Part shown: one piece after another, positions 1 through 64,000 of the stretch
Position numbering within the stretch: the stretch's first letter is position 1
Layout: every line of letters starts with the position of its first letter
Position numbers and translations under genes: made by a program
Notes under the pieces: model-generated
Seen by the model: the letters and a program-made list of their open reading frames with translations, nothing else
Told to the model about the DNA's origin: nothing
The model's database searches: none
Assembly (NCBI GenBank): GCA_965209225.1
Contig: OZ242379.1
Coordinates: 1,421,289 to 1,485,288, forward strand
Length of the DNA: 64,000 bases
Source: Thermodesulfobacteriota bacterium
GTDB lineage: Bacteria > Desulfobacterota_D > UBA1144 > Nemesobacterales > Nemesobacteraceae
Direction of reading: 5' to 3'

Positions 1-123
1 GGACTGGCTGGTCTTACAATGACGTCCCGCAAGCGGAGCTTGGGGGAAATGAGTTGTTCAGGTGATTTGTTCATGATTACTGTTATACCAGTAATCATGG
101 GAAAAAGCCAGTAGATTTTTTCA
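1..123 (-). mobile_element. Terminal fragment of an IS-like element; inverted copy of 24457-24567
   Basis: Positions 1-113 are the reverse complement of 24457-24567 with one mismatch. The fragment contains the 10-bp-stem palindrome atgattactg-gtataa-cagtaatcat. The element continues off-window to the left. Confidence 0.7.
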
Positions 124-282
124 ACTCTCTACAGGTTTTAAATAAAATTGCCCCCTCAATTTAGAATAGGACCGCCGTGCGGACGCACGCTCAGGCCTTT
201 ATCACTCATGTTTTTTCCTGAAATATTACCTCAACAACTCAAACTTGAAAAAAAGCCATCAATACAAAACTGATGCTATACT

Positions 283-306
283 AGCCTGAATTCCCAACAA
301 CAATAA
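283..306 (-). repeat. Orphan IS terminal inverted-repeat motif (tagcctgaattcccaacaacaa)
   Basis: Near-identical to the reverse complement of 25395-25418. It shares the core cctgaattcccaac with the IS ends at 14863-14876 and 18275-18288. Confidence 0.6.
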
Positions 307-325
307 ACAGCCTGACATTTCGGAC

Positions 326-364
326 TTCCTGTCTTTTGTCAAGCTTAAATTTTATGTATAGAAT
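326..364 (+). promoter_or_regulatory. Candidate sigma70-type promoter for the abiE operon
   Basis: TTGTCA (326-331), 17-nt spacer, TAGAAT (349-354), followed by TG-TATAAT (357-364). The AbiEi start codon is at 407. Confidence 0.4.
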
Positions 365-406
365 GGTGTATAATACAATATCAATAATTCACATTTTTGG
401 TGATTT

Positions 407-1228
407 ATGGACAGTAATGCTATACAACAAAGATCAATACCGCAAGGCAGGCGCAAACTCGCAACTGTGATCAGAGGGTCTGGTGACATTATTCGAATCG
501 AAGATGTAGTCTCTGCTCTCCCGACAGGACGGTCGGATGCCGCCAAGCTTCTTTCACGCTGGGCCGGCCAAGGCTGGTTAAGACGTGTTGGGCCGGGCGC
601 CTATGTTGCCGTGTCTCTTGATTCGCTTGAAAGTGAGCGGATTCTGGACGATCCCTGGATACTTGTACCGCTTCTTTATGCCCCTGCCTATATTGGCGGG
701 TGGACTGCCGCGGAATACTGGGACCTCACCGAACAGCTGTTCCGCCAGATTCTTGTCATAACAACGAAGACGGTGCGCAGAAAGCGCGAGATACGTGATG
801 GGGCACAATTCATCGTGCGCCATATACAGAAACGAAAGTTCTTCGGCACTAAAGCGGTCTGGCGCGGTCGGTCTAAAGTTCTGGTTTCTGATGTTCACCG
901 TACGATCATTGACATGCTTGATGAACCATCCATCGGCGGGGGGATTCAGCATGTGGCTGACTGTCTGGCTGTTTATCTGAGGCATCCTGATCGAGATGAT
1001 GAAATACTGATAGACTACGCGGAAGGACTTGATAATGGTGCGATTTTCAAAAGGCTTGGTTTTCTGGCTGAAGAATATCCTGACACCGGGGATTTGACCG
1101 AGGCATGTCTAAAACACCTTACCAAGGGCAACGCCAAAATTGATCCCGCGTTAGAGTGTCCTCGTCTGATCTCAAAATGGCGTCTTCGGATTCCGCTGAA
1201 CTGGACAACAGGAGAAAGAAGTGGTTAG
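407..1228 (+). CDS. abiEi: AbiEi-family antitoxin/transcriptional regulator (type IV TA / abortive infection)
   Basis: 273 aa. It resembles the AbiEi antitoxin N-terminal-domain family. It overlaps the downstream nucleotidyltransferase gene by 8 nt. Confidence 0.6.
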   Translation: MDSNAIQQRSIPQGRRKLATVIRGSGDIIRIEDVVSALPTGRSDAAKLLSRWAGQGWLRRVGPGAYVAVSLDSLESERILDDPWILVPLLYAPAYIGGWTAAEYWDLTEQLFRQILVITTKTVRRKREIRDGAQFIVRHIQKRKFFGTKAVWRGRSKVLVSDVHRTIIDMLDEPSIGGGIQHVADCLAVYLRHPDRDDEILIDYAEGLDNGAIFKRLGFLAEEYPDTGDLTEACLKHLTKGNAKIDPALECPRLISKWRLRIPLNWTTGERSG

Positions 1229-2438
1229 CAAGCGCGAGATCATCGATGTAGCGACAATTAAGGGACTCAATCCCCATATTGTAGAGAAGGACTATGTCCT
1301 TGGCTGGTTGCTGTGGGGAATATCTAATCATGAGATTTTAGGCGAAAGCTGGCTTTTTAAGGGCGGCACCTGTCTGAAGAAATGCTTTTTTGAGACCTAC
1401 AGATTTTCCGAAGATCTCGATTTTACTCTTTCCGATGCCGCGCATATCGATGACGGCTTTCTTAAAACCGTGTTTGGGGAGATATGCGAACACATCTATG
1501 AGCAGACCGGCATCGAACTGCCGTCGCATTCTTGCAAGTTTGACATTTACCAAAATCCGCGTGGCGGCAAATCCTGCCAAGCCCGGATAGGGTACCAGGG
1601 CCCGGTGTCGCCGCGTGGCAGGAGCATGCCGAGGATCAAGCTTGACCTGACGGCCGATGAATTCGTAGTGCTGAGCCCGGTTCGCTCTCAGGTCTATCAT
1701 CCTTACAGCGATGCCCCGAACGGAGATATCATCATACGGTCATATGCATACGAAGAAGCGTTTGGCGAAAAGATAAGGGCCCTTGCTGAACGGGGGAGAC
1801 CCCGTGACCTGTACGATGTTGTCAACTTATTCCGCAATGCCGATGCCAGGCCCGCTAGTACTGCCGTATTGATTGATGTGCTCCGCCAGAAATGCGAGTT
1901 CAGAAATATCGATTTTCCTGTTCTCGCCCAACTTGAAATTCATCGGTCTATCCTACAAAGCAGATGGGCGCAAATGCTGTCATATCAATTGCCCGCATTG
2001 CCTCCGTTTGTGACATTCTGGAATGAATTGCCAATCTTTTTTACATGGCTTGAAAGTGGTATCGCACCGCAGGTCCCACCTTCCTGCATTGGAGAGGCGG
2101 GGGGGAGAGTCATACGCGAACGCACATTGCTTCTGCAGGTTTCTGCCAAGGTAAAGACATGTATCGAAATTATCCGTTTCGCTGCTTCCAACCTGCTTTG
2201 CGTTGATCTGGACTATCGAGGAAATACAAGGCGCATTGAACCTTACTCGCTCCGTTTTAATGGAGAAGGCGGTATAATCCTTGAAGTTCATGATGTTGAT
2301 AAAAACGAATGCGACCGTTATTTGGTCGATAATATTCAGGGAGCACAGATTACGGATCAGGTTTTTAATCCCCGTTTTGCAATTGAGCTGATGCCTGCAA
2401 CTGATATCACTGGTGTTCCCGCGGCAAACTCTTCATAA
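1221..2438 (+). CDS. abiEii: AbiEii/AbiGii-family nucleotidyltransferase toxin (DUF1814)
   Basis: 405 aa with the KGGTCL and FSEDLDF motifs typical of the AbiEii nucleotidyltransferase family. It is translationally coupled to the upstream gene. Confidence 0.65.
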   Translation: MVSKREIIDVATIKGLNPHIVEKDYVLGWLLWGISNHEILGESWLFKGGTCLKKCFFETYRFSEDLDFTLSDAAHIDDGFLKTVFGEICEHIYEQTGIELPSHSCKFDIYQNPRGGKSCQARIGYQGPVSPRGRSMPRIKLDLTADEFVVLSPVRSQVYHPYSDAPNGDIIIRSYAYEEAFGEKIRALAERGRPRDLYDVVNLFRNADARPASTAVLIDVLRQKCEFRNIDFPVLAQLEIHRSILQSRWAQMLSYQLPALPPFVTFWNELPIFFTWLESGIAPQVPPSCIGEAGGRVIRERTLLLQVSAKVKTCIEIIRFAASNLLCVDLDYRGNTRRIEPYSLRFNGEGGIILEVHDVDKNECDRYLVDNIQGAQITDQVFNPRFAIELMPATDITGVPAANSS

Positions 2439-2806
2439 AAATACCACGGTTCAAACGAGCGATAAAGACAATAGATTTATATGGGTCTGGGTCGGAACCC
2501 ATAAGAAGTATCAGAGCATGCTGAAAGAATAATCTCAGCAAGTTTTTTGTCCCTGTCTACACCATAATACGCCTTGCTTGCCGCCGATATCTTATGGAAT
2601 TTGCTCTTAAAGAGGAAGCAGGAATCCGACGATTTTTCCTTCTTCGACAGTGGCAGCTTGCTTCGGTTCACTCGAACAGTAATTCAATCGGAATGTGTGC
2701 GCTGTTAACTCAGTCAATCCTCTTTCACGGGAGTCTGGCATGGAGATTGACAGTGGACGGCTTTGCACGTCCCGGCTGTTTCGACCTATCCGGTGAGAAC
2801 TGCGGG

Positions 2807-4402
2807 TTAGTCGTCATATTTTCTTCCCAGGTAACTTTTCACTACGAAGAGAGTTGTCACCGCGAGTGCCAGCCAAGCGAAGATGTCTCCTACCCTCGAG
2901 TAGAGAGTTTCAAGCGAATCGATCAGAACTACTTCTCCCTCCAGATTCTCCGTAGTGAATATCCCCGTGCGGGCCTCGATCTTTCCTGTAGGAGACACTA
3001 TCGCGCTTACTCCGCTGTTTGTTGACCTTACCAGGTAGCGTCGCGTTTCGACCGCCCTTGGAATTGAGAGGAGCAGATGCTGGTAGGGAGCGATACTCTT
3101 TCCGAACCACGCGTCGTTTGTTAGGTTAACAAGCAGGTTGGCTCCCATTTTCACGTATTCACTCGAAATCTTCACCACTATGTCCTCATAGCATATAAGA
3201 GGTCCTATTCTCAAGTTCTTTTCCGGAACCTCAAGCACTCTGAGGCCTTCTCCCGGGGTGAGATCTCCCATCATGGGGAGGACCCTTTTGAGGAACTTAA
3301 GCTCCTCATTTATCAAGGGGAAATATTCGCCCAGAAGAAATAGCCGGGTCTTGCTGTAGTGGCTGAGGATATTGCTTTGCGGATCGACCAGGAAGGCCGT
3401 GTTGTATTTTTTGTGGTCCTCTTCATCCCAGCCGTCCTCAAGCAGGAGAGGATCCCGGGTAAAGGAAAGTCCTCCGATGAGGAAGTGCGCTTGGTGCCCC
3501 GTAGGCACCACGTCTGTCTGTTCTTCGATTCTGTATGATGATCTGTCTTTGGGAAACCAGTACTGAACCGATGTCTCCGGCCAGATCACGAGGTCTGCAT
3601 CCGGAAGTCTTCGCGACATCTCCCTGTGTTTTTCCGTTATAACCGGTTCATTGTCGAGATTTTTTTCCGCGTAATCAAAATTCGCCTGAACCATCCCGAT
3701 TTTCACCCGAGGCTCTGTCTTAAGGAAAGCCTCAATTTCGTTTATCCTGAAAGAGCCGTAGCCGAGCACGATTGCGATTATGGCAATCGAGATCGCGGGC
3801 GCGGCAAGCGCAGGTTTTTTTCTCCGCCGCAAGTCGTCAACTAGGTAGAAAGCCGATACGTTTGCAAAAAACATCAGAAACCCCAGGAAGTTCACCCCGA
3901 GCGTGTCAACCACCTGTATTACCTTCGGGTAGTAGCCTTGGGAGACTCCTATTCCGTATGGGAAGAGAACCGGGAAGAAGAACTCTGCGACCACCCAGGC
4001 AAAAGAGATCATGAGCGCGTTTGCCACACTTTTTCTCCGACAGAGTCCGAATCTCGATATATACCAGGTGAAAATTCCGAACTGAAGCGATGAGTACACG
4101 CAGAACACAAACACGGCCGCCATGCTTGGGAGCAAGGGGATTTCACCGAACCTGTTGAGAGTCCCGACGAGCCAGTAAAGCGAGACGAGATTCATGGATG
4201 CCCCGGATATCATGCCCAGCCTGAGTGACTGCGAAGCGCTTTTTCCCTGAAGCGCCAGGAGCATTGGGGCAAAACATACCCAGCCCAGTACGCCGAGAGT
4301 GCTTGAAAAAAGGGATGCGGAAAAAAGCACCCCGGATCCTGCGGCCAGGATTTCGTTTCCGGTCGGTCTGGTTATCCGGCTCGTTCTGGGAATTATATAC
4401 AT
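2807..4402 (-). CDS. lnt: Apolipoprotein N-acyltransferase
   Basis: 531 aa polytopic membrane N-terminus followed by a CN-hydrolase domain with the ICYE catalytic Cys context. Confidence 0.8.
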   Translation of the reverse strand: MYIIPRTSRITRPTGNEILAAGSGVLFSASLFSSTLGVLGWVCFAPMLLALQGKSASQSLRLGMISGASMNLVSLYWLVGTLNRFGEIPLLPSMAAVFVFCVYSSLQFGIFTWYISRFGLCRRKSVANALMISFAWVVAEFFFPVLFPYGIGVSQGYYPKVIQVVDTLGVNFLGFLMFFANVSAFYLVDDLRRRKKPALAAPAISIAIIAIVLGYGSFRINEIEAFLKTEPRVKIGMVQANFDYAEKNLDNEPVITEKHREMSRRLPDADLVIWPETSVQYWFPKDRSSYRIEEQTDVVPTGHQAHFLIGGLSFTRDPLLLEDGWDEEDHKKYNTAFLVDPQSNILSHYSKTRLFLLGEYFPLINEELKFLKRVLPMMGDLTPGEGLRVLEVPEKNLRIGPLICYEDIVVKISSEYVKMGANLLVNLTNDAWFGKSIAPYQHLLLSIPRAVETRRYLVRSTNSGVSAIVSPTGKIEARTGIFTTENLEGEVVLIDSLETLYSRVGDIFAWLALAVTTLFVVKSYLGRKYDD

Positions 4403-4748
4403 AAGTCAAAACTGTATACTGTTCTTGGCCGAGCAAGACCACTGTCTTGCTTCTCTCTCATCCTTCCGACCATGCGGGACTGCTCGAGTTTCCCACCCGC
4501 TATCGAGATGCCTCGATGAAGGATATTAATTGCAGCGTTTACATCCCTGTCTTCTTGTAGCAGTCAATACGCTCCTCAAGACAGACATTGTAGAGAGTGG
4601 CGCACATTCCGAATACCCGGAACAATGCCTCATGACCCGACCTCGTCAGTTTAGCTTGGCATTTGTAAGTCCTTATCATTACTGTGTTACACCTGATTTA
4701 TTTATGTAGTTCCCCAACTTTTTCATGCGTAGCGGAGAAGTTGCGGGT

Positions 4749-5507
4749 TCAATATGCTTCCTTGTGTCTGCGTAAAGACGTGTATTTAAGCGCTCCGACA
4801 AGGATCAGCGCAAGTGCCATTACCTGCGCTACCGAAAGGCCGGATATCGGGCTTTCGGTGGTGTTTCTTATGAACTCTATAAAGAACCTTTCAAGACCCG
4901 CGAGTCCCAGATATATGCTGGCGAGCCAGCCGACGGGCCTGTCCTTCTTCCTTATCTTCCACAGCACTAAGAACACAAGCGACATTATGATCGTTTCATA
5001 AATCTGAGTCGGATGAACCGCCTCAAGCGTCGGTGGGGAACCCTTTGGAAACGGCATCGCCCAGGGGAGTGTGGATGCGACCCCGTAATCGTCTCCAACC
5101 AGAAGACAGCCGACCCTTCCAGTCGCGTAAGCTATTGCGAGAGCCGGGGCGGTGGCGTCAAGAACTTTCCAGAAACTTTCTTTATGCTTTTTTGTTACTA
5201 CGAAAAAGGCGAAGAGAGCCAGAAAAAATCCTCCGTAGAAGGTAAGTCCTCCCCTTAAAAGAAGATAGTGCACGGGGTAGGAGATAAGGTCGCTTAGGGG
5301 AACATTCTCGACCAGGAAGAGAAGCTTGGCCCCGAGTACGCCTCCCACGAGGCAGGCAAGAAAGCCCTGTTCGTGAAGTCGCCCGGACATCCCTTTTCTT
5401 TCAAATTCCATCCCGGAAACCCAGAAAGCGACAAGAAAAGAGACGGCGACCATCGCCCCGAAGGATGTAATATGAAAATCGCCTATTCTGAGAAGTTCAG
5501 GGAACAT
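4749..5507 (-). CDS. lgt: Prolipoprotein diacylglyceryl transferase
   Basis: 252 aa multi-TM protein with Lgt-like conserved segments (GRVGCLLVGDDYG). Confidence 0.75.
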   Translation of the reverse strand: MFPELLRIGDFHITSFGAMVAVSFLVAFWVSGMEFERKGMSGRLHEQGFLACLVGGVLGAKLLFLVENVPLSDLISYPVHYLLLRGGLTFYGGFFLALFAFFVVTKKHKESFWKVLDATAPALAIAYATGRVGCLLVGDDYGVASTLPWAMPFPKGSPPTLEAVHPTQIYETIIMSLVFLVLWKIRKKDRPVGWLASIYLGLAGLERFFIEFIRNTTESPISGLSVAQVMALALILVGALKYTSLRRHKEAY

Positions 5508-5818
5508 TTAATTCTTCTCTTCTCCGGATTCAAGTTCTTTTTCCGCTTCGGAGTTTGACCTTACGAGAAAAAATATGGACAGAAAAAGAGATGTGCAGAG
5601 GATTATCTGAATCAGCAGGTTGGTTTTCATTTCCATAGTTAAGGGACTTCCTCTTGAACATCCTCCTTAAGTGCGTACTCGCTTAGTAAAGACGAACGGG
5701 ATGCTGTCGTGATTGCGTTTTGGCCGGGCGATGGGAATTCTAACCAACTGTTAAGGAAAATAAAAGTGTCGTTGCGTGCTTGAATAACCCCCGCAAGCCG
5801 GTAAATTAGTCGGCTATT

Positions 5819-6415
5819 ATGCTTCAGTCACCGGTACTGGTTTTGAACAGGTTCTTCGTCCCTGTCTCGGTAACGAGCTTGAAAAGGGCCTTTATCCTTC
5901 TTTACGGAGGTGCTGCGAAGGCTGTAAACGGGGAGTATGAGACCTTTGACTTCGATTCGTGGAAGGATATCCGTTCGGTCGACGCCGAAGACTGCGTAAG
6001 GACCGTTACCAGCGTCATAAAGGCTCCCCGGGTGATAATTCTCGTTAGGTATGAGGGGTATCACAGAAAGCAGCCCAAGTTCAACAGGATAAACATTTTC
6101 AGAAGGGACGCGGACACATGCCAGTACTGCGCGAAGGCTTTTCGGAAAAGAGATCTTACCCTTGACCATGTGATTCCGCGGTCAATGGGGGGAAGGAGTA
6201 CCTGGGACAACATAGTGTGCTGTTGTGTTAAGTGCAACAGGAAAAAGGGAGGAAGGACTCCCGAGCAGGCGAACATGAGACTGCTCACCAAACCTGTGAA
6301 GCCCGCTGCCAGTATTTTTTCCAACCTCCATTTCAGAACCGTGAGGTATGAGGAGTGGGAGCCTTTTCTGAACTTTGTGGATATGTCTTACTGGAACGTT
6401 GAACTGACTGACTGA
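5819..6415 (+). CDS. HNH endonuclease family protein
   Basis: The CQYC...DHVIPRSMGG...CCCVKCNRKKG motif is an HNH zinc-finger nuclease signature. Confidence 0.75.
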   Translation: MLQSPVLVLNRFFVPVSVTSLKRAFILLYGGAAKAVNGEYETFDFDSWKDIRSVDAEDCVRTVTSVIKAPRVIILVRYEGYHRKQPKFNRINIFRRDADTCQYCAKAFRKRDLTLDHVIPRSMGGRSTWDNIVCCCVKCNRKKGGRTPEQANMRLLTKPVKPAASIFSNLHFRTVRYEEWEPFLNFVDMSYWNVELTD

Positions 6416-6489
6416 AGTTTTGTCTCAGGAAATGTCTTTGCCGCGAGATCATTGTCCGTTCGCGGCCTCGGGACCTGGAAAGAAAAAAG

Positions 6490-7755
6490 ATGAGATCAGC
6501 GCTTGCGGTTTTTTTTACGCTCTTGTTTATTCCCTGCCTGGCGACCGCGCAGATACAGCTTCCCCCTGTTGCTTCTCCGATAAAAAAAATACCGGTTGCC
6601 GTCGCGGTGCTTAAGGCCAAGGGGGATTTAAGCGTATACGGGAAGAATTTCACTGATGTCCTGAAGAACGATCTTAACAACGCGGCCCTTTTTGATGTCC
6701 GCCAGGTGAACATACTGTTTTCATCCTCTTTTGAGGATATAGATTTCGAATATTTAGATGCTCAGAAAACCAGGTATCTGGTGAGCGGAAATTTTGATGT
6801 TTCCCCCCGGGAGGTCTCTTACGATCTCATAGTCTATGATGTGCCCGGCAGGCAGGAGCGCATGAGAAGGAAATACGTGACGTCTCCGGGCCACGTAAGG
6901 AATGTGGCGCATAAGTTTGCGGGTGAGCTTATGAGGGAACTTGCCGGCCTCGACGGCTTTTTTGACTCCGAGATCGTGTTTGTCAGAAGGGATGGTCATG
7001 GAAGTGATCTCTTTATCATGGATTACGACGGGCACAACGCGAAAAGGCTTACCAATCACGGATCTTCGGTTCTCTCTCCTGACTGTTCTCCTGACGGAAG
7101 CCAGGTGGTCTTCACTTCCGACAGAAGCTGGGACCATGACGTATACTTGCTGAATTTCAAGGCCACATCCCTCCCCGCCGGGGGCGAGAGAATAACCCGG
7201 GGCATTCACCTCGACAATTCTCCGAGCTGGTCTCCAGACGGCAGCCGTGTGGCATTTAGCCGTAACGGGGATATATACATAGCTTCGTCCTCAGGGGAAA
7301 TACTTAAGCGACTTACCAGGTCTCCCGCCATAGATATCTCCCCGGCTTGGTCTCCCGACGGCAGAAAAATTGCCTTTGTGTCGGACCGGGCGGGAGCGCC
7401 GAACATATACGTGATGAGCTCCGAGGGGGGTCGAGCGGTAAGAATTACCTCGGAGGGTTACAATACCGACCCGGTCTGGTCTCCAAGCCCCTTAGTCAAC
7501 CGTATAGCGTTTGTGAAAGTAAAGAAATCCGAGGCCGACATCTACTCCGTAAGACCTGACGGCCGGGGACAGCAGAGGCTTACCTCTTCGGGAAGAAACG
7601 AGCATCCCTCGTGGTCTCCCGACGGTCACTACGTCACTTTTTCTTCAAAGAGGCTGGGGAAAAGGCAGATATACATCATGTACCTAAACGGTGAGAACAA
7701 GCTCCAGCTTTCCCGGGGCAAAAATGATTCGTTCTCCACTTGGTGCGTGAAGTAG
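6490..7755 (+). CDS. tolB: TolB-like periplasmic beta-propeller protein
   Basis: Signal peptide, TolB N-terminal region and repeated SPDGS/WSPDG propeller blades. Confidence 0.75.
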   Translation: MRSALAVFFTLLFIPCLATAQIQLPPVASPIKKIPVAVAVLKAKGDLSVYGKNFTDVLKNDLNNAALFDVRQVNILFSSSFEDIDFEYLDAQKTRYLVSGNFDVSPREVSYDLIVYDVPGRQERMRRKYVTSPGHVRNVAHKFAGELMRELAGLDGFFDSEIVFVRRDGHGSDLFIMDYDGHNAKRLTNHGSSVLSPDCSPDGSQVVFTSDRSWDHDVYLLNFKATSLPAGGERITRGIHLDNSPSWSPDGSRVAFSRNGDIYIASSSGEILKRLTRSPAIDISPAWSPDGRKIAFVSDRAGAPNIYVMSSEGGRAVRITSEGYNTDPVWSPSPLVNRIAFVKVKKSEADIYSVRPDGRGQQRLTSSGRNEHPSWSPDGHYVTFSSKRLGKRQIYIMYLNGENKLQLSRGKNDSFSTWCVK

Positions 7756-8321
7756 CGGATGGGGAGGCCTTGCTCTTGAGACTTTTTATCGCGGCCTTTC
7801 TTCCCGAGGAAACAAAAGATGCGCTTTTTCGCTACGTCCAGTCGCTTAGGAGTTTTCTTCGAGGGGTAAGGTGGGAGCCGAGGGAGAAACTTCACGTCAC
7901 GCTCAGATTCCTTGGAGATGTCGACGAATCGTGCCTTGAGAACCTGTCAGCCGATATAGGTTCCGCGGTTTGCGGTTCGGGGAGTGTTGAGTCTGGATTT
8001 GACGATTTTTGCCTGTTTCCGGGCTCGAGAAATCCCAGAGTGCTGGCCTTGGGTCTTGTGAAAAACGAGCAGTTCCAGTCTCTTTTTGAGAAAGTGCAGA
8101 GCGCGGTCCTTCGGAACGGGTTTGAGATGGAGAAAAGAAAATTCATCCCGCACGTGACTCTGGGCAGGACAAGAGGGGATTTTGGGGGAGTCAGGATGAT
8201 TCCTCAGCCGGACAGAACGGAGTTCTCCATCACAAGAGTAGGGCTTGTTCAAAGTGAGATCGGATCCCGGGGGTCCCGCTACACCAGCCTCAGGACATGG
8301 AATCTTCAGAGCGGCATTTGA
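7740..8321 (+). CDS. thpR: RNA 2',3'-cyclic phosphodiesterase (2H phosphoesterase, LigT/ThpR)
   Basis: Two H-x-T-L motifs (HVTLRFLG and HVTLGRT). Confidence 0.75.
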   Translation: MVREVADGEALLLRLFIAAFLPEETKDALFRYVQSLRSFLRGVRWEPREKLHVTLRFLGDVDESCLENLSADIGSAVCGSGSVESGFDDFCLFPGSRNPRVLALGLVKNEQFQSLFEKVQSAVLRNGFEMEKRKFIPHVTLGRTRGDFGGVRMIPQPDRTEFSITRVGLVQSEIGSRGSRYTSLRTWNLQSGI

Positions 8322-8375
8322 CAAAAGAATTTTCTAACAGGCAAAATAGTGCTTCCATAAAGCGCGGAGGATGTT

Positions 8376-8690
8376 ATGCACGCTGTTATAAAGACCGGTG
8401 GAAAACAGTATATAGTCAAACCGGGTGACGTTATTGATATAGAAAAAATCTCCGGCGAACCCGGCGAAGAAGTGAACTTTGAGGAGGTTCTGCTTGTGTC
8501 CGCTGACGGAGAGGACGTTAAGGTGGGCAGCCCTGTTGTTGAAAGTGCCAGGGTTGAGGGTAGAATAGTAAAGCAGAAAAAGGGCGAGAAGATAGTAGTT
8601 TTCAAGTTCAAAAGAAGGAAAGGGTACAGGAAAAAGGCGGGCCATCGCCAGAACCTGACCAGCGTCGAGATTACGAGCATAAGCGCCTGA
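8376..8690 (+). CDS. rplU: 50S ribosomal protein L21
   Basis: 104 aa; [12 protein letters not shown]... is a classic L21 sequence. Confidence 0.9.
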
Positions 8691-8709
8691 TTCGCGGAGG
8701 CGAGTAAGC

Positions 8710-8964
8710 ATGTCAACCAAAAAAGGCGGCGGAAGTTCCAAAAACGGAAGGGATTCAATAGGCAGAAGGCTTGGCGTGAAGAAATTCGGAGGCCAGCCGG
8801 TTGTCAAGGGGAACATAATAGTAAGGCAGCGTGGTACCAGCATTAAGCCTGGCCTGAACGTGGGGCTTGGAAAGGATTACACGATATTCGCAATGTCTGA
8901 CGGGGTTGTGAAATTTCAGAAATCCGGAAAGGGCAGAACAAAGGTTTCCGTAGTTCCCGCCTGA
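8710..8964 (+). CDS. rpmA: 50S ribosomal protein L27
   Basis: 84 aa, [13 protein letters not shown]...; it follows rplU in the conserved order. Confidence 0.9.
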
Positions 8965-9066
8965 GCGTTTTCCCGTAAAACTAGTTTTTTGTTTTTCTCC
9001 TATTATAATTACTGAATACTTTTACCGGCATGTTGTCCTTCCGGATAAGTTAGACGGAAATTTACC

Positions 9067-10485
9067 TTGAGTCCTTTGAAAAACCGGAAAAAATCTTTCA
9101 ATCTAGTTCCATTCTTTCCCGTATTCGCTTTCTGTTTCCTGCTTTCATTTCTGGCGGTTTTCGCGTTCCAGTATTTCTATTTCCCGGAGAGGTACGCCGA
9201 CCTGATGGTTGAGGAGATGGAAGAAGCGTTCAGCGAGGAGGTTTTTTTCGCCGCCCGCGCAAGAAGCGTTCTTAATACGAGAAACAATGTCGGGTACGTA
9301 AGGCTGCTTGATCATAACGGGGTGCTTGAGAAGAGTTTCGGTTTTCAGGATGACAAGGGTTTTGAGAAGCTTGCCCTCAAGGGACCTGAGGGTAAGACTG
9401 TCCTTCTGGGTCTGAGAAGTTCTGTTGGCGAAAGCTTCCGCTTTGACGCTTTGCTCTGGAGCCTCGTTTTCGCTTCCCTTATGGCGGTTGTTTTTGCTTC
9501 TCTGATACGTTTTATAAGTGGTCGGGCATTCCGGTTCATGGGGGAATTCTCTGAAGCTGTAAGTTCTGTTGCCGGCGGAGATTACTCGGTCCGCCTGGAT
9601 GGGCGGTCTCCGCTCATTGCGGGGGCGGGGGTTCAGTGGCTTTGCCGTGAATTCAACGAGATGGTCTCCTCGCTTGAAGGCGGGTCGGCCGACCGGGACG
9701 ACACGGAGGATTTGGAAGATGTGGACTTTGACCGTTCGGATGAACTGCCGACGGATTTCCGGCCGAAGATAGTCTTAAGAGAGGAGCAATCTTCTGATGT
9801 TTCTCCGTTTGAGGCTCCCCAAGATTCGTTTGATGAGGGCCTGGTGGAAATCGTGCATGTTGGAGAAGAGGATGCCGAACCTGAACAAGAGGCTTCCTCC
9901 GCCGTTACCGAAATTGCGGATTCCGGGGGAAAGAAGACAGGTGTCGGCATACTCGTCGTAAAGATCGCGGATTTTGAGACCCTGATGGAAGATGTTTCGC
10001 CATCCGGCGTCAACTCTCTTACGGCAGATTACAGAAAATCCGTTTCAACTACCATAGGCTCCTTTGGAGGAACCGTGGAGGCCATACTTCGCGATGAGGT
10101 GGTGGCTTTTTTCACCAGCCCCGACCCCGAACCCGCCGCGAAGCTCAATTGCGTATGCTGCGCGGTTGAGATGATGCAGCTTTTCGCCGGGGTCGTTGAT
10201 GGTCAGAAAGTCTCTGCCCGCTCGGATATAAAGCTCAAGATGGGCATTTCCTCGGCTGATTTGCCGGTGTCAGATGAATCGGACGTTTTCGCGCTTGCGA
10301 AACCCTTTGTGGACGAAGCCAAGGCTCTTTGCAATGGAGCGAGGGCTTGGAGCGTATTTGTTACGACCGGTTTCCGCGAGGGCGCAAGCGATTATCTCGA
10401 AGTGAGACGTGAAAAGGTCGAAGGGAATCTCTGTTACGCCGTTACCGGGGTTGAGGAGGAAGCATTGCAGCGGGCCGGAAGATAG
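9067..10485 (+). CDS. Membrane protein with a HAMP-like linker and a degenerate class III nucleotidyl-cyclase-like domain
   Basis: Two N-terminal TM segments, an acidic linker, and a C-terminal region shaped like an adenylate/guanylate cyclase fold in which the canonical metal-binding Asp residues appear substituted. The start codon is non-ATG and uncertain. Confidence 0.4.
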   Translation: MSPLKNRKKSFNLVPFFPVFAFCFLLSFLAVFAFQYFYFPERYADLMVEEMEEAFSEEVFFAARARSVLNTRNNVGYVRLLDHNGVLEKSFGFQDDKGFEKLALKGPEGKTVLLGLRSSVGESFRFDALLWSLVFASLMAVVFASLIRFISGRAFRFMGEFSEAVSSVAGGDYSVRLDGRSPLIAGAGVQWLCREFNEMVSSLEGGSADRDDTEDLEDVDFDRSDELPTDFRPKIVLREEQSSDVSPFEAPQDSFDEGLVEIVHVGEEDAEPEQEASSAVTEIADSGGKKTGVGILVVKIADFETLMEDVSPSGVNSLTADYRKSVSTTIGSFGGTVEAILRDEVVAFFTSPDPEPAAKLNCVCCAVEMMQLFAGVVDGQKVSARSDIKLKMGISSADLPVSDESDVFALAKPFVDEAKALCNGARAWSVFVTTGFREGASDYLEVRREKVEGNLCYAVTGVEEEALQRAGR

Positions 10486-10600
10486 AGATCTCTCCTTACT
10501 TTGATCCGCTCTTTCAATTCAGTTTTCTACCATTCCTGTTATATTTTCTCATCCGGGCTGAACGGTCTGCTCCTCAGACAGTAACGGTTCACCCTGCTGT

Positions 10601-13237
10601 GTGTCTGGGATTTATCAGATGAAAGGATACGAGGTCAGAAGAGAATTTATCGAGTATTTCTCCGAAAGGGGACACGAACCGGTGCGCAGTTCCATTCTTA
10701 TACCGGAGAACGATCCGACCCTCCTTTTTACCAACGCCGGGATGGTTCAGTTCAAAAATGTTTTCACCGGGAATGAGACCAGGGACTTCAAAAGAGCGGT
10801 TTCTTCCCAGAAGTGCCTCAGAGCCGGGGGAAAGCACAACGATCTTGACAACGTCGGGTATACGGCGAGACATCACACTTTTTTTGAAATGCTCGGGAAT
10901 TTCTCCTTTGGCGACTACTTCAAGGAAGGAGCCATCAATTATGGATGGGATCTTATTACCAATGTTTACGGGCTCCCCAAGGAAAAACTCTGGGTCACCG
11001 TCTATAAAGACGACGACGAGGCTTTTGAGATCTGGAACAAAGATATCGGTGTCGCCAGGAAAAGGATCGTGAGGATGGGGGAGAAAGACAATTTCTGGTC
11101 AATGGGGGATACGGGCCCGTGCGGTCCGTGTTCCGAGATACTGATAGACCAGGGGCAATCGCTTGGCTGCGGGAAAGCTGGGTGCGCCGTCGGATGCGAG
11201 TGCGATCGCTACCTTGAGCTCTGGAATCTTGTGTTCATGCAGTTTGAGAGAAACGAGAAGGGAGAGATGACGCCTCTTCCTCGTCCCAGCATCGACACGG
11301 GGCTTGGGCTTGAAAGACTTGCGGCGGTTCTTCAGGGAGTGCGGAGCAACTATGAGACCGACCTTCTAAGAGGGGTAATAAGCAAGATAGAGGAGCTTTC
11401 CGGAAGAGATTATTCCACCGACCACTCGACCGAGGTTGCGATGAGGGTTATAGCGGATCATTCAAGAGCGCTTGCCTTTCTCATTTCGGACGGAGTATTC
11501 CCGTCAAACGAAGGCAGGGGATACGTTCTCAGGAGAATACTCAGGAGAGCCGTCCGCCACTCCAAGTTTCTGGGAATAGACGAACCCTTTATCTACAGGG
11601 TGCTGCCCGCGGTTGAGGGGATCATGGCGGATGCCTACCCCGAGATCAGGGAAAAGGGGGATTTTGTATCCCAGGTCGTAAAAAGCGAGGAGGAGAGATT
11701 CCTCGAGACGGTGGACAGAGGGCTTGAACTTCTTAACCAGGAAATCGCCAAGCTCGGAAAAAAGAAGAAGCTCCCCGGCAAGGTGGTTTTCAGTCTCTAC
11801 GATACATACGGGTTCCCGGTTGACCTGACCGAAGACATAACCAGAAACGAGGGGATAGATATTGACCTCCAGGGCTTTGAGAAGGAAATGGAGAAGCAGA
11901 GAATCAAGTCAAGAAAAGCCCGCGGCGGCGGAGAAACCGACCTTACATCTGTTCTGCTTGAGCTCGTCGCAGAGATGACGACAGAATTTGTTGGCTACAA
12001 GACCCTGTCTTCCGAAGCCGCGGTCACTGGAATAATAAGCCAGTGTGAGATTTCCGACACAGCCTGGGAGGGTCAGGAAGCGCAGATAATTACCGATATC
12101 ACCCCTTTTTACGGGGAGTCGGGCGGACAGACCGGGGACAGGGGCGAAATTGCCGGGCCGGGATTCCATGCGAAAGTCCTCGATACGAAAAAGCTCACCC
12201 CCACGTTTTTCATCCATAATGTCATTATCGAGAAGGGAAATGCGCAGGTCGGCGACCAAGTGCACATGGATGTTGACCCCGTGTTCAGAGGGGGGGTTAT
12301 GGCTCACCATACCTCAACCCATGTGCTCCACGCCGTTTTAAAGGAAGTCCTCGGCAATCACGTCAATCAGGCGGGATCGTTCGTCGGTCCCGACAGGCTC
12401 AGGTTTGATTTCAGCCACTATTCCTCAATCGAGAAACAGCAGCTCGATTCCATAGAACAGATCATTAACGAGAGAATAAGGCGTGACGACAGGGTCGTGA
12501 CAAGAGAAGACGTTTCATATGACGAAGCCATAAAGGACGGGGCCACCGCCATATTCGAAGAGAAATACGGCGACAGGGTGAGAGTGGTAATGATAGGGGA
12601 CTACAGCAAGGAGCTTTGCGGCGGCACCCATGTCGGGGCCTCGGGTGAGATAGGGATGGTGAAGATAGTGTCTGAGAGCGCGTCTTCCGCCGGAGTAAGG
12701 AGGGTCGAGGCCGTAAGCGGTCAGTCCGCATGGAATTACATCAAAGGGCAGGAGAATATCCTGAACGAATTTTCCACCGCCCTTAACGCACCCCGTTCCG
12801 AACTTCTTTCCAGACTTACCGGAATGATTGATGAAAATGCCCGGCTCCAGGCGGAAATCGAATCTTTCAGGGCGAGGACCCTTGTAGAAACGGCCGCCGG
12901 GCTGATTGACAAAATTGAGGATGTGGGAGGAGTCAATCTCCTTCGGGTCAAAGTTTCTGTTTCGAAACCTGCAGAACTGCGTTCTCTTTGGGATTACCTG
13001 AAGGGGAAAATGAATAACGGCATCGCTGTGCTTGCCGCTGAGAACGGAGGCCGGGTTTTTATCCTTGTGGGTATTACCAAGGACCTTGTCGGCAGCTATC
13101 ATGCTGGAAAAATCGTAAGGGAGCTTGCCGGAATTGTCGGCGGAAAAGGCGGCGGGGGTGCCGAGATGGCGCAGGCTGGCGGAAATATGCCCGGAAACAT
13201 ACCGAAGATGCTTGGTCAATTGGGAAATCTTATATAA
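10601..13237 (+). CDS. alaS: Alanine--tRNA ligase
   Basis: 878 aa; catalytic core, the HxxxH...CGGTH editing motifs and a C-terminal DHHA1 domain are all recognisable. Confidence 0.92.
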   Translation: MSGIYQMKGYEVRREFIEYFSERGHEPVRSSILIPENDPTLLFTNAGMVQFKNVFTGNETRDFKRAVSSQKCLRAGGKHNDLDNVGYTARHHTFFEMLGNFSFGDYFKEGAINYGWDLITNVYGLPKEKLWVTVYKDDDEAFEIWNKDIGVARKRIVRMGEKDNFWSMGDTGPCGPCSEILIDQGQSLGCGKAGCAVGCECDRYLELWNLVFMQFERNEKGEMTPLPRPSIDTGLGLERLAAVLQGVRSNYETDLLRGVISKIEELSGRDYSTDHSTEVAMRVIADHSRALAFLISDGVFPSNEGRGYVLRRILRRAVRHSKFLGIDEPFIYRVLPAVEGIMADAYPEIREKGDFVSQVVKSEEERFLETVDRGLELLNQEIAKLGKKKKLPGKVVFSLYDTYGFPVDLTEDITRNEGIDIDLQGFEKEMEKQRIKSRKARGGGETDLTSVLLELVAEMTTEFVGYKTLSSEAAVTGIISQCEISDTAWEGQEAQIITDITPFYGESGGQTGDRGEIAGPGFHAKVLDTKKLTPTFFIHNVIIEKGNAQVGDQVHMDVDPVFRGGVMAHHTSTHVLHAVLKEVLGNHVNQAGSFVGPDRLRFDFSHYSSIEKQQLDSIEQIINERIRRDDRVVTREDVSYDEAIKDGATAIFEEKYGDRVRVVMIGDYSKELCGGTHVGASGEIGMVKIVSESASSAGVRRVEAVSGQSAWNYIKGQENILNEFSTALNAPRSELLSRLTGMIDENARLQAEIESFRARTLVETAAGLIDKIEDVGGVNLLRVKVSVSKPAELRSLWDYLKGKMNNGIAVLAAENGGRVFILVGITKDLVGSYHAGKIVRELAGIVGGKGGGGAEMAQAGGNMPGNIPKMLGQLGNLI

Positions 13238-13453
13238 AAATTAATTTCTTTGTAAATCTCCTTAACCGCTCCGCAAATAACCGCCGCTACGGACCTGAAA
13301 CTCCCGGAAGGGACGCATCCTACGAAGTTGAAAACAGGTTTTCCACTGCCCGTTTGGCAATAATTCGCCGGTTCTGAATTCAACAAATTCATCAGATTGG
13401 TTTGAACTCAAACCTTTGAAGAGTTCTCTTTGCTCAGAAAATTAATAGAGGGG

Positions 13454-14784
13454 CACTACTGTCCCGACGTTTTGAGCTGAGTGTGTTGTAACCACCTGAC
13501 TACAAAGATAAAACAGCCGTTAAAGGATGCGTCGGACTTGAAGTTTAAAGTTCACTTTCCCATGATACCTGTATCTATCAGCATAACAGGAGGCAGATAT
13601 CATGTACACGGGGAAACTGGTTTTCTCTCAGCTCATGGAGCATCTTCCGTGGGATACTTTCCATAGATACGTAAAACGTTATAACGGCAATCACAAAGTC
13701 AAATCGTTCTTCTGCGCGGAGCAGTATCGCTGTATGGCCTTTGCACAGCTTGCCTACAGAGATAGCCTTCGCGACGTAGAAACCTGCCTGCGCGCCCAAG
13801 CAAAAAAACTCTATCACATGGGAATCTCAAGCGGCATATCACGCAGTACTCTTGCTGTCGCAAACAGAAATCGCAACTGGCAAATCTACGCGGATTTCGC
13901 ACAGCGCCTTATCCGTAAAGCCCGCTTGCTCTATCGTGACGATGACAACGGGCTTGATATCCCCGACACTGTCTACGCACTGGATTCCTCGACCATAGAC
14001 CTCTGTCTCAATTTATTCTCGTGGGCTAATTTCCGAAGAACCAAAGCAGCCGTAAAACTCCATACACTGCTTGATCTGCAAGGCTATATCCCTGCCTTCA
14101 TTCACATTTCCGATGGCAAACTCCACGATGTCAATGTTCTGGACAGAATCATTCTCGAACCCGGAGCCTTTTATGTTATGGACAGAGCCTACCTTGACTT
14201 CACCCGCCTGTATCGCCTCCACCAGTCAATGTGCTTCTTTGTTCTGCGAGCCAAAAAGAACACCAAGTACCGCCGGATTAAATCCCACAAGGTGGACCGT
14301 TCCACAGGACTTATCTACGACTGGACAATTAAACTCTCAGGCCCAAAGAGCATCAAAGATTTCCCCGACTCCTTACGAGCAGTAAAGTATCGGGATAAGG
14401 AACGTGATAAGACCCTCACTTTCATTACAAACAACTTCTCGCTTCCTGCCATTACCATTTGTGAACTGTATCGGAATCGGTGGCATGTTGAACTGTTCTT
14501 CAAATGGATCAAGCAGCACCTGAGAATCAAGAGTTTCTATGGAACCTCGGAGAACGCCGTGAAATCCCAGATATGGATAGCGGTTTCAGTCTATGTTCTC
14601 ATAGCGATCATAAAAAAACGTCTTGGGCTTGAGCATAGTTTCCACACAATTTTGCAGATTTTGAGCCTGACCCTGTTTGAAAAAATACCGTTAAATCAGC
14701 TACTTACGAAAGGACTGGATTTGTCTCCAGACTCAGTGTATCATAACCAGCTGAAATTGTTTGATTAACATCAAGACACTAGTG
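13454..14784 (+). mobile_element. IS4-family insertion sequence with a 9-bp target site duplication
   Basis: Imperfect terminal IRs cactactgtcccgacg (left) and cactagtgtcttgatg (right, reverse complement). Direct repeats ATAGAGGGG lie at 13445-13453 and 14785-14793. Confidence 0.7.
13602..14768 (+). CDS. IS4-family DDE transposase
   Basis: 388 aa with a DUF4372-like N-terminus and a DDE_Tnp_1 core. A 61-aa C-terminal fragment paralog lies at 24204-24389. Confidence 0.75.
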   Translation: MYTGKLVFSQLMEHLPWDTFHRYVKRYNGNHKVKSFFCAEQYRCMAFAQLAYRDSLRDVETCLRAQAKKLYHMGISSGISRSTLAVANRNRNWQIYADFAQRLIRKARLLYRDDDNGLDIPDTVYALDSSTIDLCLNLFSWANFRRTKAAVKLHTLLDLQGYIPAFIHISDGKLHDVNVLDRIILEPGAFYVMDRAYLDFTRLYRLHQSMCFFVLRAKKNTKYRRIKSHKVDRSTGLIYDWTIKLSGPKSIKDFPDSLRAVKYRDKERDKTLTFITNNFSLPAITICELYRNRWHVELFFKWIKQHLRIKSFYGTSENAVKSQIWIAVSVYVLIAIIKKRLGLEHSFHTILQILSLTLFEKIPLNQLLTKGLDLSPDSVYHNQLKLFD

Positions 14785-14965
14785 ATAGAGGGGGATGAAT
14801 GTGGGGTATTTAGGATATCTGGAAAGGTAATTGTAAAAGTGAAACTCAGATTTTTTGCTGAACCTGAATTCCCAACTGTAAGGAGTGAAGTTACATCCAA
14901 GATGAGTTTCATTCCATATTTCCGTATTTTTTCGTAGCAAGCCAATCAGTTTTGTCATTGTTTTA

Positions 14966-16291
14966 GTTAAGGGCACTTCTAAAAATACCCTTATATTCCA
15001 GTTAAACTCTAAACAGGAACAAAAGCATATCTGCCTACCCCCGCCAAATTACAGGGCGGTGGGCACAGATACGATAAAACAATAACCGGAGGAAGGAAAG
15101 TGGAACAGCTGGATTTCGGAGAAAAGAACAGGTACGTGAGACTGGATGACAAGAAAGACCCCCTGGTCAGACTCAACGCAATAATTCCCTGGGAGATGTT
15201 CCGTCCCCTACTGAGGTCGGTGTGGCGGAAGCCCGAGGGGGAGCGCAAGTCAAGCGCGGGGCGCAAGCCGTGGGACGAGATAGTGATGTTCAAGACAATA
15301 ATTCTGTGCGCTCTTTACAATCTGTCTGACGAACAGGTGGAGTACCAGATACTGGACCGTCTGTCGTTCACAAGGTTTCTGGGTCTTGAGCTCAAAGACA
15401 GGGTACCCGACGCAAGGACGGTATGGCTCTACAGGGACAAGCTCGCGCAGGCGGGGGTGATAGAGGAGCTGTTTGCGGATTTCGATGGTTATCTGAACAA
15501 AAGTGGATACAAGGCAATGGGAGGCCAGATAATAGACGCTTCCATAGTGTCGGTGCCGAAGCAGAGAAACACGAGGGATGAGAACAAGAAAATAAAGAAT
15601 GGGGAAGTTCCCCAAGAGTGGAAGAAAGAAAAGCGCGCGCAGAAGGATACCGACGCGAGATGGACAAAGAAACGTGGGACAAGTTATTACGGTTACAAAA
15701 ACCACGTGAACATAGATGCGAAGAACAAGCTGATAAGAGATTACGGGGTGACCGACGCATCTGTGCATGACAGTCAGATGTTTGAAGAGATACTGGATGA
15801 GGATAACAGTGGTGAAGGGGTATGGGCAGACAGCGCTTACAGGTCAAAGGAGATGGAGAAGAAGCTCCAGGAGAAGGGATACAGAAGTCATATTAACCGC
15901 AAGGGGTCCCGGAACAAGCCGCTTGGGAAATGGGCTGAGTATGCCAACAGGATTTATTCGGTGGTGAGGGTGAGGGTTGAGCATGTGTTCGGAGCGCAGA
16001 GCAACGACATGGGAGGAAGGCTTTTAAGAAGCATAGGGATTGTGAGGGCCAGGGCGCACATAGGACTTAAGAATTTGGCTTACAACATGCGGCGGCTGGT
16101 TTATCTTGAGGGAACGGTATAAGGGAAAATAGGATTGGAAATGGTCATGAAACACAGAGAATTGCTTCTTATGGCACGAAAAATGGGACAAAAAGCAGCT
16201 TTGCATGACGAAAACCCTTTGAGTTGAAAGGGAAAATGGAAAGTTGTTCGCAATCCTGAACCGCAAACCAATTTTTAGAAGTGCCCTTAAC
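14966..16291 (+). mobile_element. IS5-family insertion sequence nested inside another IS
   Basis: 21-bp perfect terminal IRs gttaagggcacttctaaaaat at 14966-14986 and 16271-16291 (inverted). No clear TSD. Confidence 0.7.
15100..16122 (+). CDS. IS5-family DDE transposase
   Basis: 340 aa; resembles the IS5/ISL2-group transposase N- and C-terminal regions. Confidence 0.75.
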   Translation: MEQLDFGEKNRYVRLDDKKDPLVRLNAIIPWEMFRPLLRSVWRKPEGERKSSAGRKPWDEIVMFKTIILCALYNLSDEQVEYQILDRLSFTRFLGLELKDRVPDARTVWLYRDKLAQAGVIEELFADFDGYLNKSGYKAMGGQIIDASIVSVPKQRNTRDENKKIKNGEVPQEWKKEKRAQKDTDARWTKKRGTSYYGYKNHVNIDAKNKLIRDYGVTDASVHDSQMFEEILDEDNSGEGVWADSAYRSKEMEKKLQEKGYRSHINRKGSRNKPLGKWAEYANRIYSVVRVRVEHVFGAQSNDMGGRLLRSIGIVRARAHIGLKNLAYNMRRLVYLEGTV

Positions 16292-16431
16292 CTATAAACA
16301 CTTTTTTATAATAATCCACTACCTCAAAACTCAATCCACCAGCACTTCTCTCCCATTCCTTATGTTTCACCCCCGTATCACATTAACCCACTGCAAACAA
16401 ACCATTTGACTCACCTCAACCCCAACAAATA

Positions 16432-18246
16432 TTGCTTGACAATGATGAACATACAGAATATAGTATTAACTATAGTGATAGTGTGTTTATCTGTTTACTA
16501 TCTGCAATGACATCACCACACGCAAAAAGATTCCTGGAACCAACAAACCCAGCCCAAAAACGCTACGAAGCCCTGCGCGCGTATTATGTAGACGGATTGT
16601 CCTCAGTTGAAGTGGCCGGACGTTTCGGATACTCCCACGGAACTGTCCGCAACATGTGTTCGGAATTTGCCAACAGCGATGATCCGGATTTCTTTTTGCC
16701 CAAGCCGCGCAAGCGCAAAGTCGCCCGCAAGGAAGACGACGCCTCCATGCGCAAGGAGAGGATACTTGAGTTACGCAAATCAGACGGCCTTTCCATCTAT
16801 GACATCATTGATGTCTTGAAGAAGGAAGGTGTTTCTGTGAGTTCAGCCTATGTTCACGGTGTGCTTAAAGATGCGGGGGTCGGGAAGCTTGCGCGGAGGT
16901 CTTTGGATGAGAGGCTGGACATTGTACGAGCACATAAAGCGGCTACATCTGATCGAAGGGCGCTTGATCTGAACTCCCGGACGTTTTCCACCAATTTCGC
17001 GGGGTTGTTTCTGTTTGCCCATGATCTAGGGAGAGTGGATATTGACAGCGTAGTGGAGAATATGCCGGGCAGCGGGATGATACCGGCGGGTTGCGCGTTT
17101 CGTTCTCTGCTTGTTTTGAAGCTGTGGGGTATAGGGAGGCCTTCACGGATAATGGCAGAGACTCTTGACGAGGGGTTGGGGCTGTTCAGCGGTCTTAACG
17201 TGATACCGAAGCGAAGCACTCTTACTGAGTATTCGTGCAGGGTTGATCCCCGAGTGAACCCCGGGTGTATGGACAGGTGGTACAAGGCGTTGCGAGGGCT
17301 CGGGGTTGCGCTTGGCGGAGAGGAATCGTTTGATCTTGATTTCCACACTATTCCCTATCATGGGGACGCAGCATTGGTGCAGAGACATTATGTGTCGAAG
17401 AGAAGCAGGCGGCAGAAGGGGGTACTGGCATTTGTAGCGAGGGACGCCGAGGCGAGGATGTTTGCCTGGGCAAACACTGATATACGCAAAGAGGGGATGA
17501 GCGATGAGATACTTCGGTTCATAGAGGGGTGGGAGAAGCGTACTGGGTGGAAGCCGAAGGAGCTTGTGTTTGACAGCGGGTTCACCACATATGCCAATTT
17601 GTGGAAGCTTAACGAGATGGGCATAGGATTTCTGACGTTACGAAGAAGGTCTGAGAAGATGGTTTCAGAGTTGTTTGCGAAGCCGTCATCTGAGTGGAAG
17701 AAGATAAGACTCGGCAATGTGGACAGGGAGTACAGGACACCAAGGGTATATGAGCAGAGAGTCAGGATCAGGGATTATCCGGAGGATGTACGTCAGATAG
17801 CGATAAGGGATCTTGGGCGCAGGAAGCCGGTGTTGCTTTTGACCAATCAGATGGAGGAGAGTGCGTCGGATATTATAGACCGTTACGCGAGGCGGATGAT
17901 AATAGAGAATACGATATCGGACGCTATAGACTTTTTTCACATGGATGCGCTGAGTGCGGCTGTGGCTATGAAGGTAAATGTGGACACTCAGCTCACGGTG
18001 ATGGCAAGTGGGTTGTACAGGTTGCTGGGGAAGCGAGTAGGCAGGGGGTATGAGGTTGCGAGGGCACGGACTATATTCCGTGATCTTGTGAATACGAGCG
18101 GAAGAATTGAGATAACCGCGCAGGAAGTAATAGTAAGTCTGGGTCGCAGGGCGAACAATCCGCTGCTTATAGCAGCTGGCTACGAGGAGATGGAAGAACC
18201 GATCCCTTGGCTTGATGACCGTGTTCTCAGAATCCGGTTCTTCTGA
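16432..18246 (+). CDS. DDE-type transposase (family uncertain; ISNCY/IS1634-like) with an N-terminal HTH
   Basis: 604 aa, carried on an IS bounded by IRs. Family assignment is unverified. Confidence 0.5.
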   Translation: MLDNDEHTEYSINYSDSVFICLLSAMTSPHAKRFLEPTNPAQKRYEALRAYYVDGLSSVEVAGRFGYSHGTVRNMCSEFANSDDPDFFLPKPRKRKVARKEDDASMRKERILELRKSDGLSIYDIIDVLKKEGVSVSSAYVHGVLKDAGVGKLARRSLDERLDIVRAHKAATSDRRALDLNSRTFSTNFAGLFLFAHDLGRVDIDSVVENMPGSGMIPAGCAFRSLLVLKLWGIGRPSRIMAETLDEGLGLFSGLNVIPKRSTLTEYSCRVDPRVNPGCMDRWYKALRGLGVALGGEESFDLDFHTIPYHGDAALVQRHYVSKRSRRQKGVLAFVARDAEARMFAWANTDIRKEGMSDEILRFIEGWEKRTGWKPKELVFDSGFTTYANLWKLNEMGIGFLTLRRRSEKMVSELFAKPSSEWKKIRLGNVDREYRTPRVYEQRVRIRDYPEDVRQIAIRDLGRRKPVLLLTNQMEESASDIIDRYARRMIIENTISDAIDFFHMDALSAAVAMKVNVDTQLTVMASGLYRLLGKRVGRGYEVARARTIFRDLVNTSGRIEITAQEVIVSLGRRANNPLLIAAGYEEMEEPIPWLDDRVLRIRFF

Positions 18247-18599
18247 CCCTCAATGTGTCATCTCAGTTTTTGTAGTTGGGAATTCAGGCTGAAGCGGAGT
18301 CGAGAGTTCCCTATGAACTCACGGCGACCGGCCCTATGCCTTCACTTCTACATGAAACCACCGCCATGTCCCACAAACCACAAGGAACCTCGACCCGCTA
18401 TACTGCTTATTTCATGCCTTCAGTTAAATTTGCAGTCAAGAATAAACCACGCTATCTACCTACTACCATATTATAATTCGAGTGCTGATTCAATTAAAAT
18501 TTGCAAATGTAGTTGAAAAATGAAAAGTTCGTGAATAGTTATGAATTTCAGTGACTTAGAGGTAAGAACCCCCTCGGACTTATGCTTATCCCGAGAATT

Positions 18600-19487
18600 C
18601 TATACGTGAAAATGCTCTTTCTGGAATTCCTTCCTGATCTTGCTAAGAGCGTTTTTTTCTATCTGTCTTACACGTTCTCTTGAGATACCGAATTTGCGGG
18701 AAAGTTTTTCAAGAGTCTCGGGAGAATCGGTGAGAACGCGCCTCTCGATAATGTATCTTTCCCTGTCTTTCAGGTTCGCCAGGGCCTCTTTTATCTTTTT
18801 CGCCACAAGCGGGCGGGTCTGGGAGTCTTCGAGGAACTGCTCCTGGTCAAACGTGTCCCCCAGCATGTCAACATAGGTGCGTTCCGTGCTGCCTTCTATG
18901 TTTGCGTCAAGAGACAGGTCCTTTCCCGACATTATCCGGTCCATCTCGATTACCTGGCTGTCCGGCACATCAAGTTCTCTGGCTATCTCGGAGTAAATAT
19001 CCTCTCCCATCTCCGCTCCGGTGGCTTCGATTTTGTTTTTCGTCGATCTCAGTTTGTAGAAGAGCTTTCTTTGCGACTGGTTCGTACCGATTTTCACCAG
19101 GCTCCAGGTTTTCATTATGTGGTTCTGTATGTAGGCCCTTATCCACCAGACAGCGTATGAGATGAGCCTGTATCCCTTGGTCGGATCAAAGCCTCTTACG
19201 GCTTTCATGAGTCCTATGTTGCCTTCCTGGATAAGATCCATGGTGTTTACGTTGTAGTTTTTGTATTCGTTCGCAATGCGCACGACGAACTTCAGGTTTG
19301 ATACGATCAGTTTTCTGGCGGCCTCAAGATCACCCGTTTCCCTGTGCCTCATCGCGAGTTCATATTCTTCTTCCCTGCTCAAAACAGGGTAGTCCCTGAT
19401 CTGCGCCAGATAGCTTTGCAGGGAGTTTGAAAGCGCGGGAAGAGATGAACTCGCTTCTTCCGGTCTCTTTTCTTTTTTTCCGGCCAT
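18600..19487 (-). CDS. rpoH: RNA polymerase sigma-32 factor (heat-shock sigma)
   Basis: Sigma-70 regions 2-4 are present, together with an RpoH-box-like QRKLFYKLR segment. Confidence 0.75.
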   Translation of the reverse strand: MAGKKEKRPEEASSSLPALSNSLQSYLAQIRDYPVLSREEEYELAMRHRETGDLEAARKLIVSNLKFVVRIANEYKNYNVNTMDLIQEGNIGLMKAVRGFDPTKGYRLISYAVWWIRAYIQNHIMKTWSLVKIGTNQSQRKLFYKLRSTKNKIEATGAEMGEDIYSEIARELDVPDSQVIEMDRIMSGKDLSLDANIEGSTERTYVDMLGDTFDQEQFLEDSQTRPLVAKKIKEALANLKDRERYIIERRVLTDSPETLEKLSRKFGISRERVRQIEKNALSKIRKEFQKEHFHV

Positions 19488-19572
19488 TTTTGCTTCGGTA
19501 TTAGATTTGTTGACTGTTTTTCTTATCTATATAAAATTAACCATTCTTTGGCTTTTTTCTATTTTCTGCAGT

Positions 19573-19648
19573 TCCGGCGTAGCTCAGTTGGCAGAGCAGA
19601 TGACTGTTAATCATCGGGTCGCAGGTTCGAGCCCTGCCGCCGGAGCCA
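19573..19648 (+). tRNA. tRNA-Asn (GTT)
   Basis: Cloverleaf with a 7-bp acceptor stem TCCGGCG/CGCCGGA, anticodon loop CTGTTAA, T-arm GCAGGTTCGAGCCCTGC and an encoded CCA. Confidence 0.9.
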
Positions 19649-19658
19649 AATTCCATCC

Positions 19659-20852
19659 CTAGAAACCTGCTTCATGCAGTTTATGCCAAGGCACGATATC
19701 CCCGTCCGTACGTTGCTGAAGTTGATTTCCTCCATAGGCTATGACTATATTGCACGGACGGGATAATTCGGTTAGATGTTTGCGGACGCGTCGTACCCGG
19801 CTGAACAGACCCGAAGACCCTGTCGCCGTGGACTTGGCGTCGACAAGCGTAATGCGGGACGGGTCCTCGATGATAATATCTACCTCGGCTCCATTGCGGT
19901 CGCGGTAAAATGAGAGACCTCCGGTCTTGCCACTGTTGCTTCGGTGCTTTGTTATCTCCGAGGCTACCCAGGTTTCGAAGATCGGGCCGCGAAGCGGATG
20001 AGAGTTTAACTGTTCGGGTGTCCGGATACCCAGGAGCCAGCAGACTAGCCCTGTGTCATAGAAATGCAGCTTCGGCATCTTTACGAGTCTCTTGCGCAGG
20101 TTCGAGTGAAAAGTCGGAAGGCGGAAAACGATAAAGCTCGTCTCAAGTATGTTAATCCAGGATTTCGCACTCGGCTGCGATATGCCGCAGTCATCAGCCA
20201 GTGAGGAATAGTTGAGCAACTGCGCCGTACGCCCGGCACACAGTTGGACAAACCGTTGGAATGTAGCTATATCAGCTACGTTGCTTACTGTTCGCACATC
20301 GCGTTCCACGTAAGTGGTGACATAAGAGCGAAACCAGTCGGACGGATCAAGATCAAGATCGAATATACGTGGGTATCCGCCGGCAAAAAGGGTCTCCTCA
20401 AGACTCGGGGGATGTCTGTCGAATCGCGTAATCTCGTTGCGCGCGAGAGGAAACAGGTTATATACTGCTGTCCTCCCGGCTAAAGACTGGCTGACCGATT
20501 TGAGTAGAGAAAAGTTCTGTGACCCCGTAAGTATCCAGCGCCCCGGCGCAGGATCTTCGTCGATTATGCCCTGCAGGTAGGAGAGAAGATCAGGCGCACG
20601 CTGCACCTCGTCGATTACGCAGCCTTTTGGAAATTGAGCCAGAAACCCTCTGGGATCCTCAGTTGCGAAAGCCCGTATGTCCGGAGCCTCAAGGCTTGCG
20701 TACGGATGGTGAGCGAACAAGGCCCTGCATAATGTTGTCTTACCGCTTTGCCGGGGTCCCGTAAGCGTGATGGAGGGAAACTTCCACGCTGCTTCGATAA
20801 GCTTTGGTGCTAGGTTGCGATTGATCATAACCAGTCGCAGTCTAACTGACAA
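19659..20852 (-). CDS. AAA+ ATPase (AAA_14/DUF4143 family)
   Basis: Walker A GPRQSGKTT and Walker B VIDEVQ. Its stop codon is 11 bp from the tRNA-Asn 3' end. The true start may be the internal MINRNL. Confidence 0.65.
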   Translation of the reverse strand: MSVRLRLVMINRNLAPKLIEAAWKFPSITLTGPRQSGKTTLCRALFAHHPYASLEAPDIRAFATEDPRGFLAQFPKGCVIDEVQRAPDLLSYLQGIIDEDPAPGRWILTGSQNFSLLKSVSQSLAGRTAVYNLFPLARNEITRFDRHPPSLEETLFAGGYPRIFDLDLDPSDWFRSYVTTYVERDVRTVSNVADIATFQRFVQLCAGRTAQLLNYSSLADDCGISQPSAKSWINILETSFIVFRLPTFHSNLRKRLVKMPKLHFYDTGLVCWLLGIRTPEQLNSHPLRGPIFETWVASEITKHRSNSGKTGGLSFYRDRNGAEVDIIIEDPSRITLVDAKSTATGSSGLFSRVRRVRKHLTELSRPCNIVIAYGGNQLQQRTDGDIVPWHKLHEAGF

Positions 20853-20860
20853 TCTAGGCT

Positions 20861-20901
20861 ATTTCAAATTCTTTTTTTGAAATAGCCTAGATCCTGCTTC
20901 A
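20861..20901. promoter_or_regulatory. Perfect 16-bp inverted repeat (ATCTAGGCTATTTCAA-n9-TTGAAATAGCCTAGAT)
   Basis: It lies between the stop of the 115-aa ORF and the start of the ATPase ORF. It could be a terminator-like hairpin or an operator palindrome. Confidence 0.5.
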
Positions 20902-20909
20902 GGAGTTCT

Positions 20910-21257
20910 CTAGATCAGATAGTAAATCAACATGAAGAGGTACCGCATGTTCGGGCTTGACTTGTGAGTCTCGAGCCTTGCCGAGAGATCCCCTATGCCG
21001 CCGAAGAATGAGTCATTATAGACTTCTGCTACTCTTTTAAACTCATCGAACTTGATAAGCGGCGGTTCGCGAACGGCAAGCGGCCGCACGTTTTTCTCGG
21101 CGGAAGTTATCCTGATTCCGTCACCTTCTGTAGTGGCCAAGAACCATCGCTGGGAGTCTTCGAGCATAAGCTCTATTCCGCCTTCGGTTTTCTGTCTAAG
21201 AATTTCCCACTCTTCTTCCTTGGATTCGCTGAAAGGTATTTTTCTGTCTGCAAGCAT
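20910..21257 (-). CDS. Hypothetical protein
   Basis: 115-aa ORF with no recognisable motifs. Confidence 0.35.
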   Translation of the reverse strand: MLADRKIPFSESKEEEWEILRQKTEGGIELMLEDSQRWFLATTEGDGIRITSAEKNVRPLAVREPPLIKFDEFKRVAEVYNDSFFGGIGDLSARLETHKSSPNMRYLFMLIYYLI

Positions 21258-21325
21258 TTTTTCTCTCCGACAAGATTATTTTTAAGGTTCTATTCTACCC
21301 CATGTCGAAAAAATATATAATCCGG

Positions 21326-24073
21326 CTAACCGAGAAGCGGTCTCAGGTGCTCTCCGGTATAAGAGTTTTCTACCGAAGCAACCTGTTCCGGAGTACCGGA
21401 GGCCACTATGCGTCCCCCGTTATCTCCTCCCTCAGGTCCGAGGTCAACTACATAATCCGCGCATTTTATCATCTCAAGGTTGTGCTCTATGACTATTACG
21501 CTGTTGCCGGCGTCGACAAGCCTGTTAAGAACGTCGAGGAGTTTTCCTATGTCGTCGATGTGAAGTCCGACCGTGGGTTCGTCAAGGATGTAGAGGATGT
21601 TGTTTTTTTCTTTTTTTGAGAGTTCCCGGGCTATCTTTATCCTCTGGGCCTCTCCTCCCGACAGTGTTGTTGCGGGCTGTCCGAGCTTCAGATAACCGCA
21701 TCCGACATCCTTTAGAACCTTGAGCTTTCTGGTAACGGCCAGGTTTCCCGAGAAAAACCCCATGGCCTGATCGACGGTGAGGTTAAGTATGTCGTCTATG
21801 TTTTTCCCCTTGTACCTGTAGGCCAGTACATCTTTTCCAAACCTTTTTCCTCCGCATTCCTCGCACGTCACCATGACGTCGGCGAGAAAGTGCATCTCGA
21901 CCCTGTGACTTCCCTCACCCATACATTTCTCGCAGCGGCCTCCCCTCACGTTGAAGGAAAAATGCGATGGGGTAAGCTTGCGGAGTTTTGCCTGGTAGTG
22001 CCCGGCGAGGATTTTGCGTATGTCGTCGTAAACCTTTATGTAAGTGACGGGATTTGATCTCGAGGTTCTTCCTATGCTCGCCTGATCAAGAATTATCACG
22101 TCGTCTATATACTCTGTGCCTTCTATACGTTCGTGTTTTCCGACCTTTTCGGCTTTCCTCCTGAATTTCCTTAGAAGAGCGTTATGCAGGATGTCGTTTA
22201 CAAGCGAGCTTTTCCCCGAACCCGATACCCCGGTTACGCACGAGAGGGTTCCAAGGGGAAAACGGACGTTTATGTTCTTGAGGTTATTTTCGCTCGCGCC
22301 GATTACGTTTATTGAATTGCCGGTGGTTTCTCTGCGGGAACCGGGAACTTCTATTTTCTTTTCGTTTGCGAGGTATTTTTTCGTGGTCGAGTTCTTCGCC
22401 GAACGCAGGAAACTCTTCAGGGTTCCCTGGTACACGACCTCCCCCCCGCCGTCTCCCGCCCGGGGACCGAGTTCCACTATGTAGTCTGCGGATTTTACGG
22501 TGTCAAGATCATGCTCTATGAGTATGATGGTGTTGTTTCTTCCCCGGAGTTCTCTTATCAGCGAATTGAGGCGGCTCATGTCTCTTGCGTGCAGACCGAT
22601 CGAGGGCTCGTCCAGAATATACAGAGTCTCGGTAAGCCGCGAACTCATCTGGCAGGCGAGGTTTATCCTCTGCGCTTCTCCACCCGAGAGAGTACGGGTG
22701 AGCCTCGAGAGGGTCAGGTAATCAAGTCCCACGTGGATAAGAAAATCAAGCCGTGAGTCTATTTCCTTTATTATGTCGGAGGCGATCTCCAGTTCATAAG
22801 CGGACAGGGTCAAGCGGTCAAACCAGGACTTCAGATCCTTTACGGACATCTGAGAAAGTTGGAATATGCTTTCCCCCTCTATCCGCACATTAAGGGCTTT
22901 TTCCTTGAGCCTGCTCCCCCCGCAGTCCTCGCAGGTAAACGCGGAGCGGTATCTCGAGAGAAAAACCCTTATGTGGGTTTTGTAATTTTTCCGCTCAAGT
23001 CTTTTGAAATACCCTTTCACGCCGTAGTAGTACTCGTCTCCGTTTAAGACGAGATCTTTTTCCCTTGCCGAAAGTTCCGAGAAGGGTCTCTGCGTATCTA
23101 TTCCCGCCTCCTCGGCGGAGGCAAGCAACTTTCTCATCTGTTTTCTGTAGGAAGTTTTCGTGAAGGGTTCTATTGCCCCTTCGGCGAGGCTGAGACCGGT
23201 GTCCGGAACAAGGAGTTCGGGATCGATTTCAAGGTTTTTTCCGAATCCGCTGCATCGTTCGCAGGCACCGTAGGGACTGTTAAAGGAAAACGTGTTCGGC
23301 GTGGGTTTTTCAAACGCGATGTCGCAGAGATCACAGCGAAGTTCTTTTGAGAAACGCAGGCTCTGCCCTGGGACGATGTGTACAAGCGCGCGGCTGCTCT
23401 CGGAAAAAGCGGCCTCGAGCGCTTCTGTAATTCTCGATTTCGACCGCTTTTCTATAACGGTTCTCGCGGTGACTAGCTGGGTCTTTGCGTCCGGATCCTC
23501 CGAGCTTTTTTCCATATCCCGGGTCTTTCCGTTCCGGTAGGTACGTGAGTAGCCTTTTTTCATATATTGTGAAAGATCCGCTCCCTCTTCGGTCTCAAAG
23601 CAGATGACGGCTCTTTCCCCCGGGAATTTTTCGAGCAGCAGCCGGGCGAGGGACTGTGGAGAGTGTTCCATCACTTCCTCTCCGCATTCCGGGCAGCGGG
23701 TTTTTCCGATTTTCGCGAACAGAAGTCTTGTGTAGTCGTATATTTCGGTTGTGGTGCCTACTGTGGAACGGGAATTTATGACGTTGTTTCGGCTTTCGAT
23801 AGCTATCGGGGTCGGGAGACCTTCTATGTCGTCCATCGCGGGGCGCTCGACTTTTTCTATAAACTGTCTCGCGTAGGTTGAAAGGCAGTCGATGTACCTT
23901 CTGAGCCCTTCCTTGTAAACGGTGTCAAGCACGAGAGATGACTTGCCCGAACCGCTGAGACCGGTCACCACCGTGAACCTGTTTTGAGGGATCAGGACAT
24001 CTATGTTTTTCAGGTTGTTTTCCCTGGCGCCTTTTATCTCTATGTATCTGTTTCGTCCAGCGGTCTTCGACAT
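21326..24073 (-). CDS. uvrA: Excinuclease ABC subunit A
   Basis: Two ABC ATPase modules with zinc-finger insertions, starting MSKTAGRNRYIEIKGARENNLKNI. The ORF-track N-terminal extension to 24112 reads through a C11 tract and is probably not translated. Confidence 0.88.
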   Translation of the reverse strand: MSKTAGRNRYIEIKGARENNLKNIDVLIPQNRFTVVTGLSGSGKSSLVLDTVYKEGLRRYIDCLSTYARQFIEKVERPAMDDIEGLPTPIAIESRNNVINSRSTVGTTTEIYDYTRLLFAKIGKTRCPECGEEVMEHSPQSLARLLLEKFPGERAVICFETEEGADLSQYMKKGYSRTYRNGKTRDMEKSSEDPDAKTQLVTARTVIEKRSKSRITEALEAAFSESSRALVHIVPGQSLRFSKELRCDLCDIAFEKPTPNTFSFNSPYGACERCSGFGKNLEIDPELLVPDTGLSLAEGAIEPFTKTSYRKQMRKLLASAEEAGIDTQRPFSELSAREKDLVLNGDEYYYGVKGYFKRLERKNYKTHIRVFLSRYRSAFTCEDCGGSRLKEKALNVRIEGESIFQLSQMSVKDLKSWFDRLTLSAYELEIASDIIKEIDSRLDFLIHVGLDYLTLSRLTRTLSGGEAQRINLACQMSSRLTETLYILDEPSIGLHARDMSRLNSLIRELRGRNNTIILIEHDLDTVKSADYIVELGPRAGDGGGEVVYQGTLKSFLRSAKNSTTKKYLANEKKIEVPGSRRETTGNSINVIGASENNLKNINVRFPLGTLSCVTGVSGSGKSSLVNDILHNALLRKFRRKAEKVGKHERIEGTEYIDDVIILDQASIGRTSRSNPVTYIKVYDDIRKILAGHYQAKLRKLTPSHFSFNVRGGRCEKCMGEGSHRVEMHFLADVMVTCEECGGKRFGKDVLAYRYKGKNIDDILNLTVDQAMGFFSGNLAVTRKLKVLKDVGCGYLKLGQPATTLSGGEAQRIKIARELSKKEKNNILYILDEPTVGLHIDDIGKLLDVLNRLVDAGNSVIVIEHNLEMIKCADYVVDLGPEGGDNGGRIVASGTPEQVASVENSYTGEHLRPLLG

Positions 24074-24187
24074 GCGATTTCCCCGCCCCGGCTTATCCGC
24101 CCCCCCCCCCACGGGATTTCCCCTTTTCCCCGCGCGGCATTTGTAACGAAATTGAGGTTTGCCGAGGTTGCACTATAATAAATATGT

Positions 24188-24420
24188 CACTAGTGTCTTG
24201 ATGTTAATCAAACAATCTCAGTTGGTTACGATACACTGATTCGGGAGAGAAATCCACTGGTTTTGTAAGTAGTTCATTTAACGGCATTTTTTCAAACAGA
24301 TTGACGCTTAGAATCTGCAAAATTGTGTAGAGGCTAACCTCAAGATTAAGCCGCTTTCTGATCATGACGACAAGTACATACACTGACACCGTACGACGAT
24401 CCTATACTAAATAGAGGCAG
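24188..24420 (-). mobile_element. Truncated right-end fragment of the IS4-family element (partial copy of 13454-14784)
   Basis: 24188-24210 is the reverse complement of the IS4 right end (cactagtgtcttgatgttaatca). The 61-aa ORF at 24204-24389 is homologous to the transposase C-terminus. Confidence 0.65.
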
Positions 24421-24446
24421 TAATTTTATTTAAAGCCTGTGGTGAG

Positions 24447-25418
24447 TTAAAAAAGATCACTGGCTTTTTCCCATGATTGCTGGTATAACAGTAATCATGA
24501 ACAAATCACCTGAACAACTCATTTCCCCCAAGCTCCGCTTGCGGGACGTCATTGTAAGACCAGCCAGTCCCGATGAATTCCCCTAGTGGGACAGGCTCAT
24601 GAACGAACATCACTATCTCGGCTTCAAAAAATTTGTAGGCAACCACATTCGTTACGTAGCCGAGCATAAAGGAACCTGGCTCGCTATCGCCGGATGGCAT
24701 ACAGCCGCCTTCATGTGCGCCCCCCGAGACCGATGGATAGGGTGGAACCGGGACTGCCAGTTCAAAAACCTCCACCTTATAGCGAATAACACGCGGTTTC
24801 TGGTGCTGGCCCAACAAGGGGGTATCCCCAACCTGGCCTCTTTTTTCATGGGAGCCATGACAAGACGCATAAGCGATGACTGGACGGAACGCTTCGGACA
24901 TGAACTGCTCCTTGCCGAGAGCTTCGTAGACCCCGGGCGCTTTTGTGGAGCTATGTACAAAGCGTCTAACTGGATATGCGCGGGCGCTACCAGGGGATTC
25001 CCGCAGCAACGGACGTTACAGCAAGCATAACGGGAATCCGAAGAAGCTCTATCTTTATGAGCTGCGCAAAAAATCAAGAAAGATGCTTCGCAATGCCGAC
25101 ACGCTGGGAGAGCGCTACAGCGCGAAAGGGATGCGCACCCGCCGCTCCGACAAGGAGTTGAGGTCTCTTTATGAGGAGCTTGAGTGTGTGGGGGATTTCC
25201 GCAGAGCTCAGGCATTTTACGCTCAACAGGGAAGAGGCTTTCGAGGCTGTGCTCTCGGGTTAGGGCTATCCCAAGTTCGTCAGTTGTTGTGCAAATGAGT
25301 CTCTGGTTGGCCATAAAAGGTACGTAATTCCAGCCCAAATCCCGTTTTTTGCTACCGTACGGGATGATTTTGACTGATTTTCAGTCATGAAAGGGTTTGT
25401 TGTTGGGAATTCAGGCTA
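24447..25418 (+). mobile_element. IS-like element remnant encoding a frameshifted DUF4338-like protein
   Basis: The left part duplicates, inverted, window positions 1-123. The right end is ttgttgttgggaattcaggcta. The ORFs at 24599-25030 and 24945-25298 are in different frames. Confidence 0.55.
24599..25298 (+). pseudogene. Frameshifted DUF4338-like gene
   Basis: The N-terminal 143-aa ORF and the 117-aa continuation ORF are offset by one frame and overlap at 24945-25030. Confidence 0.45.
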
Positions 25419-25895
25419 GGGGGGGGGGGATATCGGACTTTATGGCGGAGATAACGGTGGCCAACTGGCGCATGGGTTCGGGGAGGTCGTCGAGGTTTTC
25501 CTTGAGCGTGGGGAACAGTTCCTGTTGCAAACAAGCGTGGAACCTGTATAATGCAGGAGTGCGTGGGACATGGTGTTTCTCCTTCCATATTATGGATTTT
25601 GGATAACCTGTAGTATGCCGTGAAGGAGGCACCATGTCTTTATTTTGCCCCTTCATTTCAAAGAAATTCACTCGCCTTAAGAATTTTGCAAGAGGTTCTA
25701 TAGTAAATAAAATCTGACAGATTCAAGCAAAAAAGAACCTTTCTTATGTATCTAACCTACTTTCCGCACAAAAAATATTCTTGTTTTCCCGATTTTTTGC
25801 TCTGTAACTGACTCATATTCCTGACAGTTTTTTTACGCCTTTCTACCCTTTTTTTCTCTCAACTCCTTTTTGCCAGGAATTTTCCGTACAAAACC

Positions 25896-26273
25896 CTATT
25901 TCAACCAGTCTTTCTTCTCGGTCGAACTGCTTATTACCTCCGCCTCAAGCTCGTCAATTTCCGCCTGAATCGCTTTCTGAACTGCCCTGAGCTGCTGGCG
26001 GTACTTGCGGAACCTTCTTCTGTTCTCCGTCATGCTTTTAACCCACTGCACTTCTCCCTTCGCAACAGCTCTGGACTTTGAACTGGAACCCTGGAAAAAA
26101 ACTATACGATCCAACGGATGACCATCCCCCCTCGCACACCAGCAGTTGGGCTTCCCGCACTTGCGATAAACAGTGCTGAACGAACCCCTGATCATCCCTC
26201 TGATTCCGACAATGGAGTTCAGCAGTTCAGCGTGTCTTAGTCCCAGCTGTTCAATCTGTTTTATTCTTGACAT
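25896..26273 (-). CDS. Small zinc-ribbon (CGKPNCWC) hypothetical protein, divergent from the IS1634 transposase
   Basis: 125-aa basic protein with a CxxC pair. Its position suggests it is an IS accessory gene. Confidence 0.35.
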   Translation of the reverse strand: MSRIKQIEQLGLRHAELLNSIVGIRGMIRGSFSTVYRKCGKPNCWCARGDGHPLDRIVFFQGSSSKSRAVAKGEVQWVKSMTENRRRFRKYRQQLRAVQKAIQAEIDELEAEVISSSTEKKDWLK

Positions 26274-26306
26274 CTGTACTTGGTATAGTATATATAATGT
26301 ACAGAT

Positions 26307-27986
26307 ATGTCAACCACTCTCAAACGAACGCGTATCGGTGAAATCCCCCTGCTTCAGCATGTGGTTCGACGACTCGGGCTAGACCGCCTGCTGCGCTCTT
26401 ACATTCCGCCCCACGGCAATGAAACCTATCCAGCGGCCGACACTCTTTTGCTTCTGGTGTTCAACATCGCAAGCGGTCGCTGGCCCCTGTATGATCTCCG
26501 ACGCTGGACCACGGACATTGACGGTCGGTTACTGGGACGTAAAAGCGCTTTGCCCGAGGAGGTGTTTAACGATGATCGTTACGCAAGGGCTCTTGACAAG
26601 CTCTTTTCTGTTGACAGGGCCTCTTTTCTTACAGACTGCACGCTTGGAGTGGTTCGCTCAACGGGTCTTGAACTCTCACAGCTTCACAATGATTCCACCA
26701 CGGTTAAAACAACGGGGAAGATGCCGCAGAGAACCCGAAGTGGTCTTTCCTTTGAATACGGACACAGCAAGGACCATCGTCCTGATCTCAGGCAGATAGT
26801 GTTCTCCCTCACGATTTCCGCGGACGGGGCAGTGCCTGTTCACTGCAAGACCTGGCCCGGCAACCGCACGGACGACACCACTCACATTGAGACCTGGACA
26901 GTCCTGCGCGACATGGCGGGGAGAAGTGATTTTCTGTATGTGGCTGACTGCAAGCTGTGCACGGAGAAGCAGCTTTCATTCATAGTGGGCAACGGGGGCA
27001 GGTGCGTGACGATAATTCCGAAGACACGGGGAGAGGTGAAGAAGTTCAAAGAATCCATGAGGGAGAATCCCAGGGGCAAGGAACGTATTATGCGCAGGCC
27101 TGTGTCTGGTCGGGATGGGAGTTTCGAGACTTTCTACAGGATCAGGGGAAGTTATGAGACAGACAAGGGTGGTTACGGGGTTCACTGGATATATTCAACG
27201 GAGAAGAGAAGACAGGACAGCGAACAGAGGGAGCGGCGGATGGATGAGGCTTCCCTGGCTCTTGCTGACATAAGCGGTCGGTTAAACAAGCGCAGGCTCA
27301 AGACGAAAGAGCAGATTCAGGAAAGGGTAGAGAAGATACTGAAGAAACATGATGTCAAGGCTTTTTACGACGTTACGATAGAGCAGTACGAAGAGGTTAC
27401 GCGGAAGCAGAGAGGAAGAGGACGTCCTGGGAGGGGGACAGCGTACAGGGAGGAATCAAAGACGGTGTATTCGCTTAGCTGGAGGAGGGACAGGGAAGCT
27501 CTTGAGAGGGAGAAGAATGTTGACGGCTTGTTTCCGTTGCTGTGTACGGACAGAGAGATGGGGGCGAAGGAGGCTCTTTTGGCGTACAAGTATCAGCCGA
27601 GGCTTGAGAAGAGGTTTGAGCAGTTAAAGAGCGTGCATCTTGCGGCTCCCACATTGTTCAAGAAGACAAGCAGGGTGGAGGCCGTGATGTTTCTGTTTTT
27701 CATGGCTTTGATAATACAGGCGGTAATAGAGAGGGAGGTGCGCAACTCCATGAAGGCCAGGGAGATAGACGCCATAGCGGTTTATCCTGAGCATCGTCTT
27801 GCGTATCATCCTACGACTGCGAAGATAATTGAACGGTTCCATGACACGAGCGTGTATCGTGTTATGCGAGGGGATGAGGTTGAGACGGAGTACCGCGACG
27901 ATCTCTCAGCTGTTCAGAAGGAAGTGCTTGAGCTGCTGGGGATGACGGAACAGGACTACTGGGACAGTCTTGTTCCTCAGCAGTAG
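26307..27986 (+). CDS. IS1634-family DDE transposase
   Basis: 559 aa with a DUF4277-like N-terminus and the HSKDHRPDL motif characteristic of IS1634/IS1549. Confidence 0.75.
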   Translation: MSTTLKRTRIGEIPLLQHVVRRLGLDRLLRSYIPPHGNETYPAADTLLLLVFNIASGRWPLYDLRRWTTDIDGRLLGRKSALPEEVFNDDRYARALDKLFSVDRASFLTDCTLGVVRSTGLELSQLHNDSTTVKTTGKMPQRTRSGLSFEYGHSKDHRPDLRQIVFSLTISADGAVPVHCKTWPGNRTDDTTHIETWTVLRDMAGRSDFLYVADCKLCTEKQLSFIVGNGGRCVTIIPKTRGEVKKFKESMRENPRGKERIMRRPVSGRDGSFETFYRIRGSYETDKGGYGVHWIYSTEKRRQDSEQRERRMDEASLALADISGRLNKRRLKTKEQIQERVEKILKKHDVKAFYDVTIEQYEEVTRKQRGRGRPGRGTAYREESKTVYSLSWRRDREALEREKNVDGLFPLLCTDREMGAKEALLAYKYQPRLEKRFEQLKSVHLAAPTLFKKTSRVEAVMFLFFMALIIQAVIEREVRNSMKAREIDAIAVYPEHRLAYHPTTAKIIERFHDTSVYRVMRGDEVETEYRDDLSAVQKEVLELLGMTEQDYWDSLVPQQ

Positions 27987-28187
27987 GAATGATGATTCCG
28001 GAATGCGGAAATTCGGAAAAACAAGGAATTTTTTTCCGCGGAAAATAGGATCTAAGTTATTTCATTAGGGGATTTTGTTGTATACTAGTCAAGGCTGGAA
28101 AAACGGAATAAATGTTTCCTTTGACCAAAATGAAGAGGTGTGGCGTTCCTTACATGTCCAAGAACTCTTGTTCTGGTCGGATTTATT

Positions 28188-29471
28188 ATGAGCAGGCGTC
28201 ATGAGACAGGACTTCATCGCAAGAATGAATATCCTATAGTCTATCTGGACTATGCTGCCACAACTCCTGCTGACCAATCCGTCATTGATATCATAATCCA
28301 ACATCTGGGATTTGAAGGTGTCTTTGGCAATCCTTCTTCGCAATCTCATCAATTCGGAAGAATGGCAGAAGAAGCAGTGGAAATAGCAAGATCTCACTTA
28401 GCTAAGTTGATCAACGCAGACCCTGTAGAGATTGTTTGGACATCTGGAGCAACAGAATCCATTAATTTAGCCATAAAAGGGGTGGTTTACGGACGTTCTG
28501 GCCGAGGTGCCCATATTGTAACTTCAAGCCTTGAGCACAAAGCGGTTCTTGATTCTTGTGCTTATTTGGCCAGTAAAAGGTTCGAAATCACCTATGTCGC
28601 CCCGGATCAGCATGGGATAATTTCACCAGAAAAAGTCGGTGAAGCACTTAGAGATGATACCGTCCTTGTATCCCTTATGCATGTGAACAACGAGGTAGGT
28701 ACCATCACGGATATTGACGCAATAGGTCAAATTACAAGGGATAGAGGGGTCCCATTCCATGTAGACGCAGCACAAAGTTCTGCGCGATTACCCATTGATG
28801 TAAGCGAGATACCAGTGGATTTTATTTCGCTTAGCGGTCATAAGATGTACGGTCCCAAGGGTGTCGGAGCACTATATATCAGAAAGCGATCAGGTATAAG
28901 CATAGAACCTCAAACGCACGGCGGTGGGCAGGAGTCTGGCATACGTCCAGGAACTCTCCCCACACACCAATTGGTCGGCATGGGAGAAGCGGCTCGATTG
29001 GCAAAACAACGTCTATACCAAGATGCAAAAACTATTGCTGCCCTTGATAGATATTTGTTGGATAGCTTAGCGGATATTGAGTCGGCTATATTGAACGGCA
29101 ATCAGACACACAGGGTGCCTGGGATTTTCAACATAAGCTTCGCTCATGTCGAAAACGAATCTCTTATGATGTCTCTTAAAGATGTTGCAATCTCATCCGG
29201 GTCGGCTTGTACTTCATCTCGTGTTGAGCCCTCCCATGTCTTGCTAGGGCTGGGAGTGTCAGAAGATGCTGCAAATTGCTCGATTCGCTTCAGTATTGGC
29301 AGACAAACCACTAGGGATGAAATTGATTTTGCCGCAATGCGTGTGAAGAAATCCGTTGAGTTGCTGCGTGAATTATCGCCTGAATGGCGGTCTCCTAATT
29401 CCGAGGAGCAACTTCAGAACGACAATAAAGCTAGGTCGAACATTACTGTAACACAGGAAAATGCCGTATGA
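28188..29471 (+). CDS. Cysteine desulfurase (class V aminotransferase; IscS/NifS/DndA/SspA-like)
   Basis: YLDYAATTP start, a PLP-lysine SGHKMYGPKG and an SGSACTS active-site Cys loop. The stop overlaps the next gene's start (ATGA). Confidence 0.8.
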   Translation: MSRRHETGLHRKNEYPIVYLDYAATTPADQSVIDIIIQHLGFEGVFGNPSSQSHQFGRMAEEAVEIARSHLAKLINADPVEIVWTSGATESINLAIKGVVYGRSGRGAHIVTSSLEHKAVLDSCAYLASKRFEITYVAPDQHGIISPEKVGEALRDDTVLVSLMHVNNEVGTITDIDAIGQITRDRGVPFHVDAAQSSARLPIDVSEIPVDFISLSGHKMYGPKGVGALYIRKRSGISIEPQTHGGGQESGIRPGTLPTHQLVGMGEAARLAKQRLYQDAKTIAALDRYLLDSLADIESAILNGNQTHRVPGIFNISFAHVENESLMMSLKDVAISSGSACTSSRVEPSHVLLGLGVSEDAANCSIRFSIGRQTTRDEIDFAAMRVKKSVELLRELSPEWRSPNSEEQLQNDNKARSNITVTQENAV

Positions 29472-30673
29472 ATAAGGAGACTGTACTAGCAAAAGTTGTC
29501 TCATTTGACAGTGATGAAAACATTGTCCGAGCAGTTAAATGCTTCAATACCGCCATTGATGTTATACGGAAAGAATATATGCGCAGGCATAATGACCCGT
29601 GGGTTGTGGCATATTCTGGCGGAAAAGACTCAACACTGTTACTGCAAATGACTTGGGAAGTGCTGGCATCACTACCAAGTTCAGCAAGGCACCGTAAAGT
29701 CTATGTAGTTGGTAACGACACTCTTGTGGAGTCGCCCTTAGTCATTCGCCATATGCGAAGCTCAATGAAAAAAATTGCCGAAGCAGCAACAGCTAGTAAT
29801 TTGCCGATAGAAACAGAGATTACTACACCTAACGTTGATCAGACATTCTGGGTCAATGTTATTGGACGTGGTTACATTCCGCCCACGCGCAACTTCCGCT
29901 GGTGTACCGACCGCATGAAAATCATTCCCACAAATCGGTTGCTGGAAAGGTTAACTCGCTCTCACAAGCGTGCCGTGTTATTGGTAGGAACGCGAAAGAG
30001 CGAGTCCACAAATCGTCGGCGCAACATGAAGAAACACGGAGCTTCGGGAACAACCATGAACCGCCACAGCAGCATACCTGCATGTCGTATGTTTTCCCCA
30101 ATCGCTGAATTTAAAGACGAGGATGTATGGATCACTCTGATACAACGAAAACCTCCTTGGGGAGGTACGCATCGGGACTTGATTACGCTTTATCGCAATG
30201 CTGGGGGAGGGGAATGTCCTCTGGTGCTGACAAAGGAAGATGCTCCTTCCTGCGGGACAACATCTCCAAGATTCGGCTGCTGGACATGCACTGTTGTAAA
30301 CAAAGACCGCAGCCTTCGGGGATTGATTGATTCAGGCCATGATGACACTGATTTTTTTGAGGCTCTTTACGACTTTCGCGAATGGCTCGTGGAAATGCGC
30401 GAGAACAACTCGAACCGGCAGAGTGTTAGGCGAAATGGAATATCCAAGACGCGTGCTGACGGAACTGTTGTACTGGGACCGTTCACCCTTGACGTACGTA
30501 AGTTGATTCTCGACCGGTTAAAGGAGCTTGAGCAAAGTATCGGGGAGCATCTAATCACAGAATCTGAGCTTGATATAATCCATGATATCTGGCGCAGGGA
30601 CCGAGTGGTCCAGTCATGTCGAGACGAGTTGCACGAAGCGGTTTCTTCCCATATGGAGGAGGAACTTGCATGA
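29468..30673 (+). CDS. PAPS-reductase-family PP-loop ATP pyrophosphatase, DndC/SspD-like
   Basis: SGGKDS PP-loop, an FRWCTDRMKI motif, and a C-terminal Cys cluster (CPLV...SCG...FGCWTCT) consistent with an Fe-S site. Confidence 0.7.
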   Translation: MNKETVLAKVVSFDSDENIVRAVKCFNTAIDVIRKEYMRRHNDPWVVAYSGGKDSTLLLQMTWEVLASLPSSARHRKVYVVGNDTLVESPLVIRHMRSSMKKIAEAATASNLPIETEITTPNVDQTFWVNVIGRGYIPPTRNFRWCTDRMKIIPTNRLLERLTRSHKRAVLLVGTRKSESTNRRRNMKKHGASGTTMNRHSSIPACRMFSPIAEFKDEDVWITLIQRKPPWGGTHRDLITLYRNAGGGECPLVLTKEDAPSCGTTSPRFGCWTCTVVNKDRSLRGLIDSGHDDTDFFEALYDFREWLVEMRENNSNRQSVRRNGISKTRADGTVVLGPFTLDVRKLILDRLKELEQSIGEHLITESELDIIHDIWRRDRVVQSCRDELHEAVSSHMEEELA

Positions 30674-32451
30674 CTACTCGGAAAGCATTGATTAAAGCGG
30701 ACTCTCTGCTGTTTTCAAACCTGCTCAGGGAAGGCAAGTTCTCGGTTCCATGGCATCAGCGTTATTACGACTGGAACCCAGGGCACGTTCAGGAACTCCT
30801 TTTTGATATTGAAGAAGCTCTAAAGGAAAAACGGGACTGTTATTTTCTGGGAACCGTGATTTTTGTGGAGAAAGAACCTGAACACTGGGAGATCAACGAC
30901 GGACAGCAGCGCATGATAACGTTTTCACTGATCTGTGCGTCGCTTTGCCGCAGGTTTGCGCACGAGACATCGGATTCTCAGCGCGAAGGAAGGGCGTTAC
31001 GCATTCTATTTGACTTGGATGAAAACACTCCATGTTCACTGGCCGCCGCTCGAAACTATACTCCTCGAATTTCCCCGCAGGAAGATGATGCAGTCTGGTA
31101 CCGGCAGATGATTCAGGGAAACGATATTGGAACTAACGGCACTATCACGGCCGCATGGAAAATTCTCGATGAATTTATCCTGTCGCAAAGCACTGAAGAA
31201 TCCGAGAAATATTTTGATTTCCTCGTCCGAAAGCTTGAAATAGCTCGTCTGCGGGTGCCAACGCAAGTTGACCCAAACGCCGTGTACGAGACTATCAACT
31301 GCAGGGGTAAAATACTTGATGACCTAGATCTAATCCGAAACCACATCTACTCGCATTTTAATAGTGAAGAAAATCATGAAAGAAAAAAGTCAGTGCATGC
31401 GCATCTGGAAAGAATTCGCACTAGGTTGTCTGCCAGGAGAACCTCTGAATATATGCGGTGTCACCTGCAATGTGTGTTTGGATTTCTTCGCAGGGACAGC
31501 TTCTATCGCGATGTACGTAAAGCAATCCGCAATCAAGCACAAGGGAAAAAAAGAAGCCAGGAAGACTATGTGCTTGAACTCGCGGAAAAAGTTGCCGACC
31601 CTAAAAGTCTGTGCCTCTTCTCAGAAGTGATAGTTTCATCCAATCCCGACCCTAAAACCATTCAGGCGTTTAATACTGACTCCGGAAAGGGAAATTTGCG
31701 CAGGAATCTTTCCGTCTTCCTGTGGGAACTGCGCGGATACACGGTAACTCAGCCATTAGTGTTCGCTTTGTTGACGGTTTATTTGCGCGAAACGGACGGT
31801 CGGCGAAGAAAACGGATTGCCAAAAAAGTGCATGAAAATTTGAGTCGGTTGGCAGCATTTGTTCTCAGAACTGCTTTTGTCGCCCCGAAGTTCGAGCCTT
31901 CTCATTTCGAAGCTAGATTCTCCGAGTTTGCGAAAAAAATAATGCAGGACGAGAAAATTCCCGATAAAGAATTTGCTGAGTTTCTGCTGGACTGCGACCG
32001 CGATTACTACAAAGTACTGGATGATTCTAAGTTTGAGGAAGAACTTTATGAAGCACAGATGACGGGTGACAAAAAGATAAAACGATTTCTTTTCGGCATT
32101 AACAGCGATCAGCAGACAGGTTCTCAGGTTTTTAATGACAGTGAATTTTCAGTAGAACACATACTTCCAAAATCAGATAGGCATTGGGACAACTGGAAAG
32201 GTTTCGGGGAAGAGGACCCGAAGGAATGGGTCAGCAGAATCGGAAACCTGACGCTTCTGGGAAGAACCGACAACAAACCGGGGACAAAGTTCAACGGAAG
32301 CTTTAAAAAGAAGAAAGAAATCTATGCGGAAAGTGCTCTGGTAATCACCAGCCAACTGTCTCAGTGGAACGACTGGACTCCTCAAAATATTAAAAAAAGG
32401 CAACGGTACATGGCTAGCCGTGCCGTTGAGGTCTGGAGGTTTATACGATAA
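30670..32451 (+). CDS. DUF262 (DGQQR, ParB/Srx-like NTPase) + DUF1524 (His-Me finger) protein, SspE/GmrSD-like
   Basis: The N-terminus carries a DGQQR motif. The C-terminus carries an EHILPKS...N...N HNH-like motif. The start overlaps the upstream stop (ATGA). Confidence 0.7.
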   Translation: MTTRKALIKADSLLFSNLLREGKFSVPWHQRYYDWNPGHVQELLFDIEEALKEKRDCYFLGTVIFVEKEPEHWEINDGQQRMITFSLICASLCRRFAHETSDSQREGRALRILFDLDENTPCSLAAARNYTPRISPQEDDAVWYRQMIQGNDIGTNGTITAAWKILDEFILSQSTEESEKYFDFLVRKLEIARLRVPTQVDPNAVYETINCRGKILDDLDLIRNHIYSHFNSEENHERKKSVHAHLERIRTRLSARRTSEYMRCHLQCVFGFLRRDSFYRDVRKAIRNQAQGKKRSQEDYVLELAEKVADPKSLCLFSEVIVSSNPDPKTIQAFNTDSGKGNLRRNLSVFLWELRGYTVTQPLVFALLTVYLRETDGRRRKRIAKKVHENLSRLAAFVLRTAFVAPKFEPSHFEARFSEFAKKIMQDEKIPDKEFAEFLLDCDRDYYKVLDDSKFEEELYEAQMTGDKKIKRFLFGINSDQQTGSQVFNDSEFSVEHILPKSDRHWDNWKGFGEEDPKEWVSRIGNLTLLGRTDNKPGTKFNGSFKKKKEIYAESALVITSQLSQWNDWTPQNIKKRQRYMASRAVEVWRFIR

Positions 32452-32468
32452 CGGTTGACAGTTTCCAG

Positions 32469-33851
32469 TTGCGCCGCCTTGCGGAGGAAAAGCTTCGTGT
32501 TCCCGCACTTTTGCACGATTACCAGTGGGAGGGAGTGGCTTTCTTATATCAGTCGCCTTCGGGACTTCTTGCAGATGAAATGGGGCTCGGAAAAACGGTG
32601 CAGACTGCAGTCGCCTTGGGACTGCTTATGCACGCGCAAAACGATGTCAATCGCACAATAATAGTGGCACCCGCTTCCCTGACAACCAACTGGATAGAAG
32701 AACTGGAAAAATGGGCACCGTCGCTTACGGTACGGAGAGTGCAAGGCGACGCACGAAACAGGGAAGCTTTTTACCTGCTTCCGATTCCTGTTATCGTGGC
32801 CTCCTACGAGCAGATCCGCCTTGACGGGTTGGATAGAATTCCCTCAAACGCTTTCGACCTCGTCATACTTGATGAAGCTCAGCGGATTAAGAACAAGGCA
32901 TCTACCACTTCCTTGGCGTGCAGACTTCTCCCAAGAAAGCGCGCATGGGCCTTGTCCGCCACGCCCCTTGAGAACGACGAGGCCGATATTGAATCAATAC
33001 TCGGGTTCCTCGACCCATCATTCGGACAATCTCCTCCTAGATTGGTCTTGAACAAGAAGTTGAGATCAATGATGCTGCGTAGAAAGAAATCCGACGTTCG
33101 AGGGGAACTCCCTCCGGTAATCATACAAGATATTAAAATCGACTTATCATTACAGCAAAGAAACAAATATGAAGATATCTGGTTTAGCAGGACCAATGCT
33201 ATCGGTGACGGCACATCTTCCGGAAATGTTGTCTCTGTATTACTCGGACTTATTACCCGCCTGAAAACTGTGTGCAATTTTGACGAATCAACAGATACCT
33301 CGTCAAAGTGGGATGTTCTCCGGGATCTACTCGATCAGGCCGGGAATTCAGCCCGCATTCTGGTGTTCTCGCAGTTCGTCGAAACCTTGCGCTGGATTTC
33401 CAAACGCCTGGAAATTCCACACAGTCTCCTGACGGGTTCAATGCCCTTGACTCGGAGGCAGAAATCCATAAACGAATTCAAAAGAAATCCGGCTCCTCGC
33501 GTACTGCTGGTTTCGCTTCGTGCGGGCGGAGTGGGATTGAATCTCGGAGAGGCTACCCATGTAGTTCTTTTTGACAGATGGTGGAATCCCGCTGTGGAAG
33601 TTCAGGCGATCTTCCGGGCTCATCGTTTTGAACGCAATGATCCGTTGCATGTTATCAGATTCCTGGCCACCGACACCATTGAGGACCGGATAGCGGAAAT
33701 ACTTGATCGGAAAGAGGACTTGTTTGATGAAGTAATAGAGTCCGTTGAAACCAAGTCTCGCAGTTTTTCACTGCAGGAAATGATGCGCATACTTGAACTC
33801 ACAGAAAATGATCTCTTTTCGGCTAGGGAAGGAAAAAGAACAAAATCGTAA
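32469..33851 (+). CDS. Minimal SNF2-family DNA-dependent ATPase
   Basis: GLGKT Walker A, DEAQ box, LSATPLEN, and a helicase-C domain with RAGGVGLNL and FDRWWNP. There are no accessory domains. Confidence 0.75.
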   Translation: MRRLAEEKLRVPALLHDYQWEGVAFLYQSPSGLLADEMGLGKTVQTAVALGLLMHAQNDVNRTIIVAPASLTTNWIEELEKWAPSLTVRRVQGDARNREAFYLLPIPVIVASYEQIRLDGLDRIPSNAFDLVILDEAQRIKNKASTTSLACRLLPRKRAWALSATPLENDEADIESILGFLDPSFGQSPPRLVLNKKLRSMMLRRKKSDVRGELPPVIIQDIKIDLSLQQRNKYEDIWFSRTNAIGDGTSSGNVVSVLLGLITRLKTVCNFDESTDTSSKWDVLRDLLDQAGNSARILVFSQFVETLRWISKRLEIPHSLLTGSMPLTRRQKSINEFKRNPAPRVLLVSLRAGGVGLNLGEATHVVLFDRWWNPAVEVQAIFRAHRFERNDPLHVIRFLATDTIEDRIAEILDRKEDLFDEVIESVETKSRSFSLQEMMRILELTENDLFSAREGKRTKS

Positions 33852-33962
33852 GGCATTTTCGGAGAGTTCAACATTTGGGATCGGGTCTAGAAAGTGGCTT
33901 TTTTCTCGTAAATCTGCTAACTTATCCAACTAGCTTAAATCGCTTAAAAAAGGGGGTATAAA

Positions 33963-34790
33963 ATGCCAAAAATAATTGAATATAGAGAACTGCCTCTAGA
34001 TGATCTCGTGATAGGAAAGGGACAGGTTCGAACGTTTGAACCAGGGAAGGACATTGAAGAGCTAGCTAACAGTATCAGGGTGCAGGGGCTGTTGCAACCG
34101 ATAGTTGTGTGCGAATCGAAAGAACGACCCGAAAAATGGGAAATCCTTACGGGGCAGAGGCGTTATCTAGCACACAAGCACCTTAAAGAGCAAAGCATAA
34201 CGGCTGCGATCCTAGATGGACATGTTGATGAGCGTACGGCCAAGGCGATTTCTATTACCGAAAACCTGATTCGCCGCAAGCTTTCAGGCTCAGAACTTAT
34301 TGACGGAGTAACGTACTTGTACAACATGTACGGAACGCAAAAAGCTGTTGTTGAAGCTACAGGTCTTCCTGCGTCGGCCGTTCGGGACTACGTGAAATAC
34401 CCTCGGCTTATAGATCCCCTGAAGAAACTTGTTGATGATGGCACCGTTGATATTCATGGAGCTTTAAAAGCTCAGGACGCATCCATTAATGAAGATGGAA
34501 AACCGGACCCGGAAACCGCGGTAAAATTGGCTAAGGAAATGGTTCCCATGTCCGGCATTCAGCGCAAAAAGGTTGTTCAAGCGCGCAAAAAGGATCCCGA
34601 AAAACCAATTGATGACGTGATTGAGGATGCGAAAGGAGCATCCAAGGCAACTCAGGTTGTCGCGACGATTACGCAGAAAACACACACTGCTCTGCAGAAA
34701 TTCGCTAATAACGAAGGAATAAACCAAGATGAAGCCGCTGCTACGCTCATAGAACGTGCTTTGACCAGCGAAGGGCTTCTGGACGAATAA
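33963..34790 (+). CDS. ParB/Srx-domain nuclease-like protein
   Basis: ParB N-domain with a GQRRYLA box and a following HTH-like region. Confidence 0.65.
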   Translation: MPKIIEYRELPLDDLVIGKGQVRTFEPGKDIEELANSIRVQGLLQPIVVCESKERPEKWEILTGQRRYLAHKHLKEQSITAAILDGHVDERTAKAISITENLIRRKLSGSELIDGVTYLYNMYGTQKAVVEATGLPASAVRDYVKYPRLIDPLKKLVDDGTVDIHGALKAQDASINEDGKPDPETAVKLAKEMVPMSGIQRKKVVQARKKDPEKPIDDVIEDAKGASKATQVVATITQKTHTALQKFANNEGINQDEAAATLIERALTSEGLLDE

Positions 34791-35513
34791 ATGCTAGCTG
34801 ATCTCAGTGCTCTCGAGCTCGGGCGTCTCCGAATGTCGGTAGGATACGGTACTCATAAAAAAGGGCGGCCGCTCTCACCAGTTGAAGTCGGAAAATTGAT
34901 TCGCCAAGCTAAAGAAGCGGGCATTTCAACGGAGGATTGCGCCAAAGCAATTAATCTTGACAAAACAAGTATCGGTCGCTTCCTGCGAATTCTTGATCTG
35001 CCTGAAGACGTTCAGCATCTGGTTTCTTGGGGTGCCCAGAAGGATTCTATTGGCTTTTCGGTGGCCGCCCAGTTGGCAAGGTTTGAAGATACAGAAGATC
35101 AGCATGCTGTTATTGAGACAATTTTAACTGATGGGCTTAGCAGGAAAGAAATTGAGCAGGTCTTACAACTCAAGAGTCGATCCGGCAGGAAAATTGACGA
35201 GTGCTTGAAAGAAGTTCTGGGAATGCGTCCTGTGATTGAGAAAAGGCATGTATTCATCGGGATGATAGATGACCAGGATTTGGATGTGACGCTTTCGGGT
35301 CTGACACAAGCACAAAGGGACTCAATACTGCAATCCAGCATCCAAGCACTTGGCTTAGCTGAGGTGTCTGGCCGACTTGGAAAAAACATCCTCACTTTGG
35401 TCGGTTCTCATAGCCTCGGGACATATATCAAAAACATTGGGGCAGACAACCTTGAGGCACAGCTTATAGCCCAGATTCAAAAAGGTATCAACAATGAACG
35501 ACTCCGCGATTGA
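34791..35513 (+). CDS. ParB-like HTH-domain protein lacking the N-terminal catalytic box
   Basis: A ParB HTH-like region (LSPVEVGKLIRQAKEAGISTEDCAKAINLDKTSIGRFLRI) is present. The gene starts 1 nt after the upstream stop. Confidence 0.5.
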   Translation: MLADLSALELGRLRMSVGYGTHKKGRPLSPVEVGKLIRQAKEAGISTEDCAKAINLDKTSIGRFLRILDLPEDVQHLVSWGAQKDSIGFSVAAQLARFEDTEDQHAVIETILTDGLSRKEIEQVLQLKSRSGRKIDECLKEVLGMRPVIEKRHVFIGMIDDQDLDVTLSGLTQAQRDSILQSSIQALGLAEVSGRLGKNILTLVGSHSLGTYIKNIGADNLEAQLIAQIQKGINNERLRD

Positions 35514-36528
35514 TGTTTTCGAGAGCGGGGCTGTCCGTCTGGGCACAAATGTGGTTTGTGACGGTTTCGTGGAAGGATATGACTTCCGTGTCCAGACACA
35601 TGTTCACGATGATCACATGGGGGACTTTGATACAAGTAAAGGCAGACAGGATTTCTTCATGAGCGTGGAGACGTTTAGTCTTCTCAACGCTTTTCTCAAT
35701 GCAGAAATCCCCTACCGATCTAACTTTCACAAAATTCTGCGCGGGGCTGAGTACGAACTTCGTGATGGTTCAAAGCTGACTCTTCTTCCGTCGAACCATA
35801 TGCTCGGTTCATGTCAAGTATCCTTGCAGTTGCTAAATGGCCGACGAGTAGGTTATTCGGGGGATTTCGGCTGGCCTCTCGAAAAAATCATCCAGGTCGA
35901 TGAACTCGTGGTGGATAGCACCTACGGAAGTCCGAATAGCGTACGCGGCTATACACAAGCTGAGGCCGAGGAATGTCTTTTGGAGCTTGTATGCAAACGT
36001 TTGAGGTATGGTTCCGTTCATATCTACGCCCACCGAGGAACAGTTGAACGGGTTCTGCATATCATCGAAGGTAACGTGGGAGTCCCAATTCTTGCCAGTG
36101 ATCGACTTATTCAAGAAGTAGATGTTTATCAGAATTGCGGAATCGCACTGGGAGAAGTTGAGAGCCTTAGTTCAGATGAAGGAGTATCAGCATCCAAACG
36201 AAGGGCTTACGTTCGATTATATTCAAAAGGCGACGGTTTCGGAAACGAACCCATTACTGACACAAGTATCAAATGCAGTGCCTATATGGCCACACGTTTT
36301 GCGAGTAGTCCGTTAATAACCCTCAGTGACAACTCTTACAGCGTGGCATTATCAAATCATGCGGATTTTCGCGAGACGCTTGAATATGTTGAGGCAACGG
36401 GAGCTGAGATAGTAGTCACCGATAATACACGTAACCATGGCATTGAACTGGCCAACGCAATTAACGAGCGTTTATCCGGGATCAAGGCAAGACCATCAAC
36501 AAATAATCCCACACCTCGCTGGCGCTAA
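35494..36528 (+). CDS. Metallo-beta-lactamase-fold hydrolase (probable nuclease)
   Basis: HVHDDH (HxHxDH) motif, downstream His/Asp ligands (NHML, SNHADF) and a beta-CASP-like C-terminal half. Confidence 0.65.
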   Translation: MNDSAIDVFESGAVRLGTNVVCDGFVEGYDFRVQTHVHDDHMGDFDTSKGRQDFFMSVETFSLLNAFLNAEIPYRSNFHKILRGAEYELRDGSKLTLLPSNHMLGSCQVSLQLLNGRRVGYSGDFGWPLEKIIQVDELVVDSTYGSPNSVRGYTQAEAEECLLELVCKRLRYGSVHIYAHRGTVERVLHIIEGNVGVPILASDRLIQEVDVYQNCGIALGEVESLSSDEGVSASKRRAYVRLYSKGDGFGNEPITDTSIKCSAYMATRFASSPLITLSDNSYSVALSNHADFRETLEYVEATGAEIVVTDNTRNHGIELANAINERLSGIKARPSTNNPTPRWR

Positions 36529-36692
36529 CCGAAATTCATCCAATTAATCTAAGGTTAGACGCGCTCGCTCGGGTCTGTGGGGGAAAGGGAGCGGAAACGC
36601 CCCTTTCTACCCAGTCATAAATATTGTATGCGATATTTGACATATATGTAGCGACAATAATATGCTATAGTATCATCTTTGGGAAGTAATTA

Positions 36693-36944
36693 ATGGCTAC
36701 ACGCAAAATACCAGCCCCGGACGGCGGACTTGTTGAGGCGGAAGTTGTTGACATTAAAGACATTAATAGTCGCCCTATCATTATAGAACTCTCCGACGGA
36801 GCGATATTAAGTATGAGAGTAGATATAGTTGAAGTTTGCCGTACTGATAAATTTCCGGATCAAGACGGCAATCCATTTTATAGTATAAGAAGCGGCAATC
36901 TTCTTTCAGTCGTTGAACCTCCGCAGGGGCAAGGAAAAAAATAG
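36693..36944 (+). CDS. Hypothetical small protein
   Basis: 83-aa ORF in an AT-rich segment behind a promoter-like TTGACA...TATAGT region. Confidence 0.35.
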   Translation: MATRKIPAPDGGLVEAEVVDIKDINSRPIIIELSDGAILSMRVDIVEVCRTDKFPDQDGNPFYSIRSGNLLSVVEPPQGQGKK

Positions 36945-36959
36945 AGATCGGTTAGCTAT

Positions 36960-37475
36960 ATGGAAAGCACTAAAACAGTACAAGTAATAGATACGTTTCA
37001 GAACAAGTCTTTTCCACTTTCTTTTTTACAAGAGAAGGTGGTGGGTAGCATTGACTTAGAAAGAAACTACATTTCACTTGACAGCTTGACGAGGAATTAC
37101 ACTGTACTTAAAGAACCTTCCTATTATGAGCCTCCCCGGAACACTTTTCCCGAAGAATATATTGAGTCTTCGTTTACTTTGCTTATGGAAAGCTGGTGCG
37201 AAGAAAAGAAATATATGTCTTTTCTGTCAGATATAGTTACGTGTCCTTCGTATCAAAAAATAATTGAGATGGGAGAATTAGCCCTTTCATTAATATTAGT
37301 TCAACTTAGAAAAGAAGGAGACGACCCAAACCACTGGTTTACCGCTCTTGAAGCTATAACAGGTCATAACCCAGTTCCAGAAAGCGCTTATGGAAATATG
37401 GTAAAGATGGCAGAAACATGGCTTTTCTGGGCCGAAAAAAATAATGTTTCCCGGCTTTCCGAATCTCAATTCTGA
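36960..37475 (+). CDS. Hypothetical protein (possible immunity/partner protein)
   Basis: 171 aa; overlaps the downstream ORF by 32 nt. Confidence 0.35.
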   Translation: MESTKTVQVIDTFQNKSFPLSFLQEKVVGSIDLERNYISLDSLTRNYTVLKEPSYYEPPRNTFPEEYIESSFTLLMESWCEEKKYMSFLSDIVTCPSYQKIIEMGELALSLILVQLRKEGDDPNHWFTALEAITGHNPVPESAYGNMVKMAETWLFWAEKNNVSRLSESQF

Positions 37476-37875
37476 AAATTGTCGCATAACTAGTCCACCA
37501 ACTAATCGCTACAACTGTATAGCTTGGGCGGCTGGTTGTAGTACCAAGTGGTGGTGCCCTTATGGCTATTGGCCTTCCGGAGTTCCCAGAAAAATAACTC
37601 TGTCTGCACTTTCAGAAGTATTTAGAACTCTTGGATACGAAGAATGCGAAGATGGTTTCTTAGAATCTGGATATGAAAAAGTGGCATTGTTCGCTAGTTC
37701 TAATGCTGATAAAGACCTGTTACCTACACACGCTGCAAGACAACTAAGGAATGGGTGGTGGACAAGCAAATTCGGAGATGATATTGAGCATAGGAATCCA
37801 GAAGACCTGAATGGTTCAGCATATGGAACTGTAATTTGTTTTATGCGACGTGCAAAAGAAGGTGGCTTGAAATAA
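37444..37875 (+). CDS. Hypothetical protein with a papain-like Cys...His arrangement (YNCIAWAAG ... PTHAARQ)
   Basis: 143 aa. The Cys/His spacing is reminiscent of NlpC/CHAP-type or other thiol hydrolases. Speculative. Confidence 0.3.
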   Translation: MFPGFPNLNSENCRITSPPTNRYNCIAWAAGCSTKWWCPYGYWPSGVPRKITLSALSEVFRTLGYEECEDGFLESGYEKVALFASSNADKDLLPTHAARQLRNGWWTSKFGDDIEHRNPEDLNGSAYGTVICFMRRAKEGGLK

Positions 37876-38046
37876 TGGGAAAGCTTTTGTGCGTTGGTTT
37901 GAATACACTTAAAGAAAAAAACTGTTTAAAATAAAGGAACCACTTCTTTTCTCCGGGATGCGGCATTATTGCTTGGGCGTTCCGCAGTACGACGCTTGGT
38001 GCTGTAGAGACGTTTTCACAATACTTTTTCGTTTCGAGGTGAGTAG

Positions 38047-39297
38047 ATGAGTCATCTAAGGACGGTTGATGAGCGGATAGCGGAAGTTATCCGTATGGAA
38101 ACACAGCGCCAGGAATGGAAACTCGAGATGATAGCGTCTGAGAACTACGTCAGCGATGCCGTCATGGAGGCCATGGGGTCTGTGCTTACTAACAAATATG
38201 CCGAAGGTCTCCCCGGAAGGCGTTATTACGGAGGTTGTGAATTCGTTGACGTGGCCGAGGACCTGGCGCGAGACAGGGCCCTTGAGCTTTTCGGTGCTGA
38301 CGCCGTTAATGTGCAACCGCACTCGGGAGCCCAGGCGAACATGGCCGTGTTCTTCGCCGCGCTTAAGCCTGGAGAGACTGTCTTGGGCATGAGGCTTGAC
38401 CACGGAGGACATCTTACCCACGGACACCCCGTTAATTTTTCGGGACGGCTCTACAATGTCGTTGCCTACGGGGTTTCAAAGGAAACGGGAACAATCGATT
38501 ACGACGAGCTGAGGGAGCTTGCCCTGGAACACTCCCCGGGGCTCATAATCGCCGGCTGGAGCGCTTACCCGAGGGACGTTGACTACGCGAAATTCAGAAG
38601 CATAGCGGATGAGTGCGGGGCGCTTTTGCTGGCGGACATAGCGCATCCGGCGGGACTTGTGGTTGCCGGACTTCACTCGGACCCCGTGCCCCACTGCGAT
38701 TTCGTGACGACTACCACCCATAAAACCCTCAGGGGACCGCGAGGCGGCATGGTAATGATGAAGGAGCGGCACGCAAAGACCATAAACAGCAGGGTTTTTC
38801 CCGGAACTCAGGGCGGTCCGCTTATGCACGTCATAGCGGCCAAGGCCGTTGCGTTCAAGGAGGCTCTTGCGCCCGAGTTCTTGGAGTACCAGCGCCAGAT
38901 AGTGAAAAACGCACAACGTCTCGGGGAAAATCTCCTGAATGCGGGTCTTAAGCTCGTCTCGGGCGGAACCGATAACCACCTGGTTCTGGTTGATCTCACG
39001 GAGACGGAGTTTACCGGGCAGGTTGTTGAACAGACGCTTGAGCGGGCGGGTATAACGGTCAATAAAAACACTATTCCCTTTGACCCTCGTTCTCCCATGG
39101 TCACAAGCGGCGTAAGGATCGGAACTCCCGCGATTACCACAAGAGGGATGAAGGAGCGGGAAATCGACGCGATATCGGGCTTCATAATGGAAGCTTTTAA
39201 CAATCATGAGAATGAAAAGATTCTCGGTAGAATAAAGGAAGACGTGAAGGAACTGTGCCTGCGTTTTCCAGTTTACGGTCACAGGCTCGGCGGATAA
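38047..39297 (+). CDS. glyA: Serine hydroxymethyltransferase
   Basis: 416 aa; HGGHLTHGH and a PLP-Lys region [13 protein letters not shown]. Confidence 0.92.
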
Positions 39298-39299
39298 TA

Positions 39300-39758
39300 A
39301 TGAAGTGTCCTTTCTGCAAATCTGATGACACCAGGGTAGTTGACTCAAGAGAAGGAAAAGACGGTTTTTCCGTCAGAAGGCGCAGGGAGTGCAACGACTG
39401 CCAGGAGAGATTCACCACCTACGAAAGAATCCACCACGCCGAGGTGATGGTGGTTAAAAAGGACGGCCGCAGGCAAGAGTTTGACCGCAACAAGATAATA
39501 GCCGGAATGCGCAAGGCGTGCGAGAAAAGGCCGGTAAGCACCGAGGTCATAGAGGATTTTGTCTCCGGTCTCGAAAAGGACCTTCTCGAGAGGGGAGAGC
39601 GGGAGATATCAAGCGAAGAGATAGGGAAAAAGCTGATAGACAAGCTTTATGATATCGATCAGGTCGCGTACGTAAGGTTCGCTTCGGTCTACAGGTCGTT
39701 TAAGGACGTAAACGAGTTTCTCGACGAGGTAACGGGTCTCCTTAAGGAGAAAAAATAG
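39300..39758 (+). CDS. nrdR: Transcriptional repressor NrdR
   Basis: MKCPFC zinc ribbon followed by an ATP-cone domain. The start was chosen at the internal ATG rather than at the ORF-track start. Confidence 0.85.
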   Translation: MKCPFCKSDDTRVVDSREGKDGFSVRRRRECNDCQERFTTYERIHHAEVMVVKKDGRRQEFDRNKIIAGMRKACEKRPVSTEVIEDFVSGLEKDLLERGEREISSEEIGKKLIDKLYDIDQVAYVRFASVYRSFKDVNEFLDEVTGLLKEKK

Positions 39759-39763
39759 ATTGC

Positions 39764-40546
39764 ATGCTGGTTGATTCCCACGCCCATCTGCTCAGCATTG
39801 AAGACCCCGTGGGCGCCGTGTCAAAAGCTGCGGCCGGGGGAGTCGGAAAAATCATATCCATCGGGACGGGGATTGAGTCCTCGCTTGCGACCATAGAGCT
39901 TTCGAGGAAATACAGGGGAGTTTACGTGTCGGTTGGAATCCATCCGCACTCCGCTTCCGGTTTCAGTGAAGAGGTGATGCGGGAGTTTGAGGGGATGGCC
40001 GAAGATCCCAAGGTAGTGGCGATTGGAGAAACCGGGCTTGATTATCACTACATGAATTCCCCCAGAGAAGATCAGATAAGGTCGTTTGAGGCGCATATGG
40101 ATCTCGCGAGGAGACGCAGTCTCCCTTTCGTGGTTCACGTAAGGGACGCGGAGGAGGAACTGCTTTCAATGCTCCGCGGGGCTGACCTCGGTCCGAGGCC
40201 CGGGGTTATTCACTGTTTTTCGGGGGATTACGAAACGGCGAAAAAGTATCTTGATCTCGGTTTTTTCATCTCCTTCTCCGGCATAGTGACTTTCAAGAAG
40301 GCCGAGGAGGTAAGGGACGCGGCGGCCAGAATACCCATCGAGAGGCTTCTTTACGAGACGGATTCTCCTTACCTGGCGCCGGTGCCCCAGAGGGGAAAAC
40401 CGAATGAGCCGCGCAATGTAGTTTACGTGGCCAGGCTTATTTCAGAACTCAGGGGGCTCTCTCTTGAGGAATTCACTCAGATTGTTTTTGAGAACGTGAC
40501 GGAGCTTTTCCCGAAAGTATCGAAGGACAGAGACGGTCTTATCTAG
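39764..40546 (+). CDS. tatD: TatD-family metal-dependent DNase/hydrolase
   Basis: MLVDSHAHL start and HxH/E/H/H/D ligand positions. Confidence 0.8.
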   Translation: MLVDSHAHLLSIEDPVGAVSKAAAGGVGKIISIGTGIESSLATIELSRKYRGVYVSVGIHPHSASGFSEEVMREFEGMAEDPKVVAIGETGLDYHYMNSPREDQIRSFEAHMDLARRRSLPFVVHVRDAEEELLSMLRGADLGPRPGVIHCFSGDYETAKKYLDLGFFISFSGIVTFKKAEEVRDAAARIPIERLLYETDSPYLAPVPQRGKPNEPRNVVYVARLISELRGLSLEEFTQIVFENVTELFPKVSKDRDGLI

Positions 40547-40572
40547 CTGAAGAAAAATCAAGAGGTGCTTTC

Positions 40573-41523
40573 GTGAGCGGAAAATCAAAAATAGCTGTAA
40601 CGATGGGAGACCCCAACGGGATAGGCCCGGAGGTCTGCATAAGGGCTTTTTACGACGGTTTTTTCGAGGATATATACGATATCGTGTTTGTCGGAAGCGA
40701 ACCGGTGCTCGAGAGGGCTAACGGCGAGTTCGGAAAAGGCTGTCCCCTGTCGATTATAGACCCCACGGATTTTTCCCTGGGGGATATTGAGGCGGGCGTG
40801 AGGTCTGAAAAAGCGGGGAGGGCCTCTGTTGTGTGCATAGAAAAGGCCGTGGCCATGGCCCTTGCGGGAGAAGTTGACGCCATAGTTACGGCTCCCATAA
40901 GCAAGAGATCCATACACATGGCCGGTTCTACTTACCCGGGACACACGGAAATGCTTATGGACCTCACAGGTTCTGAGAACGTGGTAATGCTCTTTGAAGG
41001 AACGAGGTTCCGCGTCGCGCCCGTGACGATACACGTTCCCCTTCGTGAGGTTCCGGACATGATTACGGAAGAAAGCGTTTATGTGACCGTCTCCATATCC
41101 GCCCGGGAACTCAAAAAAAGATTCGGCGTCGAAGATCCCAAGATAGTTGTCTGCGGGCTCAACCCGCACGCCGGAGAGTCGGGATCTTTCGGAAACGAGG
41201 AGCAGGAGCATATAATTCCGGCTCTTGAGAGGGCGAGAGCCGAGGGAATATCTGTCGAGGGACCACTGCCCGCGGACACTCTTTTCTACGATGCTCTTCG
41301 CGGCAAGTGGGACCTTGTGGTCGCCATGTACCACGACCAAGGCTTCGTGCCCTTCAAGATGCTTTCTTTCGATACCGGGGTTAACGTGACTCTTGGACTG
41401 CCTATACTGCGGACTTCTCCTGACCACGGAACCGCTTTTGACATAGCGTGGAAGGGCGCGGCGCGCCCCGAGAGCATGATTCAGGCGATAAAAGTAGCCA
41501 TGGAGATATGCGACGTGAGGTAA
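40573..41523 (+). CDS. pdxA: 4-hydroxythreonine-4-phosphate dehydrogenase
   Basis: IAVTMGDPNGIGPEV N-terminus and PdxA-family length. Confidence 0.8.
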   Translation: MSGKSKIAVTMGDPNGIGPEVCIRAFYDGFFEDIYDIVFVGSEPVLERANGEFGKGCPLSIIDPTDFSLGDIEAGVRSEKAGRASVVCIEKAVAMALAGEVDAIVTAPISKRSIHMAGSTYPGHTEMLMDLTGSENVVMLFEGTRFRVAPVTIHVPLREVPDMITEESVYVTVSISARELKKRFGVEDPKIVVCGLNPHAGESGSFGNEEQEHIIPALERARAEGISVEGPLPADTLFYDALRGKWDLVVAMYHDQGFVPFKMLSFDTGVNVTLGLPILRTSPDHGTAFDIAWKGAARPESMIQAIKVAMEICDVR

Positions 41524-41593
41524 TAAAGCGCGTCGGCGCCGCAGCAACAGGCTTCAAAGGACAGAAAGTACAGACTTCTGTCTTCATAGGGGA

Positions 41594-43117
41594 TCAGTTT
41601 GATTGCGGTATCCCGGACCCGACTATTTTGCCTGTAAATCCGGGAGGTCTGGAAATGGCTTCACCGGACGGCGGTTCCGCTGATGAAACTCTTGTTCTGC
41701 CCTCTTCTCTCTCGGCAGGAGGACAAGTACCGCTGCCCCGATAGGCAAGAGCTGTTTTGAGAAGAATCTCTTCAGGGTCACCGAGCTGGTGGTTAAAGTC
41801 TTCTGCAACTTGGCAGTGGGGAGTAAAACCATCTTCGAAATCTGCCTCGCCCTTGGCATTTACCCCCCTGAAGTTAATGGAATTGTAAACAGTGCCGCAG
41901 TTCTCAGTTGGAGAGAAACCGTAGGGTTTGCCGCAGGTAGCCGACCCGATTCGGATTACTTCTATGTCAATACCGAGCAAACTGTTTATGACTGATTCGC
42001 TTGCTGAGCAGGTTCGGGGGCTTGTAAGAACAAACAGGCGAGGCAAGCCGAGACTGGGAACCGTTAAGTCTGTGTCGCCAACTATGTCATCCGCCGCAAA
42101 TTCAAAGGTGAACTCCCAGCTATCCGACGGGACCTTGCCGTTTGTCTCAAACTTTTCGAAAACAAGACCCTCTTTTTCAGCTCCGGCGACCATGGACGAT
42201 AATATTTGTGCTACATAGACAAGTCCGCCGCCGTTATAGCGAAGATCAACGATCAGGTCGTTAATGCCTGCGTTTTCCAGATGGTTGCCCGCTTCCACGA
42301 TAGCTTGTGCGGCAGGCGCGTTGTGAGCGTTAAACAGCATGTAACCTACGCGGTTTCCACCGGGAGCGGCAAGGATTTTCACGTTCTGAACCGGATGAGA
42401 AGTTATTTCCATGGAAGTCATGGTTACCGTGCGAGGAGTCTGTGACCCGAGGTCCAGGACAGTGAACGTGTGGCTCTCCCCCGCTGTGTTTGGAAACAGG
42501 CCGTTGTTTAATACGTCTATGTTATCCGAGTCCAAGATCGCTTCGCCGTCAACCTCGAGAATCCGTGCGCCGCGGGAAAGATTGACATCGGGAGCGGTAG
42601 CCGACGAACCGGGTTCTGTGTAGGCGATCCTTACATCTCGCGGCGGGGAGGATCGCAGAAGCACGAATTCGGCGCCGTATCCTATATCAATGCTTGCTCT
42701 GTTTGCCAGGAATTCCGCGGTGGGTACGGTGAAATGAAACCTATCCTTGGGAGATCCGGAAGCAGTTGTTTCAAAGGTCTTCATCAAGTCAAAGTAGACT
42801 GGAGTGCTGCAGCAGGCTGGGTCCTGATCTTTGATCTCATCGTACCAGAGATAATTTTCGTGACTCCAGGACCGAAGCCAGTTGTTTTCATCCGCGTAAA
42901 TGCCGGGAGAAGAGATACTCCTGTAGTAAGCCTTACTGATGTCGGCGCAGGTATCTGCGAAGATATCACTGGGAAGGAACACCGGTTCCTCCGCTGGAGC
43001 TGTTTCATAAGTGTCACCGCAACCGAGAAAAACCGATACTCCGAGCAGCGCCAGACATATCGCGAGCAGGTGTTTCGGGGGTATGTATCGGGAAAGGCGG
43101 TTTTTCCTTTTGTGCAT
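41594..43117 (-). CDS. S41-family (C-terminal processing) peptidase lipoprotein
   Basis: LGCG lipobox, a DLRYNGGG motif and a CSASES catalytic Ser context. Confidence 0.65.
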   Translation of the reverse strand: MHKRKNRLSRYIPPKHLLAICLALLGVSVFLGCGDTYETAPAEEPVFLPSDIFADTCADISKAYYRSISSPGIYADENNWLRSWSHENYLWYDEIKDQDPACCSTPVYFDLMKTFETTASGSPKDRFHFTVPTAEFLANRASIDIGYGAEFVLLRSSPPRDVRIAYTEPGSSATAPDVNLSRGARILEVDGEAILDSDNIDVLNNGLFPNTAGESHTFTVLDLGSQTPRTVTMTSMEITSHPVQNVKILAAPGGNRVGYMLFNAHNAPAAQAIVEAGNHLENAGINDLIVDLRYNGGGLVYVAQILSSMVAGAEKEGLVFEKFETNGKVPSDSWEFTFEFAADDIVGDTDLTVPSLGLPRLFVLTSPRTCSASESVINSLLGIDIEVIRIGSATCGKPYGFSPTENCGTVYNSINFRGVNAKGEADFEDGFTPHCQVAEDFNHQLGDPEEILLKTALAYRGSGTCPPAEREEGRTRVSSAEPPSGEAISRPPGFTGKIVGSGIPQSN

Positions 43118-43613
43118 AGCGGATCTCCTCTGATTAGATGACAGTGTGGACTGGCTGGATGTACATTATCGCCGAACGATCTTACTTGTCAACGTGGGGG
43201 TGGTGGTTCAACCGGTTCTGACGGAAGTGGCGGTGGTGGTTCTGGCGGCGTTATCTCACCTAATTCTGGCTACGAGGTTCCGGCGGAGCTTGCGGAAGAT
43301 GAGATCTCACCGCCTCCGCAGCCCGCAAAACCAAGTATTGCAACCAGTGCCAGCAGTATCCACAGGCATTGTGACATTAATTCACCCGAAAAACAGCGTG
43401 TCTTCCTTTTCCTCAGGAGAGGCGTTTTCCTGCTCCAGCCCCCAGTATTTTATATGCCCGGTTTTTCAAGCGTGGCAGGCAGCTAGCGGCGGGTGTTGCA
43501 GCAGAATGGCGAGATGTGTCGAGGCGCCTGCATTTTCGGTCTTTCCAAGGGTCAGCGAATTCTTTCGGAGTAAATTCTCTCATCCGGGCTCTCGAGACCC
43601 GGCCTGATCTTGG

Positions 43614-44363
43614 TTACATACGGTTTCTGGAGGTTTCGGATTCTACCAGCAGGGGAAGTATTTCTCCCGATTTTCCAATTACGCTTGCGTCGTAAAGACC
43701 CGTGCCCGGGGTTATCTCGATATTGATTTCGACTACGGGCTTTTCGCTTTTTTTCGCTATGAGTCCCATCGAAGCCGCAGGCTCAACCACCCCGGAGGTT
43801 CCCACTATCAGCAGAAGATCGCATTGCTCTATTGCGAACAGGCACCTGTCTATTCTCTCCATAGGGATGATTTCTCCGAACCACACGGTGTTCGGTCTCA
43901 TTGCCGCGTCGCAGGTGCCGCACTTCGGAGGCAGTTCGGGGATAGGCACTTGGTAGTTTTTTTCTACCCTTTCACATTCCGTGCATTTGATTTCCCAGAG
44001 ACTTCCGTGAAGTTCTATTACGTTTCGTGTCCCGGACGCGAAGTGAAGGCCGTCTACGTTTTGCGTTATGAGTGTGAAATCCTTTTTTTCCTTCTCAAGC
44101 GCGGTTATCGCGAAGTGGCCGGGATTGGGCTTGGCGTTTTTCATTATGGCTCTTCTTGAGTCATACCACTCCCACACCAGCTTAGGATTCCTGAAAAAGG
44201 CCTCGGGTGTCGCAAGCTCGTGGGGATCGTAATTTCTCCAGATCCCTTCTTCTCCCCTGTATGTGGGAATACCGCTTTCAGCCGAGATTCCGGCCCCCGT
44301 AAGAACAACGATTTCCTTGGAATTGCTTACAAGTTCGTACGCTTTTGATATCTCTTTTTCCAT
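43614..44363 (-). CDS. cobB: NAD-dependent protein deacylase (Sir2 family)
   Basis: GAGISAESGIPTYRG, a Zn-ribbon CxxC...CxxC, and QNVDGLH. Confidence 0.85.
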   Translation of the reverse strand: MEKEISKAYELVSNSKEIVVLTGAGISAESGIPTYRGEEGIWRNYDPHELATPEAFFRNPKLVWEWYDSRRAIMKNAKPNPGHFAITALEKEKKDFTLITQNVDGLHFASGTRNVIELHGSLWEIKCTECERVEKNYQVPIPELPPKCGTCDAAMRPNTVWFGEIIPMERIDRCLFAIEQCDLLLIVGTSGVVEPAASMGLIAKKSEKPVVEINIEITPGTGLYDASVIGKSGEILPLLVESETSRNRM

Positions 44364-44480
44364 GCTCGGGATATGTTAACCGTTTCACAGGTCTTTTCCC
44401 ATTGCTGACCGTAAAAACAGGTTGAGGGAGCGTGGGACTTTCTTGACAATTCATCCCCTGATACTAACCTTGTCTGTGTT

Positions 44481-44840
44481 GTGTTAGAGCAGTATGTTCC
44501 CGTCTTCCTGATAATAGTAATAGCGATCGTTCTGGCCGCGGCGCTTCTGTCCGTTTCCTATCTGCTCGGCCCTAAAAGATACGGAAGCTGGCGCAAGCTG
44601 ATTCCGTATGAATCGGGGATGGTCCCCAGGGGAGACGCGAGGGAGAAGGTTTCACTCAAGTATTACCTCATAGGAGCCCTTTTCATACTGTTTGACATAG
44701 AAATCGTGTTCCTCGTAGCCTGGGCGGTCGTGTTCAGGGAGCTTGGGATGGTGGCGCTTATCGAGGTGCTGGCATTCCTTTTTGTTGTGATGGGCGGGTA
44801 CTTTTACGTTCTCAAGAAAGGAGCTTTGGAATGGGAGTAA
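44481..44840 (+). CDS. nuoA: NADH-quinone oxidoreductase subunit A
   Basis: 119 aa, 3-TM ND3-like protein. Confidence 0.85.
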
Positions 44841-45316
44841 GCAGCGGGTCGCTTCTCGGCGGAGACGGTTTTCTCACGACCAAGGTCTCCGCGGTTGCCA
44901 ACTGGGGAAGGAAAAACAGCCTGTGGCCGATGGCTTTCGGAACCGCCTGCTGCGCGATTGAGATGATGGGGACTTTCTCCTCGAGGTTTGATATCGCGAG
45001 GTTCGGAGCCGAAGCCGTGAGATTCTCGCCGAGACAGGCGGACCTGATGATAGTTTCCGGTACCATAACCTACAAGATGGCGTCGGTCTGCAGAAGGATC
45101 TACGAACAGATGCCCGAGCCCAAGTGGGTAATAGCGATGGGGTCGTGCACGTGCGGTGGCGGGCCTTTTGACAGTTACGCCGTTGTTCAGGGAATAGACG
45201 AGTTCCTTCCGGTGGATGTTTACGTTGGCGGCTGTCCCCCGAGGCCCGAAGCCCTTATTGACGCCGTCATGAAAATTCAGAAGAAAATAGATAACGAGGG
45301 ACCTCCGATCGTATGA
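44831..45316 (+). CDS. nuoB: NADH-quinone oxidoreductase subunit B
   Basis: Fe-S motifs CCAIEMM and GSCTCGGGP. Confidence 0.9.
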
Positions 45317-45831
45317 CCTCCCCACCTGACCCTGTCGATCAAATAAGGGAAAAAATAAGCGGGTACATCCTCTCGGAGAGCACATTCCGTGGGGAAACCA
45401 CCTTTATTGTAAAGGCGGAATCGATAGTCGAGTGCTGTTCGGTTCTTAAAAACACCCTCGGTTTTACCTATCTTGTGGACGTTACGGTTGTCGACTACCT
45501 GACCGTTAAATTTCCAAGGTACGAGGTTGTCTACCTCCTTCACCGCTTTGGTGAGAACTACGAAGAGAACCTGAAAATAAGGCTCAAGGCTGCTATTGAG
45601 CAGTGCAGCCCCGCAATTGATTCCGTAACGTCGGTGTGGTCCGGGGCGGACTGGCTTGAGAGAGAAGCCTACGATATGTTCGGGATAACTTTCAGGGGAC
45701 ATCCCGACCTGAGAAGAATACTGATGCCCGAGGATTACGATCAGTTTCCGCTGAGAAAGGATTTCGACGTGAGAGACAGGGAATCTTCGAAGAGATGTTT
45801 TGAGCGGGCTCTTGATGAAGGGCTTGAGTGA
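45313..45831 (+). CDS. nuoC: NADH-quinone oxidoreductase subunit C (30 kDa)
   Basis: 172 aa in the conserved operon position; ERE(A/V)YDMFGI motif. Confidence 0.85.
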
Positions 45832-47057
45832 TGGAAAGAGTAGAGATTGTCACGGAAGAGCTCGGCACTGAGGCCGACGGTACGAGAAAGCAGACCATGA
45901 TGCTTAACATGGGGCCCCAGCATCCGTCAACCCACGGGGTTCTGCGTGTGGTTCTTTATCTTGACGGGGAGATAGTCCAAGAGGCCGTTCCTCACATCGG
46001 CTACCTGCACAGGGGAATAGAGAAGCTCTGCGAGGACATCACCTACCAGAAATGTCTTCCGTACACCGACAGGATGGACTACCTGGCCTCGATATGCAAC
46101 AACATAGGCTTCATACTGGCCGTTGAGAAGCTCCTCGGGATTGAGGATGAAATTCCCCCGAGGGCCAAGGTGGCCGAGGTGATAATGTTTGAGCTCGGCA
46201 GAATCGAGTCTCATCTCATAGGCATAGGCGCAAACGCCATGGATCTCGGCGCGATGACCGCTTTTCTTTTCTGCTTCAAGGAGCGCGAGCGTATCTACGA
46301 GATTCTCGAGATGGTGTGCGGAGCGAGACTCACGACTTCATACCCCAGGGTGGGGGGCCTCCCCATGGATCTTCCCGAAGATTTCCAAGACACGATAAGG
46401 AATTTTCTTAAGATATTCCCCGAGACCTTAAGCGAGATAGACAGGCTTCTTACGAGAAACAAGATATGGATCGGTCGCACCAAGGATGTGGCGGTTATAA
46501 GCAAGGAGCAGGCGATTGATCTCGGGATTACCGGTCCCATACTCAGAGGAAGCGGCGTTCCCTACGACGTGAGAAAGGCCGTTCCCTACCTTGATTACGA
46601 AAACTACGAGTTCGACATACCGGTCGCCAGTGAAGGAGACGCGTACGCCAGGTATCTATGCAGGATGGAGGAGATGAGACAGAGCCTTCGCATAATCGAG
46701 CAGGCCCTTCGCAATCTTCCCGACGGCCCCTACATAGCCGACCTTCCTGATATCGTCTTGCCCGAAAAAGAGCTTGTCTACACAAAAATGGAGTCCCTGA
46801 TCAGGCATTTCGTGCTTGTCTACAGCGGTTTTGAGACTCCTCCGGGGGAGATATACCACGCCGTGGAGAATCCCAAGGGGGAGCTTGGTTACTACATAGT
46901 AAGCGACGGTACGGGAAAGCCCTACAGGATGCGGGTTCGCGGGCCGTCGTTTGTGAACCTGCAGGCCCTTCCGGGTATGGTAAAAGGGGGATTTGTCTCC
47001 GATGTCGTTGCCGCAATAGGCAGCATTGACATAGTGCTCGGGGAAGTCGACAGGTAG
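45828..47057 (+). CDS. nuoD: NADH-quinone oxidoreductase subunit D (49 kDa)
   Basis: 409 aa with GPQHP, HRGIEKL and LGEVDR at the C-terminus. Confidence 0.9.
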   Translation: MMERVEIVTEELGTEADGTRKQTMMLNMGPQHPSTHGVLRVVLYLDGEIVQEAVPHIGYLHRGIEKLCEDITYQKCLPYTDRMDYLASICNNIGFILAVEKLLGIEDEIPPRAKVAEVIMFELGRIESHLIGIGANAMDLGAMTAFLFCFKERERIYEILEMVCGARLTTSYPRVGGLPMDLPEDFQDTIRNFLKIFPETLSEIDRLLTRNKIWIGRTKDVAVISKEQAIDLGITGPILRGSGVPYDVRKAVPYLDYENYEFDIPVASEGDAYARYLCRMEEMRQSLRIIEQALRNLPDGPYIADLPDIVLPEKELVYTKMESLIRHFVLVYSGFETPPGEIYHAVENPKGELGYYIVSDGTGKPYRMRVRGPSFVNLQALPGMVKGGFVSDVVAAIGSIDIVLGEVDR

Positions 47058-47146
47058 GAGTAGGGGGGGGGTAATCAGGGCATTTGGCTGGTTTGTCGCG
47101 CGCTTTTGGAGAAAACACCGACGCATGTTAGAATTATCGGCGGTTT

Positions 47147-48490
47147 ATGAGCAGTTTGCCCGAATATCTTGAACGCGGAGAAAAAGCGCGTCTTTTTCCG
47201 GTGCTGGCGGACACTTCAAAGGAGGGCCGCAGCACTTCAATTCTTCTTTCCTGCCTTGTGCATGTGCGCGAATTCGGCCAGGCGATGCTGGGTTCCGTCA
47301 ACCAGCGCGTCGGGAAACTTGCGAGCCTCGCGGCGTACACCGAAGTCACATTCGCGGACCGAGGGGAGGAAAAAGCGCACAGGCCGGACGGGCTGATCGT
47401 GCTCAAGGTTGGCAGGCGCCGGTGGAAAGCGCTGGTCGAAACGAAGACCGGCAACGTCAAGCTCGATGAGGAGCAGCTTGCCGCCTACATGCGCTTGGCC
47501 AGAGAACATAACATTGATGCCGTGATAACCGTCTCAAACCAGTTCACCTCGAGACCGGATCATCACCCTCTCAAGCTCTCCGCCAAAATGCGCTCAAGGG
47601 TGAAAGTCTATCACTGGTCATGGATGTACATTATTACGCAGGCCGACCTGCTGATTTCCAATGACGACATTGAAGACGAGGACCAGTATTTTGTTCTCTC
47701 CGAGATGTTGAGATTCCTGACGCATGCGAGCACGGGGGTAAAAGCTTTTGATCGCATGCCCGAGGCATGGCCCGGTATCGTGCAGAAAATCGCCGCCGGC
47801 GCTTCGCTCCAGACAAAAAGCGAGGAAGTGCAGGATATAGTGGCCGCTTGGCATCAGGAAGTCAGAGACATCTCTCTTCTGCTGACGCGCAAGGTCAATG
47901 TGAAAGTTGAAGTCAGTCTGCCGCGTTCCCACGTTCTGGACCCGGCGGCACGTGCAAAGAAAGACGCCTACGAACTTGCCGAAAAGCAGACGCTTTATGC
48001 CGGACTTAAGATTCAAGATGCGGCAGCACCGATTGAGTTGGTCGTCGATATCGGAAAACGGACGATCAGCGCGTCAATGACGCTTGAAGCTCCCGGCAAC
48101 AGAAAAACCACCCCGGCCCGTCTCAACTGGCTGCTCCGCCAGCTGCGGAAAACCTCCGAAACGGATATCCATATCAGACTGATCTGGCCCGGACGAAGGC
48201 CTCGCACGCAGTATACGCTTGGGGAACTGAGAGAGAATTCGGCGATGGCTTCCGCAAGCGGTCAGGATCTTCCCGTCGCCAGATTTGAAGTATGCATGAT
48301 CCGTCAGCTGGGCAGACGTTTCAGTCAGCGCAAAAGCTTCATTGACGAACTGGAGCAGATGGTGTCAGGGTTTTACGAAACCGCCGGTCAGCACCTGCGT
48401 GCGTACCAGCCCCCCGCCCCCAAGGTAAGCGAAGACAGAACCGCCCCGCAAAGCGTTACTCCCGAAGGATTGCAGCGCACTGAAGAATAA
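47147..48490 (+). CDS. Hypothetical protein with a PD-(D/E)xK-like nuclease motif (RPDGLIVL...ALVETK)
   Basis: 447 aa. GC content is visibly higher and Arg codons are CGC/CGG-biased, unlike the neighbouring genes. It is preceded by a G9 tract. Confidence 0.5.
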   Translation: MSSLPEYLERGEKARLFPVLADTSKEGRSTSILLSCLVHVREFGQAMLGSVNQRVGKLASLAAYTEVTFADRGEEKAHRPDGLIVLKVGRRRWKALVETKTGNVKLDEEQLAAYMRLAREHNIDAVITVSNQFTSRPDHHPLKLSAKMRSRVKVYHWSWMYIITQADLLISNDDIEDEDQYFVLSEMLRFLTHASTGVKAFDRMPEAWPGIVQKIAAGASLQTKSEEVQDIVAAWHQEVRDISLLLTRKVNVKVEVSLPRSHVLDPAARAKKDAYELAEKQTLYAGLKIQDAAAPIELVVDIGKRTISASMTLEAPGNRKTTPARLNWLLRQLRKTSETDIHIRLIWPGRRPRTQYTLGELRENSAMASASGQDLPVARFEVCMIRQLGRRFSQRKSFIDELEQMVSGFYETAGQHLRAYQPPAPKVSEDRTAPQSVTPEGLQRTEE

Positions 48491-48549
48491 AAACACGCTC
48501 GCTTTGAAACCCGCGCTGTCGGAGTTGTCAAATGCGATACGGAAAAGAC

Positions 48550-49209
48550 TCAGGGAAAAGCCTCCATCCCTGCTCCCTTCGGTTTTTTGAAACTGAAAAA
48601 CGAATCGGCAATGCCGAGGTTAACTTCCGGGGTGCCCAGTTTTATGACCGTAGTGTTTCCGAAGACATCGCCGATTATGATTTCTCTTAGCATGTAGGTC
48701 TTTGAATCGACCGCTATCCTTACCTGCTTTGACTGCTCCTGGTTTTTCTGTTTCAGGTCAAGGAGGACATTTCCACGCTCGTCTGTGCTTCCGGCACTAG
48801 GTCGGACATCGAAAAGGCGGTCAAGATCCTCCAGTATGGAAATGATGGTATAGGAACCGAGAGAGTCTGCCCAGACGCTTTCAGTTTCCATCTCGGTTAC
48901 CTGGTTCTCCCGGCTGTCGAAATACCAGACCTTCTTTCCGTCAGAAACAATCGTATCTTTCCATGGCTCTTCGTACTGCCACTTCATCATCCCGGGTTTT
49001 TTGAACCACACCTTGCCCGAGGAAGCGATTTTCTCATCAAGGTCCTTTATCCGGGTCACCTGGGTGAATGGAGAACTGAGGTCGTTTATCGAGGAGTATT
49101 TTTTCTGGATGCCGCTTACAACAGTACTTGGATCCTGGGTCCTCGCGGGCTGCGCGGTAAAAAGAAGGGATGTGGCGAAAAGCGCTGCCGCAAGCGCGAT
49201 TTTTTTCAA
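48550..49209 (-). CDS. lolA: Outer-membrane lipoprotein carrier protein LolA
   Basis: Signal peptide plus LolA fold length and motifs. Confidence 0.75.
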   Translation of the reverse strand: MKKIALAAALFATSLLFTAQPARTQDPSTVVSGIQKKYSSINDLSSPFTQVTRIKDLDEKIASSGKVWFKKPGMMKWQYEEPWKDTIVSDGKKVWYFDSRENQVTEMETESVWADSLGSYTIISILEDLDRLFDVRPSAGSTDERGNVLLDLKQKNQEQSKQVRIAVDSKTYMLREIIIGDVFGNTTVIKLGTPEVNLGIADSFFSFKKPKGAGMEAFP

Positions 49210-51416
49210 TCCGAGTTTCCCCCGTCCGCTTTAATCATGTTCACGTAGACTTCTCTCGGTTTGCCGGCGGCCCCCTGAGGACCTATGAGACCTTCTTTTT
49301 CCATTGTCTCAACGATCCTGGCCGCGCGGTTATATCCTATCTTGAGCCTTCTCTGTATCATGGAGATGGATGCCTGTCCCGTCTCGGCTATTATGCCGAG
49401 CGCGGTTTCGTAAAGCTCGTCTTTTTCGTCTTCGCTGACTCCCGCGCTCTCATCGCCTGAGTCGTCTTTTGTTATCTCTTCTATGTAGACCGGGTCTGCC
49501 TGGGACCTTAGAAAATCCGTTACCCGTTTTCTTTCATCGTCGGATATAAGCGCGCCCTGAAGTCTCAGCAGGTTGCCCCCGCCGGATGCGAGAAAAAGCA
49601 TGTCCCCCTTTCCGAGCAGGGTCTCCGCTCCCCCGGTGTCAAGTATGATTCTTGAATCCACTTTTGAAGATACGAGAAAGGATATGCGCGCCGGGAAGTT
49701 AGCCTTTATGAGTCCCGCCACCACGTCCGCCGAGGGGCGCTGGGTTGAGACTATTATATGAATTCCCGCCGCCCTGGCTTTCTGCGCGAGCCTTATTATC
49801 GATTCCTTGACGTCGCTCGGGGAGACCATCATCAGGTCGGCGAGCTCGTCTATGATAACAACTATGTAGGGAAGCCACCTGAGCTGTTTTTCCTCGATTT
49901 CAAGCGCTTCAAGCTTCCTGTTATAGCTGTCTATGTCCCTTACCCCTTCTTCTGAGAGCATCCTGTATCTGGAATCCATTTCCCCGACCAGCCACTTAAG
50001 GGCGGCCACGGCTTTTTTCGATTCGGTTACCACGGGGTGGATCAGGTGGGGAATGTCTTCGTATATGGAGAGTTCAAGCATTTTCGGGTCTATCATTATC
50101 ATCTTGAGCTCATAAGGGGTCGCCCTGTAGAGCAGGCTTGTGATCGCGGCGTTCAGCAGCACGCTTTTGCCCGAGCCCGTGGTTCCGGCGATCATGAGGT
50201 GCGGGGCGGTCTGAAGGTCCATGTAGCGCGGTTTTCCGGATATGTCTTTTCCGAGCGCGACGGTGAGCATCGATTTTTTCTCCGCAAACGAGCTGCTCTC
50301 GAAAAGTTCCCGCAGCACCACTGTCTCCCTGCTTTCATTGGGAACCTCTATTCCGACCACGTCCTTTCCCGGTATGGGGGCGATGATTCTTATGCTGAGC
50401 GCCTTAAGACCCATTGCAAGGTCTCCTTCAAGGGACGATATCTTGTTTATCTTTATCCCCGGGGCGGGCTTGTACTCAAACATCGTGATAACCGGGCCGG
50501 GGCGTATTTCCATGACCTTTCCGGTCACTCCGAAGTCCGCGAGCTTTTCCTCGATCAAGGTGGCCTTGCTGTACATGGATTCCTTGTCTATCTCCACCGC
50601 CGTGCCGATTTTCGGGTCAAGCAGATCAATTGCGGGCAAAGAGAAGTCAAGCCACCTGCTCTCGGGCGCCGTGGGAGCCGGTTCGGTTTCACTGTCGGGG
50701 GCGGGAGGAGTGAAGACAATCTGCGGTTCCGCCTCGGCCTCTACGTCGGGTTTCCTGCTTTGTCGCGCGTCAGCGGTTTTCGCCGGGCCGGGGGCCGGCT
50801 TCGGTGAGTGCCGTTTCTTTTTTCGCCGGGCTTTTCTCCGCGCTGCGACGCTTCCCAGCGCGCCTGCGAGCGCGGAAATCCCTTTGAGGGCGCCTGAAAG
50901 CAGCAGGCGGATAATTTTCACTGCTGTGGAGATCTTTGTTTCCGTCGTCATTATCACGGAGATGAATATGACGATTATGGCGATAATGTACGTTCCGAAG
51001 TTCCCAAGGATGTTCCGCGCCAGTTCCCCTGAGATCGCAAGACCCAGCCATCCCCCTGCCGGCGAGTAGCCAAGAAGGGGGCTTTTTCCGTAAACAAGCC
51101 CGAGCAGCGTGGTCGCGGAGAGAAGGAAAACAATCGTAGAGACAAGCTTCCAGTATATCTTCCGGGCGGGCCGTTTCCTGAGAATCACGTATGACGCGTA
51201 GAACATAAGCGCGGGAAACACGAAGGAAAGAGTGCCGAAGGAACCTCCAAGGGAGTGCGACACGTAAGAGCCGGCGTTTCCCATAGCGCCTTTCACGTCA
51301 ATTTCAAGAAGGTTGCTGAAGGCCAGAAGACTTACGAAGGTGAATACGCCGAGGGCGAAGAAAAAGACCGCCATCACGTCTACGAATACGCCTTGAGTGT
51401 CCTTGCCTTTCTCCAT
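49206..51416 (-). CDS. ftsK: DNA translocase FtsK
   Basis: N-terminal TM segments, a Pro/Ala-rich linker, a RecA-like motor (GTTGSGKS) and a C-terminal gamma wHTH. Confidence 0.88.
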   Translation of the reverse strand: MEKGKDTQGVFVDVMAVFFFALGVFTFVSLLAFSNLLEIDVKGAMGNAGSYVSHSLGGSFGTLSFVFPALMFYASYVILRKRPARKIYWKLVSTIVFLLSATTLLGLVYGKSPLLGYSPAGGWLGLAISGELARNILGNFGTYIIAIIVIFISVIMTTETKISTAVKIIRLLLSGALKGISALAGALGSVAARRKARRKKKRHSPKPAPGPAKTADARQSRKPDVEAEAEPQIVFTPPAPDSETEPAPTAPESRWLDFSLPAIDLLDPKIGTAVEIDKESMYSKATLIEEKLADFGVTGKVMEIRPGPVITMFEYKPAPGIKINKISSLEGDLAMGLKALSIRIIAPIPGKDVVGIEVPNESRETVVLRELFESSSFAEKKSMLTVALGKDISGKPRYMDLQTAPHLMIAGTTGSGKSVLLNAAITSLLYRATPYELKMIMIDPKMLELSIYEDIPHLIHPVVTESKKAVAALKWLVGEMDSRYRMLSEEGVRDIDSYNRKLEALEIEEKQLRWLPYIVVIIDELADLMMVSPSDVKESIIRLAQKARAAGIHIIVSTQRPSADVVAGLIKANFPARISFLVSSKVDSRIILDTGGAETLLGKGDMLFLASGGGNLLRLQGALISDDERKRVTDFLRSQADPVYIEEITKDDSGDESAGVSEDEKDELYETALGIIAETGQASISMIQRRLKIGYNRAARIVETMEKEGLIGPQGAAGKPREVYVNMIKADGGNSD

Positions 51417-51468
51417 TTTCTGAAATAAAAATCCTCCGCGCCCGGGCGAAAGAAAAACCCCCTGCAGT

Positions 51469-52926
51469 CTAAAACGCGATCGCGGCGAGAAGAGTCGTTG
51501 AGGCCTGAGCCGCCAGATCCCATGACAACAAAGGAAATATACCGAAAAAAACCGTTACTGCGGTAAGCACCGCGATTGTGGCCCCCGAAAGCGGTTTGTT
51601 TGCGCCTGCTCCGTAACTGTCTTCCCTCATAAACGCGTAGACGAGCACCTTGAGGTAGTAGTACGCCGAGATTACGCTTGTTATTATTCCTATTACCGCA
51701 AGCGGCGTCAGGTTGGCGTCGACCGCGGCTAAAAACACCCTGTATTTTGCGAAAAACCCTATAGTCGGCGGGATTCCCGCAAGCGAGAACATAAATACTC
51801 CAAGTGCGAGCGATGCCGCCGGTTTTCTGCTCCATAGTCCCGATATCCTCTCGAAAGTGTCACAGTCGTCCCCCTCCCTGCTCGCGTAGGCGAGGATTCC
51901 GAAAGCTCCGAGGTTCATAAAAGTGTAGGCAAACAGATAATAAAGAACGCTCCCGCTTCCGACAGAAGAGTCCGAGAGGACTGCCGCTACCCCGACGAGG
52001 GCGTATCCGGCGTGCGCCACGCTTGAGTAGGCAAGCATCCTCTTCACGCTTTTCTGATATATGGCGGCTATATTCCCCACTACCATGGTCGCCACCGCCG
52101 CAATCTGCACCGCGGCCGTCATGTAGCCCTCAAATCCCGGAGCGGAGCTGAGAAATATTCTCAGCAGCAGCACGAAAGCCGCCGCTTTTACCGCAACGGA
52201 CATGTATCCCGTAACGGTGAGAGGAGCGCCGTCGTAGATGTCGGGCACCCACTGGTGAAGCGGCACGGCTCCTATCTTGAAAATAACTCCCACCGCCACA
52301 AAGGCGGCTCCGCAGACATACATCGGGAGATTTCCCGGGCTTTTCAGGATTTCCTCAAGAAAAGTGGAACCGGTAGCCCCGTAGAGAAGGGCGATTCCGA
52401 AAAGCAGCACCGCGGAAGAGAAGCCCCCCAGGACGAGGTATTTCACGCCTGATTCCGTCGAGTCGAGGGATTTGCTTCTGAACCCCGAGAGTATGTAGAC
52501 GGCGATTGACATGATTTCGAATCCCACGAAAAGCGTCATGAGTTCGACCGAAGAGGCGAGAACCATCATCCCGCTTGTGCAGAAAAGCACAAGCGCATAA
52601 AACTCCTCAAGCCATTGGGTACGACCCTCTAGGTGATCTTTTGAAAAAAGAATAGTCGCAAGCGCCGCCAGGAGAAAAAGCGAGTTGAAATAGGCGGAAA
52701 AGGAATCGATTACCAATGCGCCGGAAAACGCGGAACTTTCGCCGGAAAACCTGGAGAAGTTAAGAACGAGGGAGAGTACGGTTCCCGAGATTGCGAGGAG
52801 AAAAAGCGACCCCTTCCATCTTTTTTTGAGAATCGGGGTGAAGATCAGTATGAGCACGGCGGCGAGTATGAGTATGCACTCGGGAAGGATAGCCAGAGTG
52901 CTTTCAAACAGAACCTGCATATTCAT
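51469..52926 (-). CDS. nuoN: NADH-quinone oxidoreductase antiporter-like subunit (NuoN-type)
   Basis: 485 aa, about 14 TM segments, ND2/NuoN-like. Confidence 0.75.
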   Translation of the reverse strand: MNMQVLFESTLAILPECILILAAVLILIFTPILKKRWKGSLFLLAISGTVLSLVLNFSRFSGESSAFSGALVIDSFSAYFNSLFLLAALATILFSKDHLEGRTQWLEEFYALVLFCTSGMMVLASSVELMTLFVGFEIMSIAVYILSGFRSKSLDSTESGVKYLVLGGFSSAVLLFGIALLYGATGSTFLEEILKSPGNLPMYVCGAAFVAVGVIFKIGAVPLHQWVPDIYDGAPLTVTGYMSVAVKAAAFVLLLRIFLSSAPGFEGYMTAAVQIAAVATMVVGNIAAIYQKSVKRMLAYSSVAHAGYALVGVAAVLSDSSVGSGSVLYYLFAYTFMNLGAFGILAYASREGDDCDTFERISGLWSRKPAASLALGVFMFSLAGIPPTIGFFAKYRVFLAAVDANLTPLAVIGIITSVISAYYYLKVLVYAFMREDSYGAGANKPLSGATIAVLTAVTVFFGIFPLLSWDLAAQASTTLLAAIAF

Positions 52927-52986
52927 AGTCGCGTCACTCCCGGCATGTACAGCCTTCTGCGGGTCTCGGTTGTCTTTCTCATTACA

Positions 52987-53454
52987 TCACTCGGGATCTT
53001 TGACTACTTCGAATTTTTTTTCTTCAAACTGAAAATCCTGCTCGTTGATGTACCATATTCTCGCGTCGGCGAGCTTCCCGCGACTTACCGAGAAAATTAT
53101 ATACGCCCATCCGGGTGATGCCACCTGTCTGTCGGTCTCAGAAGGTGCTGAAGGGTGGTCCGGATGCGAGTGGTATATGCCGAGAATCTCAAGACCGTTT
53201 TCCCTCGCCCACGAATCCGCCTCTATGTAGGAACGCGGATCAAGCTCAAAGCGATCCCTTAACCGTCCGCTGTCAATCTCTGCTGTTTCCTTAAACGCCG
53301 TTTCAGATTCGTCGTCAGCGACCAGATTGGCGCATTTGCGAAAGTGAGTGACGGTATCTCCTTTCCCGATCATCACTCCGCATACCTCGTAAGGGTAACC
53401 GGATTCGGCGTCCCGTGTCATGCCCAGATAGGCCGATCTGTATATCTTCACCAC
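52987..53454 (-). CDS. JAMM/MPN+ metalloprotease (Mec-like)
   Basis: E...HSHPDHPSAPSETD JAMM motif. Confidence 0.75.
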   Translation of the reverse strand: MVKIYRSAYLGMTRDAESGYPYEVCGVMIGKGDTVTHFRKCANLVADDESETAFKETAEIDSGRLRDRFELDPRSYIEADSWARENGLEILGIYHSHPDHPSAPSETDRQVASPGWAYIIFSVSRGKLADARIWYINEQDFQFEEKKFEVVKDPE

Positions 53455-54389
53455 CAGAGTCCTTCGCTCAGGTACCTTCTGCCCGAGTCGGGAAGAGTCG
53501 TAACAAGTACCCCTTCCTTCAGTTTTTTCGCGTACTCAAGCGTTACGCAGACTGCGGCTCCTCCCGAATGACCCACGAATATCCCCTCGGTATCCATCAG
53601 CCGCTCCATCATCTCATACGCTTTCTCAGTTGAGATAAAAACGACTTCGTCAGCCGCCCCCTCGTCGTATATGCCTGGAACTATTGAAGTTGGCATATGC
53701 TTCATGCCTTCAAGCCCGTGAAGACTTTCTGCGGGCTGGATCGCGATTGTCTTTATGTCGGGGTTGTATTCCTTAAGTCTCCTCCCGGTTCCCATGAAGG
53801 TTCCCGATGTGCCGAGTCCCGCGAGAAAATGGGTCACTTTGCCGTTTGTCTGCTCCCAGATCTCGGGCGCGGTCGTTTCGTAGTGAGCCAGGAGGTTGTT
53901 GATGTTGTTGTACTGGTCCGGCATGAAGTATTTCTCAGGATTATCCGCTTTCAGTCTGTGAGCCATTCTTATCGCTCCGTCGGAACCCTCAAGAGGGCTT
54001 GAGAAGGTTATCTTCGCTCCGTAAGCTTCGATCGCTTTTTTTCTCTCGGTGTTTACATTCTCGGGCGTTACGATTTCAACCTCGTACCCGAGTGCGGCTC
54101 CGAGCATCGCGTACGCAATCGCTGTATTCCCGGAGGATGAGTCCATAATGACCTTGTCTTTTGTGAGTTCGCCGGAGCGTATAGCTTCAAGGATCATCCT
54201 GCGGGCGGGACGGTCTTTTATCGAACCACCTGGATTGAACCACTCGGCCTTTGCGTAAATGCTGACTCCAGGAGAGCATTGCTTAGACATCTCGGAGAGT
54301 TCCAAAAGAGGGGTGTTGCCTATAAGGTCAACCACCGATTCGACTCTTGAACCTCCGGCGGCGGAGGTTCCGGCTTCGGATCTAGACAT
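53448..54389 (-). CDS. cysM: Cysteine synthase (CysM/CysK, PLP-dependent)
   Basis: SIKDR PLP-lysine motif, GTSGT loop; 313 aa. Confidence 0.8.
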   Translation of the reverse strand: MSRSEAGTSAAGGSRVESVVDLIGNTPLLELSEMSKQCSPGVSIYAKAEWFNPGGSIKDRPARRMILEAIRSGELTKDKVIMDSSSGNTAIAYAMLGAALGYEVEIVTPENVNTERKKAIEAYGAKITFSSPLEGSDGAIRMAHRLKADNPEKYFMPDQYNNINNLLAHYETTAPEIWEQTNGKVTHFLAGLGTSGTFMGTGRRLKEYNPDIKTIAIQPAESLHGLEGMKHMPTSIVPGIYDEGAADEVVFISTEKAYEMMERLMDTEGIFVGHSGGAAVCVTLEYAKKLKEGVLVTTLPDSGRRYLSEGLWW

Positions 54390-54390
54390 G

Positions 54391-54630
54391 TCAGCAGCGC
54401 TCGATGATTACCTTGTGGTAGCGGCCGTCTTCCTTCTCTATGGAGAGGACCCTGTGACCTTCCTGCTCCACGCTTCTCGGGAGATTGGAGAGAGGTTCTC
54501 CTTCGCAGAGCCTTACTTCAAGGACTTCCCCGCGCTTCATCTGCTCAAGCTTGAGCTTGGTTTTGACGAATGTCATCGGACAGATGTAGTCAGTTATGTC
54601 TATTTTTTCCTTGCTCTGCGTGTTGTCCAT
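54391..54630 (-). CDS. TusA-like sulfur-carrier protein
   Basis: 79 aa with CPMT...GEVLEV. The conserved Cys sits near residue 17, as in TusA/SirA. There is no C-terminal GG. Confidence 0.6.
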   Translation of the reverse strand: MDNTQSKEKIDITDYICPMTFVKTKLKLEQMKRGEVLEVRLCEGEPLSNLPRSVEQEGHRVLSIEKEDGRYHKVIIERC

Positions 54631-54719
54631 TCTAAAACCTCTTACGCGCGATTTCCCGTTAAGACTAACACAGTCTGTGTTTTACTCAACATGAGTCTGC
54701 GGAAACTTCGGGAAGATGG

Positions 54720-55316
54720 CTACAAGCTTCGCAATCGCCGAAGCAGTGCCGCGGCATGTGGACATGCTGCCTCGACGAGCGACGGATTTACCTTGGCGAG
54801 CACTTCAAAAGAGGTTTTGCCCTTGGAATAGGATTTTCTGCATTTCGAGGTGGCTTTTCCAAGTGTCCCATGGACAGTTTCTTTCAATACCTGTTCTAAA
54901 TGAGGCCACTGCTTGACAACATTACTGTCGAATTGTGTGCCGAAAAAGGACTGCAGTGCGTTCTGGTCGGCGAGAAACCAGGTTTCCATACACTGAACCA
55001 TAAGGAATGCCTGATTATCCTGCGCGTGTTCGGGACGATACCAGTTGTCGTTTTTTAGAAGGTGTTTCCAGGCTGAGCTTCCCTCATCAACCGGAGATTC
55101 GCTGTCGACCAGGAGCATGGGGATCATTCTGGAGGAAACTTCCTCAGTTGCTCTTTTGAATTTCCGGAAAGTCTGTTCGCGTCCTCCTCCGTGCACAATT
55201 TTAATGTTGTGAACTTCGGCCGCTTCAAAGAATTTTCGCCAGCCTTGGCGAAAAGATATTCCAAGAGCTTTGGATTTGGTTCCTCCACCCTCAATATAGA
55301 TCTTCGCTCCTACCAC
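54720..55316 (-). CDS. DUF4276-like (TOPRIM/OLD-related) protein
   Basis: 198 aa with a KIYIEGGG N-terminus. It is encoded immediately downstream of, and overlapping, an ABC-type ATPase gene. Confidence 0.45.
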   Translation of the reverse strand: MVGAKIYIEGGGTKSKALGISFRQGWRKFFEAAEVHNIKIVHGGGREQTFRKFKRATEEVSSRMIPMLLVDSESPVDEGSSAWKHLLKNDNWYRPEHAQDNQAFLMVQCMETWFLADQNALQSFFGTQFDSNVVKQWPHLEQVLKETVHGTLGKATSKCRKSYSKGKTSFEVLAKVNPSLVEAACPHAAALLRRLRSL

Positions 55317-56548
55317 CTGTTACCGCCCAATTCCCCTGAAGTCCACAGGTGCCCTAGGCGATACTCTTCAAGCCATTTCGCAGTATCTTCTCTGTCAAGA
55401 CGTCGCATCTCTGTCTGTCCGTTATGTTTTTCGCAGATTACTACGCTCTGCGGATTGTCGTTGAGGGCGTCAACTAACACATCGGAGTGGGTAGTTACAA
55501 TCAACTGTGTATGGTCCGAGGCTTTTACCAGCAGGTCGCTTAACGTTGGAAGCAAATCAGGGTGAATGCCCAGCTCAGGTTCCTCAATCACCAGAAGAGG
55601 CGGTGGGTCCGGGTGCAGCAGGATGCTCAGGAGACACAGGTAACGTAATGTTCCATCTGACAAACGCGTAATAGGGATCAGGCGGTTATTACTTTCCTCC
55701 AAGTGAAGTGTCATTGACCCCCCAGCAACGGAGCACTCAATGCCGATAATGCCATCAAAAAGCTTGCACAGTTCCACAAGCAGTTCTCTCTTCGCCTCTC
55801 CATGAAAATTCGAGAGGACAAGAGGCAGGTTAGCGCCTCCATCATCAAGAAAGTCGGCGCGATCATGTGTGCTCTGACTCCTTCGCAGTTCAGACGAGGG
55901 TCCAAACGACCAGTTTCTGTAAAGACGGATTTTACTGTACTGCTCCTTCAGATGCCAGAGTCCCGGATAATCGGGGGTGGCCATATAAGACAGCAACGAC
56001 TGTTCCGGATGAAGTTCGTCTGCGAAATTCACTGTGCCGTCGCGGTAAACGGCGAACAGCTTGGGAGTTGTCCATTCACCATTTTTCTTTCCTGAATCCC
56101 CTTGCTCAGCTTCCGCATTGGTTCTTGAAATTTCGAGAGATATCTGTTCATCCCTGGGAGGACGATAGTAGGAGAATGCCTCACGTTCGTTGCTGTGGGT
56201 CTGGCAAGGTTCAACTTGCTCACTGATTACTTTTGGTTGACCATTTCTCTGCGCCATTGTTAGTTTATGTCGTAGCGGGCCACTTGGCGGATAGTCAACC
56301 CAGGCCTCTATGGAGAAGGAATCAGGCGCTTTGGGGCCTTTCCATATCCATTCCCCGGCCCCACCCATGCGGGATATTGGTTCTGAAACACCTCTTGGCG
56401 CCGCTCTCAGCAGGGCTACTGCCTCAAGAAAATTTGATTTCCCCGACCCGTTTGTGCCTATAAGAACATTCAGTGGTTCCATGGGCAGATCAACACCATC
56501 GGGACCAAATGATAAAAAGCCTGAGATTTTCAGCTTTTCAATCAGCAT
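55310..56548 (-). CDS. AAA_15/AAA_21-type (OLD/ABC-like) ATPase
   Basis: Walker A GTNGSGKSNFLEA, Walker B/D-loop LLVIEEPELGIHPDL and a C-terminal TTHSD motif. Confidence 0.7.
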   Translation of the reverse strand: MLIEKLKISGFLSFGPDGVDLPMEPLNVLIGTNGSGKSNFLEAVALLRAAPRGVSEPISRMGGAGEWIWKGPKAPDSFSIEAWVDYPPSGPLRHKLTMAQRNGQPKVISEQVEPCQTHSNEREAFSYYRPPRDEQISLEISRTNAEAEQGDSGKKNGEWTTPKLFAVYRDGTVNFADELHPEQSLLSYMATPDYPGLWHLKEQYSKIRLYRNWSFGPSSELRRSQSTHDRADFLDDGGANLPLVLSNFHGEAKRELLVELCKLFDGIIGIECSVAGGSMTLHLEESNNRLIPITRLSDGTLRYLCLLSILLHPDPPPLLVIEEPELGIHPDLLPTLSDLLVKASDHTQLIVTTHSDVLVDALNDNPQSVVICEKHNGQTEMRRLDREDTAKWLEEYRLGHLWTSGELGGNRW

Positions 56549-56742
56549 ACTTATATTTCCCGCTGCGGATGTGCAGAACGGAGTCTGGCTTCAGTTAAAG
56601 TAAAACCATTTTTCCAGCTATTACCGTTAAAAAGATTATACCAGCATAGAGGGTGTTGGCGAACTCAATGCTCAATCTCATAAGGGATTCCGGTTTTTAT
56701 CCGGAAGTTCTACACTGCAAGAACTCAACTTACCTCAAAGAG

Positions 56743-57519
56743 TCAATCAATATCCCAATCAGGACGTCGCCGAGGGATAGGACGAAGGTCAGATTCGCTG
56801 CCTTTAAGCTCGGCAAGCCGCCGAGCGCTCTCCCTCGCTTTTCGTGATTTTATCCAGAACACGGCGCTCTCGAACATTTTCCTGCCGTCCTCGGAACCGA
56901 ACACTCTTTCAGAGGACCGCTCAGGGTGGGGCATCATCCCGAGTACATTGCCCCGGGCATTTGCCACGCCCGCTATTGCATCCTGAGCCCCGCTCGGGTT
57001 TGCCGCGTCGTCGTACTCTCCATCCGGCCCGCAGTAGCGAAGAACCGTCCTCGGAGCCACCCCCGCTTCCGGCATGAAGTTTCCCTGAGCGTTTGCAACC
57101 GGCAGTTTCAGCACATCTCCCTCGCGAAGAAGGCAGGTAAAGGGCGTATCGGTATCCTCTACCCTCACACAGGTCCATCTGCAGACAAACCTCAGAGATG
57201 AATTGTGAAGGAACGCTCCGGGCAGGAGGCCCGACTCGACCAGTATCTGGAACCCGTTGCATATCCCTATTACGGGAACTCCCTCGGCGGCGAGCTGCGC
57301 AAGCGGACCCATGACCGGGGAGAAGCGTGCTATGGCCCCTGCCCGCAGGTAGTCCCCGTAGGAAAACCCGCCCGGCACGACGACGCAGTCGATTCCCTCA
57401 AGGGACGTTTCCTCGTGCCATATAAATTCGCAGGGCTGGCCCAGAATTTCCTTTATGACGTGACAGCAGTCGTCCTCGCAGTTAGAACCGGGAAAGAAGA
57501 GAACTCCGAAATTAGGCAT
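56743..57519 (-). CDS. purQ: Phosphoribosylformylglycinamidine synthase subunit PurQ
   Basis: Glutamine amidotransferase with GICNGFQ and an H/E catalytic context. Confidence 0.85.
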   Translation of the reverse strand: MPNFGVLFFPGSNCEDDCCHVIKEILGQPCEFIWHEETSLEGIDCVVVPGGFSYGDYLRAGAIARFSPVMGPLAQLAAEGVPVIGICNGFQILVESGLLPGAFLHNSSLRFVCRWTCVRVEDTDTPFTCLLREGDVLKLPVANAQGNFMPEAGVAPRTVLRYCGPDGEYDDAANPSGAQDAIAGVANARGNVLGMMPHPERSSERVFGSEDGRKMFESAVFWIKSRKARESARRLAELKGSESDLRPIPRRRPDWDID

Positions 57520-57775
57520 CCTGCTTTTCCTCTATCTCTACTGAAGAATCTTCGATTACGGGATTGGAAAGGAGTTTCCTGCACATCTCGTCCGCTTTGC
57601 GGCCTACATCTTCGGCGGATTCGCCCTCCATGGTGAGTTCCACTATTTTGCCCACCCTTGCATCTGAGACCCCGCTGAATCCGAGACCCGAAAGAGCGTT
57701 AAGCACCGCCTTGCCCTGGGGGTCCAGCACCACGGGCTTCAGCTTGACCTCTATTCTGACGGAAAACTGCTTCAT
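57512..57775 (-). CDS. purS: Phosphoribosylformylglycinamidine synthase subunit PurS
   Basis: 87 aa, VLDPQG motif; overlaps purQ. Confidence 0.8.
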   Translation of the reverse strand: MKQFSVRIEVKLKPVVLDPQGKAVLNALSGLGFSGVSDARVGKIVELTMEGESAEDVGRKADEMCRKLLSNPVIEDSSVEIEEKQDA

Positions 57776-57814
57776 CTCCTTGTTTTCCTCCTCCGGCGTG
57801 AATCCTGCGGGATA

Positions 57815-58672
57815 TTACCCGCGCTCAAGCAGCATGCCAACAATTCTCTCAAGCTCCTCGGGAGAATAGTACTCTATTTCTATTTTTCCTTTTGTCTTGT
57901 TGCGGCTTATCCTTACTCTGGTTGAGAATAAGCCGGCAAGCGTTTCAGCAAGCTCTCTGGTGAATATGTCTTCTTCCGGTTCCACCGAGACTGGGTCAGC
58001 GGGCGTTCCGGCATCTTCGCTCTTCTTTCTTACAAGCGCTTCGGCGCCCCTTACCGTAAGGTTGCTTCTGAGCACTTCGCCGAGAAGAAAGTCCATTTCT
58101 TCAAGGGATGAGGCGCCGAGAAGCGCTCTTGCGTGCCCTGCGGTTATCGCGCCCGAGACAAGCGCTTCTTTTGCTTTTCCTGAGAGCTTTAGAAGCCTCA
58201 GCTGGTTTGTGATGACGGAGCGGTTTTTCCCCGTTTTCCTAGCTATATCCTCATGTGTAAGCCCGAAGCGCTCCGCGAGCTTTTCATAAGCCTCGGCCTC
58301 TTCAATGGGATTTAAATCCTCTCTTTGTATGTTCTCTATTAACGTCAGTTCCGCCACGTCCTGGTCGGTAGCGGCTCTTATCACTACGGGCAGTTTCTCG
58401 AGCCTGGCCATTTTCGCCGCTCTCCACCTGCGTTCCCCGGCCACTATCTCGAAGCCCCCGTTTTCCTCGCGGACAACGAGGGGCTGAATGACCCCGTTTT
58501 CCCTTATGGACTCCGCAAGTTCCTCAAGAGCGTCCTGGTCAAACCGCTTTCTCGGCTGCGAAGGATTCGGCTTAAGCATATCCGTGCTTACCATCCGGTA
58601 CCCCGGGGATTCCGTTTCCAGGTTCTTCGGGATAAGGGAGTCAAGCCCTCTGCCCAGGCTTTGTCTTTTCAC
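57815..58672 (-). CDS. parB: Chromosome partitioning protein ParB
   Basis: GERRWRAAKMA box plus an HTH. Confidence 0.85.
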   Translation of the reverse strand: MKRQSLGRGLDSLIPKNLETESPGYRMVSTDMLKPNPSQPRKRFDQDALEELAESIRENGVIQPLVVREENGGFEIVAGERRWRAAKMARLEKLPVVIRAATDQDVAELTLIENIQREDLNPIEEAEAYEKLAERFGLTHEDIARKTGKNRSVITNQLRLLKLSGKAKEALVSGAITAGHARALLGASSLEEMDFLLGEVLRSNLTVRGAEALVRKKSEDAGTPADPVSVEPEEDIFTRELAETLAGLFSTRVRISRNKTKGKIEIEYYSPEELERIVGMLLERG

Positions 58673-58673
58673 T

Positions 58674-59459
58674 TCAGTTAACCTCCGCCCTGCTTATTAT
58701 CTCGTTTGCGAGTTTCATGTAGTTCTGCGCTCCGGTCGACTTGATTTCATACAGCAGAAGCGGTTTTCCGTGGCTTGGCGCTTCGGCGAGTTTCACGTTT
58801 CTGCTTATCACGGTGTCAAAGGTTTCTTCACCGAAGTGGTTCCTTACTTCCTCGGCCACGGAGTGACATATGTTGTTTCGGGAATCGAACATGGTCAGGA
58901 GATATCCTTCGACTTCAAGCGAAGGATTGAGCCTCTGCCTGGCGAGCGATATGGTCGTCTGCAGCTGACCTATTCCTTCAAGGGCGTAGTATTCGCACTG
59001 AACGGGTATCAGCACCCGGTCGGCCGCGGCGAGAGCGTTTATAGTGAGGAGGCTAAGAGACGGCGGGGCGTCTATGAATATGTAGTCGTATCCGGCTCTT
59101 ATACCGTCGATGACCTTTTTGAGACGGTATTCCCTGCCATCCGTTTCTATTAAATGTATCTCGGCCCCCGTGAGTTCGTGGTTTGCCGGACACAGGTGCA
59201 GGTAGCCGTTCAGAAGTTCCGGGTAGACATCAATTACGGTGTCCGCAAGCTCTGCTTCTCCCAGTATGACGCTGCAGACATTCTTTGAGTTGACCGATTC
59301 CTTGTCAATGCCGAGCCCCCCGGTCGCGTTTCCCTGGGAGTCAAGGTCTATGAGAAGCGTTCGGCGGTTTGCCACCGCCAGAGATGCCGAAAGGTTGACC
59401 GCGGTCGTGGTCTTGCCTACTCCCCCTTTCTGATTTACCACGCATATTACTTTTGACAT
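58674..59459 (-). CDS. parA: Chromosome partitioning ATPase ParA/Soj
   Basis: Deviant Walker A KGGVGKTT. Confidence 0.88.
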   Translation of the reverse strand: MSKVICVVNQKGGVGKTTTAVNLSASLAVANRRTLLIDLDSQGNATGGLGIDKESVNSKNVCSVILGEAELADTVIDVYPELLNGYLHLCPANHELTGAEIHLIETDGREYRLKKVIDGIRAGYDYIFIDAPPSLSLLTINALAAADRVLIPVQCEYYALEGIGQLQTTISLARQRLNPSLEVEGYLLTMFDSRNNICHSVAEEVRNHFGEETFDTVISRNVKLAEAPSHGKPLLLYEIKSTGAQNYMKLANEIISRAEVN

Positions 59460-59555
59460 TTGGCTGTGAAAAAATGATAAACTTGCCGGTGTTATCAGTC
59501 AAATGAGTCTTGGCGAAAATCCGCTTCCCCGGGCGGGGTTTCCGGAGGTTTAACG

Positions 59556-60008
59556 TTGATAAACAGGATATGCGTCGTTTTTTCGACTTTTTTCGGGGTG
59601 GGATACGTGCCCGGAGCCCCCGGAACCGCGGGAACTCTCGCGGCTGTCGGGGTCGTGTACCTGCTGAGACTTGCCGGCGGCGCGGTTTTTTATTCGGTAT
59701 TCACGTTGGGACTGATCCTTGTTTCTTTTATAGCCGCCGGCCGCTGCGCGGGGATTTTTAAAAGGAAAGACCCGCCCGAGGTCGTGATTGACGAGGTATG
59801 TGGATTTCTGGTGTGCATGCTTTTTGTAACGCCGGACCCGCTTAACCTTGCGGTCGGTTTTTTCCTTTTCAGGTTTTTCGATATAGCGAAGCCGTTTCCG
59901 GTAAGGAGGGCCGAGAGTCTTTCCGGGGGATACGGTATTGTTATGGATGACGTTCTGGCCGGGGTATACGCTAATCTCTGCCTTCAGGTACTCGTCCGGT
60001 TCTATTGA
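59556..60008 (+). CDS. pgpA: Phosphatidylglycerophosphatase A
   Basis: 150 aa with GVGYVPGAPGTAGT. Confidence 0.75.
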   Translation: MINRICVVFSTFFGVGYVPGAPGTAGTLAAVGVVYLLRLAGGAVFYSVFTLGLILVSFIAAGRCAGIFKRKDPPEVVIDEVCGFLVCMLFVTPDPLNLAVGFFLFRFFDIAKPFPVRRAESLSGGYGIVMDDVLAGVYANLCLQVLVRFY

Positions 60009-60040
60009 TGATGCCCGCTGTGTTTTTTGCGGAACCGGGT

Positions 60041-60466
60041 TTACGCGTAAAGCAGAAACGGATTCTGCGCGGTTACCGTGCCGTACATGCGGCCGTGCTG
60101 GAAATCTTCTGAGAACAGTTCCCGTATGCCGTGAACTTCAGCGTAGGCCCAGATATGCGCGTCAAACCACGACAGTCCGTATGCCCCCGCTCCGCGCAGG
60201 GCCATTCGCAGTACAGATTCATCGGGATAGATAATCGGCAACTGGGCCATCAGTTCTTCCGCTTCGCGTCTTGCGTCCGCAAATTCAAGGATTCGATTTC
60301 CTGGTGCTCCCCGGGTTGTCGACGCGACGAATTCAATTATTGACTGGTGCGTGATACGTAAATACCCGCTTTCGGCCCCCTCGCGAACAATCCGCCTCGC
60401 AATCCGTTTCTTGTCCGGGAACCTGCCATCGTAACAATAGACCAGTATGTTGGTGTCAATCAGCAT
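60041..60466 (-). CDS. vapC: PIN-domain toxin VapC
   Basis: MLIDTNILVY start with acidic residues of the PIN fold. The start was chosen at the internal Met overlapping the antitoxin stop. Confidence 0.7.
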   Translation of the reverse strand: MLIDTNILVYCYDGRFPDKKRIARRIVREGAESGYLRITHQSIIEFVASTTRGAPGNRILEFADARREAEELMAQLPIIYPDESVLRMALRGAGAYGLSWFDAHIWAYAEVHGIRELFSEDFQHGRMYGTVTAQNPFLLYA

Positions 60467-60752
60467 TCGGGCTGCCCCGAGTGTAGAGTTCTTCCCGGGT
60501 CCAGCCCCGATCAGTCGCTGGGGCTCGTGTCCTTCCCGCTTCACGGGCATCATGCCGGGCCATTGCCTCATCAAACATACGCAGACGAGTTTCAGTATCG
60601 AGTTCTTTTTTCTGCATACGGGCATTGGGGGGCACAACGCGGATGGTCTCTCCGGCCTCCTCAAAACGTATATCATCCCCAGGCCGGATTCCGTAACGCT
60701 CGGCAATTGCTTTTGGCACCGTTACCTGCAGTTTGCTGCTTACTTTAGCCAT
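60456..60752 (-). CDS. vapB: AbrB/MazE/SpoVT-type antitoxin VapB
   Basis: N-terminal swapped-hairpin motif LQVTVPKAIAERYGIRPGDDI; overlaps vapC by 11 nt. Confidence 0.65.
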   Translation of the reverse strand: MAKVSSKLQVTVPKAIAERYGIRPGDDIRFEEAGETIRVVPPNARMQKKELDTETRLRMFDEAMARHDAREAGRTRAPATDRGWTREELYTRGSPNAD

Positions 60753-61128
60753 ATCTTTACTCTATCAAAGAAAATTTCTTTGTCAATTGTGTCGCAAGGA
60801 ATCTGCGGGGTCGGAAAATGAAAATGACTGTCATTGCGGCCTCTACATCCTGCCCTGCCATCGAAACGGATTCGCTGTTCATTTATTTCGCGGTAACCAG
60901 CATCAAAAAGAAGGTTGGCAAAACCGATTGCTAAGCAGATTCCAAACGGGAACAAGATTGCTTTTGAGGCGTTACCAGAACAGATGCTTCCGGGTGAAGC
61001 GTCTCAGGAAGAAGAGCGAACATCCGATCAAGTTCCGGCCACCCTCTCTCTTTTTTTCGCCCATGCAGATTTCGTCAATCTCTATCTCACCGAAGAACTG
61101 GTTAGCATCCGGCCTGTCTGTCTCTCCT

Positions 61129-61464
61129 TCAGTCGCCGTAGGCAAACATTTCCCGTAACACATCCGCTACCTCCCGCGCGCGCGCATCCGGCAGAACGCC
61201 CAGCCGTCTGACCAGGCGAGACTTGTCCACGGTTCTTATCTGATCGAGCACTACTTGGCCTTTTTTCCGCTGAAAGGTGACATTCACGCGACTGGGGTAG
61301 TATCTCTGCGTTGAAGTCATCGGTGCTACTATGACCGTGCGGATGTACTGGTTCATCTCATCAGGAGAAATAACTACGCATGGCCGCATCTTGCGGATTT
61401 CCGACCCCCGCGCGGGGTCCAGGTTGACCAGGTATATATGATATCGCCGAACCTGCTCTACCAC
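61129..61464 (-). CDS. mazF: MazF/PemK-family endoribonuclease toxin
   Basis: YLVNLDPARGSE and RPCVVIS motifs. Confidence 0.75.
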   Translation of the reverse strand: MVEQVRRYHIYLVNLDPARGSEIRKMRPCVVISPDEMNQYIRTVIVAPMTSTQRYYPSRVNVTFQRKKGQVVLDQIRTVDKSRLVRRLGVLPDARAREVADVLREMFAYGD

Positions 61465-61709
61465 GTCCAGTCCCCGACGTCAAAATCGTTTTCAAGCCCG
61501 GCAGGAACAAGCGGCGCGTCGTCACCGACGGTCGCCATTTTTTCAAAGGCCGCACCCCAGCCCTCGCGCGCGCTCCGTAGCGGCGCAAGCATGATGACTC
61601 CGTTCTCAACACGCATCTCAATCTCGTTGCCCAGGCCGCACTGCTTGATAACCGAGGAAGGGATACGAATTCCTTTTGAATTGCCGATAGATATAAGATC
61701 AATCTTCAT
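61458..61709 (-). CDS. mazE: MazE/AbrB-family antitoxin
   Basis: MKIDLISIGNSKGIRIP; overlaps mazF by 7 nt. The start was taken at the internal Met. Confidence 0.65.
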   Translation of the reverse strand: MKIDLISIGNSKGIRIPSSVIKQCGLGNEIEMRVENGVIMLAPLRSAREGWGAAFEKMATVGDDAPLVPAGLENDFDVGDWTW

Positions 61710-61758
61710 GGGTTTATCTCCTTGTGTAATTACATTGTAATCACCACGTAGGCAGGTT

Positions 61759-62135
61759 TCAAGATCGTCGCCTCGCTTCTTCGGCATCTGGCTCGCCAGG
61801 ATTATCACTGCGAGAATTGGTCATTATTTCTCCGTTGTCGATTATGTCCCGCGCTTTCGCAAAGTCGGCGACAGTTATTTCAGGATGATTCTTGTGACTT
61901 TTGTCCCTCCGGTCGGCAAAAAACTTTACTGAATGGATTTTCCCCGCCCCGAAGATTCTCCTTGTCTCCGCATCCATAACCACAATCGGAAACATCCCCC
62001 GACCTTCCCCTCGAAGAACCTTCGCGGGAACCCCGGCCATCCCCGTGCTTTACGTCCGAGTTGAAATTCATACCAGAAAGCGGCATCAGCCAAGTCCATT
62101 TCCGCTTCTTCGCGGAACCGGATTTCGTAACTCAC
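61759..62135 (-). pseudogene. Probable frameshifted RelE/ParE-family toxin
   Basis: The 61926-62135 frame begins with the RelE/ParE-like N-terminus MSYEIRFREEAEMDL and then degenerates. The adjacent 61759-62040 frame continues the coding potential. Confidence 0.35.
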
Positions 62136-62283
62136 AGTTTTTTGCGAATTTCCGAAATGACCTCATCTGCGGGTCTTCCTGGATATTTAGCAGTTCGTAT
62201 GCGTCAAGCCCTTTGTCAAGCTCGGCTTTCTGTTCGGATGAAAGAGAAATGGAGTTCTGGTCAGAGGCGATGCTGTCCCACAT
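62086..62283 (-). CDS. Putative addiction-module antitoxin
   Basis: 65 aa with LSSEQKAELDKGLD. It is positioned upstream of, and overlapping, the ParE-like remnant. Confidence 0.45.
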   Translation of the reverse strand: MWDSIASDQNSISLSSEQKAELDKGLDAYELLNIQEDPQMRSFRKFAKNCELRNPVPRRSGNGLG

Positions 62284-62717
62284 GTCTTCTGCAAGGCGAA
62301 TCCGTTCATCGACCGGCAGATTTTTCAGACTATGATCCAGGGCAGTTAAAGTATCTTGAATTCCGTGATTTGAAAAAACTGGGTGTCATTAGTCGCGAAA
62401 TCGGGTAGCATGCAATAATAATAGGGACTTACAGATGATGGACGAAAGTGTTTGAGGCGGGGGACAGGATGCTCGTGTACGACCAGTGTCTACCCATGGC
62501 GGAAATTCGTGCCGAAGGTCCTGAGTGAGAAAACATGAGTCTTCAGATGTTTCGTACGTGAACGGCAAAGTGCACAGGGCCTTTCACCTCTTTTTTCGGG
62601 ATGGTGAAGGAGAAAGAAGGGGTGTGGTCTCCCGGTTCAGGATGGATGCGAACAGGGGTGTCCCATAGAGGAAAATTCGATTCGGCTGGAGTTTCGTGAG
62701 AAGAGAGAGGATATGAG

Positions 62718-63026
62718 ATGATTCCCACTATAGAGGAGCGGGCCGAGGAACTGAGATGTCTGTGCCTTCATTACGGGGTTAGGCGTCTCGACCTGTTCGG
62801 TTCGGCTGTAACAGGCCGGTACGACCCGGAAAAGAGCGACTTGGACTTTCTGGTCGAATTTCAGCCGTCGGCATTCGACGCTTATGCGGACGCCTATTTT
62901 GGCTTGCTGGAGGCTCTCGGGCAGCTCTTTGGACAGCCCGTCGACCTGGTCGTGGAGTCGGCCATCAAGAACCCTTACTTCCTGCAATCAGTGGAGCAGA
63001 CGAGGATTCCTGTCTATGAAGCTTGA
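62718..63026 (+). CDS. mntA: MNT nucleotidyltransferase antitoxin
   Basis: GSAVTGRYDPEKSDLDFLVEF minimal nucleotidyltransferase motif. Confidence 0.75.
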   Translation: MIPTIEERAEELRCLCLHYGVRRLDLFGSAVTGRYDPEKSDLDFLVEFQPSAFDAYADAYFGLLEALGQLFGQPVDLVVESAIKNPYFLQSVEQTRIPVYEA

Positions 63027-63363
63027 GACTCGAAAACACCTGTATGATATCCAACACGCTGCAAATCTGGTAAAAGAGTTCACAAATGACAAGACCTTTG
63101 TGGACTATGAAAGCGACTCCATGTTGCGGTCGGCTGTGGAGCGCCAGTTTGAGATCATTGGCGAGGCGATGACCAGTCTCGCCAGAATAGACAAACCGGC
63201 GGCGGAGCGAATCAGCTACTATCAACGCATTATCGCTTTCCGCAATATCCTTATTCACGGATACGCCAATGTGGACGACCGCTTGGTGTGGGATGTAATT
63301 AAGACCAATCTCCCGGTCCTCGAACGCGAGGTTGATGCCATCCTGAAGGAAATCAAATCATGA
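63016..63363 (+). CDS. hepT: HepT (DUF86) toxin
   Basis: R(x4)HxY motif RNILIHGY. The ATG at 63016 overlaps the MNT stop. Confidence 0.75.
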   Translation: MKLETRKHLYDIQHAANLVKEFTNDKTFVDYESDSMLRSAVERQFEIIGEAMTSLARIDKPAAERISYYQRIIAFRNILIHGYANVDDRLVWDVIKTNLPVLEREVDAILKEIKS

Positions 63364-63503
63364 TGACTGGAAAATACCTGCAATTATAACGAGCGCTGTT
63401 ATGCAGAAGATATTCGTCTTTCAGTCTCTTGTCACGTGGTTGATAAGGTTTTGGAAAACTTGTCTTCCCGTGGGGTTTTCTTACCGGTTAGAATTACCCG
63501 GCA

Positions 63504-64000
63504 ATGTGCGTTGAGGTAATCACGACCGGAAACGAGATAATGAGCGGTCTTACCCGGGATACCAACTTCAGCTGGGTGGCCGCGGAACTGTCCTCATACG
63601 GCATTGAAGTTAAGCACCACTGCGCGGTTGCCGATAATCTTGAGGATATTCTCGCTTCTTTTGTCACGGCCTCAAAAAGAGCCAGATTTGTCATAGTCAC
63701 AGGAGGGCTCGGCCCCACCGAGGATGATCTGAGCGCGCTTGCAGCCTCGAAATTTCTGGAAGTTCCTCTTGTTTTTAATCCAGAGCTCTACGAAAACATT
63801 GCTCTAAAGCTAAGGAAGAGGGAAAGGGAACCCAACATCCATCACGAAAAACAGGCCATGTTTCCTGAAAAAGCGGCGGTTATCGAAAATTCCGTCGGCA
63901 CGGCCGCAGGCTTCAGTTTTCTCTCCGGCAACTCGAAATTCTACTTTCTCCCCGGTGTTCCGAGAGAATTCAGGCGTATGTTCAGAGAATATGTTCTCCC
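63504..64000 (+). CDS. cinA: CinA-like competence/damage-inducible protein, N-terminal MoCF-binding domain (partial; runs off the window end)
   Basis: VEVITTGNEIMSG...VIVTGGLGPTEDD. Confidence 0.7.
   Translation, partial: MCVEVITTGNEIMSGLTRDTNFSWVAAELSSYGIEVKHHCAVADNLEDILASFVTASKRARFVIVTGGLGPTEDDLSALAASKFLEVPLVFNPELYENIALKLRKREREPNIHHEKQAMFPEKAAVIENSVGTAAGFSFLSGNSKFYFLPGVPREFRRMFREYVL

Follow-up and report, generated by a model that had tools for sequence, protein, structure and literature searches.

Sulfur modification of DNA is carried out by several related gene sets, and a seven-gene operon in the 64-kb stretch of DNA analysed here (the window) raises the question of whether yet another kind of system exists. 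The operon joins a cysteine desulfurase (g1) and a DndC-like sulfurtransferase (g2) to a DndI-like protein (g3) and a helicase/ParB/nuclease block (g4-g7), and was originally predicted to be an undescribed sulfur-modification and restriction system. No published description of a gene set with this helicase/ParB/nuclease module was found in the literature and genes 5-7 are not covered by any PADLOC 2.0 model, so that part of the claim stands. However, the cassette is a modular variant of the Dnd phosphorothioation (PT) defence family and not a categorically new system.

Extent and setting of the cassette

A low-GC island bounded by tRNA-Asn and glyA contains the cassette; an IS element and a PADLOC PDC-S01 candidate lie close by. 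An ORF check found seven intact plus-strand reading frames between 28188 and 36528 of the window (Table 1), as predicted, and all of the domain calls made for them were upheld. In a blastn comparison with a locus from a Dadabacteria MAG (L007), one alignment of 8.46 kb (83.7% identity) spans 28112-36557 exactly; the two loci have no flanks in common and the cassette edges are sharp. Its GC content is 47.0%, lower than the 49-53% of the flanking DNA. The genes had been described as translationally coupled, which holds for four of the six junctions. Both expected ATGA overlaps were found, at g1/g2 (29468-29471) and at g2/g3 (30670-30673, with the Shine-Dalgarno GGAGGAGG upstream); g5 and g6 abut (TAA then ATG), g6 and g7 overlap by 20 nt, and the exceptions are g3/g4, with a gap of 17 nt before the TTG at 32469, and g4/g5, with a gap of 111 nt.

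Table 1. Positions in the window and assignments of the cassette and its genes
Feature	Positions	Strand	Assignment	Basis
Cassette	28112..36557	+	Limits of the seven-gene cassette	blastn alignment with Dadabacteria MAG locus L007
g1	28188..29471	+	DndA/IscS-type PLP cysteine desulfurase (sulfur donor, by family)	Profile matches
g2	29468..30673	+	DndC, PP-loop ATP pyrophosphatase/sulfurtransferase with Fe-S cysteines	TIGR03183; short form, 401 aa
g3	30670..32451	+	DndI/SspE-class GmrSD protein, DUF262 NTPase and DUF1524 HNH nickase	Profiles, PDB relative
g4	32469..33851	+	Minimal SNF2-family ATPase/translocase, 460 aa, TTG start	Profiles, motifs
g5	33963..34790	+	ParB-type N-terminal (CTPase-fold) protein with HTH region	ParB_N, TIGR00180
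g6	34791..35513	+	KorB/ParB-type HTH DNA-binding protein, no NTPase domain; C-terminal alpha/beta domain	
g7	35494..36528	+	Beta-CASP metallo-beta-lactamase nuclease, SNM1/Artemis size	Profiles, predicted structure

The predicted writer genes and their missing partners

The product of g1 matches Pfam Aminotran_5 (276 bits) and the PADLOC models for SspA (511 bits) and DndA (505 bits); against NCBIfam it scores 533 bits for IscS (cut-off 548) and 400 bits for DndA TIGR03235 (cut-off 480). On its sequence g2 classifies as a true DndC. It scores 349 bits with TIGR03183, above the cut-off of 290, and 385 bits with PADLOC DndC, compared with 24 bits for SspD, in agreement with the DndC/SspD-like identity originally proposed. 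The DndC of Mesorhizobium pM0123d, which sits within a canonical dndA-C-D-E cluster, aligns with it end to end at 50% identity over 349 residues and shares all six of its cysteines (146, 206, 250, 262, 271 and 274), each invariant in the family alignment; the PP-loop SGGKDS lies at residue 50. The domain content of g2 is PAPS_reduct only and, with the protein scoring as DndC, the suggested analogy to the IbrA/IbrB pair comes down to a loose resemblance.

Seven tblastn queries (three each for DndD and DndE, one for DndB) detected no homologues anywhere in the window (the best match, E 0.018, was a generic P-loop), and no cassette protein matched SspB, SspC, DpdA, BrxC or PglZ in PADLOC, which bears out the absences noted originally. 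PT synthesis has been described as dependent on DndD/DndE in Dnd, on SspB/SspC in Ssp and on BrxC in BREX-4 (PMC10853773, PMC12914056), and a writer of DndA and DndC only would therefore be unusual.

The third gene had been likened to SspE or GmrSD. Its DUF262 and DUF1524 domains were recovered (GmrSD_N 74 bits, GmrSD_C 86 bits), but its nearest solved relative is DndI (PDB 9JFL, E 5.8e-11), a phosphorothioate-sensing nickase acting with DndBCDE (PMC11662687). Among PADLOC models it scores 241 bits with HEC-06, 171 bits with 'Orf5' and 54 bits with SspE, the last over short stretches only. Its DGQQR and HNH motifs are intact, and DGQQR77, EH497xxP and G525N are invariant across 71 orthologues. 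At the position of the PT-sensing Tyr of DndI and SspE, 68/71 orthologues have His (His29).

The helicase/ParB/nuclease block

Catalytic motifs are intact in g4, g5 and g7. SNF2-rel_dom (159 bits) and Helicase_C (76 bits) were found in g4, which has the motifs GLGKT, DEAQ and QAxxRxHR and aligns to the C-terminal motor halves of PADLOC DpdE and ZorD (212 bits). In g5, which matches ParB_N (55 bits) and TIGR00180 (72 bits, residues 7-159), the ParB boxes LLQPI43, GQRR64 and ENLIRR100 show little or no variation among 34 orthologues, and there are weak hints only of a C-terminal RHH. The sole profile match of g6 is HTH_ParB, and its fold is that of the KorB/ParB DNA-binding domain. Lactamase_B_2 (27 bits) and, over the full length, the ligase-associated exonuclease family TIGR04122 (57 bits) were matched by g7, whose HxHxDH motif is present as HVHDDH at residue 36. 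Its structure model (pLDDT 88.4) retrieved archaeal CPSF, Artemis, SNM1A and Apollo from the PDB with Foldseek (E about 1e-15 to 1e-17), with a TM of about 0.7 in both directions for SNM1A, and the modelled fold is that of a beta-CASP DNA/RNA nuclease. Relatives of g7 are rare: a search of 1.84 billion representatives yielded 146 clusters at E<=1e-30, and the plasmid and phage collections searched had none.

Conservation and modularity

Conservation of the seven genes as a unit, as had been predicted, was found in a set of 80 DndC-anchored loci from related genomes. Approximately 45 of the 80, from other genomes of more than 12 phyla, carry all seven genes in unchanged order amid unrelated flanks, and the arrangement is far beyond chance; tight operon spacing is kept across loci. 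The hosts are all uncultured MAGs, nearly all of them apparently symbionts of sponges or corals, and mostly of sponges. The cassette is a mobile, horizontally spread unit.

It is also composed of two modules, M1 (g1-g3, DndA-DndC-DndI-like) and M2 (g4-g7, SNF2-ParB-HTH-beta-CASP). Spearman correlations of pairwise identities were 0.59-0.68 within g1-g3 and 0.62-0.76 within g4-g7, compared with 0.26-0.52 across the two blocks. Loci without M2 are interleaved with seven-gene loci in the DndC tree, and the comparison of the window with L007 reveals a mosaic of 68-84% identity in g1-g3 and 95-97% in g4-g6. About a quarter of related loci have GIY-YIG and DndB in place of M2 and other M1 loci are paired with further modules, two of them (L014 and L083) with a small protein, a CxC ABC ATPase and a DndE::FtsK module. 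M2 is inverted and upstream of M1 in L076, and class-I SAM methyltransferases are inserted beside DndC in L054 and L141. No obvious motor is encoded by the M1 loci that lack M2, which therefore do not constrain the role of M2.

The deeper range of M2 was surveyed with a g7-anchored scan of environmental metagenomes. Many loci (L091-L105, L109, L139) have the order dndC-dndD-dndE-SNF2-ParB-HTH-MBL, often with dndA next, others (L107, L112, L116, L130, L137) have permuted orders, and in L120 a PAPS-reductase gene lies directly upstream of SNF2. A DndC or PAPS-reductase gene stood beside M2 in essentially every locus with enough flank, the DndC genes being of different lineages and in several orders. 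The only DndC-free relatives seen were distant (~30% identity) phage ParB-HTH-MBL triads without SNF2. In the closest loci (L091-L097, L139) g4 and g7 are 63-65% and 62-65% identical to those of the window, the level seen among sponge-type copies, whereas DndC is only 40-43% identical. Because the M2 proteins are similar while DndC has diverged, M2 passes from one writer to another and is compatible with the presence of DndD/E; because it recurs directly behind canonical dndC-dndD-dndE, it is a Dnd-linked accessory module and not a DndD/E substitute. It is probably an effector, and its designation as a 'restriction' arm would follow from domain content and analogy to DndFGH and PbeABCD.

Proposed mechanism and alternatives

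We give about an even chance to the prediction that the cassette is a horizontally mobile, two-module Dnd-family PT modification/restriction system, most likely placing sulfur in the DNA backbone and destroying unmarked DNA. Going by family membership, g1 would take cysteine sulfur as a persulfide and g2, with its PP-loop and Fe-S cluster, would use ATP to activate a backbone phosphate and install the sulfur at a short host motif, in the absence of its customary partners, the ATPase DndD and the DNA-binding DndE. By analogy to DndI and SspE, PT-marked self DNA would release or hold off the NTPase and HNH nickase of g3, which would nick unmarked incoming DNA; since g3 is coupled to DndC and occupies the DndD-DndE slot of the sister architecture, it may also help to bring DndC to DNA. 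DNA would be bound by g5, as a ParB-type NTP-gated clamp, and by the KorB-like HTH of g6, the SNF2 motor would translocate and the SNM1/Artemis-like nuclease would resect from nicks or ends. Nuclease-resistant PT linkages might conceivably serve as stop signs shielding self DNA.

A different division of labour, possible but rather unlikely, would make g3 part of the writer, an NTP-driven, DNA-engaging and nicking DndC partner replacing DndD-DndE by non-orthologous displacement, with M2 (or GIY-YIG and DndB) as the only restriction or regulatory arm. It lies exactly between dndC and SNF2, where sister loci hold dndD-dndE, is ATGA-coupled to dndC, co-varies with g1 and g2 and is present in ~70/80 DndC-anchored loci, the rare loci lacking it having another HNH protein or a DndE-containing module instead. 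It does not conserve the PT-sensing Tyr, and it is the most divergent gene (mean identity 46% vs 67% for DndC), as expected of a specificity subunit. However, high divergence would fit an arms-race effector equally, and DndI and SspE, the relatives that have been characterised, serve as restriction effectors and are dispensable for modification (PMC11662687, PMC12707154).

The separability and repeated swapping of the modules, the weak co-variation over their boundary and the inverted M2 of L076 could point to M1 as a self-contained PT system that shares its island with an unrelated defence system, but this is improbable given the DndC or PAPS-reductase gene that adjoins M2 in essentially all g7-anchored loci with enough flank, the conserved spacing and the rarity of g7 relatives, the distant phage triads being the only DndC-free relatives seen. 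PP-loop enzymes thiolate many substrates and, with DndD and DndE absent and methyltransferases beside DndC in two loci, the target could be a DNA base or RNA and the mark a different one. This is more doubtful still, as g2 exceeds the curated DndC equivalog cut-off and resembles a canonical-cluster DndC in identity and cysteines, and the partner proteins all bind or cut DNA; the base modification raised in the original prediction found no support. DndB, a negative regulator, has a family member in the slot of M2-less loci, and g5 and g6 have complete ParB CTPase-type boxes and KorB-like character, respectively, so M2 might maintain or regulate the island by ParB-based silencing or partition, or control the PT level in the manner of DndB, rather than act as a nuclease effector. 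Of the readings considered we hold this to be the least probable: a ParA partner is absent, a conserved, active SNF2 motor and the nuclease with its intact HxHxDH travel with the ParB pair, and the cassette is chromosomal without its own replicon.

Relation to known systems

The predicted two-module system resembles, in its layout, the Salmonella Cerro 87-type Dnd (IscS/DndA-DndBCDE, DndFGH, DndI). Both have a cysteine desulfurase and DndC as writer enzymes, with a DndI-like nickase (DUF262+DUF1524) encoded next to them, and a second translocase/nuclease arm, and thus one writer with two effector branches. The cassette differs in lacking DndD, DndE and DndB, in a second arm of SNF2, ParB, KorB-like HTH and beta-CASP proteins in place of DndF/G/H, in the His of g3 and in its short DndC. 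SspABCD-SspE is similar in that g1 scores as SspA, the sulfurtransferase has the PAPS-reductase fold and a DUF262/DUF1524 NTPase-nickase gene follows the writer genes, but g2 is of the DndC type, the SspB (DUF4007) nickase and SspC ATPase are missing and g3 matches SspE less well than the Orf5 and HEC-06 models. To our knowledge the sole precedent for a stripped-down PT writer is TdpC. As described in papers citing An et al. (2025, Nat Chem Biol), TdpABC of extreme thermophiles needs just one PP-loop enzyme for PT and has no partners of the DndD/E type, TdpA/TdpB being the restriction part (PMC12914056, PMC13251355); at the level of description the cassette resembles it, as a predicted PT writer without such partners.

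Exchangeable helicase/nuclease modules on a PT writer are known from the DndCDEA-PbeABCD and CxC-ABC-ATPase systems of the Aravind-lab reappraisal, the main text of which is silent on beta-CASP/MBL nucleases and on ParB proteins besides DndB (PMC10853773); M2 differs from them in that the ABC ATPase, the HKD nuclease and the FtsK/HerA domain are all missing. The 7-deazaguanine system Dpd (DpdA/DpdB/DpdE and others) has a TGT (DpdA) and queuosine-pathway genes that the cassette lacks, the modification enzymes of the latter being sulfur enzymes. It does, however, likewise combine a DNA-modifying enzyme with a ParB-like protein and an SNF2-type helicase, and the top PADLOC match of g4 is the motor half of DpdE.

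Organisation and genomic setting of the cassette

The cassette is filled by seven consecutive open reading frames in the same orientation. Profile searches bore out every domain call of the original prediction for g1-g7, which run from a cysteine desulfurase (g1) through DndC (g2), a DUF262+DUF1524 protein (g3), an SNF2 ATPase (g4) and two ParB-like proteins (g5, g6) to a beta-CASP metallo-beta-lactamase (MBL) protein (g7). There is an ATGA overlap at both the g1/g2 and the g2/g3 junctions, gaps of 17 nt and 111 nt separate g3 from g4 and g4 from g5, g5 and g6 abut, and g6 and g7 overlap by 20 nt; TTG is the only possible start of g4. The limits of the mobile unit are defined by blastn against locus L007 from a Dadabacteria MAG, in which the alignment covers exactly 28112-36557 with no flank shared. 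GC content is 47.0% in the cassette against 49-53% around it, and the cassette is located between a tRNA-Asn gene and the glyA/nrdR/tatD/pdxA genes.

Features around the cassette (window coordinates)
Feature	Position	Strand	Remarks
tRNA-Asn	19573-19648		
DUF4143/AAA_14 ATPase	19659-20852	-	PADLOC candidate single-gene system PDC-S01, 356 bits; adjoins tRNA-Asn
UvrA-like paralogue, 928 aa	21326-24112	-	UvrA DNA-binding and interaction domains; PADLOC mad3 285, mad8 140 bits
DUF6788 gene	25896-26273	-	
IS-type transposase, DUF4277 N-terminus	26307-27986	+	immediately 5' of cassette
Cassette, g1-g7	28188-36528	+	
83-aa ORF	36693-36944		
171-aa protein	36960-37475	+	no family match; overlaps DUF7689 gene
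DUF7689 protein	37444-37875	+	124 bits; overlaps 171-aa gene
glyA/nrdR/tatD/pdxA	from 38047		

The three small downstream ORFs were never co-conserved with the cassette in the loci compared, and the overlapping 171-aa/DUF7689 pair sits in a stretch of 41% GC. The UvrA-like paralogue shares the island, lies on the opposite strand and is likewise not co-conserved. By megablast, neither E. coli genomes nor PLSDB plasmids matched the cassette, no tRNA-derived att repeat of at least 13 nt was found, and a promoter and terminator scan showed no enrichment over shuffled sequences.

Putative writer genes

The product of g1 is a class-V cysteine desulfurase that scores 511 bits with the PADLOC SspA model and 505 bits with DndA, and falls under both NCBIfam equivalog cut-offs (DndA 400, cut-off 480; IscS 533, cut-off 548). 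It supplies the linked cysteine desulfurase (DndA or IscS) of a Dnd system, though short of equivalog level. Assignment of the second gene to the DndC group was upheld by TIGR03183 (349.1 bits against a cut-off of 290.4), and g2 provides the PP-loop/Fe-S sulfurtransferase of such systems. With the PADLOC models it scores 385 bits for DndC against 24 for SspD, and only 51 for BrxP. The SGGKDS motif is intact and there are six family-invariant cysteines, all of them common to the DndC of a Mesorhizobium dndA-C-D-E cluster, which is 50% identical. The g2 family is a large and highly conserved one of ~400-aa DndC proteins; its profile found nothing under E 0.1 among PDB sequences, and g2 alone likewise gave no usable match. 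A resemblance to the IbrA/IbrB pair had also been raised; the Pfam content of g2 is PAPS_reduct alone and that of g5 a generic ParB_N.

A canonical dndA-dndC-dndD-dndE cluster on Mesorhizobium amorphae pM0123d (L084, 740382-759416) encodes a DndC of only 355 aa and continues with a small protein, a CxC ATPase, an FtsK-domain protein and an AAA ATPase. This cluster is an example of a short DndC at work alongside DndD/E, and it rules out a short DndC as diagnostic of systems without DndD and DndE. Viral contigs yielded just two distant DndC matches, one of them at a contig end. About 1900 conjugative enterobacterial plasmids in PLSDB encode ~800-aa 'PAPS reductase family' proteins (e.g. L085, NZ_MZ152092.1 52238-54622) whose neighbours are hypothetical genes, a DNA methyltransferase and an HNH gene, unrelated to the cassette. 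These proteins, ~25% identical to g2, stand in a different context and were set aside as relatives.

The DndI-like protein

The 593-aa product of g3 combines GmrSD_N and GmrSD_C domains. Its nearest solved structure is that of DndI (9JFL, 596 aa; E 5.8e-11), matched over both domains, and the PADLOC models 'Orf5' and 'HEC-06' cover its full length, whereas the SspE models cover only short stretches. DndI from Salmonella Cerro 87 is a 596-aa DUF262+DUF1524 ATPase-nickase that provides anti-phage defence together with IscS-DndBCDE; when self DNA carries phosphorothioate (PT), the ATPase of DndI is stimulated and the protein lets go of that DNA (PMC11662687). Like DndI, g3 is a protein of ~600 aa beside dnd genes with DUF262 (DGQQR NTPase) and DUF1524 (HNH) domains, and its DGQQR, EHxxP and GN motifs are intact and invariant across 71 orthologues. 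It differs in the PT-sensing tyrosine that precedes the QR motif (Y25 in DndI, Y30 in SspE), the position of which is taken by His29 (W28-H29-Q-R). Residue 29 is His in 68 of the 71 orthologues and Tyr in the other three, and the preceding Trp28 is invariant (DNA 30751-30756). None of the other six genes is as divergent as g3, which has a mean identity of 46%.

Distribution and modularity

Relatives of g2 were detected in 121 genomes when one genome per GTDB species was scanned. The best 80 of these were examined; all are MAGs, they span more than 12 phyla and their DndC proteins are 60-88% identical to g2. Hosts among these 80 include Rhodothermales, Dadabacteria, Latescibacterota, Binatia, several orders of Acidobacteriota, Chloroflexota, Gamma- and Alphaproteobacteria, Nitrospirota, Nitrospinota, Thermodesulfobacteriota and Gemmatimonadota. 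That the seven genes form a conserved unit was substantiated by tblastn, with all seven present in the same order in ~45 of the 80 loci, between unrelated flanks. The cassette is real, conserved and mobile. Taxon names (Poriferihabitaceae and Porisulfidus, both found in sponge genome notes) and bin prefixes (APA, CAR, COS, RHO, PNG, Plut) suggest that the host MAGs come from sponge and coral holobiont projects, a reading based on names and not on metadata. Such DndC identities over so many phyla of apparent sponge/coral MAGs would be a striking case of habitat-wide horizontal transfer. PT genes have been reported as enriched in sponge metagenomes, 'though not functionally complete' (PMC5099237), and spread of the cassette may account for this.

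Correlations of pairwise identity were higher among g1-g3 (rho 0.59-0.68) and among g4-g7 (0.62-0.76) than between these groups (0.26-0.52), which divides the cassette into two blocks, M1 (g1-g3) and M2 (g4-g7). The window and L007 form a mosaic, with identities of 75, 84 and 68% for g1, g2 and g3 but 95-97% for g4-g6, the result of recent recombination with a breakpoint close to the g3/g4 junction. In L076 g4-g7 are inverted and lie 5' of g1-g3. Around one in four DndC-anchored loci is without g4-g7 and encodes, directly after g3, a small GIY-YIG protein together with one of the DndB family (PF14072, 96-107 bits). Other partners of M1 are a small protein, a CxC ABC ATPase and a DndE::FtsK fusion (L014, L083), a g6-like HTH protein with HNH and AAA_21 ATPase proteins (L063), and a SAM methyltransferase-HNH fusion with a g6-like protein (L054). 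On the DndC tree, loci that have g4-g7 alternate with loci that lack them, so M2 has been swapped repeatedly.

The M2 module and its linkage to Dnd genes

The SNF2 motor encoded by g4 (460 aa) has intact GLGKT and DEAQ motifs and matches only the motor part of DpdE (profile positions 700-1167 of 1176). The ParB_N protein g5 retains LLQPI, GQRR and ENLIRR; a C-terminal RHH is not claimed for it, RHH_6 being detected in just 3 of 34 orthologues. HTH_ParB is the only domain matched by g6, and the metallo-beta-lactamase protein g7 has an intact HVHDDH motif. Members of the g7 subfamily are scarce, with 146 clusters at E<=1e-30 in a set of 1.84 billion representatives, and no relatives were found in PLSDB plasmids or GenBank phages.

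The distribution of M2 was followed in JGI metagenomes with g7 as anchor. Copies there are 42-65% identical and a PP-loop gene adjoins them wherever flanks are available. The commonest order is dndC (499-542 aa)-dndD-dndE-SNF2-ParB-HTH-MBL, often then dndA (L091-L105, L109, L139); permuted orders occur in L107, L112, L116, L130 and L137, and in L120 a 268-aa PAPS-reductase gene lies directly 5' of the SNF2 gene. In these sister loci DndE was identified by PF08870 (86-94 bits; L093, L102) and DndD by phmmer against canonical DndD (E 1e-29 to 1e-35). The M2 of L091-L097 and L139 is as close to that of the window as sponge-type copies are to one another (g4 63-65%, g7 62-65%), but their DndC is only 40-43% identical to g2, less than the canonical DndC of Mesorhizobium. 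This combination indicates that M2 is a Dnd-linked module moving between different writers. Its coexistence with DndD and DndE rules out that M2 is their substitute, and M2 is best read, by analogy, as an accessory or effector arm with a logic like that of DndFGH or PbeABCD.

Phage-like contigs (L148-L152, e.g. L152 752-5111) carry a terminase gene followed by a ParB-HTH-beta-CASP triad ~30-35% identical to g5-g7, with a ParB-DNA-methylase fusion nearby. Among the loci compared they are the only M2 relatives without both SNF2 and DndC, and the M2 core may derive from such triads.

Comparison with known systems

The cassette has the DndC and desulfurase of DndABCDE but lacks DndD and DndE, as originally proposed. 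No cassette protein matched DndD, and the strongest tblastn hit of three DndD queries across the 64-kb window was a generic P-loop at E 0.018; PF08870 (DndE) was absent from the seven proteins and three further tblastn queries over the window found nothing; a single DndB query over the same window revealed no homologue. The proposed absence of other partner sets held as well. SspB and SspC, which with SspD define SspABCD-SspE, were unmatched by any cassette or neighbouring protein (PADLOC), and BrxC, PglZ and BrxL, which accompany BrxP in BREX type 4 (with BrxC/PglY), had no match. DpdA and DpdB were unmatched in the cassette (PADLOC), and of the Dpd system, with its TGT-like transglycosylase DpdA and preQ0 genes, the generic SNF2 motor of g4 was the sole match. 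The closest likenesses are to IscS-DndBCDE-DndI in the DndI-like protein and, by description only, to TdpABC in a writer apparently without ATPase and DNA-binding partners; TdpC is reported to write PT as a single enzyme, accompanied by TdpA and TdpB.

The seven-gene set is not described in the PT literature searched. The main text of a comprehensive Dnd reappraisal anchored on DndD/E includes neither MBL/beta-CASP nucleases nor an SNF2/ParB module (PMC10853773), and a 2026 study briefly mentions, among uncharacterised candidates, small dndC-neighbourhood groups that encode a P-loop NTPase and, in one group, DUF262 in addition (PMC12914056). The suggestion of an undescribed system thus stands for the gene set, but the cassette is a variant inside the Dnd PT family and not categorically new.

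Proposed function and alternatives

From the observed gene identities, motifs, conservation and linkages we infer a chemistry, a self/non-self rule and a division of labour for the cassette. The favoured reading, to which about an even chance is given, is a PT modification and restriction system in which DndA (g1) and DndC (g2) would write the PT mark, the DndI-like g3 would nick unmarked DNA, and M2 would bind DNA, translocate along it and resect it. PT linkages are generally nuclease-resistant, and it is our speculation that they might therefore halt the beta-CASP exonuclease on self DNA. An ATPase and a DNA-binding or nicking partner (DndD/E, SspB/C, BrxC) have been described as needed for PT synthesis (PMC10853773, PMC12914056). 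In the sister architecture g3 has its exact counterpart position in dndD-dndE. The main rival, doubtful in our estimate, is that g3 has taken the place of DndD/E within the writer. A composite proposal is rather unlikely. In it, the single DUF262-HNH protein g3 would stand in for both DndD and DndE in a minimal PT writer; an SNF2 motor and an SNM1-like exonuclease, directed by a KorB-like protein and a CTP-type ParB clamp, would make up a Dnd-linked effector not recognised before, and self DNA would escape because backbone sulfur stops resection, with no dedicated reader involved.

The modularity of M1 and M2 might suggest two unrelated neighbouring systems side by side, but the repeated linkage of M2 to DndC counts against this and the idea is improbable. 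A sulfur mark elsewhere than on the backbone is quite improbable for a cassette whose second gene is a DndC. That M2 serves only in regulation or partition is very improbable; unlike ParABS, which has a ParA ATPase and a parS-bearing replicon, the cassette contains no ParA-like ORF, and the ParB partners are an SNF2 protein and a nuclease.

Two points appear worth testing, a putative writer without DndD/E and a candidate Dnd-linked SNF2/ParB/KorB-like/beta-CASP module. A widely transferred, conserved cassette keeping only DndA and DndC is a natural test of a minimal writer, and likewise of a possible part for proteins of the GmrSD type in modification. The module, a candidate for a new Dnd restriction arm, would in that role bring clamps of the ParB-CTPase type and nucleases like SNM1 into prokaryotic immunity.

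Methyltransferase genes lie beside or between DndC and the ParB-HTH or M2 genes in three loci, encoding a class-I SAM methyltransferase in L054 (11204-12970, HNH-fused) and L141 (5323-6816) and an N6/N4 DNA methylase in L112 (5642-6991), which hints at possible mixed sulfur and methyl marking in these loci.

Follow-up and report, generated by a model that had tools for sequence, protein, structure and literature searches.

Four phosphorothioate (PT) systems are established, namely Dnd, Ssp, Tdp and BREX type 4; the ATPase and the DNA-binding partner of the PAPS-reductase-like writer differ from one system to the next. In Tdp, one DndC-like enzyme (TdpC) can suffice for PT synthesis. For Dnd modification, the DndD/CxC ABC ATPase and DndE are held indispensable (Aravind-lab, PMC10853773), and modification by DndCDE in vitro reportedly bypasses nicking (PMC10853773).

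Several DUF262-type proteins offer points of comparison for the locus described below. DndI of Salmonella enterica Cerro 87 (pdb 9JFL; "Orf5", PDLC02701, in PADLOC) has a DUF262 domain, a helical linker and a DUF1524 domain within 596 aa, and is encoded in a dndFGHI operon beside dndBCDE. It is toxic in PT-deficient cells, and its PT-sensing patch comprises P23/Y25/Q26, with Y30 as the corresponding sensing residue of SspE (PMC11662687). SspE (SspABCD-SspE; pdb 6JIV and 7DRS) is a PT-sensing DUF262-DUF1524 NTPase/nickase of 771 aa that forms a separate module adjoining sspABCD. HEC-06 (Hma-embedded candidate 06), a GmrSD-like protein of ~560 aa found in helicase-methylase-ATPase systems and active alone, is an experimentally validated antiphage nuclease, in which the Q79A/R80A substitution shows the DGQQR motif to be essential and E471/H472 are essential too (Payne et al. 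bioRxiv 2024). DpdB, from the Dpd 7-deazaguanine system, joins a ParB-like DGQQR NTPase to an SspE-like helical C-terminal domain; it has lost the EHxxP motif and is not a nuclease, and its gene adjoins that of a DNA-modifying transglycosylase with which it is functionally coupled.

A DndA-DndC cassette in a variable region

The window, by which we mean the whole 64-kb stretch of DNA analysed, contains a cassette that was compared with related loci, 65 in genomes and 4 in metagenomes, which together span 10 phyla or more. The cassette lies in a variable region of ~18 kb that also carries an IS1634 transposase (26307-27986), and housekeeping genes resume on its right at glyA (38047). The left edge and the first three genes of the cassette are as follows.

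19573-19648, + strand: tRNA-Asn, left edge of the variable region (ARAGORN)
28140-29471, + strand: DndA/IscS-like cysteine desulfurase, the sulfur donor (Aminotran_5, 4.7e-82)
29468-30673, + strand: DndC, PP-loop ATP pyrophosphatase/sulfurtransferase of 401 aa, predicted PT writer (TIGR03183)
30670-32451, + strand: predicted DUF262-DUF1524 (GmrSD-like) NTPase/HNH-nickase, DndI-like (Pfam, PADLOC, PDB sequence search, AF2/Foldseek)

The two putative writer genes are assigned with high scores. The DndA-like gene, whose translation probably begins at the ATG at 28188, matches both SspA and DndA in PADLOC at ~1e-152 and reaches 400 bits with the NCBIfam DndA model; it precedes DndC in most related loci, and the junction between the two overlaps in 45 out of 54. 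DndC scores 349 bits with TIGR03183 (cutoff 290) and 1e-115 with the PADLOC DndC profile, which gives this PAPS-reductase gene 385 bits versus 24 bits for SspD. The PP-loop SGGKDS and the four cysteines Cys250, Cys262, Cys271 and Cys274 are invariant in 173 homologues, and no PDB entry was matched by the DndC sequence.

As in the canonical DndABCDE operon, DndA is present, DndC exceeds the NCBIfam equivalog cutoff and the order DndA-DndC-X is kept, but X, which is DndD in the canonical arrangement, is here the DUF262-DUF1524 gene, and DndE is absent. None of DndD, DndE and DndFGH was found in the 64-kb window; DndD and DndE were likewise absent from the loci of both cassette variants, V1 and V2, and DndFGH from those of V1. 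DndB belongs to the cassette in V2 only, whereas V1 adds a SNF2 protein, two ParB-like proteins and a β-CASP nuclease. The third gene also tracks the DndC sequence itself: DUF262/DUF1524 follows DndCs of at least 58% identity, which form a clade of their own, and DndD follows 76 DndCs at 45-52%, so that the two neighbors are mutually exclusive. No relative of the DUF262 protein was detected near any of these 76 DndD-linked DndC genes. The idea that a DndC of ~400 aa is a truncated form tied to the loss of DndD and DndE was discarded, as the C-termini of DndD-linked DndCs fall at an equivalent point (median -4 residues).

Elsewhere in the window, PADLOC revealed no SspB, SspC or SspD-type genes, and a 736-aa "SspH" match (49206-51416) was dismissed as a PT restriction gene, only its FtsK-like domain being matched. 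The orf at 36960-37475 and the DUF7689 gene (37444-37875) were also rejected as cassette members, since they are conserved in no related locus. A scan of 27.8-38.2 kb for promoters and terminators gave nothing above shuffled expectation and is uninformative on operon structure.

The DUF262-DUF1524 protein, its motifs and its relatives

The open reading frame at 30670-32451 is present in the window sequence and encodes 593 aa. A longer alternative, beginning at 30616, appears in the list of open reading frames; we prefer the start at 30670 because alignments with ~120 homologues of 590-600 aa begin at residue 1 and because a copy at 96% identity has been called as 593 aa with an identical 4-bp overlap. 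Both domains are recovered by Pfam above their cutoffs, GmrSD_N/DUF262 (PF03235) at residues 17-226 (E 2.3e-20, 74 bits, cutoff 33) and GmrSD_C/DUF1524 (PF07510) at residues 451-582 (E 3.1e-24, 86 bits, cutoff 23), which bears out the first-pass annotation of the protein as a homologue of the DUF262-DUF1524 nucleases of PT systems. Three short motifs are central to its comparison with them.

30748-30762, + strand: P27-W28-H29-Q30-R31, equivalent of the PT-sensing patch (translation; HMMER alignment to 9JFL and SspE)
30898-30912, + strand: D77-G-Q-Q-R81, NTPase motif (translation; 178/178 family members)
32155-32169, + strand: E496-H497-I-L-P500, EHxxP His-Me/HNH nuclease motif (translation)

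Both catalytic motifs are intact. DGQQR occurs in every one of the 178 family members and in nearly all distant relatives; it is D83GQQR87 in DndI and recurs in SspE, DpdB, HEC-06 and other GmrSD-like proteins. The initial reading of this motif as a departure from DGQHR thus has matters backwards, DGQQR being canonical for DUF262-DUF1524 nucleases. DGQHR is instead the mark of DndB, which in V2 loci is a separate gene adjoining the DUF262 gene. The EHxxP motif is followed by G525-N526 and N535; in the family alignment E496 never varies, while conservation of H497 and P500 reaches 90% or more.

Where DndI (Y25) and SspE (Y30) have their PT-sensing tyrosine, 176 of 178 members have a histidine, H29. 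It is preceded by a W28 found in all 178 and lies between the conserved P27 and Q30. Distant relatives and the DndC-linked outgroup carry Tyr or Phe at this position, with Tyr in the outgroup. Because of this replacement, the PT-sensing chemistry of the family may differ from that of DndI and SspE.

DndI is the best PDB sequence match of the protein (9JFL, E 6e-11, colinear). The AF2 model (pLDDT 89.8) confirms this kinship at the structural level: Foldseek aligns it over its full length with both chains of DndI (E 5e-17, TM 0.63-0.64), and the only other significant neighbor is SspE (TM 0.44/0.35). DndI and the window protein have DGQQR and a motif of the HNH type in common, and each has a genetic link to a PT writer built on DndC. 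However, they are only 17-19% identical, and the DndI profile (PDLC02701) yields 93 bits with our protein compared with 511 for the N-terminal half of DndI alone, so an orthologue-level match is not reached; moreover, the gene is placed between dndC and the downstream module rather than in a dndFGHI operon. HEC-06 is the best-scoring profile family (241 bits, full length, 6e-72, versus 171 for the best Orf5 and 54 for SspE). Its essential residues Q79/R80 and E471/H472 and those found here, Q79-Q80/R81 and E496/H497, occupy near-identical positions, EH(I)xP is common to both, and both proteins are embedded in a DNA-modification gene cluster. The 241 bits compare with 479 for the bona fide member P0400, and HEC-06 profiles are also matched by DndI, so that they do not separate PT-linked from PT-independent enzymes. 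Proteins of the present family are longer (~595 aa), obligately linked to DndC, and bear the signature PWHQR.YDW.

SspE shares DGQQR and EHxxP, yet its PDB sequence alignment is confined to the HNH motif region (E 3.5e-5) and the 54 bits of its PADLOC profile to the N-terminal ~100 aa; its gene is a separate module, whereas ours is mid-operon. The protein is a member of a sister subfamily to DndI and HEC-06, as the suggestion of a distinct, divergent subfamily had anticipated; SspE, the homologue named in the first-pass annotation, is not the closest relative, and Ssp components are absent from the system. The length of 593 aa, described as short, is so only relative to SspE, since DndI has 596 aa and aligns colinearly. 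By structure and sequence search the protein shows no close kinship to characterised type IV enzymes such as GmrSD and BrxU, no BrxU or GmrSD chain being present among Foldseek hits with E ≤ 1e-3 or PDB sequence matches with E ≤ 1. DpdB, in turn, resembles it in its DGQQR NTPase and in its association with a modifying enzyme but lacks EHxxP and nuclease activity, and its partner is a transglycosylase rather than DndC.

Linkage to dndC and exchange of downstream modules

The DUF262-DUF1524 gene is flanked by the DndC gene on its 5' side and by a SNF2 helicase gene on its 3' side, within a run of seven co-oriented genes. The junction with dndC and the downstream genes are as follows.

30655-30673, + strand: candidate coupling junction, Shine-Dalgarno GGAGGAGG (30655-30662) and ATGA overlap (30670-30673), read directly
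32469-33851, + strand: SNF2-family helicase/translocase, core only, 460 aa (Pfam SNF2-rel_dom 1.7e-46 and Helicase_C)
33963-34790, + strand: ParB-like protein 1, ParB N-terminal NTP-binding domain with GQRR box (Pfam ParB_N 1e-14; TIGR00180 72 bits)
34791-35513, + strand: ParB-like protein 2, HTH domain only, fast-evolving (Pfam HTH_ParB 1.7e-10)
35494-36528, + strand: metallo-β-lactamase/β-CASP-type nuclease (Pfam Lactamase_B_2; TIGR04122 1e-15)

The Shine-Dalgarno sequence is located within the 3' end of dndC; 7 nt later comes the ATG of the DUF262 gene, which runs into the TGA that terminates dndC. The same overlap of -4 is seen in 44 of 62 loci, so the embedding in the modification operon and the start/stop overlap pointed out at first reading prove to be a conserved trait of the family. 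Such conservation is consistent with translational coupling of the DUF262 gene to dndC, whereas the fixed stoichiometry of modification and sensing proposed at first reading is conjectural. On its other side, the spacing to the SNF2 gene is a variable gap (median +20 nt).

The linkage to dndC is obligate. The DUF262 gene directly follows DndC in 61 of the 65 genome loci and in all four close metagenome loci, a recurrence far beyond chance, and it does so in the Tyr-type outgroup as well. Across the genome and metagenome loci the core DndA-DndC-DUF262/1524 is invariant, with the third gene filling the slot held by DndD in canonical dnd operons, and modules are exchanged downstream of it, each with its own nuclease (β-CASP, GIY-YIG or AriB-like). 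In the module found here, the SNF2 gene (43 of 65 loci) is DpdE- and ZorD-like in PADLOC, with invariant DEMGLGKT and DEAQ motifs; ParB-like protein 1, whose GQRR box is conserved, occurs in 39 loci; and the β-CASP gene, present in 43, has aCPSF1, FttA and SNM1A as PDB relatives and a conserved HxHxDH motif. ParB-like protein 2 (mean identity 53%) is the least conserved gene in 15 of 35 loci. The DUF262 gene is itself the fastest-evolving of the cassette (mean identity 51%, versus 61-67%), a pattern to be expected of a component that determines specificity or is engaged in conflict with phages.

The cassette is mobile, with wide horizontal transfer, and is found mainly in apparent sponge-symbiont bacteria. 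Viral contigs scanned with the family alignment returned a single weak and partial match, hence no evidence of phage carriage, and the sole PHROGs match of the DUF262 protein was one family of unknown function. A look-up of its exact sequence returned no record. The cassette has been glimpsed in the literature and never analysed; it is absent from PMC10853773, which was searched for SNF2, ParB, MBL and GmrSD in a Dnd context.

Role of the DUF262-DUF1524 protein

Based on these data, we lean towards a PT-reading NTPase/nickase effector that is coupled, within a restriction-modification cassette of PT type, to a writer independent of DndD and DndE. DndA would mobilise sulfur, and DndC, needing neither DndD nor DndE, would write PT into the host DNA. 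The DUF262-DUF1524 protein would then act in the manner of DndI and SspE, its ParB-like DGQQR NTPase domain interrogating DNA and its HNH-type EHxxP domain nicking DNA that lacks the self mark; that this mark is PT, that it is sensed, and that self and non-self are thereby told apart is what we infer. Since a nuclease without its writer is dangerous, the gene would be translationally coupled to dndC and always travel with it, and the toxicity of DndI in PT-deficient cells makes such tight coupling sensible. The SNF2-ParB-ParB(HTH)-β-CASP genes would be accessory and exchangeable as a module, serving either as a second effector arm with translocase and nuclease or as an aid to DNA loading and targeting. 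Three observations count against an effector: the PT-sensing tyrosine of DndI and SspE is His in this family, the gene occupies the DndD slot in V1 and V2 loci devoid of DndD and DndE, which leaves room for a role in writing, and the nucleases of the downstream modules could be the real effectors.

These same observations bring into play a writer accessory or a dual read-write-cut enzyme, a reading that we regard as rather unlikely but deserving of attention. Here the DUF262 NTPase would replace DndD-DndE as the DNA-handling partner of DndC, an NTP-driven partner through which DndC could work on DNA, in the way that DpdB assists DpdA; with its HNH domain it would nick for sulfur insertion or also restrict unmodified DNA, and the downstream modules would be the main restriction arms. 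The mutual exclusion of DUF262/1524 and DndD after DndC argues for this, as do the V2 and outgroup cassettes, which have no other P-loop ATPase, a translational coupling that is tightest to DndC and not to the downstream genes, the nuclease in every variable module and the replacement of the PT-sensor tyrosine. DpdB, a DGQQR ATPase required for DNA modification by DpdA, provides the precedent, but it has lost the EHxxP that the DUF262 family keeps invariant, and every characterised DUF262-DUF1524 protein that has the two motifs serves in restriction, as an effector that modification does not require. The reported bypass of nicking by DndCDE in vitro and the sufficiency of TdpC alone for PT synthesis also count against this reading. 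It would be quite improbable, on the other hand, for the protein to be an independent, PT-blind restriction enzyme of the HEC-06/GmrSD type that is merely embedded in a PT operon. Its best PADLOC profile is indeed HEC-06 over the full length, its Pfam domains are named GmrSD_N and GmrSD_C, and HEC-06 defends alone and was discovered embedded in another modification system. However, independent genes become embedded only sporadically, whereas the linkage here is near-absolute in the outgroup and in no fewer than 10 phyla, and the 4-bp overlap is conserved; a bona fide HEC-06 scores twice as high, DndI scores on these profiles too, and no significant match to a BrxU or GmrSD structure was obtained. 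Least credible of all is a regulator of PT modification akin to DndB, acting in transcription or as an NTPase. The protein does belong to the same ParB/DUF262 superfamily as DndB, and Moeller et al. labelled DUF262+DUF1524 genes near dndA/C "dndB-like", but this reading is largely refuted by the Pfam search, in which DndB (PF14072) was unmatched, by the motif DGQQR in place of DGQHR, by the conserved nuclease domain, and by V2 and outgroup loci in which the DUF262 protein is accompanied by a genuine DndB (104-115 bits with Pfam DndB; motif DGQHR).

We tentatively consider, as a proposal with the odds against it, that the DndA-DndC-DUF262/DUF1524 trio is a fifth self-contained PT system in which the DUF262 protein licenses writing by DndC and also cuts unmarked DNA. 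One DGQQR-NTPase/HNH polypeptide may then replace DndD-DndE, SspB-SspC or BrxC-DUF4007, in a possible "type I/IIG-like" read-write-cut scheme built on a modified DNA backbone. The sensor may be His-based instead of Tyr-based, plug-in accessory nuclease modules may follow, and such a system may have spread horizontally among 10 or more phyla in what appear to be sponge-symbiont communities.

The cassette represents a further solution, in which a bona fide DndC is accompanied by neither DndD nor DndE and the DndD slot is permanently taken by a DndI-like nuclease. It makes testable what DndC minimally needs for DNA modification, and how ParB-like DGQQR NTPases divide writing (DpdB) from reading and cutting (SspE, DndI); the His that naturally stands in for the PT-sensing Tyr offers a probe of sulfur recognition. 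Compact, mobile and distributed across many phyla, the cassette corrects the "dndB-like" labels in sponge-symbiont genomes and may account in part for the "not functionally complete" appearance of PT genes in sponge metagenomes. If the trio is a fifth system, it may also help to explain the long-noted enrichment of DUF262/DUF1524 in sponge metagenomes.

Composition and setting of the cassette

The DUF262-DUF1524 gene lies within a cassette of seven genes, the parts of which are as follows.

Genes of the cassette
28140-29471, +: IscS/DndA-like cysteine desulfurase
29468-30673, +: DndC, passing the NCBIfam equivalog cutoff (349 bits vs 290)
30670-32451, +: DUF262-DUF1524 protein, 593 aa (ORF read directly); Pfam GmrSD_N/DUF262 at residues 17-226, Pfam GmrSD_C/DUF1524 at residues 451-582, DGQQR motif at residues 77-81
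32469-33851, +: SNF2 helicase, core-only
33963-34790, +: ParB N-domain protein (ParB1)
34791-35513, +: ParB-HTH-only protein (ParB2)
35494-36528, +: metallo-beta-lactamase (MBL)/beta-CASP nuclease

The Shine-Dalgarno sequence GGAGGAGG stands 7 nt before the ATG of the DUF262 gene, and this start codon overlaps the upstream stop codon (TGA) as ATGA. There is also a longer ORF in the same frame, starting at 30616; the start at 30670 is preferred, given that homologues of 590-600 aa, in about 120 clusters, match the protein from residue 1 on, and that in a 96%-identical copy from a TARA metagenome the gene is annotated with 593 aa and an identical start/stop overlap. Profile searches of the whole window found no gene for DndB, DndD, DndE or DndFGH. 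The cassette departs from canonical Dnd modification, for which the Aravind-lab reappraisal holds DndD/CxC and DndE to be needed, both being missing here.

The cassette occupies a variable region of about 18 kb, from tRNA-Asn to glyA, beside an IS1634 transposase.

Surroundings of the cassette
16432-18246: second DDE transposase, 604 aa, left of the tRNA
19573-27986: part of the variable region left of the cassette, starting at tRNA-Asn
19659-20852, -: AAA_14/DUF4143 ATPase (PADLOC candidate PDC-S01, 356 bits)
21326-24112, -: UvrA-like double ABC ATPase, 928 aa, matching MADS mad3
25896-26273, -: DUF6788 gene
26307-27986: IS1634 transposase
36960-37875: two overlapping small genes directly after the cassette
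49206-51416, -: FtsK-like protein, 736 aa

The stretch 19573-27986, in which no integrase was seen, may be a defence island. The two small genes, in a low-GC stretch (42%), encode a 171-aa ORF without known identity and a DUF7689 protein (124 bits); no other locus keeps them beside the cassette, and they may be an unrelated two-gene module. The FtsK-like protein matches PADLOC SspH through its FtsK domain only and is probably a housekeeping FtsK.

Affinities and motifs of the DUF262-DUF1524 protein

The first-pass annotation had described the protein as a short, divergent SspE homologue. Its DUF262-DUF1524 identity stands, both domains being found by Pfam, and so does its divergence, but the best matches are DndI and the GmrSD-like antiphage protein HEC-06, SspE being more distant by sequence, profile and fold. 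The best PDB sequence match is DndI (9JFL, E 6e-11), while SspE aligns solely at the HNH motif. An AlphaFold2 model (60 homologues, pLDDT 89.8, pTM 0.83) has only DndI (E 5e-17, TM 0.63-0.64, full length) and SspE (TM 0.44/0.35) as significant fold neighbours; no BrxU or GmrSD chain was significant in this structure search. PADLOC ranks HEC-06 (241 bits, full length) above 'Orf5' (171 bits) and SspE (54 bits, N-terminus only). The Orf5 model, PDLC02701, is DndI, from whose N-terminal half it draws 511 bits; genuine HEC-06 (P0400) scores 479 bits on its own model, and HEC-06 profiles also match DndI itself. With 93 bits on DndI proper against 241 on HEC-06, the window protein represents a sister subfamily in the DndI/HEC-06 group, orthologous to neither, with SspE further off. 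It is short only against SspE (771 aa); DndI has 596 aa and is colinear with it end to end.

DGQQR had been read as an H-to-Q departure from DGQHR, which is backwards: DGQHR is the DndB motif, and DGQQR is normal for DndI (D83GQQR87), SspE, DpdB and HEC-06, in whose description it is termed conserved in GmrSD-like proteins. It occurs in 178/178 aligned family members and, in an exhaustive search, in nearly all distant relatives. About 13 related loci encode a genuine DndB (Pfam DndB 104-115 bits, 'PLDGQHRL') two genes downstream of the DGQQR protein; since both are encoded in the same loci, the two motifs mark coexisting paralogous families. In HEC-06, an experimentally validated antiphage nuclease, residues of DGQQR (Q79, R80) and EHICP (E471, H472) are essential. 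The window protein has Q79-Q80-R81 and, in place of EHICP, E496-H497-I-L-P500, at positions that vary little or not at all within the family.

Phosphorothioate (PT) sensing by DndI uses a hydrophobic patch of P23, Y25 and Q26 ('TPTYQR'), with Y30 as the equivalent residue in SspE. In a HMMER alignment 'VPWHQR' of the window protein falls on this patch; P27, Q30 and R31 are invariant in the family, and 176/178 members carry His29 at the sensor-Tyr position, directly after a Trp28 that never varies; 169 of the 178 share the whole decapeptide VPWHQRYYDW. Across the exhaustive search the motif grades from PWHQR.YDW, in relatives scoring above roughly 260 bits, to P.[YF]QR.Y[AS]W in more distant ones, as DndI and SspE have. 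Judged from these alignments, the real motif-level divergence is the Tyr to His29 change in the PT-sensor patch, its three-dimensional equivalence being putative.

An invariant core with exchangeable modules

A scan in which each GTDB species was represented by one genome gave 65 loci, all from uncultured MAGs of at least 10 phyla, and their flanks, compared by tblastn and all-against-all clustering, hold exactly seven conserved gene families and no others. Invariant throughout is the core DndA-DndC-DUF262/1524; clustering placed DndC in 61/65 loci and the DUF262 protein likewise in 61/65. The mid-operon placement with a DndC start/stop overlap, already described for the window, is confirmed and kept in the family, with a 4-bp overlap in 44/62 loci; DndA and DndC overlap in 45/54, whereas the gap before SNF2 is variable (median +20 nt). 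This difference suggests that predicted translational coupling binds the trio, with the downstream module looser. The placement of the gene in a writer operon is real, conserved and mechanistically informative, although the original DGQQR hook was wrong. Three modules are exchangeable downstream of the core.

Downstream modules
V1, 43 loci including the window: SNF2, ParB, ParB-HTH, beta-CASP
V2, about 13 loci: GIY-YIG nuclease of about 110 aa, DndB
V3, 2 loci: DndD/PbeC-like ABC ATPase, DndE-FtsK fusion, AriA/AriB-like pair

A neighbour-joining tree of the DUF262 proteins interleaves the variants and scrambles the phyla, which implies that modules were exchanged repeatedly and that horizontal transfer was extensive. 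The 96%-identical TARA copy has the same seven genes but other flanking genes (ppx, ppk, dnaE), from which it follows that the cassette moves as a unit. Catalytic motifs of the other components are kept across the family: PP-loop SGGKDS and four Cys in DndC, DEMGLGKT and DEAQ in SNF2, the GQRR box in ParB1 and HxHxDH in beta-CASP. Averaged over 35 complete V1 loci, identity to the window proteins is 67% for DndC, 65% for MBL, 64% for SNF2, 63% for ParB1 and 61% for DndA, and is lowest for ParB2 (53%) and the DUF262 protein (51%), the least conserved gene being DUF262 in 20 loci and ParB2 in 15.

In the V3 loci, L008 (12137-17719) and L036, the trio is followed by the ABC ATPase and DndE-FtsK, closest to the second, CxC/Pbe-type pair of canonical dnd loci (31-36% and 45-49% identity), and by a PARIS-like ATPase-DUF4435 pair, the AriA/AriB-like genes; V3 was gained twice independently, per the DUF262 tree. 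Three V1 loci are rearranged: L041 has SNF2-ParB-ParB-MBL upstream of DndA in divergent orientation, L040 has the module about 3 kb from the trio, and L038 has ParB-ParB-MBL with SNF2 not detectable. These are consistent with a separable V1 unit.

We found no description of the seven-gene cassette in the literature. Parts of it were glimpsed by Moeller et al., who labelled DUF262+DUF1524 genes beside dndA/C 'dndB-like', and by a 2026 BREX type 4 PT paper, which names a dndC neighbourhood of type 'DUF262' among potential PT systems yet to be described but does not analyse it. Many of the 65 loci bear sponge-associated names (Poriferihabitaceae, Porisulfidus). Bins SB06xx, CAR, COS, RHO, PNGco and one 'Plut' bin are probably sponge-associated as well. 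Two close copies (L147, L150) come from TARA metagenomes. Sponge-genome data notes name these taxa, and DUF262/DUF1524 domains and 'incomplete' PT systems are enriched in sponge metagenomes, an enrichment to which the cassette may contribute.

The DndD slot and the proposed mechanism

With the window DndC as query, a metagenome scan gave 80 loci. At 60% identity or above (4 loci), the DUF262 gene is directly downstream in 4/4 (2 V1, 2 V2); at 45-52% (76 loci), DndD is downstream in 76/76, and tblastn at 1e-4, which a very divergent DndI-like gene could escape, found no DUF262-protein relative nearby. These mutually exclusive neighbours indicate that the DUF262/DUF1524 gene sits in the DndD slot. 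The 401-aa DndC is not a truncated form, as DndD-linked DndCs stop at the same position. The closest outgroup to the DUF262 protein comprises about 10 clusters at 32-34% identity, with Tyr at the sensor position; it, too, is linked to DndC, so the pairing is older than the His-type clade. Gene order in the outgroup is PAPS-reductase, DUF262/1524, GIY-YIG, DndB, from which V2 looks ancestral; V2 is also basal on the neighbour-joining tree.

The best-supported reading, in which we place moderate confidence, is that DndA and DndC would write PT without DndD/E, as the single DndC-like enzyme of Tdp can suffice, and that the DUF262-DUF1524 protein would be a DndI- or SspE-like effector, an NTP-driven reader of modification status nicking unmarked DNA. 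The tight tie of its gene to dndC would reflect the danger that such a nuclease poses when the writer is missing; DndI poisons cells deficient in PT. That the mark would be PT, and not another sulfur modification, we infer solely from the equivalog-level similarity of DndC.

The main rival, credible though rather doubtful, makes the protein a replacement for DndD/E, an NTP-dependent DNA-handling partner of DndC that possibly also restricts. It would account for the DndD slot, the fact that V2 and outgroup cassettes have no further ATPase, and the presence of a nuclease of its own in every exchangeable module, and it has a precedent in DpdB, a DGQQR ATPase required for DpdA-mediated modification. 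DpdB, however, has lost EHxxP, and its retention here argues against a purely modification-assisting role. The kinship with HEC-06 could instead suggest an independent 'embedded' enzyme of that type, which is improbable in view of the near-absolute DndC linkage and conserved overlap. A DndB-like regulator is least probable of all, as the protein has a nuclease domain and coexists with true DndB.

In one Tyr-type outgroup locus, L149 (7787-8993), two Pfam-negative ORFs of about 210 aa stand in the DndC position beside an intact DUF262/1524 gene; in L151, a sister locus of that sample, DndC is intact at 398 aa. The split is either a frameshift error of long-read assembly or a writer pseudogene beside an intact nuclease, and in the latter case it would be relevant to nuclease toxicity without PT.

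Follow-up and report, generated by a model that had tools for sequence, protein, structure and literature searches.

Results

Gene content of the locus

The window, that is the whole 64-kb stretch of DNA that was analysed, contains a cassette of 8.45 kb with the gene order dndA, short dndC, GmrSD-like, SNF2, ParB-N, HTH and MBL, of which the last four make up the 3' half.

28112..36557, + strand: the entire cassette from dndA to MBL, horizontally transferred; blastn homology with three MAGs (L003, L004, L006) is limited to these coordinates
28140..29471, + strand: DndA/SspA-type cysteine desulfurase (sulfur donor); Aminotran_5 4.7e-82, PADLOC SspA 510 bits, DndA 504 bits
29468..30673, + strand: short DndC, a PP-loop sulfurtransferase of 401 aa; TIGR03183 DndC 349 bits
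30670..32451, + strand: GmrSD-like DUF262+DUF1524 NTPase/HNH nuclease of SspE-like architecture; GmrSD_N 2.6e-20, GmrSD_C 3.3e-24
32469..33851, + strand: minimal SWI2/SNF2 ATPase core, 460 aa, without a fused nuclease; SNF2-rel_dom and Helicase_C (Pfam)
33963..34790, + strand: ParB/Noc-type N-domain and HTH protein (ParB-N) with a possible C-terminal RHH-like tail; ParB_N 1e-14
34791..35513, + strand: ParB DNA-binding-domain-only protein (HTH) with an extra C-terminal alpha/beta domain; HTH_ParB only, 1.7e-10
35494..36528, + strand: compact beta-CASP metallo-beta-lactamase nuclease (MBL), 344 aa; Lactamase_B_2 3.9e-06

The first-pass annotation described the last four genes as co-oriented and tightly spaced, and their open reading frames, domains and junctions were all confirmed. 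Read from the sequence, a gap of 111 nt separates the SNF2 stop at 33851 from the parB ATG at 33963, and the TAA of ParB-N (34788-34790) is directly followed by the HTH ATG at 34791 in a TAAATG junction; the two ParB-like genes, given earlier as 1 nt apart, do adjoin directly, but the measured gap is 0 nt. The reported 20-nt overlap was found again, the MBL ATG at 35494 lying within the HTH gene, which closes with a TGA at 35513, and we propose that MBL may be translationally coupled to the HTH gene. The dndC stop overlaps the start of the GmrSD-like gene in an ATGA, with a GGAGGAGG ribosome-binding site at this start; the mechanical ORF begins at 30616, but ATG 30670 is likelier. No terminator-like site was found on the + strand between the cassette genes, the sole + strand match being inside the GmrSD-like gene. 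The cassette sits in a low-GC island with an IS1634 transposase on one side and glyA on the other; the island shows no notable repeats. Neither ParA nor replication genes are present among the annotated neighbours, and the plasmid and viral collections searched for the module gave no matches.

The modification genes and the GmrSD-like protein

The short DndC lies above the TIGR03183 cut-off of 290 bits and keeps SGGKDS, FRWCT and the cysteines of CPLV..PSCG..RFGCWTCT. Compared with canonical DndC it lacks ~100 aa at the C-terminus, which the DndCs that work with DndD/E do have. DndB, the ParB-like regulator with a DGQHR motif, is missing from the window, and tblastn with the ABC ATPase DndD and the RHH protein DndE of two other loci (L065, L070) found neither of them in the 64 kb (best E 0.008 over 50 aa). 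The GmrSD-like protein is above the cut-offs for both GmrSD_N and GmrSD_C, and the DGQQR and EHILP motifs are found in its translation. In PADLOC it matches HEC-06 and Orf5, and SspE weakly over the N-terminal ~100 aa only; its membership of SspE/GmrSD is therefore to be read at the family level.

The four proteins of the 3' half

The SNF2 protein has all the features of a SWI2/SNF2 ATPase, i.e. N-lobe, helicase C-lobe, Walker A, DExx and motif VI, and matches SNF2-rel_dom (E 1.7e-46) and Helicase_C (E 3.2e-21) as well as the structures of SMARCA5 (2e-49) and SsoRad54 (1z63, 1e-47). GLGKT, DEAQ and the motif VI region (AHRF) are kept across 60 homologues, and the best PADLOC match is DpdE with 212 bits. 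The gene is cleanly missing from one related locus (L016) in which the remaining cassette is kept, and another (L051), where other cassette genes look disrupted too, has no full-length match, so the motor is not always needed.

ParB-N has the GxRR and ENLxR boxes of a ParB/Noc N-domain, followed by an HTH DNA-binding domain. It matches Noc (7ol9, 1.5e-13; residues 6-159 aligned), and it carries its own HTH, the alignment to Noc running through residue 180. The conservation of G64-Q65-R66-R67, E100-N101-L102 and R104 is 98% or higher among 63 sequences, and the box is GQRR rather than GERR across the whole family. In canonical ParB the Glu of the GERR box contributes to CTP hydrolysis, and since ParB-N has a Gln in its place, a canonical CTPase cycle is uncertain. 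The matches that point to the RHH-like tail are weak (RepB-RCR_reg E 0.049; RepA regulator 7.5e-4). PADLOC gave no DndB match for ParB-N, whose motif is TGQRR and not the DGQHR of DndB, whereas the real DndB of L065 scores 454 bits. In its N-domain boxes, HTH and overall alignment to Noc and ParB it resembles the CTP-dependent DNA clamps of the ParB/Noc/KorB kind, and the HTH-only protein recalls KorA-KorB, where there is a second small DNA-binding partner. It differs from them in the GQRR box and in its coupling with an SNF2 motor as well as a nuclease, and the traits of a ParABS system (adjacent ParA, parS context, replicon) were not found at the cassette.

The second ParB-like gene has an HTH_ParB domain only, as was noted at the outset. 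The idea that the pair is a split ParB was rejected: ParB-N has its own HTH, there is no detectable similarity between the two proteins, they are separate ORFs in the loci inspected, and homologues of both are found in 67 of 72 related loci.

The Lactamase_B_2 score of MBL is exactly at Pfam's cut-off. All the features of a beta-CASP nuclease are present (HxHxDH, H, D, the acidic motif A, the His of motif B and the insertion fold), with HxHxDH, H102, D124, D141 and H289 intact, and the fold matches CPSF73 and RNase J. An invariant Asp, D310, aligns with the motif C His ('VHG') of the archaeal CPSF PH1404. With its 344 aa the protein has no KH, RNase J C-terminal or other extra domain, and it scores 23 bits in NCBIfam aCPSF1, where the cut-off is 580. 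In NCBIfam the best match, with an E-value of 1.2e-15 and far under the family cut-off, is the ligase-associated DNA damage response exonuclease.

Distribution and transfer

Co-occurrence was analysed in 72 related loci that encode a full MBL homologue and represent at least 12 phyla. HTH is found alongside MBL in 69 of them, ParB-N in 68, DndC in 64 and SNF2 in 60, and the complete four-gene module is also present in 60. The linkage of the four genes is far beyond chance, which bears out the view of them as a conserved unit and not as scattered genes. DndC lies within 10 kb of 58 of the 60 complete modules, in most cases in one co-oriented, overlapping operon, and the same gene order recurs in ~60 loci of many phyla and in four more metagenome contigs. 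A frame of four genes captures a real module but omits dndA, dndC and the GmrSD-like gene, obligate partners that define the system to which it belongs.

The hosts seem for the most part to be MAGs of marine-sponge symbionts. The nucleotide identity of the cassette across phyla is 77-84%, e.g. 84% to a Dadabacteria (L003), 78% to a Rhodothermaceae (L004) and 78% to another Thermodesulfobacteriota locus (L006) by blastn. Identity varies as a mosaic along the cassette, its breakpoints falling on the borders between genes, and SNF2-ParB-HTH acts as one recombination unit. That the four genes are a separable sub-module is upheld by three observations. Precisely where SNF2 begins, identity to a Dadabacteria MAG rises from 65-83% to 93-98%; in L029, L035 and L045 the dndA-dndC-GmrSD part is either inverted or shifted with respect to the four genes; and identity correlations within DndA, DndC and GmrSD (0.76-0.92) and within SNF2, HTH and MBL (0.63-0.78) are slightly higher than those across the two sets (0.57-0.69).

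The module is linked to two modification architectures, the sponge type ([dndA]-short dndC-GmrSD) and canonical dndB/C/D/E/A; in some other loci Mrr_cat nucleases are its partners. Nearly all loci of the sponge clade lack DndD, DndE and DndB within 10 kb, with weak DndB/DndE matches only in L028 and L036, and tblastn found DndD in the loci of a distant clade only and a single, weak DndE match outside it (L036). In this distant soil/freshwater clade, whose MBL (L059-L070) is 45-52% identical to that of the window, the same four genes directly adjoin complete canonical dnd(B)CDE(A) clusters; DndD scores 584-755 bits and DndB 454 bits in PADLOC, and DndE is also matched. Four more contigs have the module beside canonical dnd, and in L086 the genes are co-oriented as dndC-D-E-SNF2-ParB-HTH-MBL.

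Comparison with known systems

We found no description of the module in PADLOC or the searchable literature. The PADLOC scan comprised ten proteins of the cassette and its flanks, with the best 25 of 42 matches for SNF2 and the best 25 for the GmrSD-like protein. The module is distinct from Pbe, DndFGH, Ssp and Dpd.

Phosphorothioate (PT) systems pair with varied restriction modules, viz. dndFGH/sspFGH, sspE and pbeABCD (PMC12707154), and the true coupling of such PT-associated 'restriction' modules has been questioned (PMC10853773). Like the cassette, the DndABCDE-DndFGH systems have homologues of DndA and DndC, and beside their modification genes, too, lies an ATP-dependent module of several genes; in the distant clade the four-gene module occupies the usual dndFGH position. 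The window has DndC but lacks DndB, DndD and DndE, its motor is SNF2 and not the HerA/FtsK-type ATPase of DndH (PMC10853773), and its nuclease is a beta-CASP protein where DndFGH has an REase; no DndF, DndG or DndH is among the PADLOC matches listed for the ten proteins (best 25 for SNF2 and the GmrSD-like protein).

SspABCD-SspE likewise has a cysteine desulfurase, a PAPS-reductase-type enzyme, a DUF262+DUF1524 protein of the SspE architecture and an NTPase domain of the ParB superfamily that carries a GQxR motif. Such NTPase domains act in PT systems in DndB (PMC10853773) and in the DUF262 domain of SspE (PMC12914056, PMC12707154). The cassette is without SspB (DUF4007) and SspC, and SspD is weak in PADLOC (E 6e-06 over 100 aa); Ssp, for its part, has no SNF2, ParB/HTH pair or MBL.

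DndCDEA-PbeABCD is similar in having four genes beside dnd, a helicase-type ATPase and a nuclease-type domain, and both have been proposed as PT-dependent exclusion systems. The components are all described as unlike the module proteins: PbeA is a PLD nuclease with an SF2 helicase, PbeB has 66 aa, PbeC is a CxC ABC ATPase and PbeD a DndE-like protein of 152 aa (PMC6459918, PMC10853773). PADLOC includes Pbe models, PbeC having matched DndD proteins, and none is among the matches listed for the four proteins (best 25 of 42 for SNF2).

The Dpd island is also modification-based, with a ParB-like NTPase (DpdB) and an SNF2-type helicase (DpdE). Only the SNF2 ATPase core matches, against the C-terminal part of DpdE; the cassette has no DpdA transglycosylase and no DpdB match for ParB-N, and its chemistry is that of sulfur (DndA/DndC) where Dpd uses preQ0. 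TdpABC, the hypercompact PT system of thermophiles, shares a DndC-type enzyme without DndD/DndE and a separate ATPase-plus-nuclease restriction pair. An et al. in 2025 are said to have described TdpA as a hexameric ring ATPase and TdpB as a nuclease. The Tdp comparison is one of names of listed PDB matches only, and no chain named Tdp is among those listed for ParB-N, HTH, MBL and the short DndC or among the 60 of 82 listed for SNF2.

Discussion

Our best explanation, to which we give a probability of about 0.55, is that the four genes form one conserved module that would serve as the DNA-tracking and DNA-cutting, i.e. restriction-side, partner of a DndC-based PT modification. DndA and the short DndC would mark the host DNA with PT. 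ParB-N, a putative ParB/Noc-type NTP-gated clamp with a family-specific GQRR box, would load on DNA with its HTH-only paralogue, the minimal SNF2 ATPase would shift or remodel this complex along duplex DNA, and DNA without the PT mark would be cut by the beta-CASP nuclease. The GmrSD-like DUF262+HNH protein, with the domain architecture of SspE, may be a second effector or a sensor. Since a complete Dnd modification set needs no extra ATPase or DNA binder, the module of the distant clade would fill the slot of a restriction partner, and this argues for a PT-linked restriction or scanning arm in the place held elsewhere by dndFGH or pbeABCD. It would most likely be a hitherto undescribed arm for cutting DNA within an anti-virus system. 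The first-pass annotation had proposed a DNA-scanning restriction machine, and this reading is favoured by the distant clade, where complete canonical dndBCDE(A) clusters stand next to these four genes; the split-ParB part of the annotation fails. The clade of the window has neither DndD, DndE nor the DndC C-terminal domain, so the module may in addition provide DndC with the ATPase and DNA-recognition functions that it needs.

In that clade, which is without DndD/SspC and DndE/SspB, a purely modification-side role of SNF2, ParB and HTH would fit equally well, and the GmrSD-like protein is already a plausible restriction nuclease, so that a second one is not required by the model. The four proteins might then be modification cofactors, with SNF2 (ATPase), ParB-N/HTH (DNA recognition) and MBL (nicking) replacing DndD/DndE/DndB or SspC/SspB, and with the GmrSD-like protein, which has the domain architecture of SspE, as sole restriction effector, as SspE is for SspABCD. 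The absence of DndD, DndE and DndB from the window and nearly all sponge-clade loci, the truncation of the short DndC, and the statement of a review that PT installation requires, besides a PAPS reductase, an ATPase and a component that recognises DNA (PMC12707154) all agree with this. We still regard it as rather unlikely: in the distant clade these functions are already covered by dndBCDE(A), tdpC by itself suffices for PT synthesis (PMC12914056) and the short DndC need not have partners, and L016 has kept the other cassette genes with SNF2 missing. The two roles could also coexist, as in bifunctional type I or III R-M enzymes. An independent defence system, near dnd genes merely through island clustering, is improbable. 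Unrelated systems do mix in defence islands, the ParB-HTH-MBL trio of L071 has a Pbe-like PLD-helicase and an ABC ATPase as neighbours but lacks a DndC within 10 kb, and the module of L068 is flanked by transposases, but the proximity to DndC in 58 of 60 intact modules, mostly in one operon, the link kept with two unrelated dnd architectures in many phyla, and the transfer of the whole seven-gene block speak against it.

The NCBIfam match of MBL could point to repair, where an SNM1/Apollo-like beta-CASP exonuclease and the SNF2 motor would process the nicks or oxidative damage to which PT-modified DNA is prone. Neither a ligase nor any other repair gene belongs to the cassette, the module is mobile and resides in islands, and its partners, a GmrSD-type nuclease and elsewhere Mrr_cat nucleases, are typical of defence and not of repair, which makes this quite improbable. 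Least probable are housekeeping or mobile-element functions, with ParB-N in partition and MBL in RNA processing of the RNase J/CPSF type. ParB-N is above the TIGR00180 domain cut-off (72 vs 58 bits) and MBL shares the fold of CPSF73 and RNase J, but there are no ParA or replication genes nearby, no plasmid or viral matches, and the genes are part of the low-GC island that has the IS1634 transposase and glyA on its two sides. As a housekeeping RNase J/aCPSF1, MBL was rejected, having neither the extra domains, the motif C His nor a core-genome location; it is a compact beta-CASP protein inside a transferred cassette, and the module stands in this respect as well.

The restriction-side reading can be extended, tentatively and with the odds against it, to one machine for both modification and restriction, which would be a fifth, undescribed route of PT immunity. 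The truncated DndC, without DndD/DndE, would dock on the GQRR ParB-type clamp driven by the SNF2 motor, and the same complex, together with the beta-CASP DNase, would read the PT mark and destroy unmarked DNA. If this were true, such a route would be spreading among unrelated marine-sponge symbionts in the form of a shuffling cassette of 8.5 kb.

Results

Gene layout and proteins

The four open reading frames reported in the first-pass annotation, for an SNF2 protein, a ParB-N protein, an HTH-only ParB-like protein and an MBL protein, are real and present as it described them. Directly upstream of the SNF2 gene are three further genes in the same orientation.

Genes of the cassette (28112-36557, all on the + strand)
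28140-29471, +, DndA/SspA-type cysteine desulfurase
29468-30673, +, DndC sulfurtransferase (TIGR03183, 349 bits, cut-off 290)
3' of dndC, likely start ATG 30670, +, GmrSD-like DUF262+DUF1524 protein
32469-33851, +, SNF2 protein, 460 aa (Pfam SNF2-rel_dom 1.7e-46, Helicase_C 3.2e-21)
33963-34790, +, ParB-N protein, 275 aa (Pfam ParB_N 1e-14)
34791-35513, +, HTH-only ParB-like protein, 240 aa (Pfam HTH_ParB 1.7e-10; ParB_N absent)
35494-36528, +, MBL protein, 344 aa (Pfam Lactamase_B_2 3.9e-06, at cut-off)

Reading the junctions from the sequence, there is a gap of 111 nt on the 3' side of the SNF2 gene, the TAA of the ParB-N gene is followed at once by the ATG of the HTH-only gene, and the HTH and MBL genes overlap by 20 nt. 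The GmrSD-like ORF has its mechanical start at 30616 and then overlaps dndC by 58 nt; the ATG at 30670 seems the more likely start, with the ribosome-binding site GGAGGAGG upstream and an ATGA overlap with the dndC stop. When the island was scanned for promoters, terminators and repeats, no signal exceeded that expected from shuffled sequence, and no repeat resembling parS was seen.

The SNF2 protein is a bare SWI2/SNF2 core, with SMARCA5 and SsoRad54 as its best PDB matches; its GLGKT, DEAQ and motif VI region are conserved, and no nuclease is fused to it. The alignment of ParB-N to Noc and ParB spans the N-domain and the HTH (7ol9, 1.5e-13). Among 63 sequences its residues G64-Q65-R66-R67, E100-N101-L102 and R104 show conservation of 98% or more, and the Gln that replaces the Glu of GERR is reminiscent of DGQHR of DndB and DGQQR of DUF262. 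A marginal RHH-type match in the Pfam scan weakly indicates an RHH-like C-terminal tail. The HTH-only protein carries an additional alpha/beta domain, and the Pfam scan of its C-terminal tail gave no match. Its residues 1-30 (34791-34880), with the motif LELGRLRMSVGYGTHKKGRPLSP, are almost invariant among 29 homologues and have the lowest model confidence (pLDDT 68-76); this N-terminal motif may be a partner-binding peptide. That the two ParB-like genes might be a split ParB was an earlier suggestion which we reject, because ParB-N already carries its own HTH; nor is there any detectable similarity between the two proteins. In the MBL protein H36, H38, D40, H41, H102, D124, D141 and H289 are invariant, and KH or other accessory domains were not found. 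Where archaeal CPSF has its motif C His, the aligned residue is an invariant Asp, which we take to place the protein nearer to the DNA-acting SNM1/Artemis group of beta-CASP proteins.

Conservation and co-occurrence

More than 1,100 relatives of the MBL protein were found at E <= 0.001, the top 120 being 62-100% identical. A genome scan gave 80 loci, of which 72 had a full MBL homologue (at least 40% identity); by tblastn with all window proteins, the HTH-only gene was present in 69 of these 72, ParB-N in 68, DndC in 64, SNF2 in 60, GmrSD in 57 and DndA in 52. DndC was no more than 10 kb away in 58 of the 60 loci carrying the complete four-gene module, and the order was almost always dndA-dndC-GmrSD-SNF2-ParB-HTH-MBL. 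Those loci without partner genes that were inspected were apparently degraded, or cut by IS elements or contig ends. The hosts belong to Dadabacteria, Rhodothermales, Latescibacterota, Binatia, Acidobacteriota, Gemmatimonadota, Thermodesulfobacteriota, Dehalococcoidia, and Alpha- and Gammaproteobacteria, and from lineage names and isolate codes we read them as mostly MAGs from marine-sponge or coral holobionts.

One apparently intact cassette is without SNF2 (L016, 5423-11029; dndC-GmrSD-ParB-HTH-MBL, GmrSD and parB being 125 nt apart), and two further loci have the ParB-HTH-MBL trio with SNF2 missing (L071, 3071-11014; L070, 269-11038). The trio comes after a PLD+SF2 helicase and an AAA_23 ABC ATPase in L071, which is Pbe-like, and in L070, from Mycobacterium sp. 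MFM001, after dndC-D-E, a methyltransferase-like gene, a 158-aa ORF and an 816-aa ABC ATPase. It follows that the motor partner can be exchanged.

Island setting and transfer

The cassette lies in a chromosomal island. The GC content drops across 24-38 kb of the window, an IS1634-family transposase (26307-27986, 250 bits) is found directly upstream, and downstream are the housekeeping genes glyA, nrdR, tatD and pdxA. A plasmid or phage origin of the module was rejected, since neither a plasmid tblastn nor a viral-contig scan found copies. Accompanying the transposase is a divergent DUF6788 gene (25896-26273, - strand), and transposases also flank the cassette in three related loci (L001, L002 and L068). 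An imperfect inverted repeat (24098-24127 / 25405-25427) ends in C11/G9 homopolymer runs and encloses about 1.3 kb with unannotated ORFs only (24506-25338, - strand); this segment is perhaps what is left of a small mobile element. Just beyond the cassette, at 36960-37875, a 171-aa gene of unknown function and a DUF7689 gene (143 aa) overlap by 32 nt in the stretch of lowest GC (0.42), near a promoter-like site at 36637-36666. They were rejected as cassette members, since none of the related loci has a counterpart and both genes lie outside the homology block; possibly they form a two-gene element of their own.

In blastn against MAGs of three other phyla, homology was limited to 28112-36557, with 77-84% nucleotide identity and flanks without homology, so that what was transferred is the cassette of seven genes and 8.45 kb. 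Windowed identity to the Dadabacteria locus (L003) stays at 65-83% until about 32.5 kb, rises to 93-98% over SNF2-ParB-HTH and falls to 83-87% over most of MBL. For the Rhodothermales loci most values over dndA-dndC are 85-93%, and identity is about 70% once the GmrSD gene begins. Comparison with four loci (L003, L004, L005 and L006) places the breakpoints near 30.4-30.7 kb, 32.5 kb and 35.5 kb, all of them gene boundaries. Such mosaic identity without flanking homology indicates recent cross-phylum transfer and shuffling of modules. In two loci (L029 and L035) the dndA-dndC-GmrSD block runs opposite to SNF2-ParB-HTH-MBL, and in a third (L045) it is rearranged. Spearman correlations of identities are 0.76-0.92 within {DndA, DndC, GmrSD}, 0.63-0.78 within {SNF2, HTH, MBL} and 0.57-0.69 between the sets. 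The inversions, the mosaic identity and the correlations give direct support to the earlier idea that the four genes are a sub-module.

Two dnd settings

In the window's clade (L001-L058) DndC is 380-401 aa long against 483-514 aa for canonical DndC; it is without the C-terminal ~100 residues, and the PP-loop and the cysteine cluster are kept. DndD, DndE and DndB were not found nearby in this clade, apart from weak DndB/DndE matches in L028 and L036 (DndE-like in L036). In a distant clade (L059-L070), from soil, farmland and freshwater MAGs and Mycobacterium sp. MFM001, the same four genes adjoin complete canonical dnd clusters, in which PADLOC finds DndD (584-755 bits), DndE and DndB (454 bits). 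The MBL there is 45-52% identical to that of the window. With the MBL of one such locus (L065) as query, four more contigs with the same arrangement were found.

Gene orders in the four further contigs
L083, dndC-D-E-A, then SNF2-ParB-HTH-MBL-Mrr_cat
L084, dndB-C-D-E divergent from dndA-SNF2-ParB-HTH-MBL
L085, dndB-SNF2-ParB-HTH-MBL, dndBCDE nearby
L086, dndC-D-E-SNF2-ParB-HTH-MBL, single direction

Mrr_cat nucleases 3' of MBL and an extra DndB copy flanking the module (L083 11002-12483; L086 12836-13663; L085 5782-7035; L086 11576-12784) hold the place that the GmrSD-like gene has in the window's clade.

Discussion

Reviews of DNA phosphorothioate (PT) modification list three restriction branches only, dndFGH/sspFGH, sspE and pbeABCD, and four modification routes, dnd, ssp, tdp and brxPCZL (PMC12707154, PMC12914056). 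Full-text literature searches found no description of the SNF2+ParB+HTH+MBL combination. A 2026 paper, which gives dnd, ssp, tdp and brxPCZL as the established PT systems, goes no further than a mention of dndC neighbourhoods, still uncharacterised, that contain a P-loop NTPase and DUF262 (PMC12914056), and a 2024 survey of Dnd neighbourhoods has HKD, HNH, REase, URI, HEPN and PIN nucleases, without MBL and without the SNF2+ParB module (PMC10853773). Among the PADLOC (2023) matches listed for the four proteins (for SNF2 the best 25 of 42) there is no Dnd, Pbe or Ssp, only generic SNF2 cores (DpdE, ZorD, DrmD) and a marginal PD-Lambda-5_A match to ParB-N. That the module is PbeABCD was rejected on these results and on the published composition, which differs in every protein (PMC6459918, PMC10853773).

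The first-pass annotation suggested that the four genes could form a DNA-scanning restriction machine, and this part of its proposal is favoured by their position beside complete canonical dnd clusters. A full Dnd set needs no extra ATPase or DNA binder, and the module stands where dndFGH or pbeABCD lie elsewhere, so that a PT-linked arm for scanning and cutting is the most economical explanation; we put its probability, with dual use allowed, at roughly 0.55. In such an arm ParB-N would be an NTP-gated DNA clamp of ParB type with the HTH protein as partner, SNF2 would be the translocase for scanning, and the beta-CASP MBL would be the DNase that cuts. A purely modifying cofactor has the reduced clade in its favour, as PT installation is held to need ATPase and DNA-recognition functions (PMC12707154), and the complete dnd clusters against it, and we find it rather unlikely. 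It is possible that the short DndC of the window's clade, without its tail and without DndD/E, acts alone as tdpC does (PMC12914056), or that the module there also gives the ATPase and DNA-recognition functions for installation. Smaller weight still is given to an independent system, to a repair module and to housekeeping roles. With the PT-linked restriction arm as the preferred reading, the system is best classed as a PT-based defence in which the modification core is reduced and four genes make up a so far undescribed partner module; our confidence in this assignment, and in restriction rather than modification as the role, is moderate.

A further widespread partner module would extend the PT catalogue of three restriction branches and four modification routes. 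With its ParB-type clamp, SNF2 motor and beta-CASP nuclease, it would carry ParB/CTP-clamp biology into immunity based on DNA modification, and a short DndC without DndD/E is a compact test case for the choice of PT target sites. With 77-84% nucleotide identity across phyla and shuffling at gene boundaries, the cassette is a clear example of recent exchange of defence genes, which appears to take place within sponge microbiomes. A sponge metagenome study found PT genes enriched yet 'not functionally complete' (PMC5099237), which fits a cassette lacking DndD/E, and exchange of the cassette may account for that earlier result.
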